This document shows, one piece after another, positions 1 to 64,000 of a stretch of 64,000 nucleotides of DNA. This DNA is from Paraphysomonas bandaiensis (lineage: Eukaryota > Protista > Chrysophyceae), in the NCBI GenBank assembly GCA_965644295.1, contig CBFFRP010000436.1, positions 1-64,000 on the forward strand, in the 5' to 3' direction. The notes beneath the pieces are model-generated. The model made no database searches. It was not told the DNA's origin and saw nothing but the letters and a program-made list of their open reading frames with translations. The position numbers were made by a program, and so were the translations under genes. Numbering within the stretch: position 1 is the first letter of the stretch; each line of letters begins with the position of its first letter.

Positions 1-194
1 TCATTAGGGTCAAGCAAGGGATGAGTACTGGGGCTCTCCTGACTGGTAGTAGGTAGTAGGTAGGGGTTGTCCAGGAGGGAGGCCTCGGTAGCCTACTGGG
101 TGATGTCAAGAAGCTCACGGAAGAATACATTACAGCATCCTCTGGGTCATTAGGGTCAAGCAAGGGATGAGTACTGGGGCTCTCCTGACTGGTA
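1..194. repeat. 146-bp tandem satellite, left part (runs off window)
   Basis: TCATTAGGGTCAAGC recurs at 1 and 147; same monomer as 2076-7010. Confidence 0.97.
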
Positions 195-2075
195 CGAGAT
201 GTTGTAAATAGCGTTGGAAAACTGAAATTTCACCAACTTCCAGTCAAAATTTTTACAGCATATATATATGTTTTTTGAAGCTTACGTTATACTCCATTCA
301 ACCGTGTATGTAGTTTTTAGTAATAATTAATAGTTTTGGCGATAATTGAGTTTCTAGTTTTTTTTGGGGGTTTTTTCAAAAACCAGGGATTTTTATAACA
401 TCTAATAAAACCCTTAAATAGTACTATTTTTAAAAAAAAATTATATCAATCACTAGTAATTATCTTATTCTATACGTATACAACTTAGTACTATTGTCTT
501 ACAAGCCTATTTATTTTAAGTTTTGAAAAAAGTGCTATTTTGGCCTATTTGTAATGACAAACAGTGGTCACTAGTAACTTCAAGCATCTAAGTTGATTAA
601 AAATACCTACCTACTACTACTTTTTAATAATAGTAGCTAGTTCAATGACTACGGGATTATAGCTCTTTAAGTTAGAAAAGATTCACTTATTCAGATTAAA
701 ATATAAATTAGTCATATTGCAATTGCACCCCAACTTCTTGTTCTTCATCGGATTCTTCTTGCCATACATCTACCTCATCGTCGCCATCGTTAATATTATC
801 TGTACATTCATCATCCGTTTCGTCATCATCGTTGTATGTAGTCAAATCAACTACTTCAGAGTATACCCCCTTCTCTCGGTACAATACTTCTTGAGCCCTT
901 GCCCTTGCGACCTTATGTTCACATCTTTCTCTAGTTCCGTATATGCGGAACCCTTCGAGAACTTGCTTCTTAAGGTCTTTCATTGTTCGCGTACCTGAAT
1001 ATTTTCGAGCAACAAACTGCTTAACATCTCTCCAAAGTTCTTCTATGGGTTGCAACTCAGGATGATAAGGTGGAGTCATCAGTGGACGAAGGTGACCATA
1101 ACGGTCGCATAATTGCTGTACTCTAGTTACGTTGGTAGCTATTCCATATTCCACAGCATGCTCTTTTAACCAAGCTCGGGATATTGCTTGTAATTGAGTC
1201 AATGAATGACCACGTGGCGCAGTGCCTTTTGTATGTGGTACACTGTACTTGTCCAAAAATTCATAAGCATCCTTCTTTCTCTTCCAATTATTTACAATAA
1301 TGGAACCTGGTGCCGGAACACAATGGTAAGATGCGTTATCCATAACTAAAATGGCCTCAATGTGCCTAAACTCTAATACGGGAAATAGTCTATTCTCCAG
1401 CCATTCACAAAAACATGCGCTGTTCATGTTTTGGTGATAATCTCCTGTAGACTTACGAGCCTGAAATATAAGAAGAGTCTCATTCCAATCATCTTCTACA
1501 ACGTTCTGAAATACTAGGTCTCCGTTGGCCTCTCAAGTTCATATAACGAGTTCTTTTCATTGTTTTAGCATTACTTAACGAGCCTGGTGGTCTACCGCGC
1601 CTCCTGGTTTGACTTACAGGCTCTGGGGTATCTATTTGATTTTGAGTGTCGCTGGTGTCCATAGAGGGGTCATTCGACATATTAATTTTTATCACCAGTC
1701 ATAGACCATCCCCAGAAGAGTTAATACCAACCCTGGATAGAGCACAAAATTATCTTTAAATTGTCGGAACGGATTTGTGTAAATGTGATTGTGTGAATTA
1801 ATGAGTGAGTTTAAAGTTGACAGAAATTTTTTCTTACGTGTTTTTTCATAGGATTTTCTGACTTCATTTGCTCATATCTCGTCACCCATACATTTTCAGC
1901 ACAAAGTCAATTATAGCGAAATGTAGCTCACAATGCGGGCTTTATTATGTCAAAAGCACAGTATTTATCATTGAATATTGAAAAAGTTATCTATTTCTGA
2001 AAAATAGACATAAAATCATCTATTTTCATGACTTTTTCGACCGTTTTGTTTTCCAACGCTAATTACGACGACTCG
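195..2075 (-). mobile_element. Tc1/mariner/IS630-superfamily DNA transposon (Sailor/DD82E-like), internally deleted
   Basis: TA target duplication (193-194, 2076-2077) inside a satellite monomer; imperfect 28-bp TIRs CGAGatGTtGTAAaTAGCGTTGGAAAAC / CGAGtcGTcGTAAtTAGCGTTGGAAAAC. Confidence 0.93.
708..1695 (-). pseudogene. Truncated DDE transposase; AT-hook N-terminus out of frame with the catalytic C-terminal half
   Basis: GDYHQNMN, MDNASYH and PPYHPELQPIEELW motifs; 98 aa between second D and E; RRRGRPPGS in upstream ORF; first catalytic D region absent. Confidence 0.85.
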
Positions 2076-5000
2076 TAGTAGGTAGTAGGTAGGGGTTGTC
2101 CAGGAGGGAGGCCTCGGTAGCCTACTGGGTGATGTCAAGAAGCTCACGGAAGAATACATTACAGCATCCACTGGGTCATTAGGGTCAAGCAAGGGATGAG
2201 TACTGGGGCTCTCCTGACTGGTAGTAGGTAGTAGGTAGGGGTTGTCCAGGAGGGAGGCCTCGGTAGCCTACTGGGTGATGTCAAGAAGCTCACGGAAGAA
2301 TACATTACAGCATCCACTGGGTCATTAGGGTCAAGCAAGGGATGAGTACTGGGGCTCTCCTGACTGGTAGTAGGTAGTAGGTAGGGGTTGTCCAGGAGGG
2401 AGGCCTCGGTAGCCTACTGGGTGATGTCAAGAAGCTCACGGAAGAATACATTACAGCATCCACTGGGTCATTAGGGTCAAGCAAGGGATGAGTACTGGGG
2501 CTCTCCTGACTGGTAGTAGGTAGTAGGTAGGGGTTGTCCAGGAGGGAGGCCTCGGTAGCCTACTGGGTGATGTCAAGAAGCTCACGGAAGAATACATTAC
2601 AGCATCCACTGGGTCATTAGGGTCAAGCAAGGGATGAGTACTGGGGCTCTCCTGACTGGTAGTAGGTAGTAGGTAGGGGTTGTCCAGGAGGGAGGCCTCG
2701 GTAGCCTACTGGGTGATGTCAAGAAGCTCACGGAAGAATACATTACAGCATCCTCTGGGTCATTAGGGTCAAGCAAGGGATGAGTACTGGGGCTCTCCTG
2801 ACTGGTAGTAGGTAGTAGGTAGGGGTTGTCCAGGAGGGAGGCCTCGGTAGCCTACTGGGTGATGTCAAGAAGCTCACGGAAGAATACATTACAGCATCCT
2901 CTGGGTCATTAGGGTCAAGCAAGGGATGAGTACTGGGGCTCTCCTGACTGGTAGTAGGTAGTAGGTAGGGGTTGTCCAGGAGGGAGGCCTCGGTAGCCTA
3001 CTGGGTGATGTCAAGAAGCTCACGGAAGAATACATTACAGCATCCTCTGGGTCATTAGGGTCAAGCAAGGGATGAGTACTGGGGCTCTCCTGACTGGTAG
3101 TAGGTAGTAGGTAGGGGTTGTCCAGGAGGGAGGCCTCGGTAGCCTACTGGGTGATGTCAAGAAGCTCACGGAAGAATACATTACAGCATCCTCTGGGTCA
3201 TTAGGGTCAAGCAAGGGATGAGTACTGGGGCTCTCCTGACTGGTAGTAGGTAGTAGGTAGGGGTTGTCCAGGAGGGAGGCCTCGGTAGCCTACTGGGTGA
3301 TGTCAAGAAGCTCACGGAAGAATACATTACAGCATCCTCTGGGTCATTAGGGTCAAGCAAGGGATGAGTACTGGGGCTCTCCTGACTGGTAGTAGGTAGT
3401 AGGTAGGGGTTGTCCAGGAGGGAGGCCTCGGTAGCCTACTGGGTGATGTCAAGAAGCTCACGGAAGAATACATTACAGCATCCTCTGGGTCATTAGGGTC
3501 AAGCAAGGGATGAGTACTGGGGCTCTCCTGACTGGTAGTAGGTAGTAGGTAGGGGTTGTCCAGGAGGGAGGCCTCGGTAGCCTACTGGGTGATGTCAAGA
3601 AGCTCACGGAAGAATACATTACAGCATCCTCTGGGTCATTAGGGTCAAGCAAGGGATGAGTACTGGGGCTCTCCTGACTGGTAGTAGGTAGTAGGTAGGG
3701 GTTGTCCAGGAGGGAGGCCTCGGTAGCCTACTGGGTGATGTCAAGAAGCTCACGGAAGAATACATTACAGCATCCTCTGGGTCATTAGGGTCAAGCAAGG
3801 GATGAGTACTGGGGCTCTCCTGACTGGTAGTAGGTAGTAGGTAGGGGTTGTCCAGGAGGGAGGCCTCGGTAGCCTACTGGGTGATGTCAAGAAGCTCACG
3901 GAAGAATACATTACAGCATCCTCTGGGTCATTAGGGTCAAGCAAGGGATGAGTACTGGGGCTCTCCTGACTGGTAGTAGGTAGTAGGTAGGGGTTGTCCA
4001 GGAGGGAGGCCTCGGTAGCCTACTGGGTGATGTCAAGAAGCTCACGGAAGAATACATTACAGCATCCTCTGGGTCATTAGGGTCAAGCAAGGGATGAGTA
4101 CTGGGGCTCTCCTGACTGGTAGTAGGTAGTAGGTAGGGGTTGTCCAGGAGGGAGGCCTCGGTAGCCTACTGGGTGATGTCAAGAAGCTCACGGAAGAATA
4201 CATTACAGCATCCTCTGGGTCATTAGGGTCAAGCAAGGGATGAGTACTGGGGCTCTCCTGACTGGTAGTAGGTAGTAGGTAGGGGTTGTCCAGGAGGGAG
4301 GCCTCGGTAGCCTACTGGGTGATGTCAAGAAGCTCACGGAAGAATACATTACAGCATCCTCTGGGTCATTAGGGTCAAGCAAGGGATGAGTACTGGGGCT
4401 CTCCTGACTGGTAGTAGGTAGTAGGTAGGGGTTGTCCAGGAGGGAGGCCTCGGTAGCCTACTGGGTGATGTCAAGAAGCTCACGGAAGAATACATTACAG
4501 CATCCTCTGGGTCATTAGGGTCAAGCAAGGGATGAGTACTGGGGCTCTCCTGACTGGTAGTAGGTAGTAGGTAGGGGTTGTCCAGGAGGGAGGCCTCGGT
4601 AGCCTACTGGGTGATGTCAAGAAGCTCACGGAAGAATACATTACAGCATCCTCTGGGTCATTAGGGTCAAGCAAGGGATGAGTACTGGGGCTCTCCTGAC
4701 TGGTAGTAGGTAGTAGGTAGGGGTTGTCCAGGAGGGAGGCCTCGGTAGCCTACTGGGTGATGTCAAGAAGCTCACGGAAGAATACATTACAGCATCCTCT
4801 GGGTCATTAGGGTCAAGCAAGGGATGAGTACTGGGGCTCTCCTGACTGGTAGTAGGTAGTAGGTAGGGGTTGTCCAGGAGGGAGGCCTCGGTAGCCTACT
4901 GGGTGATGTCAAGAAGCTCACGGAAGAATACATTACAGCATCCTCTGGGTCATTAGGGTCAAGCAAGGGATGAGTACTGGGGCTCTCCTGACTGGTAGTA

Positions 5001-7010
5001 GGTAGTAGGTAGGGGTTGTCCAGGAGGGAGGCCTCGGTAGCCTACTGGGTGATGTCAAGAAGCTCACGGAAGAATACATTACAGCATCCTCTGGGTCATT
5101 AGGGTCAAGCAAGGGATGAGTACTGGGGCTCTCCTGACTGGTAGTAGGTAGTAGGTAGGGGTTGTCCAGGAGGGAGGCCTCGGTAGCCTACTGGGTGATG
5201 TCAAGAAGCTCACGGAAGAATACATTACAGCATCCTCTGGGTCATTAGGGTCAAGCAAGGGATGAGTACTGGGGCTCTCCTGACTGGTAGTAGGTAGTAG
5301 GTAGGGGTTGTCCAGGAGGGAGGCCTCGGTAGCCTACTGGGTGATGTCAAGAAGCTCACGGAAGAATACATTACAGCATCCTCTGGGTCATTAGGGTCAA
5401 GCAAGGGATGAGTACTGGGGCTCTCCTGACTGGTAGTAGGTAGTAGGTAGGGGTTGTCCAGGAGGGAGGCCTCGGTAGCCTACTGGGTGATGTCAAGAAG
5501 CTCACGGAAGAATACATTACAGCATCCTCTGGGTCATTAGGGTCAAGCAAGGGATGAGTACTGGGGCTCTCCTGACTGGTAGTAGGTAGTAGGTAGGGGT
5601 TGTCCAGGAGGGAGGCCTCGGTAGCCTACTGGGTGATGTCAAGAAGCTCACGGAAGAATACATTACAGCATCCTCTGGGTCATTAGGGTCAAGCAAGGGA
5701 TGAGTACTGGGGCTCTCCTGACTGGTAGTAGGTAGTAGGTAGGGGTTGTCCAGGAGGGAGGCCTCGGTAGCCTACTGGGTGATGTCAAGAAGCTCACGGA
5801 AGAATACATTACAGCATCCTCTGGGTCATTAGGGTCAAGCAAGGGATGAGTACTGGGGCTCTCCTGACTGGTAGTAGGTAGTAGGTAGGGGTTGTCCAGG
5901 AGGGAGGCCTCGGTAGCCTACTGGGTGATGTCAAGAAGCTCACGGAAGAATACATTACAGCATCCTCTGGGTCATTAGGGTCAAGCAAGGGATGAGTACT
6001 GGGGCTCTCCTGACTGGTAGTAGGTAGTAGGTAGGGGTTGTCCAGGAGGGAGGCCTCGGTAGCCTACTGGGTGATGTCAAGAAGCTCACGGAAGAATACA
6101 TTACAGCATCCTCTGGGTCATTAGGGTCAAGCAAGGGATGAGTACTGGGGCTCTCCTGACTGGTAGTAGGTAGTAGGTAGGGGTTGTCCAGGAGGGAGGC
6201 CTCGGTAGCCTACTGGGTGATGTCAAGAAGCTCACGGAAGAATACATTACAGCATCCTCTGGGTCATTAGGGTCAAGCAAGGGATGAGTACTGGGGCTCT
6301 CCTGACTGGTAGTAGGTAGTAGGTAGGGGTTGTCCAGGAGGGAGGCCTCGGTAGCCTACTGGGTGATGTCAAGAAGCTCACGGAAGAATACATTACAGCA
6401 TCCTCTGGGTCATTAGGGTCAAGCAAGGGATGAGTACTGGGGCTCTCCTGACTGGTAGTAGGTAGTAGGTAGGGGTTGTCCAGGAGGGAGGCCTCGGTAG
6501 CCTACTGGGTGATGTCAAGAAGCTCACGGAAGAATACATTACAGCATCCTCTGGGTCATTAGGGTCAAGCAAGGGATGAGTACTGGGGCTCTCCTGACTG
6601 GTAGTAGGTAGTAGGTAGGGGTTGTCCAGGAGGGAGGCCTCGGTAGCCTACTGGGTGATGTCAAGAAGCTCACGGAAGAATACATTACAGCATCCTCTGG
6701 GTCATTAGGGTCAAGCAAGGGATGAGTACTGGGGCTCTCCTGACTGGTAGTAGGTAGTAGGTAGGGGTTGTCCAGGAGGGAGGCCTCGGTAGCCTACTGG
6801 GTGATGTCAAGAAGCTCACGGAAGAATACATTACAGCATCCTCTGGGTCATTAGGGTCAAGCAAGGGATGAGTACTGGGGCTCTCCTGACTGGTAGTAGG
6901 TAGTAGGTAGGGGTTGTCCAGGAGGGAGGCCTCGGTAGCCTACTGGGTGATGTCAAGAAGCTCACGGAAGAATACATTACAGCATCCTCTGGGTCATTAG
7001 GGTCAAGCAA
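2076..7010. repeat. 146-bp tandem satellite, ~34 near-identical monomers
   Basis: Period 146 (lines 2221 and 6601 identical = 30 units); only one variant position seen (CATCCA/CATCCT). Confidence 0.98.
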
Positions 7011-9915
7011 GTATGTATGTTAGTATGGCAGGTTTTCGATGGATTTTTTTGAAAGTGTATGTTAGTATGGCAGTTTTTTGAAACAGAGCACACTTCTTTT
7101 CCAGCCTTCACTTCTACTTGTATGCATAGATACGGACGCAGGCAGGTCGCTACTTTACACTTGAACTTCAGGTACACTAAAGTTGCTGTGGCGGACACGA
7201 TGACGTTTACAGATTTTTGATTGGTGTTCTTTTACTTTCAGGGCGAGCGAATTGGAAGGAGCCCCCAAGAATTCGAAGATCACTCAGTCATGCGAGTACA
7301 GGCAGCTGGAGAGCCCCCGATAGACTCTCGAAGGGTCGCATATGAGTCTATTAGAGTATTATTAACATTGAAGCCTCGTATAATGCACCTGCTGTGCAGC
7401 TATAGGGTCCTAACGACCTCGATAAGCTCATGTTGCAGCATTTCCCCAGCATCTCAATGGGGCAGCGAACACCCCAGAAAGGGCAAGATAAAAACTCTAT
7501 GAAGTCCAGTATGGTCCGTAATGGTCATATCAAGCGCAATCTAGTTGGATCTTGTTTAGCGATAGAGCAGGAGGGTGTTTACCGGCATCCGTTCCTATGA
7601 AGCGCAAGGTGAACCAGGTCCTGAGCGCCCTCTCCCCTACTGGGAGCACTACTAATGGTAGTTCATCCACAATGCCATCCCTTGCACCTTTGAGGGGCAT
7701 TGTCAAGGCAGTCAAAGATTACGCGGTTGAAGACCTTCCTGCTTTGCGTGGGATGTATATCCTGAAGTGCGGAAGGAAGCGCTCTTTGATGTTTGCATTG
7801 AGGCTTCTACTTACGATCGTGCCTCAGAGGGTTATGGCGTTCCTGACCAGACTGGTTTTTGTGACAAGAAGGCTGTCATGGAAAGATTCCACCTGACTGA
7901 GGGCAAGGTCGTCAAGGAATTATCAACACAATTATCGCAGGCACCGTGGATCCATGGTAACAACGAAGTGTTGCAACAGCTACTCCGAAAGGGAGCTTTG
8001 AACCCATCTTTTGATTGGAGAACGGCTACATTGGGCAGTTGAAAGCATACCGTGCTGTTCTCCCAAATTCAGCTGTCATGGTGGGTCGATGCGTTCGGAG
8101 AGACTCGAAGCCATGGCTTGTCATGAAGATGGAGGAACCTATGCAGGAAACTCTCAGGCATCCAGATTGTGTTGCTACTGCTGTGGCAGATATCGGGAGT
8201 CTTTCCGATGACGACGAGGCATCCAACCAAGTCTGATGTCAGTGTGTGATTTGTTTATTTGCATCAGTGCCATTCACCATTCTCTCACAGAACTTGTTCT
8301 TGCCTAACATGGAAGTAGTAACTTAATATTTGGTATTAATATATTTGTGTTTATTAGCTCATGTTGATGGCTCTATTATACATACGTCTATATATGAAAT
8401 TTTATCATATTTACTGTAGACTGTCGATAGAGTGATCAATCAGAAAACACTTAGCAGTTAATTACATAGAGTGATCAACTAGGAAACACATAGCAGTTAG
8501 AATAATTTATATTGTGATCAACAAAGTTCAAGAATTTATTATCATAATTTAAAATAATAATTTATTAGAATTTCCAACAACTTTATACTTTCAGATATAG
8601 CTAGGTAGCATGTGCGGGTTCACCAAAATCCCAGAGCATGGGTATGTCGTATGTCCATTGTGGCAGATATTATGTCAGAATACCATAACTAGCCTTATGA
8701 AATAGATTGTATTTCTAGTGATACACTATATTCACCAAATACAACACGAAATTAAGAAGTTGCGGTGCCACTGATGGCAGTTAACTGAACATTACATAAA
8801 CCTCGGTCTTAATCTCTGGCCACATTGCTTTTTTACTTAGTGATTCATTTACTCACTACTGACTAGACCTACTGCTGAATGAGATAGGCGGTATAAACTA
8901 CTACCTCTATCCCAATGCCGCGTTGGTGTAGTGGCCCATCACTAGCCCAGTATGTAGATCCAATCACTAACGATTGCACAATTCTAACTCCTGTGCAGTT
9001 TCTGTTGTGCACAGCGCAACCATTCCCATTCGTGGCAAGGGTTATTCCACCAAGTACATTATTGAATGTTAATACCGAATCTAAGTATAAATCCATTGAC
9101 AGGTCACTGCAAAAGCGAGTGAGAACGCATCACACCTCTCGGTATCATATTGTGCTCTATCCCTTCTCGATGCTTAGCACTCTGATTGCCATGTAAAACG
9201 CTACTATAGCTTCATTAGGACCAAGGTGTTCCCTTGTATACCTAATACCGTCGTAACAACATTTTATGTCACTATCATGCACGTTAAATACAAAGAATGG
9301 TAGGGCGCCTGTATCGTGACAACCCAGAGATTCCTCGTCGCTTTCAATCAGCTCAACGCTGTCAGGGTGACGTTGGTCGTCCACACTCATTTTAAACATA
9401 GTAAATACTAAGTTTCATTGTTTCATTTGTGCATCAATGTCACTCTTGGTGAGCTACAGACACTACAGTGAAATACCAGGTCATTGTGTGTAAGCTGCTC
9501 TACACAATGCTACACAACGAATTACAAAAATCTGAGCACATCAGCGTATCAAGCACAGTTGAATTAGTCTAGTGGTTATGTCAGATGTAATGTATGGAGC
9601 TCTCATGACGCGTCATGTAGGGATCATTCCATAATATGGTGTGCAAGTGACTTCCACCGACAGTGAAAACCTGCCATACTAACATACAAAAAAAACGGTT
9701 TCGACGAAATCCTTGAAAGTGTCTCTCTTTGCCCGTCAATAACTTTACATCCAAATTATGAATGTCGATGATCAATTAGTATGAATTGCAGCCCAGAGCA
9801 AGCCTGATCGATGGATAGTCTCGGCTGTCTGTTTGGTTGTGTGTGTGAAGAGTGACAGTTAAGAGAAAAACCCAAAAAAGTGCAAAAAAAGACTGCCATA
9901 CTAACATACATACTT
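7009..9915. mobile_element. TIR element with paired subterminal motifs and decayed ORFs, superfamily unknown
   Basis: AAGTATGTATGTTAGTATGGCAG at 7009 and its reverse complement ending at 9915; second copy of the motif at ~7056 and ~9671; frameshifted ORFs 7552-8236(+) and 8869-9399(-). Confidence 0.7.
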
Positions 9916-10386
9916 CCTAGAGCATACAACTCTAACACTATGTTCTGTTAAATGAGACACTTGAAAGACTAGCTGAGAACATAGAAACAAAGGTTGACAA
10001 TGGGAAGCAGTTGCCTAATATAATTATGGTTCCATAAACCTCCATATCATTTCCAAGAAACTAGAAACCCAATTCATAGGAAATAAGTTGCTGTGTATGT
10101 ATGATGAAGTCCAATGACGTATATAATGTCATCCAATCACATCACTTCACTTCTCTCCCCCACCATCCATCTCTATATATAACTAACCTATGAAACTCTA
10201 CGTATATTTATCATACAACCATTCAATATACATACATCTACAAGTTGATCTAAAGATCTACGATCCATTCCATACTTTAACTATATATCCATCTAGTTCA
10301 TATATAAGTGACATCATTCACTTAACACAATCAATCAATCATTCCTCTTATCATTTCATTCATTTGATAAATAAAAAGACTATCAA

Positions 10387-13078
10387 ATGGAACGAGTTAA
10401 TAGGTAAATCACTCCCTCTTACCCCATCTATCTATCATCTAACATCTATCTCTATCTATCTAGTACATCTAGCGATATGTCTGATATAGATGAAAAAAAG
10501 AAAGTTTATACTGTACCAAAAAGTCGTTTTATTAAATTTGTGAATTGGGTTCATGTTGCGGGTGTTTATCTTCCCATATTATGGGCATCCATCATCTGTA
10601 TACTCATCTATCAGTTACTATCAACCTTCTATAAGAGAAGATTTGATTTATTTGTATGTATATATATACATATATGAGTATTATTTTAATGTAGTTTTTA
10701 TTTTATAGGCATTTTGGCATCATGAAATATATACAGTTGATCTGCGTATTGTTTTTGAATTAGGATGGCAAAGTTTGGCTTTATTGGCAATTGTGATTTA
10801 TTACATTAATCGTCGTGAAAAAGCTGTATATCTACTTGATTTTGCATGCTTTGAACCTCCGAAATCATGGTTGTTAACTCCAGAGGAGATTATGCAATGT
10901 ATGAGAAACCAGAAGTGCTATTCGGAAGAGAGTTTGGAGTTTATGAAAAAACTGATGAGTAGCAGTGGAGTAGGCCCTCAAACTGCCTGGCCACCGGCCA
11001 TTACCAGGTGCTTGGAAGGCCTTCCCCTAGATAATTCTGCGGAGGCTGCTCGGGAGGAAAGCAGGGTATGTAGTCGTTATTACACAGCACAAGTCTTAAA
11101 TTTGTATTTAACCAGATTGTCATCTCTGACTGCGTCAAAAACGTGCTGGAAAGTACCAAAACGGACCCCAGAGATGTCGATATTTTAATTGTTAACTGCT
11201 CACTCTTTTCTCCTACCCCATCTCTTTGTGCCATGATCATTAATGAATTCAATATGAGGTCTGATATTCTCTCGTATAATCTCTCTGGAATGGTAAGACT
11301 TGAAACATGTATTTATGTGCCACAGATGTGTAGTTATATGTGGTGGTGTAATGCACTGATGTGATGAAGAGGAACTTGGTCCGTGTTGTTGGGTGTTTTC
11401 AATTACCTCAACAACAATCAAACTCTTAGCATGCTGTCGGCATGCTGTGAACTCACAATGCATATTCATGTACTTCCCCACAGCCAGATTATTGGACGAG
11501 TACAAATCGACACTTGTATCACTGCAAAGTGCTACTTGTGACATCTGTTTGTACTATCAGTTCTTGGCCAATAGTATTGTACATGCACACTCTACGCGGA
11601 GATATTTTATAATATTCTCTGAACTTGTGGGCATACAAACATATCTTTATAATAAAGTTTATTGCGCTGACGGCATACATAGGGATGCAGTGCTGGAGTG
11701 ATATCGATTGATTTAGCTAAGAATCTGATGAAAGGTCGTCCCAACAGTCTAGCACTAGTAGTGTCAACAGAAAATCTGACCCAGGCACTCTACCACGGAA
11801 ATGAGCGCTCATTTCTCGTACAGAATGTCCTATTCCGTTGTGGTATGATGTTTTGAATTCTTACTCCGACTTGTAGTATTGACTACGTTGAAATTCTAGG
11901 GGGCGCTGCCGTGATGCTGTCAAACAAATGGATGGATGGATATCGTGCGAATTTCAAACTATTGACGACCGTGCGGACGCACTATGTGTCTCAAGGATCA
12001 ATGGAGTGTGTGTATCAAACTGAAGATTCTTTAACTAATACTGGGGTGCGATTAAGCAAGGATATTGTTAAGGTAGCAGGGCAAGCTATGGAGAAAAATT
12101 TTACTGCCTTAGGTTCGTTGCTAGGATTGTCTTCGCATATATATCTGTGTTGTTACCTCCTTACAGGACCATATGTGCTGCCAATATCGGAGCAACTGAA
12201 GGTAGTAGCAAGTCTTGTTGCTAGATATATTTCGAAACTAGTAGGGTCGAGCAAACGTGTCAGTATGTATTTGCCTGATTTCAAGAGAGGGATCGACCAT
12301 TTTTGTGTCCATGCGGGTACGTAATGACCACCGAATGTTGTCACCACTGCGTCATAGTACTAGCCTATGTTGTATCCTTCACGACAATCTATCATGCAGT
12401 AGTATGTATTGCACAGTACATGTATTTATTTACTTCCCCACGGCCAGATTTTTGGACGAGTACAAATCGACACTTGTATCACTGCGAAGTGCTGCTTGTG
12501 ACATCTGTTTGTACTATCAGTTCTTGGCCAATAGTATTTTACATGCGCACTCTACGCGGAGATATTTTTATAATATTCTCTGAACTTGTGGGCATACAAA
12601 CTTGCTTATAACTCCAAGCATCAATTTTCTGCTTGTCTATTCGATAGCTTACGGTTGCATATAGGTGGTCGTGGTGTCATTGATGGAGTGGAGAAAAATT
12701 TAAAGTTGACTCCAAGGCATGTCGAGGCCTCCAGATATGCCCTGCATACGTGAGTTAATTTTAAATGTGTGCTAATATATTCATCTTTTGGTCTCAATTT
12801 TTAAATACAGATATGGTAATACGTCGTCATCATCAATATGGTATGAGATGGACTACATTAGAAACAGCAATAGCTTGAGAGTTGGACAACGCGTTTTGCA
12901 GGTGTGTGCCAGTTCCAAACTGCGTACGTATGTTTCACAGATATCCATTATCTAGATTGCTTTTGGGTCTGGGTTTAAATGCAACAGTTGTGTGTGGCTA
13001 TGTATCAATAAGCAAAATCAGAAGAAAAATCCACGCGTCGAAAGTTTTAAACATGACGAAGAGAAGAAGACGAAGTAA
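10387..13078 (+). CDS. KCS: 3-ketoacyl-CoA synthase (FAE1/KCS very-long-chain fatty acid elongase), multi-exon
   Basis: [33 protein letters not shown]|[19 protein letters not shown]|[22 protein letters not shown]; GT-AG introns; start codon inferred. Confidence 0.93.
11471..11640 (+). repeat. ~170-bp intronic repeat, copy 1
   Basis: TACTTCCCCA...GGCATACAAAC, roughly 90% identical to 12432-12600. Confidence 0.9.
12432..12600 (+). repeat. ~170-bp intronic repeat, copy 2
   Basis: Direct repeat of 11471-11640 in another KCS intron. Confidence 0.9.
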
Positions 13079-14349
13079 TATGTGGATTCAGCTCTGCCAT
13101 ATAAGTTGTGATATTACACTTCATCGTTGTATCATGCTCGGCTTAGTGATTGGACATTGGGATGATTTTTAGTTTGCTAAAGATATGCATATTATAGCCA
13201 CTTGTATCGTAACATTTAAATTTTACGATTATATCTATACAAAATCTCTTGATCCTAACTGCGGAGTAAGTCGTCCCTGGCTGGGGTTATATAGCAAGTT
13301 GAAACTAGTTGTGTAAAACGTATATCATTTCTTTTATTACTACTTCTTGCATGTAGAATACACACTCGAATACCTCTTGTTAAATTTTGACATAGTTTAG
13401 ACTTTACCAACTGAATTCATCAAGTACTTACCACCTCAAACCATACATATTCTCTAGATCTTGAACATACACCATTTTACTTTTTACTGTGATATGATTC
13501 CTCCATATCGAGATGGGAGTTCCACGTTTCACTGCTCGCGCTATATATGATCTCGAGCTCATCGATAGATTCAACGTAGCGCATCCTAGCAGTCTATGAT
13601 GATACGGTTAGTTGTTAGTTGTCAACGTATTTCTCTGGGAAACTAACATGTGCTGCATATTATTATATATAGTCAACAGAAATTGTTCTGCCCACTCATA
13701 GCCTAATGCTTGTATGGTACAAGGGACACTAATAAGTTTCACTTGTGTAGTAGACTTTTTTGGGCCTCGACGAAAAAACAGGCATCTGAGATATTGGACT
13801 GCAAAAGACTACCATTGATGAACCAGTAATGGTTACGAGGCTCCGATCAGGTATATATCAACATTCTACTTGCTCATTGCGTTTGCTTTGAGTGATAGAA
13901 TTGGAAATTTCACTTAAGTTAACTTTGCTCTACACGTAAACCTTAACCTTGCATTTTGTTGAACATTTTCAAGTAAGAAAAATTATAATTATTAATCTAA
14001 ACACTTCACTACATATTCCTGTAACATCTGGTAAAAATCTGTTCTCAGCAACATCTGTTTATCATCTATCTGTTCACTGGTCGCTCCTATACCTTATATA
14101 GTCACACATCAGTAACTGAATTTAATTCCTTTGTAGCCATAATCACCCGTTACACCTACGAGTTGACTTCACCTACTGCACACTATTAACTCACACTTCA
14201 ATTGCACAATATAAATATCACATTAATATATTGCAGAACTTACACTCCCACTCAAGTGGATGTAGTGAAGAACATTGCTATCGGGTACGCAACTACCGAC
14301 CCTCGTTGGACAGAGCTGGACGTATGACTCCGCTGGTATAGCTCCCACC

Positions 14350-15250
14350 ATTCATTCACTCCAAACTAGTAATGACGAGCTCTTTACCTTGGGTACCTCT
14401 GCGATAATTTGTTCAGCAGTTTTAAATCTTTCCCCAAGATATCGCTCCCTCTGTTCAATAAATATTGGACCACATAAAGCCTTGTTGGAATATATATCAG
14501 CCATCTGTTGTCGACTGCTCACATGCATTAATTTCGCTGTTCGGAATCCACATGTTCTCTAATCATATGATACTTAATCTCAATATGTTTCGACCGTTGA
14601 TGTTGCACTGGATTTTCAGATATATCCTGAGAACTTTTCGACTATCCAGGAATTCGCAATAATATTGTTTTAGAAGTATTTATTGCGCAACAAGTTGCCC
14701 CTGCTACTTGTGCTTTGTAATATCATATTATATAGCTGCATTTACCTCTCTTGAGATTCTAAACGCTCCAACTGAATAGCCTGATTCTGGACACATTGCA
14801 TACGCATATCTAGCTATCTTTACGACTAATTCACCCCTGATCCATGTAAAATATAAAAAAGGGTCAAGTATACATAATATTATGGCATACATGATATAAA
14901 ATGCAATGACGTAATAAACTTATTACGACACCTATACCATGACCGTGGTGAGCTTCGAAGACCAATGATATAAACATATTTCCTCAGTTTATAGCAGTGT
15001 TCTGGTGGGAATTAAAATCTGGTGTGTAGCATATATACACATCTCCTTGTATATCTGCATACAAAAATGCTTTAGATACACCATTCTATTTTCATAACAT
15101 AAGCGATAGCTAAAAGCAATCTCACTGTTACCGCTTTTACCATTGGGGGGCATAGTTGTTAGCTCTACCATCTTTATGATCTCCACATCCAAGTACCGCA
15201 TGTCTTGCCTTATATCATACCCTCCTTTTGTTGCGTTTCAAGGTAAAGAC
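14350..15250 (-). mobile_element. Degenerate Ty1/copia pol relic (RT and RNase H fragments)
   Basis: Manual translation: VFTLKRN..YKAR, AFLYADIQGDVYI, CYKLRKYVYIIGLRSSPRSWY, ENPVQHQRSKHIEIKYHMIREHV, HVSSRQQMADIYSNKAL; frameshifts and large deletions. Confidence 0.88.
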
Positions 15251-15978
15251 ATACTTAGGATGCATGTAGTGACACTGGAATAGGGATGGGCTTAACATTC
15301 ATTACTTCCTTTCGTTTCAGTCCGTCACGTTGTCAATGGAGTGACACTGGTAGGGATGCTTGAGTTTTTCTTGCGTTTGTTTTGAATGATAGAGTGGTTG
15401 CACCTTGGTGCTTCCGGTGACACGCAAGCAGCTTTCGTAGCAGCGCTAAATACTAAATAGTAGGATATCAGACTTAAGCACTAGTTAGTTAAATTATTTT
15501 GCTACATTAGCTATGACGTTCTGACAATCATTATATATAGAGTATACAACTGCAAATCAATGTACATAAGGATTAATACAGAATTTATTGTCTACAATAC
15601 GTAAATGTATTGATTGAAATTGAAAAAGTTGTAGTTAGCGGGCCATATGAAAATAACTATAATAGAACATAAAACATTACATACTTAACGTTGTTATATG
15701 TTCAAAGACTAGATCCCACCCAAGTACTGTTCATTTCCGCATTTCGTGTTACGTGTAAACACGTCACAGCACAATGGACAACTTACAACGCCTTCAACAT
15801 TCGAGCAGACTTCTTCACATAAACGTAAATGTTTGCATAGAAGTAACATTACATTCTTTTCTCTTTCCTGCACATACACAACTCAAAATATGAGCACAGT
15901 TATGCAGTTATGAAGGAAGCATACAACATTACAAAATACACAAAACTTACGCTCATCCATCACTCCTGTCCAGACAGA

Positions 15979-18065
15979 TCATGCGGTAGCTTCATCAAGC
16001 TTCAACCTCTTCCTCTCTCTACCTGCCTATACAACATACACCAAAACTCAAAAACATTCTTCATACATACATACATCAACCATACGAATGATATAAAACA
16101 TATCATACCATATAACTACAACACCCCAGCACACAAATACCTCTGCAGAAGCGTCCACTTCCTGTGTCTGCCTCGCAGCCTATACAATACAACATATGAT
16201 TGCAATGAGGTTATATCTCTAGTTCTACGAATGCGATAAAGGATTCAGGGTACACACTAACATGTGCATTTCTGATGATCTCACGCATCGCATCATCCAC
16301 TGCCAAGTCAACAGGAGTCTTTCCCTTCTGCAAAAGTAACAATAAACATCATATAAAGAAGCGACAAAACGCATCGCCGCATATCCATATCATTTTTCAC
16401 ATATTGAGTCCTTGGGGTTAATATATGCATATTTATGTATGAGCCCTTAGAACAATTTAATTTATGTATGTATGTACTGTATATATATAGGCATGTAGTT
16501 ACGCATATATGTATATGTGTAGATCGGTTACTTACTTTGTCTCGTATACTAATATCTGCTCCTTCTCTTATAAGATGCTCAGCTATATCTCTGTGACCTC
16601 TAGAGGCAGCCAAGTGAAGAGATGTACAACCACCCTATAATACAATATTAGTAATCACATATGAGCCCTTAAAACACGGCGTCTATATACGTATGAAGAG
16701 GGTTTACTTACTTCGTCTCGTATATTAATATCAGCTCCTGCTCTTATAAGATACTCAGTCGTATCTCTCTGACCACTAACGGCAGCACAATGAAGAGCTG
16801 TCGAACCAGACTATGTATCAAAAGTAATCATACATGAGCCCTTCTAGTACTATATACATATATATATGTATGTGTAGAGGGGATACTTACTTCGTCTCCT
16901 ATATCGATGCCTACTCCTTCTCTTAAAAGATACTCAGCAATATCTCTGTGACCTTCAGAGGCAGCCGAATGAAGAGCTGTCCAACCATCCTATAAAACAA
17001 TAACATATGAGTATGTATGTATGTATGTATGTATGTATGTATGTATGTATGTATGTATGTATGTATGATAGAATGTATATATATGTATATGTGTAGATCG
17101 GTTACTTACTATGTCTCGTATACTAATATCTGCTCCTTCTCTTATAAGATGCTCAGCTATATCTCTGTGACCTCTAGAAGCAGCCAAGTGAAGAGATGTG
17201 CTACCATCCTATAAAATAATAATCACATATGAGCCCTTAAAACACTGCGTCTATATACGTGTGTAGAGGGTTTACTTACTCTGTCTTGTATATTAATATC
17301 AGCTCCTTCTCTTATAAGACACTCAGCTATTTCTCTCTGACCTTCCGATACAACCCAGTGAAGAGCTGTATCACCATCCTATCAAACAATATAATCACAA
17401 TATATAGATGTGTGTCTAGTGGGGGTTCCTTACTTTATTTTTAATATCAATATCTGCTCCTTCTCTTATAAGATACTCAATCATATCATAGTAACTACAA
17501 TATACAGCCAAGTGAAGAGCTGTACTACCCTCCTATGAACAATAATAATCATCACATATGAGCCCTTAGAACACTCTATGTGTGTATGTCTAGTGGGGTT
17601 ACTTACATCGGATCGTATATTAATATCTGCTCCTTCTTTTATAAGATACTCAGCTATGTCGCTGTAATATTCAGAGACAGCATAGTGAAGAGGTGTAACA
17701 CCACCAAACTATAAACAGTAATATTAATCACATATGAGCCCTCATAACACTGTATATATATGTATATATAACACTGTATGTATATATCTATGTATGTATA
17801 TGTATATATAGCACTGTATGTATGTATATTCATGCGTGTATGTGTATGTGTATGTATGTGTGTGTATGTATGTATGTGTATGTATGTGTGTGTATGTATG
17901 TATATTCATGCGTGTATGTATGTATGTGTGTGTATGTATGTGTGTGTGGTTTACATCACTCTGTATATCGATATCGTCACCTCTCTCAACACACTTCTTC
18001 ACTCTCTTCATATCACCCCCTCGAGCAGCTTTAAGTATAGCAGGCATATCAAAATCAGAAAACAT
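15979..18065 (-). CDS. Ankyrin-repeat protein 1 (~7 single-repeat exons plus cap exons and a short C-terminal tail)
   Basis: 99-nt phase-0 exons, e.g. GGCTSLHLAASRGHRDIAEHLIREGADISIRDK; GTAAG...ATAG introns; 3' end inferred. Confidence 0.88.
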
Positions 18066-18178
18066 TATTTACTAACAATCTACAATAGTCTTCAGTGAAT
18101 TAGAATGTATATCAATAAGTTCATACAGTGTTTAGTCTCTTAAGTGATGAAATCATGAGGAGTTAGCTACGAACTCTC

Positions 18179-18328
18179 GTATCAGCATCCTTTGTATATT
18201 TTTGTTCAAAGATGCCTCTAATATTGAGACAATAATTATATGTATTCCAACCGTAGTTGTATGTAAGTAATATAGAGTATATTTGCTTCAATTTATTATC
18301 GAAAAATAAGATGCTGTCAGCCTGATAC
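18179..18328 (+). repeat. ~150-bp dispersed MITE-like repeat (GTATC..GATAC ends)
   Basis: Core GCCTCTAATATTGAGACAATAATTAT..GTATT.CA.CCGTAGTT shared with 47857, 48322 and 52095. Confidence 0.8.
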
Positions 18329-19574
18329 GCCTATAGCTGTAAGGATATTTCAGGTAGTTCGATCTCGTATAACAAAATACAGGCTTTTTTGATACATGCT
18401 GTTTTTTGATGACTACTATATTTCGCTAATAACGAAAAAAGGTCGATTTTTTTGCTGGATCGATGTACAGTATATTTTTTGCAGTAGGATCGTGGGTTCC
18501 AGTGTATTTTATCTAGTACGTACAGTGTATATAAGGCTTCAACATTAAAACTAAAAACTGAAAACTGAAAAACACTCAACTGCTCATATATACTCTCCAT
18601 ACAATATACCCACACACCAATGCAGAGCATCTATAGTACGCTCTTCAGGATATATCAGCATCATCTGACGCTGTTCTGAGGGTAATGCAGAGAGAATTGT
18701 GTGTGCATGATGCCAATTGCATAAGTCTCTCTCCATTGCACCTACTGTCTCTTTAGAGAACAACATATGCAACTGACTGGCTTCAAGTATATATATTGCA
18801 GGTAGAGATTTCGAGTGACGTACCTTGGGTGGCTTGATGTTGATGACTGCCTAGAGTAGCCGCAGGTAAGCAATCCAATGTGTATGTGACTTGTTGTTAT
18901 TCTGTGACTCGTAGATAGATCATTGTCCGTTCCACGTAACTGATCATCTTGCGTTGTTTGCTATCCTTCTTCTGTTGTTGAATCTCTTAGTGTTGCGGAA
19001 TGTTTCTTGCTATTACAAATTGCTACAATATAAACCCCCTCTCCTCACGAGTACCCGTCCACATTTCTGTCAAAACTGATTGCAAGACTGTATGCTTGAG
19101 AGCTGGGGAGGCCCTCTCCTTACGACGACGCACGCTAGGGCATCATGCTAAAGGGTAATGGGAAATGACATCACTGAACAACACTTTCGCTCTATCCTTA
19201 GATTATAAGTTAGAAACATAAAGGAACATACTATAATAAACATATTATCAATATCACTTGTCAATCGCCAAATTCATGTTGTCTCAACTACCAACCATTT
19301 CCACACAATCTTAAACATCACGATCTTATACGGTCAATATATTTCAGTTTCACTACCACGATTGCTATTATGACATGAGTTTTCATGTTCTCATTATAAG
19401 TTAACCTCTGTATTCTTCCACTAACAGTCATAAGTCATATATCTTTAAACTACAGCTTTCAATTGCTTTCAAATAGCAGAGCTCCACAAAGGGGATTTCC
19501 TTGAGAGCATCGCGGCAACCGGCAACCAAGAGGAGCATTAACCAGGTTGGCTCCCACCCTGAGCGGTGCACCAC

Positions 19575-20333
19575 CAGGGCTGCGTAACAATTAATTGAAT
19601 TGCAATTAAATTTCATGGAACATACGTAATAATTGCAATTATAATTGCTCGCTGTAAGGTTGCAATTAAATTGCAATTAATTGGCAATTATTAACTATAT
19701 AGTATAAGAGCATATAATATTAGAATTAGAAGTTGCAAAACATTAAGGACGATGGCCATTGATTGCCCTTAATGGCTATTACAATAGTGGGAAGGTTGGC
19801 CTCTCATTATAACGTTTTCTTTACATTAAGAAAGGTACTGTTTTTTTAAACGGTCGATTATGTGTCTTTCCTCTTGATTTTGAGCTACAAAACTTAGTTC
19901 ACTTAGTTCAGCTCGATCCATAGCGTATATGTAATGCTCAATACCCCTTTAGTTGAAGATATATATAGTGTGGCAATCATGTTCTTCCGATCTTGGATGC
20001 CTTACAGGACACTGCAGGGTTAAATTACACTACGAACTGGATGTGCAGCGCTATGGACATGGATTATCAGGGCTTTCTACTGTTTTTTGCAGACAAAAAC
20101 CTGGATATTTAGAGTTTTGACCATGTAAATATCATACTCTGTCAATAATATCATCATACTGTTGAAGATGCTATACGTGTTTGTAATGAGTAACCAAGTT
20201 AATTAGACAATAATTGGCACAATTAAATTGCAATTAATTGCAGTTATAATTGCGCGAGCTATAACTAATAATTGCAATTTAATTTCAAAAAAACATTTGC
20301 AATTAAATTGCAATTAATTGTGACGCAGCCCTG
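19575..20333. mobile_element. Non-autonomous hAT-like element
   Basis: TIR CAGGGCTGCGT(A/C)ACAATTAATTG; 8-bp TSD tGCACCAC/cGCACCAC; subterminal TGCAATTA repeats; interrupts an unknown ORF continuing at 20334-20756. Confidence 0.88.
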
Positions 20334-20893
20334 CGCACCACTGATGAAACTGAATGGACATATGAAGACAAAGGAATTTACATAGCAGACGCGGCCGCAG
20401 GTAGTAACTGGTTAGAGATGGATCGCATGCTAGGCCGTCACAATTACACTTTCTGTGAAATAGATGTTGCCCGAGCCAAAGAACGCATTCTCAACTCCGG
20501 AATATGGCACTGGCATCTTTTTGAAACACGCCGGCCGTGCGTCACACACCCCATGATTATTGATTTTCAAACTCTTTCTGACCAAGTAACGCTCGAGTAT
20601 TATACTACTCTTCAATACGGCCATAGTCTTGATCGCGCACCTGGTAACTGGAGAAAGAGTTCATCTAGCTACTTATCTGGTCCTGATTCTCGACGCCAAT
20701 TGCTAGTAATAAGACTTCTATATATAGTCATGATGGCAAGGCTCAGTCACCCGTAGTCGTTACATTAGTTCTCATAACACAGTTAACCAATGCTGTATAC
20801 TTCAAATACCTAAGTACTACAGCTTTCAATCTCTTACAAAACAGCTACATCTGTAATATTGGGGTGTTACATATATTACAATTGCTTATCAAC

Positions 20894-21760
20894 GTACATA
20901 AGGATTTATACAGAATTATTGTCTACAATACGTAAATGTATTGATTGAAATTGAAAAAGTTGTAGTTAGCGGGCCATATGAAAATAACTATTATAGAACA
21001 TAAAACATTACATACTTAACGTTGTTATATACTTCAAAGACTAGACCCACCCAAATACTGTTCATTTACGCATTTCGTGTTAATTGTATACACGAAGTCG
21101 CTGTACTATGGGTTCACAGCACAATGGACAACTTATACATTCGAGCAGACTTCTTCACATAAACGTAAATGTTTGCATAGAAGTAACATTACATTCCTTT
21201 CTCTTTCCTGCATATACACAACTCAAAATATGAGCACAGTTATGCAGTTATGAAGGAAGCATACAACATTACAAAATACACAAAACTTACGCTCATCCAT
21301 CACTCCTGTCCAGACAGATCATGCGGTAGCTTCATCAAACTTCAACCTCTTCCCGTCTCTCTCTACCTATACAATGCACACCAAAACTCAAAAACACTCT
21401 TCATACATACATACATACATACATACATACATACATACATAAAAATATTCTTCATACATACATACATCAACCATACGAATGATATAAAACATATCATACC
21501 ATATAACTACAACACCAGCACACACATACCTCTGCAGAAGCGTCCACTTCCTGTGTCTGCCTCGCAGCCTATACAATACAAAATATGATTGCAATGAGGT
21601 TATATCTCTAGTTCTACGAATGCGATAAAGGTTTCGGGATACATACTAACATGTGCATTTCTGATGAGCTCACGAATCGTATTATTTCTTGCCAAGTCAA
21701 CAGGAGTCTTTCCTTTCTGCAAAAAGTAACAATAAACATCATACAAAGAAGCGACACAAA
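20894..21760. repeat. Duplicate of ~15563-16370 (3' exons and UTR shared by both ankyrin genes)
   Basis: Long near-identical direct repeat. Confidence 0.9.
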
Positions 21761-24441
21761 CCAAGCTGCATATCCATAATGAGTCTTTGGGGTTTATATA
21801 TGCTATCTCATGGGTGAGCACATAGAACACTGCATGTCCATCTATGTACGTGTGTGTAGAGGGTTACGTACTTTGTTTCGTACACTAATATCTGCTCCTT
21901 CTCTTAAAAGACACTCAACTATATCTCTGTGACCTCTAGAGGCAGCCAAGTGAAGAGCTGTACAACCCTTCTGTAAAACAATAGTAATCACATATGAGTC
22001 CTATGACACGATATGTATATATATGTGTGTGTATATATGTGTGTATAGAGGGGTTACTTACCTTGTCTCGTACATGAATATCTGCTCCTTCACTTATAAG
22101 ATACTCAGCAATATCTCTGTCATTATTATACACAGCATAGTGGAGTGCTGCATCACCATCCTATAAAACAATAACAGTAATCAAATATGAGCCCTTAAAG
22201 CACTGTATGCATATATACGTGTGTATAGAGGGATTACTTACATTGTTCTGTATATTAATATCTGCTCCTTCTCTTATAAGAAACTCAGCTATATCTCTCA
22301 GACATTTAAAGACAGCGAAGTGAAGAATTGTCCAGCCACCCTATAGAACAAAAAATAATCTCATACGAGCCCTATTGACACCGTATGTATATGTATGTAT
22401 AATTATATGCCGTGTGTTTATATATGTATATATGTGTATATATGATTGAATGTATATATGCATGTATATAAGTGTAGAGGGTTACTTACATTGTCTCGTA
22501 CATGAATATCTGCTCCTTCACTTATGAGATACTCCGCTGTATCTCTGTGACGATTTGAGACTGCACACCGAAGAGCTGTTTCACCATCCTATAAAACAAA
22601 AAATAATAGTCACATAATCCCATATGACAGGATATTTATGCACATGTATGTATGTATGTGCGAAGAGGGGCTACTGACATTGTTTCGTATACGGATATCT
22701 GCTCCTTCTCTTATAAGACACTCCGCTGTATCTCTGTGACCTCCAGAGGCAGCCAACTGAAGAGCTGTAGAACCATTCTATGAAAACAAATCACATAAGA
22801 CCCTTTACAACATGATATATATGAGGGGCTAGTTACATTGGTTTGTATATGAATATCTGCTCCTTCTCTTAGAAGATACTCAGCTATATCTCTATGACCT
22901 CTAGAAGCAGCCAAGTGAAAAGCTGTCCAACCATTCTATACGACAAAATAATCATTTATGAGACCTATTACAGGATATGAATGTATATATATGTGTAGAG
23001 GGGTTACTTACTCTGTCTCCAATAGTAATATCTGCTCCTGCTCTTATAAGATACTCAGCTGTATCTCTGTCACCTTTAGAGACAGCCAACTGAAGAGCTG
23101 TCCTACCATCCTAACAAACAAAAACAATTATACGTATGCGCCCATATGACAGGATATGTATGCATATATTCACTTATGTTAATATAATATGTATGTGAGT
23201 ATATATATATGTATCTATAGAGGAGTTACTTTGTCTCGTATATTAATATCTGCTCCTGCTCTTATAAGATACTCAGCTGTATCTCTGTCACCTTTAGAGA
23301 CAGCCAACTGAAGAGCTGTCTTACCATCCTATCAAACAAAAATAAGTATCACGTATATAGCCCTTATGACAGGATAGGTCTGCATATATACTAACGTAAA
23401 TATCATATGTATGCATGCATATATGATGATGAATATATGTGTATGTATTTATGTATAGAGGGGATAATTACATTATTGTTTTGTTTATTAATATCTGCTC
23501 CTTCTCTTATAAGATACTCAGCTATATCTCTGTGACCTTTAGATACAGCCCAGTTAAGAGGTGTCCTGCCAAACTATAAAAACAAAATATTAATCAAAAA
23601 TTAGCCTTTATAACACTATATACATGCATGTGTGACATATTCCGAAAGCACGCCCTCGTAAAGTGCTAGTGTTGATAAAACTCAGTATCTATGTATGTAT
23701 CTATGTCAAGTGGGGTTACTTACTCTGTCTCCAATAGTAATATCTGCTCCTTCTCTTATAAGATACTCAGTTAAGTCTCTGTAACCTTCAGAGACAGCAC
23801 GCCAAAGAGCTGTTTCACCATCCTATGAACAATAACAATCACATATGAGCCTTCATGACACTGTACGTACATGTATATCTATATAGGTATACGCTACGTG
23901 TGTGTGTACATGTATATCTGTTTCTTATATGTCAAGTGTATATATATGTATGTGTTACTTACTTTGCTTCGTGTATGTATGTCTGCTCCTGCTCTTATAA
24001 GATACTCAACCATACCTCTCTGACCATTAGATACAGCCAACTGAAGAGCTGTCCAACCTAACTATAAAACAACATCAATAATCACATATGAACCTTCATA
24101 ACACTGTATATATATGTATGTTTATGGAGGGGTTACTTACTTTGTTTTGTGTATGTATATCTGCTCCTGCTCTTATGAGATACTCAGCTATGTCTCTGTG
24201 TCCATGGTAGATAGCCACGTTAAGAGCTGTTCTACCAAACTATAAAACAATAATCACATATGAGCCCTCATAACCCTGTATATAAAACACTGTATGTATG
24301 TATGTATGTATGTATGTATGTATGTAGGTAGGTAGGTAGGTGGCTTACCCCATCTCGTGTATTGATATTATCACCCCTCTCAACACACGACTTCACTCTA
24401 TCGATATCACCTCTCACCGTATATATAATAATATCAGGCAT
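21319..24441 (-). CDS. Ankyrin-repeat protein 2 (~12 single-repeat exons plus caps)
   Basis: MPDIIIYTVRGDIDRVKSCVERGDNINTRDG followed by ~99-nt phase-0 exons xGxTALxLAVSxGxRDxAEYLIRxGADI; paralog of gene 1. Confidence 0.88.
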
Positions 24442-25013
24442 CTTTATATATATGAACAGAAGTGAAGTGAATTGAAGTAAACAGAAGTGAAATGAAGTGA
24501 ATTGAAGTCAAATTTATGTGAAGTGAAGTGCAGTGAAGTGAAGAAGTATATATATAGAGAGAGTGTGTGTGTGTGAGAGGTGGCGTGATTACACACAGCA
24601 CAACAAAACAAAAAAAGCAAGATACCATTTGACAGACATCAAGACATGTGTAGGAATTCCTACTGCTGTGTATCGGACTATACAGCAGTATTTGTATGCT
24701 GTTTTTTGATGGCCAAAATATTCACAAAAAGGCTGATTTTTTCACCTAATCGACACATTGCTGTATACTATTCGTACACTATATACTGTATATCGTACTT
24801 CAGAGGTTTTTTGTATAAGAGTTGACAAAAGTAGGATATTTTTCCTAGTTTTCAGTCTTCGAGTTTCGTGTTTTCAGTTTGATTTCGACTTGAACTTCAT
24901 TCGTTTTTTCAGTCTCACTTCCACTTCGTCTTGTCGAAACTATGTAAAATTCTTGGTCAAAATATCTGCTACAATAAGACGCATAGTTATCAAATTTTTA
25001 CAAGGATCATATT

Positions 25014-25349
25014 ATGCTTTTTGATGAACCAGCAAGAACTCCCTTAGAACTTAATAAACACATGATTCAATGCATTAATAATGGGTTAAAAAGAGACGTT
25101 GAACAGATGCTTAAAGAAGGAATTGTGGATCCCAATTTTACAGAAAACAAACAGGAACATCCCTTGCTTGTTGCAGCAGATCGAAATGATGTAAAAATGA
25201 TGGAAATATTAATTCAACATGGTGCTGATGTAAATCAGTGTGTTACCTCTTCGGGTAAATCCAGGTTATTAATGTTAGCTGAGTACTATGAAAATGAATC
25301 AATGGCTGAATTAATCAATAATGCGAGCAATTCACCAGCTCCCAGGTAA
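25014..25349 (+). CDS. Small bacterial ankyrin-repeat protein (effector-like)
   Basis: HPLLVAADRNDVKMMEILIQHGADVNQ; AAGGA RBS upstream; no introns. Confidence 0.8.
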   Translation: MLFDEPARTPLELNKHMIQCINNGLKRDVEQMLKEGIVDPNFTENKQEHPLLVAADRNDVKMMEILIQHGADVNQCVTSSGKSRLLMLAEYYENESMAELINNASNSPAPR

Positions 25350-25388
25350 TATTTTAAATTGATAATTCATTGATGAAAGGACTCATTA

Positions 25389-26987
25389 ATGCCGAAAAGA
25401 GATCGTGTGACCATTAGTTTATTTAGTGTCGAAAAAGATGGGGGCTTTAACCGTTCTGCATTAGGTGAAATTAATAATATCAAAGTAATGAAGGAACGCT
25501 TAGCAGAAGAGGCACTTAGGCAAGGAAGAATGCCACCTGAAATAGTTGTGTCTGAATTACTTATTCCTAATTGGAAAACTGGTAGCAGTTTTGAAGACAG
25601 TAGCTATAGGCACCTAGAAGCTGAGTTTTATAGTGAATTAAGAGAAACATTAGATGGTGCAGGGTTGCAAGATGTTGTTCTGAATAATTTTCACAACAAA
25701 GCAGGCCCCGAAGAGCTTGGATATTTGAATGGTTTACAAGCAAGAGGAAGTAATGCCGATATGATTAAGACACATGCCATCATTGACCCAGATAATGTTG
25801 GACGTCGGCATTTACAAATCGATAGTAATACAAAAATTCATGACTACGAAGGTTTTTATCGAGCTACATTTGGTGCAGAGACACAAAGAGATGAATTGGT
25901 TGGGTTAAACGCTAGTTATTATGACAAGGATTATGTTTCTGCACATAATAAAGTTGTTTATACTAATCCTGACAGTGAGCTGATAGCAGCATTGACTGAA
26001 ACACATTTTGCTTATTGTGAAAAGCATAAAGATGATCACTTATCACCTGAAAAGGAAATAGAAAAAATATCTAAGAACTCAATATATTCAAAAGACTTTG
26101 TTGTTGCGCTTGAGAAAATAGGTTTGACGAAACCATTGGTAAATTTAGAGGGTAAAAAAATATATCCAGCGGTAATGAGCAGGGATGAGTATAGATTAAC
26201 CGCAACGGTTGTAACGGCCGTCAACATGTCTTGGCGAGATGGTACTGATGACTCAAGTAAGTTAAAAACATTGCCTGCTGTGAAGGTGGGGGATGCCATG
26301 TGTGATTATGCAAGTTTTGTAATAGCAGTGAAAAAGAATGTGGGGAATTTAGGGCTGCATAAATTTGCAGGAGATTCCGCTACTTTAGCTGCCAATGCAG
26401 AGAATACAACAGTTTTAAAGGAGGACTCCGAACCACGGAGAGAGTTGCAAAGCATTTCTAACTTAGTTGTTGATGATGCCATTATTACAAGATTTTATGA
26501 TAACGCCGTCGATCTCGTTGAGGGCAATGCCGACTTGTCACCAGAGGAAAAAAGAGAGACATTGGTGGCACTGGCTTCTAAAATCCCTCCTACTCCTAGA
26601 GGCAATGCTTTAATAAACAGGTTATTTGGTTGCACGGTTTCAGAGTTAATTGAAAATCCATTTCAAAAATCAAAGCAATTTGAAATACCTTCTTTAATGG
26701 AATATAGAGAAGAAGAATTAATGAGATTGGATACACGGATAGAAGCGCTACGACATCAGACAAGGACGCCAGTGGAGAGGTGCCACACGTTAGAACTTGC
26801 TAGAGAACTAACAGATGCCAAAAGAGAAATGGTTTCAGTATTAAGAGAACACAGATTTGATAGATTCAGTACTGATGAATTAAGAGAACAATATAGGATC
26901 TGTGATGATAAAGCTGAAGGACGAGTATCAGCACTCCCTAAACAGAGCGAAGAAGCAAAGATCCAAAGAACTTTGTTGTTCAAATAG
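25389..26987 (+). CDS. Bacterial hypothetical protein (effector-like), probably cut at the junction at ~26980
   Basis: 532-aa intronless ORF with AAGGA RBS; last codons and stop come from the antisense strand of the sucC fragment. Confidence 0.7.
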
Positions 26988-27151
26988 AGTTCTTTGGCAA
27001 TATCAGTTGTTTCTTCAATCAAAACACTGTTAACAGGTTGTCCATTTTTATCTGTCTGATAAGTCACTAAGCGCGTCCCCATCATACCATCAATGGCTCT
27101 GACTAAATCATCTCTATTATCGACAAGCTTAACACCACCTGCTTTACCGCG
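26981..27151 (-). pseudogene. sucC: 171-bp internal fragment of succinyl-CoA synthetase beta subunit
   Basis: [10 protein letters not shown]...[33 protein letters not shown]. Confidence 0.92.
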
Positions 27152-27736
27152 TAATTCTTTTGCCTCAGATTCCACCATTAAAATAGCGTTTTCAGTACCA
27201 GAAACCACCAAATCAAGTTCAGATGCTTGTAAATCAGTTGGCGATGGATTTAATGAATAGATACCATCGTTATAGCCAACACGCGCTGCAGCAACAGGCC
27301 CATCAAAAGGTACGCCTGATAAAGTGAGTGCGGCTGAAGTACCAATCAGCGCCAAAATATCTGGCTGCACATCAGGGTTTAATGACATAACTGTTGCAAC
27401 CACTTGCACTTCGTTTCTAAAGCCTTCAGGAAATAAAGGCCTAATAGGTCTATCGATTAAACGACAAGTTAGAATTTCTTGATCACTTGGTCGGCCTTCG
27501 CGTTTTAAGAAGCCACCAGGTATTTTTCCTGCCGCATAAAAGCGTTCCTGATAGTTAACGGTTAAAGGGAAAAAGCTATTGTTCTCTCCACCATCTTTTT
27601 TAAATACCACGGTCACCAAAACACGTGTACCGTTCATGCTAACCATGACACTTGAATCAGCTTGGCGTGCAATTTCACCTGTTTCTAAAACCAGTTGATG
27701 CTCACCAAATTGTATTTCTTTTATTATTTTAGACAC
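27152..27736 (-). pseudogene. pnp: Polynucleotide phosphorylase N-terminal fragment, fused in frame to the sucC piece
   Basis: [46 protein letters not shown]; ends at MVESEAKEL; GTG start inferred from GAGG RBS. Confidence 0.95.
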
Positions 27737-27750
27737 ATTTTTCCTCGCAT

Positions 27751-27774
27751 AAAAAAGGCGCAATAAAGCGCCTT
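27751..27774 (-). terminator. Intrinsic terminator between rpsO and pnp
   Basis: AAGGCGC-N6-GCGCCTT hairpin with U-tract on the minus strand. Confidence 0.75.
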
Positions 27775-27835
27775 AAATGAAAATTTGATAGAATTTCAGG
27801 CTATTAACTCTCATTAATAACCTCTCTATACCATA

Positions 27836-28079
27836 TTAATAAGAATCTCTTAATTTTAATTTTTCAATTAAAGAATAATAACGAGCACTTTCTTTTGACT
27901 TCAAGTACTTCAATAGCTTTTTGCGCTTATTCACCAATGTTAACAAACCACGACGAGAATGTACGTCTTTTTTGTGTTGTTTAAAGTGTTCGGTTAAATA
28001 GATAATTCGCGCAGTTAACAAAGACACTCGTTTTATTATCGTCAACAATTTCTGAAATTTGTGCACTTGTTAGTGACAT
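27836..28079 (-). pseudogene. rpsO: 30S ribosomal protein S15 with small deletion and frameshift
   Basis: [16 protein letters not shown] is out of frame with [19 protein letters not shown]; the conserved DTGSPEVQ segment is missing. Confidence 0.9.
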
Positions 28080-28216
28080 TTGTTACTCCTACGAACTGCT
28101 CTAACTCAGTTATATTATATAAACTCAAGTTAAATTAAAATTTTTAGTGGCGTATTCTAACGTTTATTTAAGTATAAAACAAGCATTAATGTACGACCAT
28201 TTCTTTTAAATTCTAG

Positions 28217-29107
28217 TTAGATATTATTTTGTATTAATCGTCTAACTTTTAGGCTATTATCACCATTGTATTGCCCTAAGCCAATAAACTCATCAGCTTC
28301 ATTAATCAACTGGTATAACGTGCCTGCATTCACCTTTTCATCAAGTTCTATCGTTTTACCAAAATACAGCGCCTGTTGTTGGCTGGCAGTAATGTTTACT
28401 ATAGGAAAATGTGACACCATCGACTGGATCGAGTAAAGCAAAGCCAATGGATTGGCGCTGTTTTCCAACTCCGACATTGAGATCATTGCTTTACCTTCAA
28501 AAGGACAAGAAAAATCTCGATGCAGCTTCGTAACAAAAGCACCCACTTCTAAGTAATTGCCAATATCTTCAACTAAATTTCGAATATATGTACCTTTGCT
28601 ACAACGTACACGAATCGTAAAAAAAGGTAGGTTAAAATTTTCTAAAGCCAGCTCATAAATGGTAATACGTCTTGCTTTTCGTTCAACTTCTATACCACGT
28701 CTTGCTAACTTATATAAAGGCACCCCATCTTTTTTTAAGGCTGAAAACATGGAAGGTACTTGCTCAATATTGCCTGTAAAGTGCTGCAAAGCTCTTAATA
28801 TATCGGACTCAATTATGTGACTCGGATCTTGTGATGTTAAGACTTCACCTTCGGCATCTTGGGTAGAGGTTGTTTCACCAAGCTTACCTGTGGCTGTATA
28901 TCCTTTGTCCGCATCCAACATGAATTGACTGAACTTAGTTGCATCACCAAAACAGATGGGGAGCATACCTGAGGCCTGAGGATCCAAACTACCCGTGTGA
29001 CCTGCTTTTTTAGCTTGAAACAAACGTTTAACCGTTTGTAGTACTTTATTAGATGATTGATTTAGGGGCTTATTTAATAACAAAACCCCATCAATTCGCT
29101 TTAACAC
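28217..29107 (-). CDS. truB: tRNA pseudouridine(55) synthase
   Basis: GVLLLNKP, KKAGHTGSLDP, CSKGTYIR; operon position. Confidence 0.96.
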   Translation of the reverse strand: MLKRIDGVLLLNKPLNQSSNKVLQTVKRLFQAKKAGHTGSLDPQASGMLPICFGDATKFSQFMLDADKGYTATGKLGETTSTQDAEGEVLTSQDPSHIIESDILRALQHFTGNIEQVPSMFSALKKDGVPLYKLARRGIEVERKARRITIYELALENFNLPFFTIRVRCSKGTYIRNLVEDIGNYLEVGAFVTKLHRDFSCPFEGKAMISMSELENSANPLALLYSIQSMVSHFPIVNITASQQQALYFGKTIELDEKVNAGTLYQLINEADEFIGLGQYNGDNSLKVRRLIQNNI

Positions 29108-29500
29108 CTAGTTAACTGCTTCTTGTTGAAAATTATCATCTTGAGAAGTCGCTGGCACAACATCGTCGATTAAACGACGCAATTTAGCACCATACTCGAT
29201 AGATTCATCATAAACAAAACGTAGCTGAGGTACGACACGAAACTTCATACTGCGAGCAAGCGCCGTTCTTAAGAAACTGGCACCATTATTTAAAATACTT
29301 AAAGTCATGTCGCTGTCAGATTTTTTACCTAATACAGTAATATACACTTTTGCAATAGACATATCAGGCGATACTTTAACAGCAGATACAGTTATGATTT
29401 GAGGTAATCTCGGATCTTTTAATTCCATTTGAATAATTTGCGCGAGCTTCCTTTGGATTAAACCAGATACGCGGTCTGTTCTCTTAAAATCACTTGTCAT
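29108..29500 (-). CDS. rbfA: Ribosome-binding factor A
   Basis: RTDRV, KDPRL, VSPDMSIAKVYIT, RVVPQLRFVYDES. Confidence 0.96.
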   Translation of the reverse strand: MTSDFKRTDRVSGLIQRKLAQIIQMELKDPRLPQIITVSAVKVSPDMSIAKVYITVLGKKSDSDMTLSILNNGASFLRTALARSMKFRVVPQLRFVYDESIEYGAKLRRLIDDVVPATSQDDNFQQEAVN

Positions 29501-29509
29501 TTTACTTCT

Positions 29510-29902
29510 TTAAACCTTTGTTTGAGCGAGTTCACGTTTTACTTCAATGGTTTCAAATACTTCAATTTGATCCCCTTCGCGAACATCGTTGTAATTCTTA
29601 ACACCAATACCACATTCAAAGCCTTGGCGTACTTCCACCACATCATCTTTAAAACGACGCAGTGACTCTAAGGTGCCCTCATAGATAACAACGTTATCAC
29701 GCAAAACACGAATTGGGTTATTACGCTTGATACTGCCTTCAATAACCATACAACCTGCAATAGCACCCAGTTTTGGAGAACGGAAAACATCGCGCACTTG
29801 AGCAATACCGACAATTTGTTCTTTAAATTCAGGAGCAAGCATACCTGTTAAGGCTTTCTTAACTTGATCAACCACATCATAAATAACGCTGTAATAATGA
29901 AT
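29510..29902 (-). pseudogene. infB: Translation initiation factor IF-2, C-terminal fragment
   Basis: [39 protein letters not shown]; upstream part replaced by unrelated antisense DNA. Confidence 0.95.
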
Positions 29903-30615
29903 AACACTTATTACAAGAAAAAAAGCAATTACAAAAAGCCCTCGCACTTGCGCAAAAAGAATTGGCCTTATTATCTCCTTTAGTTAAACATGGCTCTGTA
30001 TCAGAAGTAGAACTCATCCGTGCAGAGCGATTAGTTAATGAAATACAAAGTAAAATTCTAGCTTTCAATAGCCAAGCACTAAAAGAGCTTAACCATGCAA
30101 AAGCAGAACTAAATAGCTTAAAAGAATTATATGTGGCAGATAAAGATCGCTTACAAAGAACCACCATTCGCGCCCCACTAAAAGGGATCGTAAAACAAAT
30201 TAATATTAATACCATAGGTGGCGTAATCAAACCGGGTATGGACTTAATAGAAATAGTCCCCATAGAAGACACCTTATTAATAGAAGCCAAAATACGCCCC
30301 TCAGACATAGGGTTTATTCACCCCAAACAAAAAGCCATGGTTAAAATCACCGCTTATGATTATTCAATTTATGGAGGGCTTAAAGGAACAGTTGAGCACA
30401 TTAGTGCTGATACTATCGTCAATGATAAAGACGAAAGCTTTTATTTAATCAAAGTTAGAACCAACAAAAACTACTTAGGCACAGAAAAAAAACCACTCGC
30501 CATTATCCCTGGTATGCAAGCATCTGTAGATATTTTAACCGGCAAAAAATCGGTATTAGATTATCTGCTAAACCCCATACTTAAAGCAAAACATAAAGCA
30601 TTAAGAGAACGTTAA
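29903..30615 (+). pseudogene. HlyD-family type I secretion membrane fusion protein, C-terminal fragment
   Basis: TIRAPLKGIVK, GGVIKPG, PSDIGFI, KITAYDYSIYG, DYLLNPI; N-terminal TM half absent. Confidence 0.92.
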
Positions 30616-30865
30616 TTATGCCCGGCGCTCTAGAGGCCAAATGATTTAGGACTTATTGTTTTTTTTTATATCATTGCAGAGACATATCGCATATTTTTCT
30701 TGATTTTCATCTTAAACCGTCCAAACTATAAAAATCGCGCCTTATAACTAAGCGCTACACAGGGCATAACAAGATTTGTTCAATCCAATTTTGACCAAAA
30801 CAATTTACCCCCCCCATCACAAAAAGTGAAAAGGAATTTTCTGAGAATGATTAAGGACTAATAGA

Positions 30866-31495
30866 ATGAAGAATAAAAAAAGATACAAAACCTTAGTATT
30901 GCTAGCTTCACTGACATCAAGTTTGCCATGCTTTTCAATTACATTAGAAGAAGCTGTCCAACATGCCTTGTTATCCAACCCAGATATCCAATTTAATGTA
31001 GCAAAGAGTCTTTCATCTCAACAAGAAATGGAGGTTGCCAAAGGCCGTTATTACCCTTCTATAGACATACGTATGGGCATTGGCCGCGAAGAAACCGAAA
31101 ATGCAATTACAAATTCAAGTAGTATTGTCAGTACAGACGATCCCTTAACTAGAAAAGAATTTAGCATTGAATTAAAACAAAATATATTTTCAGGGTTTGG
31201 TATTGTTGGCGAAAAACAACGATTAGAAAATATGTGGAATGCGCAGCAATACAAAACTTATGGGGTAGCCGAAGATTTAAGCCTAGATGTGGCCGAGAAA
31301 TATTTAGCCGTATTAAAGCAACAACGTCTGCTCCAATTAGCACGCGCAAATATTACAGAGCATCAACGTATACTGAATATGATAAAACAACGCTCTAATG
31401 CTGGGGTGAGTCGTCAAGCTGAAATGGAACAAGCAAAAGGCCGTCTGGCTTTAGCTCATAGTAATTTCATCAGCGTTGAAAATGATTTAAGAGAC
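30866..31495 (+). pseudogene. TolC/LapE-type outer membrane protein, N-terminal ~210 aa
   Basis: Signal peptide, ITLEEAVQHALLSNP, AKGRYYPSID, QAKGRLALA; similarity ends abruptly at ENDLRD. Confidence 0.85.
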
Positions 31496-31903
31496 TGGGC
31501 AGCACAATCACCTGCTGTAACAGAGAATGCTGAAAATTCAGAAAAAACAAACTCTGAAGAAGAGAAAAATGACTCAACTAATCAAGATACTATTATAATT
31601 ACAGCGCAAACTGGTATTGATAAAACAAACGAGGTGGTTGAGCAAGCAACTGACGAAGTTAAAGCACAAAAAGATGTTGTTCTTAACCCTGCGTTAGTTG
31701 GCATGGTTAAAGAAAGTGCCGCAAGTACTCAAGCAACACTTGAAAATGAAAGCATTAATAGTGAAACAAATGACACACCTGTCACAATTGATTCACCAAC
31801 TGTTGATACTAAAAAAGTGGTGGAAAAATCTGCGCCTGTTGAAAACACAGACAAAAACGATGATATAAATGAAGAAAGCAGCTCTTTAGGCTTAACTGCA
31901 TAA
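31496..31903 (+). pseudogene. Acidic low-complexity C-terminal fragment of an unrelated bacterial gene, fused in frame to TolC
   Basis: Abrupt change to E/N/T/S-rich sequence, followed by a terminator. Confidence 0.65.
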
Positions 31904-31920
31904 ACTCTTCCTTTCTTTAT

Positions 31921-31960
31921 AACCCTTACTCAGGATCTTTTTTCTGGGTATGGGGTTTTC
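31921..31960 (+). terminator. Intrinsic terminator
   Basis: AACCCTTACTCAGGA..TCTGGGTATGGGGTTTT hairpin after the stop codon. Confidence 0.7.
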
Positions 31961-32129
31961 TAATTTAATACTTCCACACTTCTCATTTAACTGCACACAA
32001 CTTCTGTTGCTGTCTACCACATTATTCTTAGCTGTCCAGAAGTGAGATCGCGATATATCGCGAGTGCGTTGATTTTCATAGCATTTGAATGTTTTTTTCT
32101 CTGTCGGAAGTTGTCCGAAAAGAATGACA

Positions 32130-33195
32130 AAATGGACTCAAAAGGTTGCCTTTGTCACATCTTTCCATTCGGTCATTCATGACTCTAATTTATAATATAT
32201 ATCACCCCATCTTTTTAGATCATCTTCCTGTATCATTCATCTTGCACTGTGTCAAAGGATTATCGCCAAAGAGCTCTTTGCTTCGATATGGAAGAGGTTG
32301 AAGATGGCCTGCTTTGCTTGCTATCTCAGAGTGTCTAATGGACTTTTCTGAACTTAATAGTATACAATTGCTTACGTTTTCCCATAATGGAAAACAGTTT
32401 TGTGCGTTTAATGAGATTTTTTCTTTTCTCACTGCCATTTTCAAGTCTCATGAGAATATCCCTTGCTCGGAGCCGCATCAGTTATACCAGTACCCACAAT
32501 TCCTCGTCCTGAGGCCGTTTCTTTCGGAGACATGACATATTTACAGTTCAGGGACGCATTGGTAAAGACCTTTATGGAAAATCCTATAGACTTCAGGGGA
32601 AACATGTTGTCATTAGGATTTAACTCCGATAAACATTTGAATGAGTTGCAGGATCTGTGCCGTGGATTATTTCTGGCAGAATTGCACGCCAATACTCACT
32701 GGTTCGGTGGGAGACAATATTCAGAGCTTCTGGTCTCTGTAATGTCAACACTTTCCATGTCTTATGGAAGCAATTGAGTTTGGTTATTCGGCAAGTTCAT
32801 TGACTGGCACATCAGCGGAGCAGATGTTTTCCTACGCTGATCGACAATGCAAAGCAAATAGTAGGGTCCAGGCCAATATGTCCCTCAGAGGTTCATGTCA
32901 AGGTAACACTCCTAAACAACCTCTTCGACATAAGCAAAATTTCAATCAATGCAAATCTTGGTGTTCATTTCAAGTACCCCATTTCTTGCTATTATACTAT
33001 TAGGCCTTATTCTTCATAATAATCAAGCATTACCTTTTAACAATACAAAGTGTATCTTTCATTAAACGCTAAGAGATAAAGAATACAAGTAAGTTTACTA
33101 CGAGTGATGCAGCAGATGATTACGTTAATTTAGTAGATGTGATGATATCTCATTTGCAAATGCTTGAAGCAGCTGTTATTGAAAATAACATCTAG
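32130..33195 (+). pseudogene. Unknown eukaryotic, possibly TE-borne, gene remnant
   Basis: Overlapping frameshifted ORFs 32314-33003 and GT-AG-like boundaries; no recognisable domain. Confidence 0.3.
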
Positions 33196-34276
33196 CCACT
33201 GTACCGTAATAATATATACCAACTATTTTTTCATTGTTGAGCCGTTTCTAGTTTTATTAATTAATGTGATAATAATTATTATATCAGCACAATATATAAT
33301 AGTGAATTTATAAATGTACTGTAATTGCGGTCGGTGAAAACTAACCAGCAAATCATGGATACAAATGCAAAAAATACGTCAAAGCAGCACATATATATCA
33401 AACATTATACATAATATATCACACATCATGCAAGGGATATATCGTCAAAAGTTCGTGCATCGCTGCAGTTCCTGTTGGAAACAACATAAATAAACAAACG
33501 CTCAAAATTTGAAGGTTTAACATTTTCACCTGATTGATAATTCTTATTCCAAAGGCCAGTAATGTGTTTTTGGAAGTGAAAAATGATGTCAAGAAAATAA
33601 ATGCCAATGTAGCCGAGAGAGGCTTAGAAACACAACGCCACAGGTAAAAGCAATAACATGCAATTACTTGTGTTTACTCATTAGGAAACCGCATATAGAC
33701 CAGTTCCTGGGCCTTCATCTCTGCAGTAGTAGCCTTGCAGCGGCTACGCCCACCCTTCAATTTACTATACGAGGGGATGTAATATATACATATAAGTTTT
33801 ATATATGAAGGCTATGTATGATATTGTTATTCCACATTAGCTATCAAGTCGCTGGAAGTCTAGCTCTGGATGGGGCACCACCGTTGGCCAGTGTTGGCTA
33901 CCTGCGCATTACACCCTAAGAGCACTACATGTACACTCAATCCAAAACAACAACACAAGTCACTCTGCGGTATGTGGCATATAAGAAGTGATGACCTTAA
34001 ACCGAGACAACTACTGATGACAAAGATACACAAGGCATATATGGGAACTAGTTTACCTAAATATATATTGATAAGAACAGCGTAATGAACCTGCATCTGA
34101 ACTCTCTCCTTCATACTATCCGGATGGATACTGTATCCAGATATGCATCATATATAGCAACGCACATATTCTCGTGTAGTACAGTATTACTGACGGTAGT
34201 ACAACAGACACCGAAATGAAACCTCCAAAAAGCCTTTTTTTGCAGTGATTTTTGGGATTTCATTTCTGGACCAAGA

Positions 34277-37200
34277 AATTGTGTAAATAGAGTATGTATT
34301 TTGTATATACGGTTGCTGGTATACTGGCAGGAGTGTGTTGTATATGAGGGTCATGTGACCATAAATAGACACACAGACAGTCTATTGTGGGGTGAAATTA
34401 TGACCCCACCTGCAGATTAAAACAAAGGACGATTGATGGAGTCGTTAATGGACTGATATTACTTCACTGTACTGCAAGATTCATGCTGTTCAAGACCAGT
34501 ATGATGACTTTTATCCGCTTGAGACAACTGCTTCATGTGTGTGGTTATTGCCATCAGAAGAGACAGTGAAGTGGAAGAGGGCCCTTACAAGAGGATAAAA
34601 TACTGCTTGAATCGTTATTTTGCAGAATGCATGCTCAGTGTGCATCCTGTGAAGTTCTCCCGATAATTCATGGATTCAAGTAATGTGACCGTTAGCATCT
34701 TCAATATCCATCAATGGGGGGCAGCGCTCATATTAGTATTATTAATGCATGCAAGTAATAGAAATAATATTTTGGGTAAATTATTTCCTATATATACACC
34801 TCTGTATCAGTATCGTACCCGATAAGTTATCTCGGTGTAAGATCGGTGTAAGCTAACTGAACTCAGATTGGCGGTGAAGACATCTGAAGTGCACAATGCT
34901 TCTGCTTCTTAGCAGGTGATTGGGAGCTAGTTTACACTTTGGTTCAGATTTCTCGTGGTATGTATATTAGTAGGTTCTAAGTAGTAATTGCCGTTAATTT
35001 TTACTTCGTAAGATGTTAATGCTTTGTCTTTTCATGATTGATACAGATCTGCAATATTGCTGGTTTTTATATTATTTCCTACTTTTCAATATATATATTA
35101 TACTGTGTTTATTGTTGTTAATTATAGTACCTCTAGGTCGTATTGGTATTATATTTTTAGGTAGTACCTATAGGTAGTATTGATTCAGTTTCGCTTAATC
35201 CAAAAGCCAAGCCTATGTCTCGGATTTGATCCTCACTAGCATTGGCAATGGAAGGGTCGCTCTAACCCTCCAAGCATAAGCCTGAGGGTCCTTCTCACTG
35301 ACTCAAATTTAGTAGACTCTTGTGCGCTATCAAGAGTCTCCTCCTCCATAATAATAACAATATAATCAAGTCACAATGAACAAATATATGTCTACAACTA
35401 CAATGCTATCTACCAGCAATTTCAAGAGTAAGGAAATTGCATCTTATTATCAATAATCAATATAAATACTATCTACGATTCCGTGATCAATGGAATGAAC
35501 ATCATTCATATTCAATACCAAACACATCAGTCTAACACAGTTGATCATAATAACTCATTACAACTGTATAAGGGAAGATACATTCAGTATTCTCATTGTA
35601 GTTGAAGCCTGGTATTCGTACTCCTTAGTACAATCAATCCCCAATAAGCACTGAAGGAAATACGTAATGTATAACTGTATTACTGGATAATCTGGCAATA
35701 CACATCTATCAGCGTGGATATCAAACCCGGAATTCTCCAGTAAACTTCTCCAGCCTTAAAGTCAATATATATATATAATAAGAACATATATATATGTATC
35801 ATCCATCATCATTATCATCATTATGTCTCATTATTGATAATCATGTCTTTCTTTGTCTTTTGAATGATTATGTAAATATCAATGATAAGCATGAATTGTC
35901 ATAGTCATAATATATCATATATCTTAGTGTGAGTTATGGTAATAATAATAATATTCAAATTATGTTTGCACAGATAGTATGTACAAACTTAAGCATATAC
36001 AATAGAGAGCTTGTAGAATAGAATAACCTGATAGCTGGTTATTACAATCATGGTAATGTCAACATAATATTCTACTAATAGGCTGGCGTATTCATCCTCT
36101 GCAGAGTGTTACAGGTAGCACTAATATTCTATTTATGATAGATGGTAAATATCAAGATACAAAGCACCCTATATCTAGGTGACAATGATTGACATGCTCC
36201 AACACAGTATCTTTATATACATCAATACGCACAGGACACTATGAGAAAGTATCTATAAATGATACAGTCATCGTAGTATTTACCTTCAAATCAGAGAGGA
36301 GAATGACACTCAAGTGGAGTTATTCTTATGTGAGTCTCTGATGATCAGCTCTGCAGTATGAGTATATTAATATGCTCTGTTTCGAACCACTAAATTGAAT
36401 ATATTACAATATCATCCGATCGTATTACCTGAGAGCCCTCTGGTGTTATGGTCACGGAATCAACTCTGCTATCTCTGTCTTTGAAATAGACCAACTCTCC
36501 TGTATGAATGCCACTTAACCATACCTTTCACCAGCTAAATCAACAACCAGCAGCATGTGGCATGAAAGAACTATGAGCTCATGTATTCCCAGTGAGGTTA
36601 TGATCATATCACAGCCTGCATTCCTCTTTACTACAAGAACTATCGCATCATATTCTGTATGTGAAGCTCACAGACATCTGCCTGTCTCTCCTGGATTCTG
36701 TGGACAATATGCCGATTATTATCTTGAAAATGTGTAGTTTTGTGTCATTTTTGAGTGAAAAACCAGGGGATTTTTTAGTTTAGGTTGTGTAATTCATTTT
36801 ACATAGTTCTTCTAGTTTCGCTAAACCCAAAAACTCACACACATCTATGTAAAACTAAAGGCTGGAATTTTGGGAGTTGTGTAAAATAATTTACACGAGA
36901 AAAAATTATTCTCTATTGTAGTGTGTGTGAGTTTTTGGGTTTAGCGAAACTAGAAGAACTATGTAAAATGAATTACACAACCTAAACTAAAAAATCCCCT
37001 GTTTTTTCACTCAAATATGTCACAAAACTACACATTTTCAAGATAATAATCGGCATATTGTACACAGAATCCAGAGACAGATGTCTGTTAGCTTCACATA
37101 AAGGATACGATGCGATACTTTTACAGTAATAAGAGGAACGCATGCTGATATGATCATAACCTCACTGGGAATACATGAGCTCATAGTTCTTTCATGCCAC

Positions 37201-39434
37201 ATGCTGCTGGTTGTTGATTCAGCTGGTGAAAGGTATGGTTAAGTGGCATTCATACAGGAGAGTTGGTCTATTTCAAAGACAGAGATAGCAGAGTTGATTT
37301 CATGACCATAACACCAGAGGGCTCTCAGGTAATACGATCGGATGATATTGTAATATATTCAATTTAGTGGTTCGAAACAGAGCATATGAATATACTCATA
37401 CTGCAGAGCTGATCATCAGAGAGACTCACATAAGAATAACTCCACTTGAGTGTCATTCTCCTCTCTGATTTGAAGGTAAATACTACTATGATTGTATCAT
37501 TTATAGATACTTTCTCATAGTGTCCTGTGCGTATTGATGTATATAAAGATACTGTGTTGGAGCATGTCAATCATTGTTGACGTGCAGCATACTCTGCGGA
37601 GCCGTATGAACTCGATTGTCCTGTAACACCAGAGGAGTCTTAGGGTAACGTTCTTGAATTATGTTGTGAAAATATTTAATTTAGAAATTTTGATTCTATG
37701 ATACAGAGCATATGACGAAAATGACACTTCAGAGTTCGATAATGGAGAGACCCACGCAAGAATAACTTCAATTGTCAATTGAGTATGTATATACTAATAT
37801 GAATGTAAGATATATTACTTTCTCACTGTGCCCTATACGTATTGATGTAAATAAGGACGGTGTATTGAAACATGTCAATCATTGTCACCTAGATATAGGG
37901 TGCTTTGTATCTTGATATTTACCATCTATCTTAAATAGAATATTAGTGCTACCTGTAACACTCTGCAGAGGATGAATACGCCAGCCTATTAGTAGAATAT
38001 TATGTTGACATTACCATGATACCTGGTAATCGTAGGTAGTATATATTGATTATTCATAATAAGATGCAATTTCTTCACTCTGGAAGTTGCTTGTAAATAG
38101 TATTGTAATTGTAGACTTATCCATAGTTGTTGATTTATGATTTATTGCTATTATGGAAGAAGCGCCTAAGAAAGACGTTCTAAGTTAAGTGCAGCTATTG
38201 CAGTACTAAGAATGCTGTTGGAAGAAAATGATCCACTAATGGCTGGTTACCCCAATGAGGAGTATGTCAGGAGCGTTGGACTTATGGTTGGATTAAATGA
38301 TGCCAATATCGACATATCGACATATGATATTGCACTAATACACGTGCCTAATCGCCTCCCTATAGGTGGTATCTATAACCTCTACATTTCCTACTGATAA
38401 GTATCCCTATTTATATTAAAATGTACCTACAGGCACTGCCTACATGTATCAATACTACCTATAGGTACTACCTAAAAATATAATACCAATACGACCTAGA
38501 GGTACTATAATTAACAACAATAAACACAGTATAATATATATATTGCAAAGTAGGAAATAATATAAAAACCAGCAATATTGCAGATCTGTATCAATTATGA
38601 AAAGACAAAGCATGTATTCAATTAAAATAAGATGGTATTCGCATTAACATCTTACGAAGTAAAAATTAACGGCAATTACTACTTAGAACCTACTAATATA
38701 CATACCACGAGAAATCTGAACCAAAGTGTAAACTAGCTCCCAATCACCTGCTAAGAAGCAGAAGCATTGTGCACTTCAGATGTCTTCACCGCCAATCTGA
38801 GTTCAGTTAGCTTCCAAGGTAATGATAACATTTGTTCGTCCAAGCCATCTTACACCGATCTTACACCGAGATAACTTCTCGGGTACGATACTGATACAGA
38901 GGTGTATATATAGGAAATAATTTACCCAAAATATTATTTCTATTAATTGCATGCATTAATAATACTAACATGAACGCTGCCCCCCATTGATGGATATTGA
39001 AGATGCTAACGGTCACATTACTTGAATCCATGAATTATCGGGAGAACTTCACATGATGCACACTGAGCATGCATTCTGCAAAATAACGATTCAAGCAGTA
39101 TTTTATCCTCTTGTAAGGGCCCTCTTCCACTTCACTGTCTCTTCTGATGGCAATAACCACACACATGACTCAGTTGTCTCAAGCGGATAAAAGTCATCAT
39201 ACTGGTCTTGAACAGCATGAATCTTGCAGTACAGTGAAGTCATGTCAGTCCATTAACGACTCCATCAATCGTCCTTTGTTTTAATCTGCAGGTTGGGTCA
39301 TAATTTCTCCCCACAATAGACTGTCTGTGTGTCTATGTATGGTCACATGACCCTCACATCTAACACACTCCTGCCAGTATACCAGCAACCGTATATACAA
39401 AATACATACTCTAATAATACGTAATTTACACAAT
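34277..39434. repeat. ~5.1-kb imperfect palindrome (arms 34277-36843 and 36922-39434, ~78-bp spacer)
   Basis: 34277-35180 mirrors 38449-39434; 36047-36843 mirrors 36922-38020 with an extra block; middle segments more diverged. Confidence 0.95.
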
Positions 39435-39469
39435 TTTACATAGTTTCGACCGTTTAGAAAAATGGTCCA

Positions 39470-41530
39470 AAGTGTGTAATTTTCGTGTAATTGTATATGG
39501 GGAGCAAAATACAGAACGGTATACTGTACTCTGTAGTCATATCATGTAAGGGTATAGAGAGCGATGTTGATGGCATATATATACTATATGGGGGTTACCA
39601 TAGCAATAGAATTCATCATTAACGCTGTATAAAAATATATTTTGGGTAAACTGTACAGTATATAAATCACGTGTATCAGTACCATACAGCAGAAGTTATC
39701 TCGGTGTAAGATCGGTACTTCTTATATGCCACATACCGCAGAGTGACTGCTGAGTAAGTGTTCTGGATTGAGAGTTCATGTAGTGCTCTTAGGGTGTAAT
39801 GCGCAGGTAACCAACACTGGCCAACGGTGGTGCCCCATTCAGAGCTAGACTTCCATCGACTCGCCAGGTATTGTGGATAAACAAGATTACACGTAACCTC
39901 ATGATTATAAACTTCTGACAAAAACTCCTGCGACTACGCTGGAAATCATCCTTCATTATGAGTGTTATATATATTACGTACTTGCAGTAGCGCGTACTTT
40001 TTACTACTGACAAGATGTTATTGTGTTTCCTAGTGACCATTGTTATGAATATGTTGCATGAAATGTTGCATGAATTGCACAATTAATTCTGACAAGATTA
40101 TTAGTAATCTACTGAAATGTTTACAGTAGTTCAATAATAATGTTGTCAGTATTATTTCTTCTTCCTTCATTACGCTTTTTCTCGTTTATATGTATGTGCT
40201 TCTTCTATTCTTTTATGCATGTAATAATAATAATCAAAATATTGTAATATCTTTTGTTTTGGTCTTTGCCATCAAACAATCGAATATTGTTTGAGTCATC
40301 CCGGCGCTTGCACCAACTATATACAGCTAAATGAAGTGCTATACAGATCGCAGGGTTAAATGGGTTCGCGTAAAGACGCTTTACATCGCTCGTGCTCTCA
40401 CCGGCTTGATCAGCTTTAGTTGTACAAAATGCAGTTTGCAGAGCATCATTAGGCCAATCCATTTGAGCCATGTTGATGTCATCAATATTATCCGACCGTC
40501 CGATTGTACCCACAGATAACTTAGTGAATAGGCCAGCAAACAGTCCCTCATTCCAAGTTACCTTGTTGCCATCAGGTCTCATCATGCAGAAATGTTTGCA
40601 TAATGCTACATAACCATCCAGATTAAAAGCACTCTTCCCTTCTTTAGGATTCATAATACCTCTTCTTTTCTTGGCACCTATATCACGTTTGTATGCAGCA
40701 ATAGCAGTTTTGCATGCTAGGTCAACCTTCGGTGGCCAAGGGTGCCCAATTTTGTCCATGGCCGGACAGTCATACTCATGCCACCACCGCAATGCAGATT
40801 TGTAATTCTGGTAAGTTTGGGCTGATACTGTCACAAGGTTTTTTCCTGGGTTTAACAGATCTTCTTCTACTTCTTGACAGTCATCTATCTCTGTTCTTAC
40901 TTTCCGCTTTCTGGGAAGTGTCGGATCGACTGATATTGCAGCAAAGAGAACTTCTGCTGTATGTTCTGCTATAGGTAATTTAAGTTTACAAAGTTTGCGT
41001 GCTTGTCCTGTATGCATTAGGGCCAACCCATCATCATCTGTTTCAATTGAGTCCAGTCGTATATATGAGTCGTTTAGTATTCGAGTCAGTGTGGACATTC
41101 TAGATAAATATCCTTTTTTGGACTCTTCCAATACATTCCTCTCCTTTTGTCCTTGAATCACTAGGTGTATTGCTGCAGGATCCATTTTGTCTATAGGTAA
41201 TACTCTCAGTTCTATAGCAGATTATTCTACGAAATATTAGCCTCTTAAGATATCATAATATATCCTTTTGGTTCAACGAACAAATCAACTGTTCATCACT
41301 GTAACATAAAATCAAGGCTTTTTTAAGCAAAAAAAACAATTTTGTGAATTGGGTGCCTTCAAAAATAGGTTAAAAATCTGTTTACTCCTGTGTAATTAGA
41401 ATTACACAGATCTGTTTGTTTCGAAAAATCTCAAAATCGCTGTTGTTTGTGTGGGTGATGTTTTCCTCCTGTGTAATTAGAATTACACAATCCAATAAAA
41501 ACTGGGGTTTCCAATTACACACTTCGGTGG
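39470..41530 (-). mobile_element. Crypton-type (tyrosine recombinase) transposon relic 1
   Basis: YR-like ORF plus palindromic TGTGTAA-N6-TTACACA sites at 41389 and 41470; boundaries approximate. Confidence 0.7.
40205..41185 (-). pseudogene. Crypton (CryptonS-like) tyrosine recombinase, C-terminally truncated
   Basis: YKSALRWW, KEGKSAF, GRSDNI..W.NDAL..F..TKADQAGE..LYANP..P.IC; the later HxxR/Y catalytic region is missing. Confidence 0.8.
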
Positions 41531-41791
41531 GTTTTTAGTGTTTTGTCGCATGTTTTTGTATAAGACGCCCTTACTACAGAACTCGTCAGAGGAAATTATG
41601 CTTGTATCCTACAGCCACACCACAGAAGCATAATAAAACACCATACACTTCTTTGTGCCCTATGTATATCTTATACAGTCACATCAAGTACTAAACTGAA
41701 AATAACATCCTCTATCTTGTGTCTGATTTCTCTTCGCAGCATCTCATCAATACAAGAAACAAACATCCATCTACTGAACAATGCGAGCCGA

Positions 41792-43450
41792 ATGATGAAG
41801 CTCAGGACCACCTCGTGCAGTACGCTGGCATTAGCTTGTCGACGCAATAAGTCTTGTCGATTTCTTTCCATTGACACCAACCTCATCGTGGACAAAAGTA
41901 TGTTCTCACACTTTAGATCGAAACCAGACAAGAACGAGACCGATTTCCTCGAGAGCTTGGCGAACTGTCGAGTTGAAGCCATTGGGGATGGCATCGATGT
42001 GATTCGTATTAACAACAAGTTGGGAGTGCCATGGGAATGCTTGGGCCCACAGAAGTTGTTTGTAAGGGAGTTTTATCCTGACTTGTTGAGAGAAATAAGG
42101 AAACATAAGAGAAGTGTTCTCATTGGAAACCCTGGAATTGGCAAATCCTTTTTCCAGTATTATTACCTGGCTCGAATACTGAATCCGTCTTTGTTCGGGC
42201 CCCTTCCTCCTGACTGTGACGGCTCCACCACCCCGCCGAAGATAGTCATCCGCCAGGAGGGCACTTCTACCATGACAATATTCGACATTGCCAATCGCCA
42301 AGCAGAGAGAGTTGATGGTTGTCCAGGTACACTTCTGGACTGTTTTGATCCAGAAACGTCATTATATTTGATGGAACCTGGTAAAGCTGTGGAGGAACCA
42401 TTTTTTGCAAGACTTCGCTTTCCCACTTTGGCCACCGTACCTCCGAATCCGGCCCGATATAAGCAATTCTGCAAGCACGGAGGAATAGCACTGTACATGC
42501 CTGTTTTCACTCTTCGGGAGTTACTTGCGATTGGGAAGTATTTGCTGGAGAACGAGCATGTGCCGGAGTTGCTGCAGCCTGAGTATTCTTCTGAGCAGAT
42601 CACGAAGCGCTTTCACCAATTTGGGGGTATTTTCCGCCATGTGCTGCCGGTATCTCTCGCTTATCTTGATATGTGTCGACGTAGTCAGTCCAAGGCAATA
42701 GGTTCGTGTAATGCACGTGCACTCCTGGTCTCCGGCGATATTGAGGATGCGGACGTCAGTCATTTCATCATGCAATATGACGTGGAGAGGGATGGCGAAT
42801 TCCCCTTTTGCGAATATCGTTTGAACTTTGTGAACGAGTCCGTCGCATCTCAAGTTCAAGATAAGCTTAACAAGGGCTCTCTGAGCGACAGGAGATCAGC
42901 GCTGATTCGAAATGACATGATAGGATTTATGGCGGATGCATCTGCTAAGATCTATGAAAGTGTCATTGCGGATCAATTGACATCTGGCGTGCGATGGAGA
43001 AAACGGGAAGTGATCGCCAGCTCAGAGGGGAAAGTAAGTGAATGGTCCAATTTCTCGTTGAGGTTGAATGAAGCGATTAAGGGGCACCCTCCTCCGTTCG
43101 AGAAAATGCGGCCACTGGTGCTGTACGTGCCTTCGAATCCGACCTTTCCATTGGTTGAATACATGTACAAGACGGAGCAGGGGGAATTGGTTATGTTTCA
43201 GGTCACCAGAAACAAGTCTGCAAAGAAGATTATCAAGGGGAGTGCTTTGGAGCAGTTATTGGACAAGATTAAACTTCCCGTCGACAAGGTATCGCTGCTG
43301 AGGTTAGTTCTCATCCCATTGCCGTCGCTGGCACAAAGCGCACGATTCGAAGTAGCCGAGGAGGACAAGATCCTAATGAATGCGGCGCTGGAAAATGGTT
43401 ATGAAGTCTGGCATATTCCCAGTGATTATTTGAGCTATTTCGCGGAATGA
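41792..43450 (+). CDS. Crinkler/RHS-like P-loop NTPase + restriction-endonuclease-fold protein, copy 1
   Basis: FVREFY, LIGNPGIGKS (Walker A), YMPVFTLREL, RFHQFGGIFR, FPLVE..MFQVT; intronless; start placed by alignment with copy 2. Confidence 0.85.
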   Translation: MMKLRTTSCSTLALACRRNKSCRFLSIDTNLIVDKSMFSHFRSKPDKNETDFLESLANCRVEAIGDGIDVIRINNKLGVPWECLGPQKLFVREFYPDLLREIRKHKRSVLIGNPGIGKSFFQYYYLARILNPSLFGPLPPDCDGSTTPPKIVIRQEGTSTMTIFDIANRQAERVDGCPGTLLDCFDPETSLYLMEPGKAVEEPFFARLRFPTLATVPPNPARYKQFCKHGGIALYMPVFTLRELLAIGKYLLENEHVPELLQPEYSSEQITKRFHQFGGIFRHVLPVSLAYLDMCRRSQSKAIGSCNARALLVSGDIEDADVSHFIMQYDVERDGEFPFCEYRLNFVNESVASQVQDKLNKGSLSDRRSALIRNDMIGFMADASAKIYESVIADQLTSGVRWRKREVIASSEGKVSEWSNFSLRLNEAIKGHPPPFEKMRPLVLYVPSNPTFPLVEYMYKTEQGELVMFQVTRNKSAKKIIKGSALEQLLDKIKLPVDKVSLLRLVLIPLPSLAQSARFEVAEEDKILMNAALENGYEVWHIPSDYLSYFAE

Positions 43451-45750
43451 GAAGGAACTATAGCAGTATTTTAGTGACAGTGACTTTAAGTCTTGTGCCA
43501 TCATCATCACAGCAAGTGCGCCTGCCTGCCTGCGGCTGAGGGGTCCACAGTGACCTGTGTATGTGTATCTCATATCTATCATGCTAGTGACGTTGTCTAC
43601 TTATTACTGTCATACATAAGAATAGCAAGTTATATTATATGGTATACACAACTCTTGTGAGTCAACTAATAAGCAACTTTGTACCACGCACTAGCTACTT
43701 CTCTCATGCATACATAATAGGTATTATCCGGAATCCGCCCGGACCCTTAATATCAAATAATCTCCCTTCTGCCCCCTGCTTTTTGCTTTTAATAGCGATG
43801 CGTTGTTTGGCGCTTAGAGGTACGAGGGTTTTAAGTGCTTAAACCCAAGGTTGCTTTAATCTGCCTTGCATTGTAGCCCGCTTATTAGCCTAGTTTTACT
43901 AATTACTAATAATAAAGAGAAGGCACTGTGACTCTGTAATCTGTAACTCCCCATCCAGAGGACAAATAAAATTATACTGTGCGCATGCTCACTGCTACAA
44001 ACAATCCACAGGGAACTCATCGAGGATGAAATACGCATTTTGACGCGCGTGCGGGGTTTTCCCAGCCTGAGCTCTGAGATAGAGTCGGCGCGTCATCAAT
44101 ATATTGCAATCATATTTAATCACTGTATATTATATTATGGTAAAATAATAAATAGACCTACTTTGATAAATATCCATGACTATTAATATCATAACATGCT
44201 CAATATCGTAACAATACATGTATCCTAATAACAATAAGGCATCGATATCATATAGATACGCATCATCTCTGCCTTATCCCATCCATCCTTTTCTTCACCT
44301 AGATTTACTCAATCCATATATACATCATATCATGTTTACCTACAAGTAAAGTCATCACATCATAAAACATATCTACCTACCACCGCAAGGATTATAGCAT
44401 AACATTTCTATTCGCTTACAAAAACGACATGTCTAATGTATTTCATCATCACCCCAAGATTATCACCCATATATGCATTCTCATATATCACAGTATATAT
44501 CGTCCACACACTCAATATCATAGATAGCATATAGTCACACATCTGACATCTCAATGCACCTCATCTAGCCATTAGACAGTGCTAATGACCACTATAGCAT
44601 AATATCAATACACCCATAATAAGCATTCATACAAACATATACAGCACACATAGTCATTCCCAGATACATTGGTTCTTATCAGAACTCAGCAATGCACATA
44701 GGATATAATAGTGCCAATATACACAATAATAGTCAATACTTATAGCTAACAAAAGACAGCTGCAGAAAGACACCATTTCGAATGTTACTATTTCTATGTG
44801 TGTATGTAGGATGTAGAAAACATGAAATAGAATGGTTGTGCATGTTCTGTGATATTAATTACTACTACGATACATCATGCTGGGTACTGAATCCTAGTAT
44901 TCTAGTATTATTACATCTTGAAAAGTTGCATCTCATTCCAATTTAGTCCACCCACGATTTCCTATATTATATATTTAATTATATTATATATATGCGCCTT
45001 TAGTTCTCATCCTTCGAACTCATCACACTAGCTGCTCTTCTTGCTTATATCTATATTATTATTAGAGCTAGCTATAAAGCAATTTTGATAAATATCTTGA
45101 GGCGCACCTGTCTAGCTAGCTCTCACTTTTTTGTTGGTGTGCAATGAAATAATGGCCATTGTGCGACGCCTTTCTGGCTTATTAAATAGTATTACTCCGG
45201 CAGCTTATGTAATTAATTTAGGTAGGAGCCCTGCGTCCTCAGGATGGCTATTGATCACTATATGCAGAGCGAGCAGTGGGATACATTAACCACTACTGAG
45301 ACTCTATATTCGACTTACTACTGCAGACAAAGTGTTTGGAGAGGTGAGAGGGTGTGGGGGGATCACGTATCATCTCTGTGGCTTGGATTCTGTGCCGGTC
45401 AGCATTCGACCGAAAAATATGGGATCCCACACAGTGCATATCAGGTCATACATTCACCAGAAATTTGGATGGTGCCTATAAGTAATATATATGATGCCAT
45501 ATCGATGGATGGAGGGCATTGATAGGCCATATCAACCAATTTGATTAGATTTATGTCCAAGTAGTCATAAAGTGTTACACTTCATTCATGGAGGTCATGA
45601 AGTGTAACACTTCGTCATTAGAATTGACCTGGCAATAGACTCTGCTGTAGTTATAAAAAGTAGAAATTGTACCTTGGGAATATCATAAGTCAGCTTCAAT
45701 GATAGAAAGTACATTACAAATGAACACTCAAGCAATAGAAATAAAGTGGA

Positions 45751-47790
45751 GTGGAACTCACAGATGAGGAACTCTTTGGATGTATGCCGGAGCGCCTTCG
45801 TCCATTGCCGCACAAGACTCGAGGAAAAAGGATATATAAGTATCAGAATCTTACCGGAAAGAAGCTCACGATGGAGGAAAAACTATGGCTACTTAAAGAG
45901 GTGGACTTTCAGTTTGGCGACAGACCAGGTCAAAATAGAACCAAGAAAGGGCTAGTTCGACGATACAGTTTGTATAAGAAGTTCTTCGCTCGAAATTGGA
46001 AGACGTATAAAGAATATCAGGTAGCCAAGAATCGAGGTCGCTGGCAGGCTGCTTCGAAACCAGATCAATTAAGTAGAGTTAAATCGGCTTTAGCGATCGC
46101 CTGAAATAATGCAGATGAAACCTCATATGACCAATTGTGGAAACTTATAAGTACTGAAGCAGTCGGAGATAAAAGGAAGAGAGGCATAGTTGAACCAGAA
46201 AATGAAGGAAAATTAGTTGGCCACGCTACGACGCTGAACTTCATAAAATCTCACAAATTAACTGTTGGAAACAGACAGCCCATACAAGACCATAGGTTAA
46301 AAGCATGCAAGTGTCCACTTATGTCTTATGTGTGGTACCTGATATGTTATACCCTCTCGGCATTCTTGGAACCATGTTGCAAATGGAACGCAGATGCGTG
46401 CACATTTGTATTTGATTTAACTACTTCATCCGGCAAGTACAAAAATAAAACAGTTCGACTGCTATATGAGGACGAATATGAATGTTTGCCTGGCGATGTA
46501 ATTCAAATGAAAAATACACAGAGAGGAAAAAAGAAATCAGACAATTCTAATAAGACTTCCTTCGCCATCAAGGTAATGCAGATGATAAATGCAGCAGGTG
46601 ACAATTCGTGCTTTGTTGGGATACTCGCTATCAAAAATATGCCCCCAGATACGTTTCACGTTGAAGAAGTTGCAGGTTTAAGTCTGTCCACTCATGTTGG
46701 TGCTAGAGGCCTTGTCTATTTTTCAAGGACACGATGTGGCACCAAAGCAATGTGGAAGAACTATTTTTTTCGTGTTGTTAAAAACCAACAATTGAAGTTG
46801 CCAGAAATACGCATGATCCTCGCAATCCAGACGGTTCACCAATGAGGAATTTCTTCAGCACCGATGAGGAAAGACATCATTATCTCGAGGGCTTACGAAG
46901 ACGATGTACGAACTATGTTTGAAGAAATTCTTACAGACTATGGTCGGGTTGGTGCAGGCACAACGGGAATTCATAATGCCTGCGATCGTCAGCTCACCTA
47001 TCCGGAAGTCAAAAAATTAGTTCGCAAGCAGTTACTAGATAACAGCTCATGGAGAAATCAATTCAAAAAGCATTTGATAGTATGAGCCAGACTTTTCCAT
47101 CTGTTGACTTTGGTAAAGCCTTAAAGGATAAGTACACTCTCGGGTTGAGCATTTTGGTTGATTGTTTCGACAAAGTAATGAACCGCGAGATGGTTATAAG
47201 AGGATTCACTTGCTGTGGCCAAGACGCTGTGCCGGATGAAAGCGGTGTAACTATTGACACTTTGCGAAGATGATGTACCAGTGTTATTCAGACATATCGG
47301 GTGAACAATTAAAACACATGTATGACTTAACCCCAATGCTTAGCGAGTACATTAGACTTCGTGGACGCGTAACACATAGCGAGTTGGTTGAGGGGGGTAT
47401 TAAATCTGGTACCACCACCATTAACCGTGATGATCTCACGCATGTTCGGCATTGGTCAGAATTGTTAATCACGAAGAAGTGGTTGAAAGATACAAGGCCG
47501 AGATGGCTGCTAGAGATCCCGCGGTCATCAGAAAGAGACGGGCCGAGAAAACGCTTCGCAAGGAAGCTGCAAGACAGCAACAGCTTTCTGATAAGGCGGA
47601 AAGGGTAAGAATTAAGAAAGCAGAAAATGTTCTGAGAAAGGAAGCAGAGCGACAAAGGAAAGAATCATAAACTTTGGAGAAAAGAAAAGCTGAGTCTCAA
47701 TCCAAGCGCGGCGCTGCTATTATCGAGAAAAATATTAAAGAACAAATTAGACTGATGGAAATTGAAGATGCTTTTATCAGTTCTAGCTGA
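45751..47790 (+). pseudogene. Degenerate pogo/DDE_1-like transposase
   Basis: WNADACTF, VMQMINAAG, GTTGIHNACD; charged tail; stops and frameshifts. Confidence 0.6.
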
Positions 47791-47856
47791 TTATGAAACA
47801 AGATGTACTCGTACTTAAGAGGAATGGCTGATGGGGTGGAAGATATTCGATTCACT

Positions 47857-48468
47857 GTATCGGCAGTCAGCATCTCATTTTGCGGAAATAAATTGAAAGA
47901 AAATTCTTCTATATTACTGAACAATAACTACGGCTGGAATACAGATAATTATTGTCTCAATATTAGAGGCATCTTGGAACAAAAATAAACGAAGGATGCC
48001 GATACTTGTATGCTATTGGAGGACTTCCAAAAATGCAACATCCGAAAAAACAAAAAGGTGGAGCAAAAACAAAAAAATCCAGTGCGGATGTTGCATTTTT
48101 GGAAGTCCTCCATTGCTCGCACATATTCCCAACTAGAATTATCTAATTTTTGCATAGGAAATTGATTTTTATAGCTAAATAATAGAGAATTGATTTCTAG
48201 ATTCCAATTTCCAACATTTTAATTGTAAAGGCTAATAATAGGCATAGTTTGAATATACAGGTATAATCGTGTATATCTATCCCGTATACAACGTAATACG
48301 TACCTTTTCATACTTTTCACCGTATCGGCATCATCTATCTGTATATGCCTATCTGTATATTGAGACAACAATTATCTGTATTCCAGCCGTAGTTATATAT
48401 CAGTAATATAGAAGCTTTTTGCTTCAATATACTCCCGAAAAAATAAGATGCTGACTGCCGATCGATAC
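47857..48468. repeat. Inverted pair of the ~150-bp repeat (47857-48005, 48322-48468)
   Basis: GTATCGGCAGTCAGCATC... mirrored at both ends. Confidence 0.8.
48017..48112. repeat. 28-bp perfect inverted repeat with 40-bp spacer (mini-MITE)
   Basis: TGGAGGACTTCCAAAAATGCAACATCCG / CGGATGTTGCATTTTTGGAAGTCCTCCA. Confidence 0.9.
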
Positions 48469-48548
48469 GACGGACCACAACAACATTTTTATGTTCCATC
48501 TCATCAATAGCAGAAACAAACATCCATCTACTGAACAATGCGAGCCGA

Positions 48549-50207
48549 ATGATGAAGCTCAGGACCACCTCGCGCAGTACGCTGGCATTAGCTTGTCGAC
48601 GCAATAAGTCTTGTCGATTTCTTTCCATTGACACCAACCTCATCGAGGACACAGAAACGTACTTTGACTTTAGACCGAAACGAGACAAGAACGAGACCGA
48701 TTTCCTCGAGAGCTTGGCGAACTGTCGAGTTGAAGCCATTGGGGATGGCATCGATGTGATTCGTATTAACAACAAGTTGGGAGTGCCATGGGAATGCTTG
48801 GGCCCACAGAAGTTGTTTGTAAGGGAGTTTTATCCTGACTTGTTGAGAGAAATAAGGAAACATAAGAGAAGTGTTCTCATTGGAAACCCTGGAATTGGCA
48901 AATCCTTTTTCCAGTATTATTACCTGGCTCGAATACTGAATCCGTCATTGTTCGGCCCCCTTCCTCCTGACTGCTACGGCTCCACCACCCCGCCGAAGAT
49001 AGTCATCCGCCAGGAGGGCACTTCTACCATGACAATATTCGACATTGCCAATCGCCAAGCAGAGAGAGTTGATGGTTGTCCAGGTACACTTCTGGACTGT
49101 TTTGATCCAGAAACGTCATTATATTTGATGGAACCTGGTAAAGCTGTGGTGGAACCCTATTCTGCAAGACTTCGCTTTCCCACTTTGGCCACCGTACCTC
49201 CGAATCTGGCCCGATATAAGCAATTCTGCAAGCACGGAGGAATAGCACTGTACATGCCTGTTTTCACTCTTCGGGAGTTACTTGCGATTGGGAAGTATTT
49301 GCTGGAGAACGAGCATGTGCCGGAGTTGCTGCAGCCTGAGTATTCTTCTGAGCAGATCACGAAGCGCTTTCACCAATTTGGGGGTATTTTCCGCCATGTG
49401 CTGCCGGTATCTCTCGCTTATCTTGATATGTGTCGACGTAGTCAGTCCAAGGCAATAGGTTCGTGTAATGCACGTGCACTCCTGATCTCCGGCGATATTG
49501 AGAGAGCAGACGTCAGTCATTTCATCATGCAATATGACGTGGAGAGGGATGGCGAATTTTCCTTTCGCAGATATCGCTTGAACTTCGTGAACGAGTCCGT
49601 CGCATCTCAAGTTCAAGATAAGCTTAACAAGGGCTCTCTGAGCGACAGGAGATCAGCGCTGATTCGAAATGACATGACAGGATTTATGGCGGATGCATCT
49701 GCTAAGATCTATGAAAGTGTCATTGCGGATCAATTGACATCTGGCGTGCGATGGAGAAAACGGGAAGTGATCGCCAGCTCAGAGGGGAAAGTAAGTGAAT
49801 GGTCCAATTTCTCGTTGAGGTTGAATGAAGCGATTAAGGGGCCCCCTCCTCCGTTCGAGAAAATGCGGCCACTGGTGCTGTACGTGCCTTCGAATCCGAC
49901 CTTTCCATTGGTTGAATACATGTACAAGACGGAGCAGGGGGAATTGGTTATGTTTCAGGTCACCAGAAACAAGTCTGCAAAGAAGATTATCAAGGGGAGT
50001 GCTTTGGAGCAGTTATTGGACAAGATTAAACTTCCCGTCGACAAGGTATCGCTGCTGAGGTTAGTTCTCATCCCATTGCCGTCGCTGGCACAAAGCGCAC
50101 GATTCGAAGTAGCCGAGGAGGACAAGATCCTAATGAATGCGGCGCTGGAAAATGGTTATGAAGTCTGGCATATTCCCAGTGATTATTTGAGCTATTTCGC
50201 GGAATGA
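48549..50207 (+). CDS. Crinkler/RHS-like NTPase + REase protein, copy 2
   Basis: Near-identical paralog of copy 1; duplicated block ~41740-43936 = ~48498-50689. Confidence 0.87.
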   Translation: MMKLRTTSRSTLALACRRNKSCRFLSIDTNLIEDTETYFDFRPKRDKNETDFLESLANCRVEAIGDGIDVIRINNKLGVPWECLGPQKLFVREFYPDLLREIRKHKRSVLIGNPGIGKSFFQYYYLARILNPSLFGPLPPDCYGSTTPPKIVIRQEGTSTMTIFDIANRQAERVDGCPGTLLDCFDPETSLYLMEPGKAVVEPYSARLRFPTLATVPPNLARYKQFCKHGGIALYMPVFTLRELLAIGKYLLENEHVPELLQPEYSSEQITKRFHQFGGIFRHVLPVSLAYLDMCRRSQSKAIGSCNARALLISGDIERADVSHFIMQYDVERDGEFSFRRYRLNFVNESVASQVQDKLNKGSLSDRRSALIRNDMTGFMADASAKIYESVIADQLTSGVRWRKREVIASSEGKVSEWSNFSLRLNEAIKGPPPPFEKMRPLVLYVPSNPTFPLVEYMYKTEQGELVMFQVTRNKSAKKIIKGSALEQLLDKIKLPVDKVSLLRLVLIPLPSLAQSARFEVAEEDKILMNAALENGYEVWHIPSDYLSYFAE

Positions 50208-52012
50208 GAAGGAACTATAGCAGTATTAGTGACAGTGACTTTAAGTCTTGTGCCATCATCATCACAGCAAGTGCGCCTGCCTGCCTGCGGCTGAGGGGTC
50301 CACTGTGACCTGTGTATGTGTATCTCATATCTATCATGCTAGTGACGTTGTCTACTTATTACTGTCATACATAAGAATAGCAAGTTATATTATATGGTAT
50401 ACACAACTCTTGTGATTCAACTAATAAGCAACTTTGTACCACGCACTAGCTACTTCTCTCATGCATACATAATAGGTATTATCCGGAATCCGCCCGGACC
50501 CTTAATATCAAATAATCTCCCTTCTGCCCCCTGCTTTTTGCTTTTAATAGCGATGCATTGTTTGGCGCTTAGAGGTACGAGGTTTTTAAGTGCTTAAACC
50601 CAAGGTTGCTTTAATCTGCCTTGCATTGTTGCCCGCTTATTAGCCTAGTTTTACTAATTACTAATAATAAAGAGAAGGCACTGTGACTCAGGCTTGCGTA
50701 ACCATTAATGGTAATGGCCATAAAAGTGGGGGAGTGATGTAGTGCCCATTTTCAGATGATTAAGATCGTTGTAAGAGAATTTTAAGTTAGTCAAACTAGA
50801 TAGATTACTTTATTATAATTGTATACACAATTGTGTGTGTTGTCATGTAACACATGTCAACAACATGATAAATTATTCTTTCGTTCATGTCAACCACTGC
50901 TCAACTTCCGTATCTTGAATCGTCATGATATAATACTTCAGTTTCACAGTTATAGCTATATAGCACCTTTGACTATTGACTATGTATTACTGTTTTTCAC
51001 ATTGTATTTAACGTATTCTACAGGACTATCTTAGAGAACCATACGTATTCCAACATTACTCCGGCAGCTTCTTAATTAATTTAGGTAGTAGGCTGCTCAA
51101 AGTGCATTTTAAATCCATAAAACAAGCAAGCTATCGCCATGAATCTCCTATATCCATAGATACAAATAGTTGTTATATATAAGAATAGTCGCTGGTTTGT
51201 GATTTACTGTAAATCCTAAAATCACATAAAGTATGCTTATATTGTCTATTATAAAATTATACGCCTAATGGCTGTGTATCGCCTTTTGAAAATAAAATTT
51301 GATTGCATCTAAAAATACTATAACGGCTATAATCGCTAGGTACAGCATTACTCACATAGCTAATTTTAGCACGAATTTCTTTTTTCTACTACTATAATGT
51401 ATAATATTATTAATAAACATTATAAATATCGAATCTGACCGTATTGCAATTTATCTAACACTATAATAATATGCCATATACATATGAAGTGGCAGTGTGT
51501 AACATGCAAACGTTAATATACACAAAATTAATTAAGTGAATATAAAAGACAATGTTATCACGCATTGCATCAATAACAGATCCTCCAGACAGCATAATAT
51601 AATAATTAATAATCTGCTACGATATACATTCACGTCCATTGAACAACAAACAGGACATTTCTACCAGTACCGACAACGAGGTTTACTCGCGTTATGTGCT
51701 CATGTCCAGGAGTCGTGCCTTACAAGGTACCAGACAGCCGGTCTGTTATTGAGCACCTACTTCATAAGAAGAGCACCACGAATGCCGCCATATTCATACA
51801 ATGAGACGCCTCTTCATTGATAGTCATATATAATCATAATGTCATACGGTCATGTAGGCATATAGCCATATACGCATATAGGCAGGTCTGTTGCAGAGAG
51901 AGCTCAAGTGCAACCTATATGTGCAGTCTCATCTACCCACAGCATACAATCTCAATAAGCCGCATTTCTTCTATAGATAAGACAGCTGAGGTGTGCAACT
52001 CAGAGCTAGTTA

Positions 52013-54712
52013 TTGTACGATAAGCATATGAAGATGCGTGTATATATACATGTGACTATGATACATGAGTGCGTGTATACAGCAATATACCACCGTATCG
52101 GCATTCTTTGTATATTTTTGTTGCAAGGTGCCTCTAATATTGAGACAATAATTATCTGTATTACAGCCGTAGTTGTACTGCAGTTATATAGAATATTTTT
52201 GTTTCAATTTGATGCAGCAAACCCTTTTAAACAGTCCCTCTATTTGGAGATGATGCCTTCGGTTGGGAATGATACTTTCCACACAAAAATTTGGAATCAA
52301 CTTGAGTGCGCTTTCGATGCCGGTCATCAGAGTGGAAAATTAATAGCTTTGCTTCTAGGGGTATCTGGCGTAGGGAAAACAAAAACTGCTTATGACATTG
52401 GAAAGAAAAATGCATTCGCAATTATAACGAGAATAGTGGAACGTGACACCTTAACAATGCCATGGCAAACTTTTAGCAGTATACTGAACAACGTTGTAGT
52501 TTTGGGAAATCCCAGCCTCAGTGAGAAATGTTCTCTTGTGACTTGTCTCCAATTTGCACTTGATGTGTCAATTTCTGCTGCCAAACTCGATGCTTTCAAA
52601 AATCTGGTTGAAAATCGACAGCACAGAGGAGAGTGCGACACAAACGAAGCGACCGATTTGGTAATGAAAGAAGTTGTGTTGAGATGTCAGCGCAACGGGT
52701 TGGCCTATTCGCAAGTTAACACTCGCTTCCAGAAACTGCTCCATGAGGCGCTTCGCCAAACGGGCTTTATTACTAAAGACGGTGTGTTCGCTGTGCAGTT
52801 GTCGTATGTGACAGATATTCTTCTCAAAGAAGTAACCAGAGCCCGGAAAGTTTGGGGAGAAACGTCCAAAATTGTATGGTTCTACGACGAAATTCAAGCA
52901 TCCTTGACTATGATTTGTTCTGATCAGAATTTATTTGCTGGTGTGTTCAAGTCCCTTATAGGTAGTCATGTGCCACCCGACACTCCAATTGAAGACGATC
53001 GCCCGCACTGCAATTTATTTTATGGCATATTAGTTGCCATTCGGATAATGCTGCAGGTAGTCTCACACGGCCATGTTTTGTTAGGAAATAATATGAAATT
53101 ATCCCCTGAACTACTTGATCGGAATTCTCCGGCACAGGGCTGCTGTGTATCATATGAAGAAAAGTTCCACCTAGATGAAGGGGCAATATTGAAAATGCTT
53201 GGTACATATCTCACTGACGCCGCTGTTGCTGCGGTTAGTCGTTCCCAGGTACGCTTGCTTTGCGGCCGACCTCTCTTCATATCCCATTTTTGGACCTGTA
53301 TGATTAGTTCTGCACGTAAATTAACTGATAAATTTTTTGACATTGGTGAAGTGGTAAATAATGCATTGCACTTGGCCTATGACAGCGCTATAGTTGACGC
53401 AAAATTCCGGATTGATCGAATGTGGAGCGACTATACTCCATCTGTTCATTCTGCTAGTAACATTCGCGGCCTAATGGCTCTGCTTTATCATTCCATTGTC
53501 ATGAATTCTGGTGGTGGTGGAGTCCAAAAAATGCAAGAAGAACTGAAAGAGGCAATTGTGCGTGGTATTCTTAACTGCATTGGCAATGAAGACTTAGTTT
53601 CACTTGAAGGTGAACCGATCACGAAGCGCGCTTTTATGCTGGTTGGTCATCAACGACTTGTGCAGAAGACTGATGGGATAATGGAATTGCTCGCGGCGAG
53701 AGTAACTATGCCAATGGGATCTGAAAGGTGTGATTTTGGGGAAGTTCTTGAAGCTTGTTTTCCTTGGTACCTTGTTCGAGAGTGCATTATTGCCGCTAAA
53801 CCGGTTTGTTTAAGAAGTCTACTAACCCCTTTCCTGACAGCACATGCATCCTGTGAACTATTCGCGGATAGACTAGAGGATTATGACGTAATTTTAAATT
53901 GTGGGCTTCGATGGGATTCTGATGACCATGACCATTCTCCATTATCCACTCTGAAAACGAACCCAGACTGCTTAATTCATCACCCCAATGACAATATGGC
54001 TGGCCCCGATACCATGCATGTTGCGATAGATCGACGCAACCGGAAACGCACAGTTCCCGTTTTCTATCAGCTCAAAAATAGACAAACTGGTACAATATCC
54101 GGGGCAATGGAGTCATTGAACCTTGGTCGCATGCATCCAAATAGATATGGAGTCATCGAAACCGCAGCCCATTGCTCGATGCGAGGGGTGCTTGAAGCGG
54201 ATAGTAATTGGCTAGAACCCATCCGAGTATTGGTTACATGCAAGCCCTTCGAATCTGCTGTGCTACATCATGTTGCTTGGTTTAATATTCACCAGTTGAA
54301 GCGCAGTCCGATTATATTACTCACAGTTAATAAGCGAAATTTAGGTGTCGATATTATGCAGGAGACAAATACCACCTATTGTGCGCCTCGGGATTGGAAA
54401 ATCTTGTGGCCCACTCCCGTAAAGCACTCGAATTTACAATGTCCCGTCGAGAGTATACAATCTAATTGCAGCAAAGTTTCTCTTTCGGTTAAAATTAGTT
54501 GGAAGCTGCTCCCGCTTCAGAGGATGACGAAATCAATAATTTTGGATGCAGTTAGTGAGCAATTTGACAGAGCCGAAGTTACAAACGCTGTTAGGTCGAG
54601 GACTTCCCATTCCGTCACAATAACGTTTGCTCGAATAGTTGATGCGTTTAAAATTGTATACACTAAAAAATTTCGCATCGGTGATAAGGAAATGTTTTGT
54701 GAGTTCGCATAA
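52013..54712 (+). CDS. Divergent Crinkler-like NTPase + PD-(D/E)xK-type nuclease protein (true start probably ~52250 or truncated)
   Basis: LLGVSGVGKT Walker A, WFYDEIQ Walker B, GRPLF, P.DNMAGPD..VFYQLKNR; 5' part of ORF overlaps a ~150-bp repeat copy at 52095-52210. Confidence 0.75.
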   Translation: MYDKHMKMRVYIHVTMIHECVYTAIYHRIGILCIFLLQGASNIETIIICITAVVVLQLYRIFLFQFDAANPFKQSLYLEMMPSVGNDTFHTKIWNQLECAFDAGHQSGKLIALLLGVSGVGKTKTAYDIGKKNAFAIITRIVERDTLTMPWQTFSSILNNVVVLGNPSLSEKCSLVTCLQFALDVSISAAKLDAFKNLVENRQHRGECDTNEATDLVMKEVVLRCQRNGLAYSQVNTRFQKLLHEALRQTGFITKDGVFAVQLSYVTDILLKEVTRARKVWGETSKIVWFYDEIQASLTMICSDQNLFAGVFKSLIGSHVPPDTPIEDDRPHCNLFYGILVAIRIMLQVVSHGHVLLGNNMKLSPELLDRNSPAQGCCVSYEEKFHLDEGAILKMLGTYLTDAAVAAVSRSQVRLLCGRPLFISHFWTCMISSARKLTDKFFDIGEVVNNALHLAYDSAIVDAKFRIDRMWSDYTPSVHSASNIRGLMALLYHSIVMNSGGGGVQKMQEELKEAIVRGILNCIGNEDLVSLEGEPITKRAFMLVGHQRLVQKTDGIMELLAARVTMPMGSERCDFGEVLEACFPWYLVRECIIAAKPVCLRSLLTPFLTAHASCELFADRLEDYDVILNCGLRWDSDDHDHSPLSTLKTNPDCLIHHPNDNMAGPDTMHVAIDRRNRKRTVPVFYQLKNRQTGTISGAMESLNLGRMHPNRYGVIETAAHCSMRGVLEADSNWLEPIRVLVTCKPFESAVLHHVAWFNIHQLKRSPIILLTVNKRNLGVDIMQETNTTYCAPRDWKILWPTPVKHSNLQCPVESIQSNCSKVSLSVKISWKLLPLQRMTKSIILDAVSEQFDRAEVTNAVRSRTSHSVTITFARIVDAFKIVYTKKFRIGDKEMFCEFA

Positions 54713-55182
54713 AGAAATATACCTTGCTCATTTCAATTGCACATATATATTAAAAGTCTGTTTATTTATCAATAGGCGTTATAAACCTGCACCAACTTAG
54801 TAGCTAGTGAATGCTAGACAAACTAGTTAGAGCTCTGCCTGTAACTAATCAGTACAAACTTTTTTTATCCTACTATTTGACGCTACGGAAGCTGTTTGTG
54901 CGTCGCCGCAAGGTGCGATCACTTCCGCTCTGAGTTCTTAAGGTGAACTTCCCGGATGCTTGACTTCAGCAGGCAGCCCAACACCCCCGTTACCCTTAAG
55001 GTGGGCCCTGTCCCGGATGCCCTTGAGGTGGGCCCATTCCCGGGTGCCTGTTTATATTGAACTACAACCAACTCCTACGTGCGTACTTGAAGCTTAGTAA
55101 AGCCTATCGCTAGTAGCTATGCTGTATTCTATGTAGCAATGAAATATAGAATATACATGACTACACTATAGGAGTAGCTATT

Positions 55183-56140
55183 GGGAAATATTATTCAACC
55201 TAGTCAAATTGGTTGAATTACCTAGTCACGCTATTTTTGGTGGAATAACCTAGTCAAAGTAATAAATGACTCAACCTAGTCAACGTTGGTATTCAACCTA
55301 GTCGTTCTTATATCCATTGATTACACACTGTGACTGTCTAAGATACCATCTCACACCACACAATATATTAGTGGCTTACAGAGCATCAAAACAAACACTC
55401 AAACATAACAATAAGCTCATATATACATATCTACATAACACAGATGTACGTGTATGTGTATGTCTATCTAGCCTATCTGTAGCATGTATGCATATAGCGA
55501 TGGGTCCCTGTGAGTGTTATGGGGAGGAGGGTCCATGAAGCTGTGGGCATAACTCACTCTATGATCCGCAGGACATCTTGAGATCTTCATATGCTGTGAG
55601 TGATGGCGCTCATCTTCCTTCACTTCAGAACTGAATGAATGACTTCGATTGCTGCATTGGCTTTCAGGGGTGCATAAATCTCCCTATTTTTAGTCCAACG
55701 GAAAAAAAGGAGGTTTTCAGGGAACAAACTTCTAAAAGCAGCATCATTGAAGTGGACTGTAGAGCAGCATCAGAACATCAGCATCATGAGTGTGTCATCA
55801 GTCTTACAGTATCATGAGTGTGTCAACATAGCATCATGAGTGTGTCATCAGTCTTACACCGGACATGGTCACCAATTTCTCATTGGAATGCAACGTTATG
55901 ATGTTATGTATTGCATGTATACAATATCTACATTTATCAATTGATGGATAGAGTATGCTCCCATGTTTGAATGAAAATTTTTATTTTTGACTAGGTGAAT
56001 ACCATAAAACCTAGTCATTGTAAACTGAAAATATGAATTATTAAATGACTAGGTTTTTCAACCGCTTGACTAGGTTTTTACACCAATTTTGGTGTGACTA
56101 GGAAATTACTCCAATTTGACTAGGTTCAATAATAGATCCC
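55183..56140. mobile_element. Non-autonomous Mutator-like (MULE) element
   Basis: 9-bp TSD GTAGCTATT (55174-55182, 56141-56149); TIR GGGA..TATTATT.AACCTAGTCAAATTGG; subterminal ACCTAGTC repeats. Confidence 0.88.
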
Positions 56141-56779
56141 GTAGCTATTACAAGTATACAAAGAAACTGAAAATGTAGTAGCTGTTAAAGATACGATTTG
56201 TAGAACAGAATGTTGATGTACCATCCCCACAACCGACCTACATTCTCATCTACACCTAGCCCCAACCATCCCCCGTCAAACACACGACACAGGCCCGCAA
56301 GACACATTGCCCAAAGGCAGACCCCCGACTAACCTCACTACAAGGGACGGTTGCACCATGGTGCTCGCAGCGATGCACAAGCAGCCCCGAGACGGTTGCC
56401 CGCCACTAGTCGTATATAGCAAGCCCAGTTATTATAGTTAGTCTCTGAACACAACCGTTCTCATGTAATAGTCAGATATTCTTATATAAGAGATGGGTGT
56501 ACATCGTATATTACATATTGCTATAGCATACATATCCACTTTCTTACAACTTATATCATATATTACTACAAGTGTTTATCAGATACTGTAATGTAGAGCT
56601 GTTTACTAACCCTTCATCAAGATGAAGGTACTGATGTCGATGAAAGATGGATGTATGTGAATCGTATATCACATAATGCTATATCATATCTACTGACAAC
56701 TTATATACTATATACATATATACATACGGTGGTGCTTTAGCTAAGAAATTGTAGAGTTTGATATATACTACTTAAATTT

Positions 56780-57703
56780 AAAAAAGTGTCATTTGTCAAT
56801 TCCATACACATTTCAACTTGCAGATTGCATTGTACAAGCTACCGTACGAAACTGTATCCATCTGCTTTACCTTTTGAACACTGACGCTATGATTCACCAC
56901 AATTATATCCAGCGCACTAGAATATGTTTCATTACTAGTCTTTTTTGTCCGGTTTGTGTCGTTGCTCTTGAACAAGCATTGCATTCACCTTTCCAGTCAC
57001 AATGTTCAATCATCAATCAAGCTACTGAATCAGGTCTACTCATTAAATTCCACATCAGTACAAAATATGACCACATGAACTAGATTCAGGACCAACTGCC
57101 TGCAATAGCGCAGGGAACCATCAACATCATCTTCGTCGCTAAAATTTGTAGCAATTCATTTTTAACGGACTTTTACCCTCTTCTGTTTACATGAGTCCTT
57201 TCTTCTTCAGTTCATTGATGTCTTTCTCGTAGCCATCTATAGCCTGGATTTGTTCTACCTCTAAGTCCACGTCCAGCTTCGTATTTCTTAAGGTATATAA
57301 CTAGACGATGGGGCTTCTATATCCCTTAATGTCGGATCTACTAGGGGGGTCAGGTTCACCTTCTGGAATGTCATCTGGGGCCCTTAGCTTCCCTCTTTCG
57401 CTCCTTCGTGAGCCGGTGTGAACAGATGGCCGAAGTACTCAAGAGAGATGTCTTTCGGGAATGGAATCTTCAAATTTTCATCATCATCAGAGCTTCAGGG
57501 TACGCTGTTATACACCACGCTACAATATGGCCAACCTTTTTCTTGTATGCTGCTTTCATCTCTGCTTTAGTTCGTTTCTTCATATAGTCAGATACATTAT
57601 CAGCATTGGAGTCAACAGATACAACACGCTGTCGGCGTACACGGCCACTTCCTCTTCACCATTTAGGCAACTCTTCTTCCTTGTCTGAATCTGTCTCACT
57701 CAT
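56780..57703 (-). pseudogene. Crypton-type tyrosine recombinase relic 2
   Basis: Manual translation: IKGYRSPIV*LY, IDGYEKDINELKKKGLM*TEEGKSPL, WSYFVLMWNLMSRPDSV, EHCDWKG; many stops and frameshifts. Confidence 0.78.
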
Positions 57704-58012
57704 GTTTGCAGTAAGTATGGTCGAATATTGATATATGCCACTAACGGCTATGACGGTCAAGGAGAATAGTAGAATATTCTAACAGTGTTTTACAACTAAT
57801 AAAGTGGCTATTTCCCTATAAAGTTGTAGTTTCCTCATATAAAAGTGCCGGTTTTTCTGTGAAAGGAAATATTTCACATACATGTATGCATGGAATATGA
57901 TTATCTACTACAGTATATATTTGTCCATATTCGAGGCATATGTGAAACATTTCCTTTCACAGGTGGGGTTTCTAGATGAGGAAAAAACCCACAGTGTTTC
58001 ACATATGCAGTC

Positions 58013-58548
58013 CATACATACATACATACATACATACATACATACATACATACATACATACATACATACATACATACATACATACATACATACATACATA
58101 CATACATACATACATACATACATACATACATACATACATACATACATACATACATACATACATCATACATACATACATACATACATACATACATACATTC
58201 ATACATACATTCATACATACATACATACATACATACATACATACATACATACATACATACATACATACATACATACATACATACATACATACATACATAC
58301 ATACATACATACATACATACATACATACATACATACATACATACATACATACATACATACATACATACATACATACATACATACATACATACATACATAC
58401 ATACATACATACATACATACATACATACATACATACATACATACATACATACATACATACATACATACATACATACATACATACATACATACATACATAC
58501 ATACATACATACATACATACATACATACATACATACATACATACATAC
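58013..58548. repeat. (CATA)n microsatellite, ~130 units
   Basis: Directly visible. Confidence 0.99.
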
Positions 58549-58635
58549 AATCGGAATATACATACATATCTTTAGCATTTCATTATTCACGTCTGTGTTT
58601 TACTTCTTATCATTCGAACTTCACTTCACTTCATC

Positions 58636-60540
58636 ATGTCTTCTGTAAACGAATCATCTCGCTATGGGAATGCTGGTCCTACTAAGCTAAACCCTGTAAC
58701 AAATACCCAACCGGAAGGTTTGACTTTTACATATATATATATAAATTAATATTATTGTAATATTATTTATATATAATCCTAAAAATCATGAGTTTTATAT
58801 CTATATATCTTAATATCTATATATATATATACGTATAGTTGTATATATTAATTGATCTAATATATATATACATATATATCACAGATATTCCACATATGAT
58901 GAATGATTTACGTCAAGTATTTGCATCTGATAAAACAAGAAGTAAAGAATGGCGTAAAAATCAATTACATGCATTTCTACGTATGTTAGATGAGGAAGGA
59001 TCGTATTTATGTGAAGCTATGAGGAGTGATCTTCATAAGTCTCCATTAGAGGGATATCTCACTGAATTGGGTTTAGTGAAAGCTGAATGTGAAACAGCAT
59101 TAGAGTGTTTAGATGACTGGATGACACCAAAGAAGACATCGAATAGTGCTTTAAATATACCTGCATGGAGTACTACACAAAGAGATCCACTTGGTGTTGT
59201 ACTTGTTATGGGAGCATGGTATGATCTCTCTTGTATATGTGTATGTGTGTATTGAGACCCTCTTGGAGTTGTATTTTCAGTAATATTGATTGTGCAGGAA
59301 CTATCCGATGCAGTTGACTCTTGCTCCTATCATCGGCGCTATTGCTGGTGGGAATTGTATCGTCATAAAGCCTGGAAGTTATGCAGTAGCTTCATCTCAC
59401 GCTTTGGCCATTGCTATTTCAAAACACTTGGATAGAGAATGCATACGTGTTGTAGAAGGAAATCGCGAAATGACTGGGGCTCTGCTGAATGAGACTTTTG
59501 AGACAATTTTTTTCACTGGCAGTGCTTTTGTTGGCAAGATTGTGGCCGAAGCTGCTGCACGGCACCTTCGACCCTGTGTCTTGGAGTTGGGTGGGAAAAG
59601 CCCAACCATTGTAGACAAGAGTGCTAATCTGGATCATGCTGTCAAGCGTATTGTGTGGGGGACCTTTATTAACGGGGGTCAGACCTGTGTGCGCCCAGAT
59701 TTTGTGATGGTACACGCTAGTGTGGCTGATCGTTTCTTTGAGCTATGCAAGCGATATGTGAAAGAGTTCTACGGAGAGAATGCTCAGACCACTGAGTGGT
59801 TTGGGAGATGTATTAATGACGGTGCGTTCAAGCGATTGAATGGCCTTCTTGAGGACTCGAAAAATCATGTGGTATGTGGGGGCAAGGCCGACGCATCGGA
59901 TAAATATATATCACCCACTGTGCTAGACTTTGGGTCAGATATTGCTGCCTTTGGCAAAACATCGATTATGCAAGATGAAATATTTGGACCCCTTCTACCT
60001 TGTGTTCGGTATACTGATACTGAGGACGTGATACGATTTATCCGATCACTGAACACTGGCAAACCCTTGGCATTATATTGCTTCTCAACTGATTCAAGGT
60101 TCATTCAGCAGATAAAACTGCGAACAACATCAGGTGGACTAGTCATCAATGATTGTCTTATGCATCTTGCCAACCACGAACTTCCCTTTGGAGGTGTCGG
60201 GAATAGTGGTATGGGTGCTTATCATGGTGAGAGATCGTTTAATGCGTTTACACATGAGAAAGCTGTTCTTGAAAAGAGCCCTATGTTGGACCAGAGCATA
60301 TTCTTGAAGCCATTGTTGGATGCTCGCTTTCCCCCATACACACCTCTTAAGGCAAGTCTTGTCAAATTGTTTAGCCTCCACTGGGTAGGCAAGGCGGTCA
60401 ATATCCCAATCCCTTTATTCAGAATGTCTATCAAGCTTCTGTTGGCTTACGCGGCGTTTAAAGCCCTTGGGTTCAGCGTAACCCATGAGGATAACGACTT
60501 CAGCCGAACTATCCGCTCCCTGTTTATGGGGGAACTCTAA
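58636..60540 (+). CDS. Aldehyde dehydrogenase, ALDH3/fatty aldehyde dehydrogenase family, 3 exons
   Basis: PLGVVLVMGAW|NYP, IFFTGS, LELGGKSP, GQTCVRPD, EIFGP, PFGGVGNSGMGAYHG. Confidence 0.95.
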
Positions 60541-61176
60541 TCGGCCCACTTTTGCGGGCGTTGTCAGTCGCAGTAGTTATACCTGATCTTATATAGCGGA
60601 TTTACTGTGCTGTCATCGTATTGTGAATCACGTGAAAGTGATTGTGTAGGCTGCTATTGTGTATCTGACATGCAATTTTCACGCAGCAAAGAGTTAAGGC
60701 TGTACGCTGCATATAACTTGTCTAGATCTGCTGCGTTGATCTTCTTGATATTGGTGTGCTACTCTTTTAATTAATGAATTACTGTTATCTCTACCGAGAT
60801 GTTTAGCATGGCATCAAAAATTAAGACATACACCTGTGCACCTACTGTACTTGAAGAACTTTACAATAGAGATATCGACGACAGTTCCTACTTAAGTTAT
60901 AGTAGAATTTTAAAATCTATAGTACTAATCAATTTTAGTACAGTAAAATCACGAATAAAACAGTGTACTATTCCCTAATATAATTCTGACAGTATCATCC
61001 GTGTAACATCTTGTGACTTCTCTCTCAATAGGACGCAGTGTATACAGAGTTCATTGATTGAGATGAGCTATACACTTCATAGCACTACCGGCTTGAATAA
61101 AACCCAATTCTGTAACAAAGCACAATGGAAGTTCTGCCACAAAAAAACAAGGAGGCGGGAAAAAGAGGCAAGCCCT

Positions 61177-61440
61177 ACATTAGACAACAATGTTAATAAT
61201 CTGAGATGGGCCACGCGGTCGGAGAATAATTATAACCCAAAGTTAAGCACAGCAAATAAATCTGGAGTAAAAGGCGTATGTTATCACAAAAGAGATAAGA
61301 AATGGAGAGCGCAAATAACATTAGACGGCATTAAAATTCATCTTGGAAACTTCTCCACAATAGAAGAAGCAAAACAAGCAAGAATAAAAAGAGCGAATAA
61401 AGCCTTTGGGGTTTTCATAAATGCTTGTGAAAGAGAATAA
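61177..61440 (+). pseudogene. HNH-AP2 homing-endonuclease-like fragment of viral type
   Basis: DNNVNNLRWATRSEN (HNH end), NKSGVKGV..KKWRAQI..IHLGNF..EEAKQAR (AP2); N-terminus missing. Confidence 0.8.
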
Positions 61441-61724
61441 GAAACTCTCGAGAGAGATAGCCCCAATGAAATGGGGTTGGGGTTAAAAAAAGGGCTTGCC
61501 TCTTTGTTTTTTTCACAAGAATACTACTACAGCTGTATTGAGAGCACAGAAACGTAGAGTACACGGAAGTTATATTTATAACATGATGTGTCGCTTCGAC
61601 ACATTTTTCTACATAGAGAAAGAAAGATGGTACAACAGCCAATACATATCGGGATTCGAAATTATTTTCTTATTACAGTCAAATGGAAACCCACAGAAGT
61701 ACTATTTATGCGTACAAAGAAAGC

Positions 61725-62302
61725 TTAAGCATTGGTGATTCTGGTGTATATCATCTGTTTGTGATGCTTCTCTACCAGAGCAATCTTTCCTTCCTGCAGT
61801 ACATATTAATGAAATCATTATAAAATACTTCGTCAACATACCGCCTCCAGACTGCGCAGGGCAGCTCTTGCAAGGGAACCATTGATCTTGAGGCGCTCAA
61901 TAAGGCCAGATGGAGTGATGAGTTTCATCTAATAGATTATATGAGATCTGTATGTACTGTATGTCTGTATATGTACAGGTGTAGTGTATGTATATGTGGA
62001 GGTGTGTACAGGTGTGTGTATGGTACCTTAGGGACCTCAGCAAGGAACCTGTTCCAACTGTCTTCATCAAACAACACTTTCGCATTGATCTTCTCCCTCA
62101 TCTTACCCTTATTCCACTTCTACTCATAATATTCTATGAGTTATATGGGTATATATATATAATGAGTGTGTAACCTTCTTCTTGGATCTAGCACCAGCCA
62201 AAGCGGCTGCGAGCTTTTGCTCTTTAGTCTTCTGTTGCACTTTTGGTCCCTAATATACATTTCATTATATTATATTATCTTATTATCTACTCATCTTACC
62301 AT
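61725..62302 (-). CDS. RPS25: 40S ribosomal protein S25 (eS25), 5 exons
   Basis: M|GPKVQQKTKEQ..RSKKK|KWNKGKMREKINAKVLFD..EVPK|MKLITPSGLIERLKINGSLARAAL..|EGKIALVEKHHKQMIYTR. Confidence 0.93.
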
Positions 62303-62504
62303 CTTGACTGTGACTGAGTTAAGCTACCATCTATATATATATATATAGACCATACGTACATACATACCATACATACCATACATATATATACATATAGAGT
62401 TACATGTTTATAGACCATAAAATATGAATATCTTCAATAGACAAGAAATGAAAATAAACTGAAATATTGTTGGAATGGGGTGGAGTATACCTGTTGTATA
62501 TGGA

Positions 62505-62825
62505 TACCGTCCAACTAGCACGGTCATCTCAACAACCCGTTCATTACATACGGCCGGTCCGCTGTTTACACCCCATATTACATATGAACATCCCGTTCAT
62601 TACATACGGCCGGTCCGCTGTTTACACCCCACATTCCATATGCACATCCCGTTCATTACATACGGTCCGCTGTTTACACCCCACATTACATATGGACATA
62701 CACACGGTCCGTTCATTGCATACGGTCCGTTCATTACATACGGTCCGCTGTTTACACCCCATGTTACATATGCACATACACACGGTCCGTTCATTGTATA
62801 CGGTCCGTTCATTGCATACGGTTAC
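62505..62825. repeat. Degenerate minisatellite of CGGTCCGTTCATTACATA / CGGTCCGCTGTTTACACCCC modules
   Basis: Directly visible; lies between divergent RPS25 and ABHD17-like genes. Confidence 0.85.
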
Positions 62826-63094
62826 AAGGATGCAGATATGGAGATACTAGTCGATGTATTGCACGTCCATAGCATATGCACATATCTAGAGACACCAACT
62901 CCAATATGGAATAATAAAAATATATATATGCATCTCATGTATCACATGACAATATCCCTCCACTCTGTGGTTTGGAAACACATCATACTTACTAATATCT
63001 CTTAATACCTTTGCAAGTGAGCTAATGCATTCTACTTATCTTTATAGTCAATAGATACATACGATAAATCTTATAAATCGATATATTTTCATAT

Positions 63095-64000
63095 ATGGGA
63101 GGTGTATTAGGACATCTTGGTGAGTGTTATTGTATATTATATATACTCACTTGCACTTACTGTTTATATGTATATATTAGTGTGTCTATTCTGTAAGAGC
63201 GGATGCAGAGGGTCGGCTGTGGCATCTGCATTGGCGTAAGTATAAAATTGCTAATTATAATAATTTTTTATTCATATATTACAGATTTCATCCACCCGAT
63301 TCGATGTATGATATTCATGAGAACAAATCTACTGGGGAGTACTCCATTGAACTGTGCAATACTCTTCCTCGCAGTAAGTTTAAAGGCGTTGAGGTTGACG
63401 TTGTAACCACCAAGTCGAAGACGGCTGTACCAGTACTATTATTCCGAATACCTGATGCCAAATATACAATTCTATATAGTCATGGAAATGCAACAGACTG
63501 TGGTGCTATGTATGCATATTACGTTCACTTGGCGCAATCTCTTGGAGTTAATGTCGTGGGGTATGACTACACGGGTTACGGCCCGTATGATGGTCTGCCG
63601 AATGAACGGCAGACATACAAGGATATAGAGGCTGTCTATGCATGGGTCTGCGAACGAGTCTGTCCCAAACCAAGTGAACAATTGATTCTTTATGGGCAGA
63701 GTGTAGGAAGTGGTCCGAGCTGTTATCTGGCTTCACGACAGCCCACTGCTGGACTAGTTCTGCATTCGCCCATCTTATCAGGAGTACGGGTGCTGACCTC
63801 ATCCAGACTGCTCGCATGTTGTGATATTTTCCCAAATATTGATAGGATAAAGAGGGTGCGCTGTCCCGTACTGATAATACATGGGCTGGTGAGTGTAAGA
63901 GTAGATGTGTCGTATGTTGGTGTAGGGTATCAATTTTGTGATATTGCGTAATAGATAGTTGCTCTGCGAAAGTAATTCGTTGTCGTTTGTACAGGAGGAC
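63095..64000 (+). CDS. ABHD17-like alpha/beta hydrolase (depalmitoylase family), runs off window
   Basis: ILYSHGNATDCG, GYDYTGYG, LYGQSVGSGPS, DIFPNIDRI..CPVLIIHG; short 5' exons inferred. Confidence 0.9.

Follow-up and report, generated by a model that had tools for sequence, protein, structure and literature searches.

Within the window, which is the whole 64,000-nucleotide stretch of the chrysophyte contig that was analysed, 7,075 bp of bacterial DNA occupy positions 24959-32033 (Table 1). This DNA consists of at least five pieces that are joined within genes and in mixed orientation. From left to right, the pieces measure about 2022, 171, 2751, 1594 and 537 bp and meet at four joins. The genes are bacterial and intronless and are interrupted mid-frame, the pieces are not contiguous in the donor, and non-coding DNA is included. 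The mosaic is present in a single copy in the assembly. The initial annotation had described about 7 kb of bacterial DNA in about five pieces of mixed orientation; all of its named genes and junctions were recovered, while its limits (24940-31965) have been corrected to those given here. GC at third codon positions (GC3) is 0.28-0.32 in nine mosaic pieces, like that of genes in a metagenomic relative (L002), and 0.20 in the acidic tail, compared with 0.40-0.54 in three host ORFs.

Table 1. Features of the bacterial mosaic and of the host insertion site (window coordinates).
Feature	Position	Strand	Evidence
Left target-site duplication copy, AAATT	24947..24951	+	Same 5-mer at 34276-34280
Transposon left tip, first 7 nt (CTTGGTC) of terminal inverted repeat	24952..24958	+	GTC again at 32034-32036
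Whole bacterial mosaic	24959..32033	.	Single copy; GC3 contrast with host ORFs
Ankyrin-repeat ORF, intact, 111 aa	25014..25349	+	Pfam Ank_2, E 4.8e-08
Putative effector-type GT-A glycosyltransferase ORF, 532 aa	25389..26987	+	Homologues, predicted fold, DxN motif
sucC internal fragment, 171 bp	26981..27151	-	ATP-grasp_2, E 1.2e-18, and sucC models; in frame behind pnp piece
pnp 5' quarter, about 195/740 codons	27152..27736	-	96% protein identity to L002; alignment ends 27151
rpsO (S15), broken	27836..28079	-	32-bp deletion at 28028/28027
truB, intact	28217-29107	-	dN/dS 0.064 vs L002
rbfA, intact	29108-29500	-	dN/dS 0.037 vs L002
infB, last 130 codons (relative: 861 aa)	29510..29902	-	99% protein identity to L002; alignment starts 29902
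hlyD 3' part, LssD/LapC-type	~29903..30615	+	TIGR01843
tolC, first 211 codons, LapE-type	30866..~31496	+	Orthologues 573-592 aa; divergence right after residue 211
Acidic 3' gene end, terminator-like hairpin (~31920-31960) and ~70 further non-host bases	31497..32033	+	In frame, stop 31903; AT-rich third positions
Remainder of 2.25-kb non-autonomous host DNA transposon	32034..34275	+	Ends in inverted repeat ...TTCTGGACCAAG
Right target-site duplication copy, AAATT	34276..34280	+	Directly after element's right end
Paralogous arm end keeping transposon's empty target	39360..39520	-	26/26 bases match across join

The longest piece (27152-29902) runs from the 5' part of pnp to the 3' part of infB and is colinear with L002 at 83.6% DNA identity, with no base beyond. 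Two joins had initially been placed at 27151/27152 and ~29902, and the alignment to L002 stops exactly at 27151 and 29902. Since the nusA-infB-rbfA-truB-rpsO-pnp operon is intact in this relative, the breaks in the mosaic do not reflect donor gene order. The other two joins were located by different comparisons: that near 26980, between the 532-aa ORF and antisense sucC, was seen against Legionellales sucC DNA, and that near 31495, between tolC and the acidic tail, matches an abrupt end of similarity to orthologues at ~31496. The sucC piece comprises 57 codons (model positions 54-110), and the hlyD piece lacks the N-terminal 40% of HlyD. There may be an extra join within 30616-30865, because hlyD and tolC are adjacent in none of the five contigs inspected, which come from two HlyD and three TolC relatives, all distant. 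A TolC encoded near pnp in a second relative (L006) was considered as the counterpart of the window tolC and is not its orthologue. For the acidic tail, no relatives were found in searches that included JGI metagenomes, and there was no host match. Promoter and terminator scans gave chance-level results. Neither the rpsO deletion nor the host transposon interrupted by the insert had been noticed in the initial annotation.

The putative glycosyltransferase ORF and the donor lineage

Compared with named Dot/Icm effectors, the ankyrin ORF gave weak matches only. The 532-aa ORF is cut at its 3' end (~26980), so that its stop lies inside the antisense sucC piece; we analysed it as encoded in the window, with the cut end left as is. 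It has 142 homologues, one of them named from a Legionellaceae genome, and its family is present in 3/41 Legionellales genomes. The predicted structure (pLDDT 95) matches the effector GT-A glycosyltransferases YeGT, PaTox, NleB/SseK, SetA and LtpM with Z values of 13-15, and the matches are confined to residues 2-320. D145 and N147, which form the DxN motif, are nearly invariant among homologues, and an upstream Asp/Lys and a Trp are also conserved. Domain searches with the helical C-terminal part returned no family match. LtpM is a Legionella DxN glucosyltransferase effector (PMC6393602) that has the GT-A effector fold and the DxN motif in common with the ORF (Z 13.7, rmsd 3.3 Å over 198 residues); sequence identity, however, is ~11%, and no PI3P-binding domain is recognised in the ORF, the 3' end of which is cut. 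The fold is likewise common to SetA/Lgt/PaTox-type GT-A domains. From the structural model and the conserved motif, we conclude that the ORF is a near-complete putative effector-type DxN GT-A glycosyltransferase.

Residues 1-148 of this ORF recur without a difference in EukProt (entry P0139), and protein searches returned no identical TruB, HlyD or TolC. If the entry is transcript-derived, it would hint at host transcription of the glycosyltransferase piece, which lies next to the left flank. The entry could also come from a living bacterium in that culture.

Several genes bear on the origin of the DNA. In a tree of InfB, RbfA, TruB and PNP, the window groups with L002, L006 and L007 with support 100, and this group is sister to the sampled Legionellaceae (SH-aLRT 99 for the 11-row group); the tree is a quick IQ-TREE maximum-likelihood search with small sampling and covers loci with at least three genes. 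The SucC piece exceeds the cut-off in 29/31 Legionellales genomes, compared with 13/40 other gammaproteobacteria. HlyD is 73-76% identical to unnamed proteins and 69-71% identical to Legionella pneumophila proteins of 378 aa, and its best named matches are from Legionella. For TruB, the best identity is 55% among 203 genomes of the order and 85% in protein searches. The exact donor is absent from the protein databases, GTDB and JGI metagenomes searched. Judged from these gene sequences, the donor belongs to a lineage that is uncultured and sister to Legionellaceae, and it is not a known Legionella. The core-gene tree thus upholds the Legionellales-like donor proposed initially and does not uphold its membership of Legionellaceae, since the lineage falls outside the sampled family. 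Uniform GC3 and the Legionellales affinity of the operon, HlyD, SucC and the glycosyltransferase fit a single donor. An intracellular lifestyle is likely for this donor because the L006 contig encodes DotI/IcmL.

The bacterial genes show little decay. There are no stop codons in 6,090 coding bases of the mosaic, which bounds neutral drift at about 1%, and dN/dS of the mosaic genes relative to L002 is 0.005-0.064. The exception is rpsO, which carries a frameshifting deletion of 32 bp that is flanked by GTG repeats and is of the microhomology type; in three relatives rpsO is an intact 91-aa gene without the deletion. Since the genes are undecayed apart from the rpsO deletion, the event was recent, as the initial annotation had proposed. 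These values also bear on where the mosaic was assembled. Both same-strand joins are in frame (1 in 9 by chance), as might be expected if the mosaic had been built inside a degenerating symbiont genome and had entered the nucleus as one piece. We regard this origin as most improbable: infB and pnp are cut, yet dN/dS indicates strong purifying selection until the recent past, and the relatives are colinear.

The host transposon and the insertion site

The bacterial DNA interrupts the left terminal inverted repeat of a host DNA transposon. At least six other long copies of this element lie on other contigs at 95-98% identity, and other copies also bear matching 5-bp duplications. Six other copies are uninterrupted at the left end, which reads CTTG-GTCCAGAAG. 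When the insert and one GTC are removed, the rejoined flanks align to these six copies at 92-98%, straight across the junction. When the element is removed as well, the target matches the paralogous arm near 39.4 kb at 26/26 bases. The duplication and the repeat tip together form a 12-mer that has a single occurrence in the window, on the left edge of the insert; its chance expectation is ~1e-7 per position. The right junction reads ATTCTT-AGCT-GTCC, so the repeat may exceed GTC by a few bases, and the site is the same either way. The host flanks were contiguous before the insertion; hardly any host DNA was lost, and the 3-bp GTC was repeated. A search for a separate insertion-free allele of the exact locus did not find one. 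With its left repeat split, this copy of the transposon has probably lost its mobility. It should also be noted that inverted repeats and mobile DNA abound in the region around the insert.

Because the rejoined flanks rebuild an uninterrupted element, both flanks represent one locus, which makes a ligation or assembly chimera very unlikely. Such a chimera would have arisen by ligation of contaminant or symbiont fragments into a host read, or by template switching. The genes do resemble those of a living bacterium, and cultures of a bacterivore contain bacteria. To produce the observed arrangement, however, the molecule would have had to leave the host, join at least five distant pieces and then resume at the same host base with a 3-bp overlap. 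No restriction sites mark the joins, and rpsO is frameshifted. Furthermore, the assembly does not contain the remainder of the donor: searches there for the L002 operon and for those parts of infB, pnp and nusA that the mosaic lacks found nothing besides the insert. No bacterial 16S was found in the assembly either, where the only bacterial-type small-subunit rRNA is AT-rich and organellar (contig C669). Together, the rejoinable flanks, the matching duplications and the empty target argue strongly for real nuclear integration rather than a misjoin. We are therefore highly confident that the finding is real. As read from the assembled contig, it is very probably a recent nuclear insertion in which a break in the transposon tip was closed with end-joined bacterial fragments.

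The insert lies between the target duplications of the element, an arrangement that would also result if a cargo-carrying, Pack-MULE-like transposon had taken up bacterial DNA and moved it here. This origin is extremely improbable, given that the cargo splits the left inverted repeat and leaves neither left end complete, and that no other copy contains the cargo. The insert must be younger than this copy of the element, which differs by 2-5% from its sister copies. We also considered the element end as a Crypton recombination site and dropped the idea, given the inverted repeats and the 5-bp duplication.

Mechanism and comparison with known transfers

The initial annotation had proposed fragment capture at a double-strand break. 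The rejoining of the flanks with a 3-bp repeat, the absence of the donor's other genes and 16S and the undecayed state of the captured genes all support this proposal. Under such a mechanism, the chromosome would have been broken 4-7 bases inside the left end of the resident 2.25-kb transposon. Fragments of one Legionellales-like genome, freed from a lysed intracellular or ingested bacterium, would then have been end-joined to one another and to both chromosome ends, with near-zero host loss and a 3-bp repeat. End joining is the probable repair pathway by analogy with complex organellar insertions, and the pieces were presumably joined before or during one repair event and derived from one donor cell. 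Candidate microhomologies that would fit such joining are GTC, repeated at the host site, and GTG, which flanks the deletion in rpsO. Most of the inserted DNA would have been non-functional from the start; possible raw material for new host genes is limited to the ankyrin ORF, truB, rbfA and the near-complete glycosyltransferase.

What broke the chromosome is a separate matter. The chance is about even that the element's own transposase made the break, by an aberrant or one-ended cut. The position of the break and the altered left tips speak for such a cut, and the failure to find a transposase speaks against it: none was found for the element, and the long copy on contig C218 holds only nested LTR retroelements. 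Somewhat below this, at rather less than even, we place a real insertion by the same repair route at a break unrelated to the transposase, caused by random damage or by the fragility of a palindromic region, that fell in the tip by chance. The abundance of inverted repeats and mobile DNA in the region would favour such an accident, as would the missing transposase. Altered tips are also compatible with it, because left tips are altered in 4/10 copies and right tips in 0/6, and this difference is not significant. On the other hand, random breakage would have had to hit a very small target, no more than 7 bases from the end of the element, and in three further copies the same first bases show alterations.

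Ideas on how bacterial DNA physically enters protist chromosomes usually come from transfers that are old and decayed. In the window, the original target can be reconstructed with single-base precision, the donor genes have hardly changed and each junction is accessible to a PCR test. The process is of a known kind and the case is unusually well preserved. In insects and nematodes, nuclear Wolbachia transfers place fragments of endosymbiont genomes, mostly non-functional, in host chromosomes; here, in contrast, a Legionellales-like donor has contributed DNA to a free-living protist, and the locus can be restored base by base to its state before the insertion. Complex NUMTs and NUPTs consist of non-contiguous pieces in mixed orientation, include intergenic DNA and show little or no host deletion and 0-7 bp of junction microhomology (PMC2820518). 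The window insert shares their mosaic pattern and small host loss, but their donor is an organelle, whereas the donor here is gammaproteobacterial and the break lies inside a transposon tip. At rice DNA-transposon breaks, filler DNA of 1-123 bp is found where the element was excised (PMC4423477). Foreign DNA at a transposon-end break is common to both cases; here, however, the element is retained at 32034-34275 and the break is filled with bacterial DNA, 7 kb in length. An excision footprint with filler is ruled out, as the element is still present. A literature search of incomplete coverage found no earlier report of such a bacterial mosaic.

The insertion connects horizontal transfer with probable end joining at the tip of a transposon, and it places an uncultured lineage, sister to Legionellaceae, in association with a marine flagellate. 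Mitochondrial proteins had matches solely in marine metagenome contigs. The insertion also shows the passage of an effector-type gene into a eukaryotic host, whereas discussions of Legionella usually concern gene flow in the opposite direction. A second bacterial patch, on contig C370, contains an intact, intronless ankyrin ORF of 490 aa beside a frameshifted nuoI region (decayed nuoIJK), and is apparently an older capture from another donor. It is conceivable, if rather doubtful, that the observations belong together: ends of active host DNA transposons would act as entry points for bacterial DNA, an aberrant transposase cut would have taken in a shattered Legionellales-like genome, the glycosyltransferase would already be transcribed by the host, and the C370 patch would represent a later stage. 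If true, this would explain Legionella-like effector domains in the host genome.

The host transposon and its targets

The 2.25-kb host DNA transposon split by the bacterial insert generates a target duplication of the A-N-N-T-T type, and further copies were found on contigs C2, C64, C85, C159, C174, C218, C402, C418 and C470. Left tips are changed in the copies on C85, C402 and C418. The C64 copy (C64:233819) occupies the same target site as the window copy, the end of a Crypton-related arm, in the opposite orientation, which suggests that the element has a target preference.

Features of the window and of related contigs
Feature	Location	Strand	Details
Tandem array, 146-bp unit	2070-7011		copy number 33.8 at 99% identity; pronounced GC skew
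Host ankyrin gene	22000-24300	-	repeated exons, one single repeat each
Non-autonomous 2.25-kb element with target duplication	32034-34280		inverted repeats starting CTTGG; 5-bp duplication
Presumed Crypton-like tyrosine-recombinase ORF	40205-41185	-	next to nested long inverted repeats (34288-39413)
Two Crinkler-like NTPase genes	41740-43934; 48497-50689		intronless; 98% identical to each other
Large ORF related to the Crinkler-like NTPase genes	52013-54712
Lengthened element copy, ~12 kb	C218:8192-20140		nested LTR retroelement DNA inside
490-aa ankyrin ORF, then nuoI region	C370, L115:6171-8900		ORF intact, intronless

The recombinase ORF, which we take to be Crypton-like, has no Pfam match. 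The contig itself starts with the 146-bp unit of the tandem array.

The insert and its host neighbor

The host ankyrin gene and the insert are arranged head-to-head, and the bacterial ORFs might be transcribed from the region upstream of this gene. Both same-strand joins within the insert (27151/27152 and ~31496) keep frame, an outcome with a chance of 1 in 9.

Other sequences in the assembly

On C370, the nuoI region that follows the ankyrin ORF is frameshifted and full of stops. This patch looks like an older bacterial capture from a donor, presumably chlamydia-like, other than that of the window insert.

Host mitochondrial Rpl2 and Rps19 (C669, L141) have identical counterparts in NCBI that are assigned to a 'Rickettsiales bacterium' MAG, probably through mis-binning of a protist mitochondrion.
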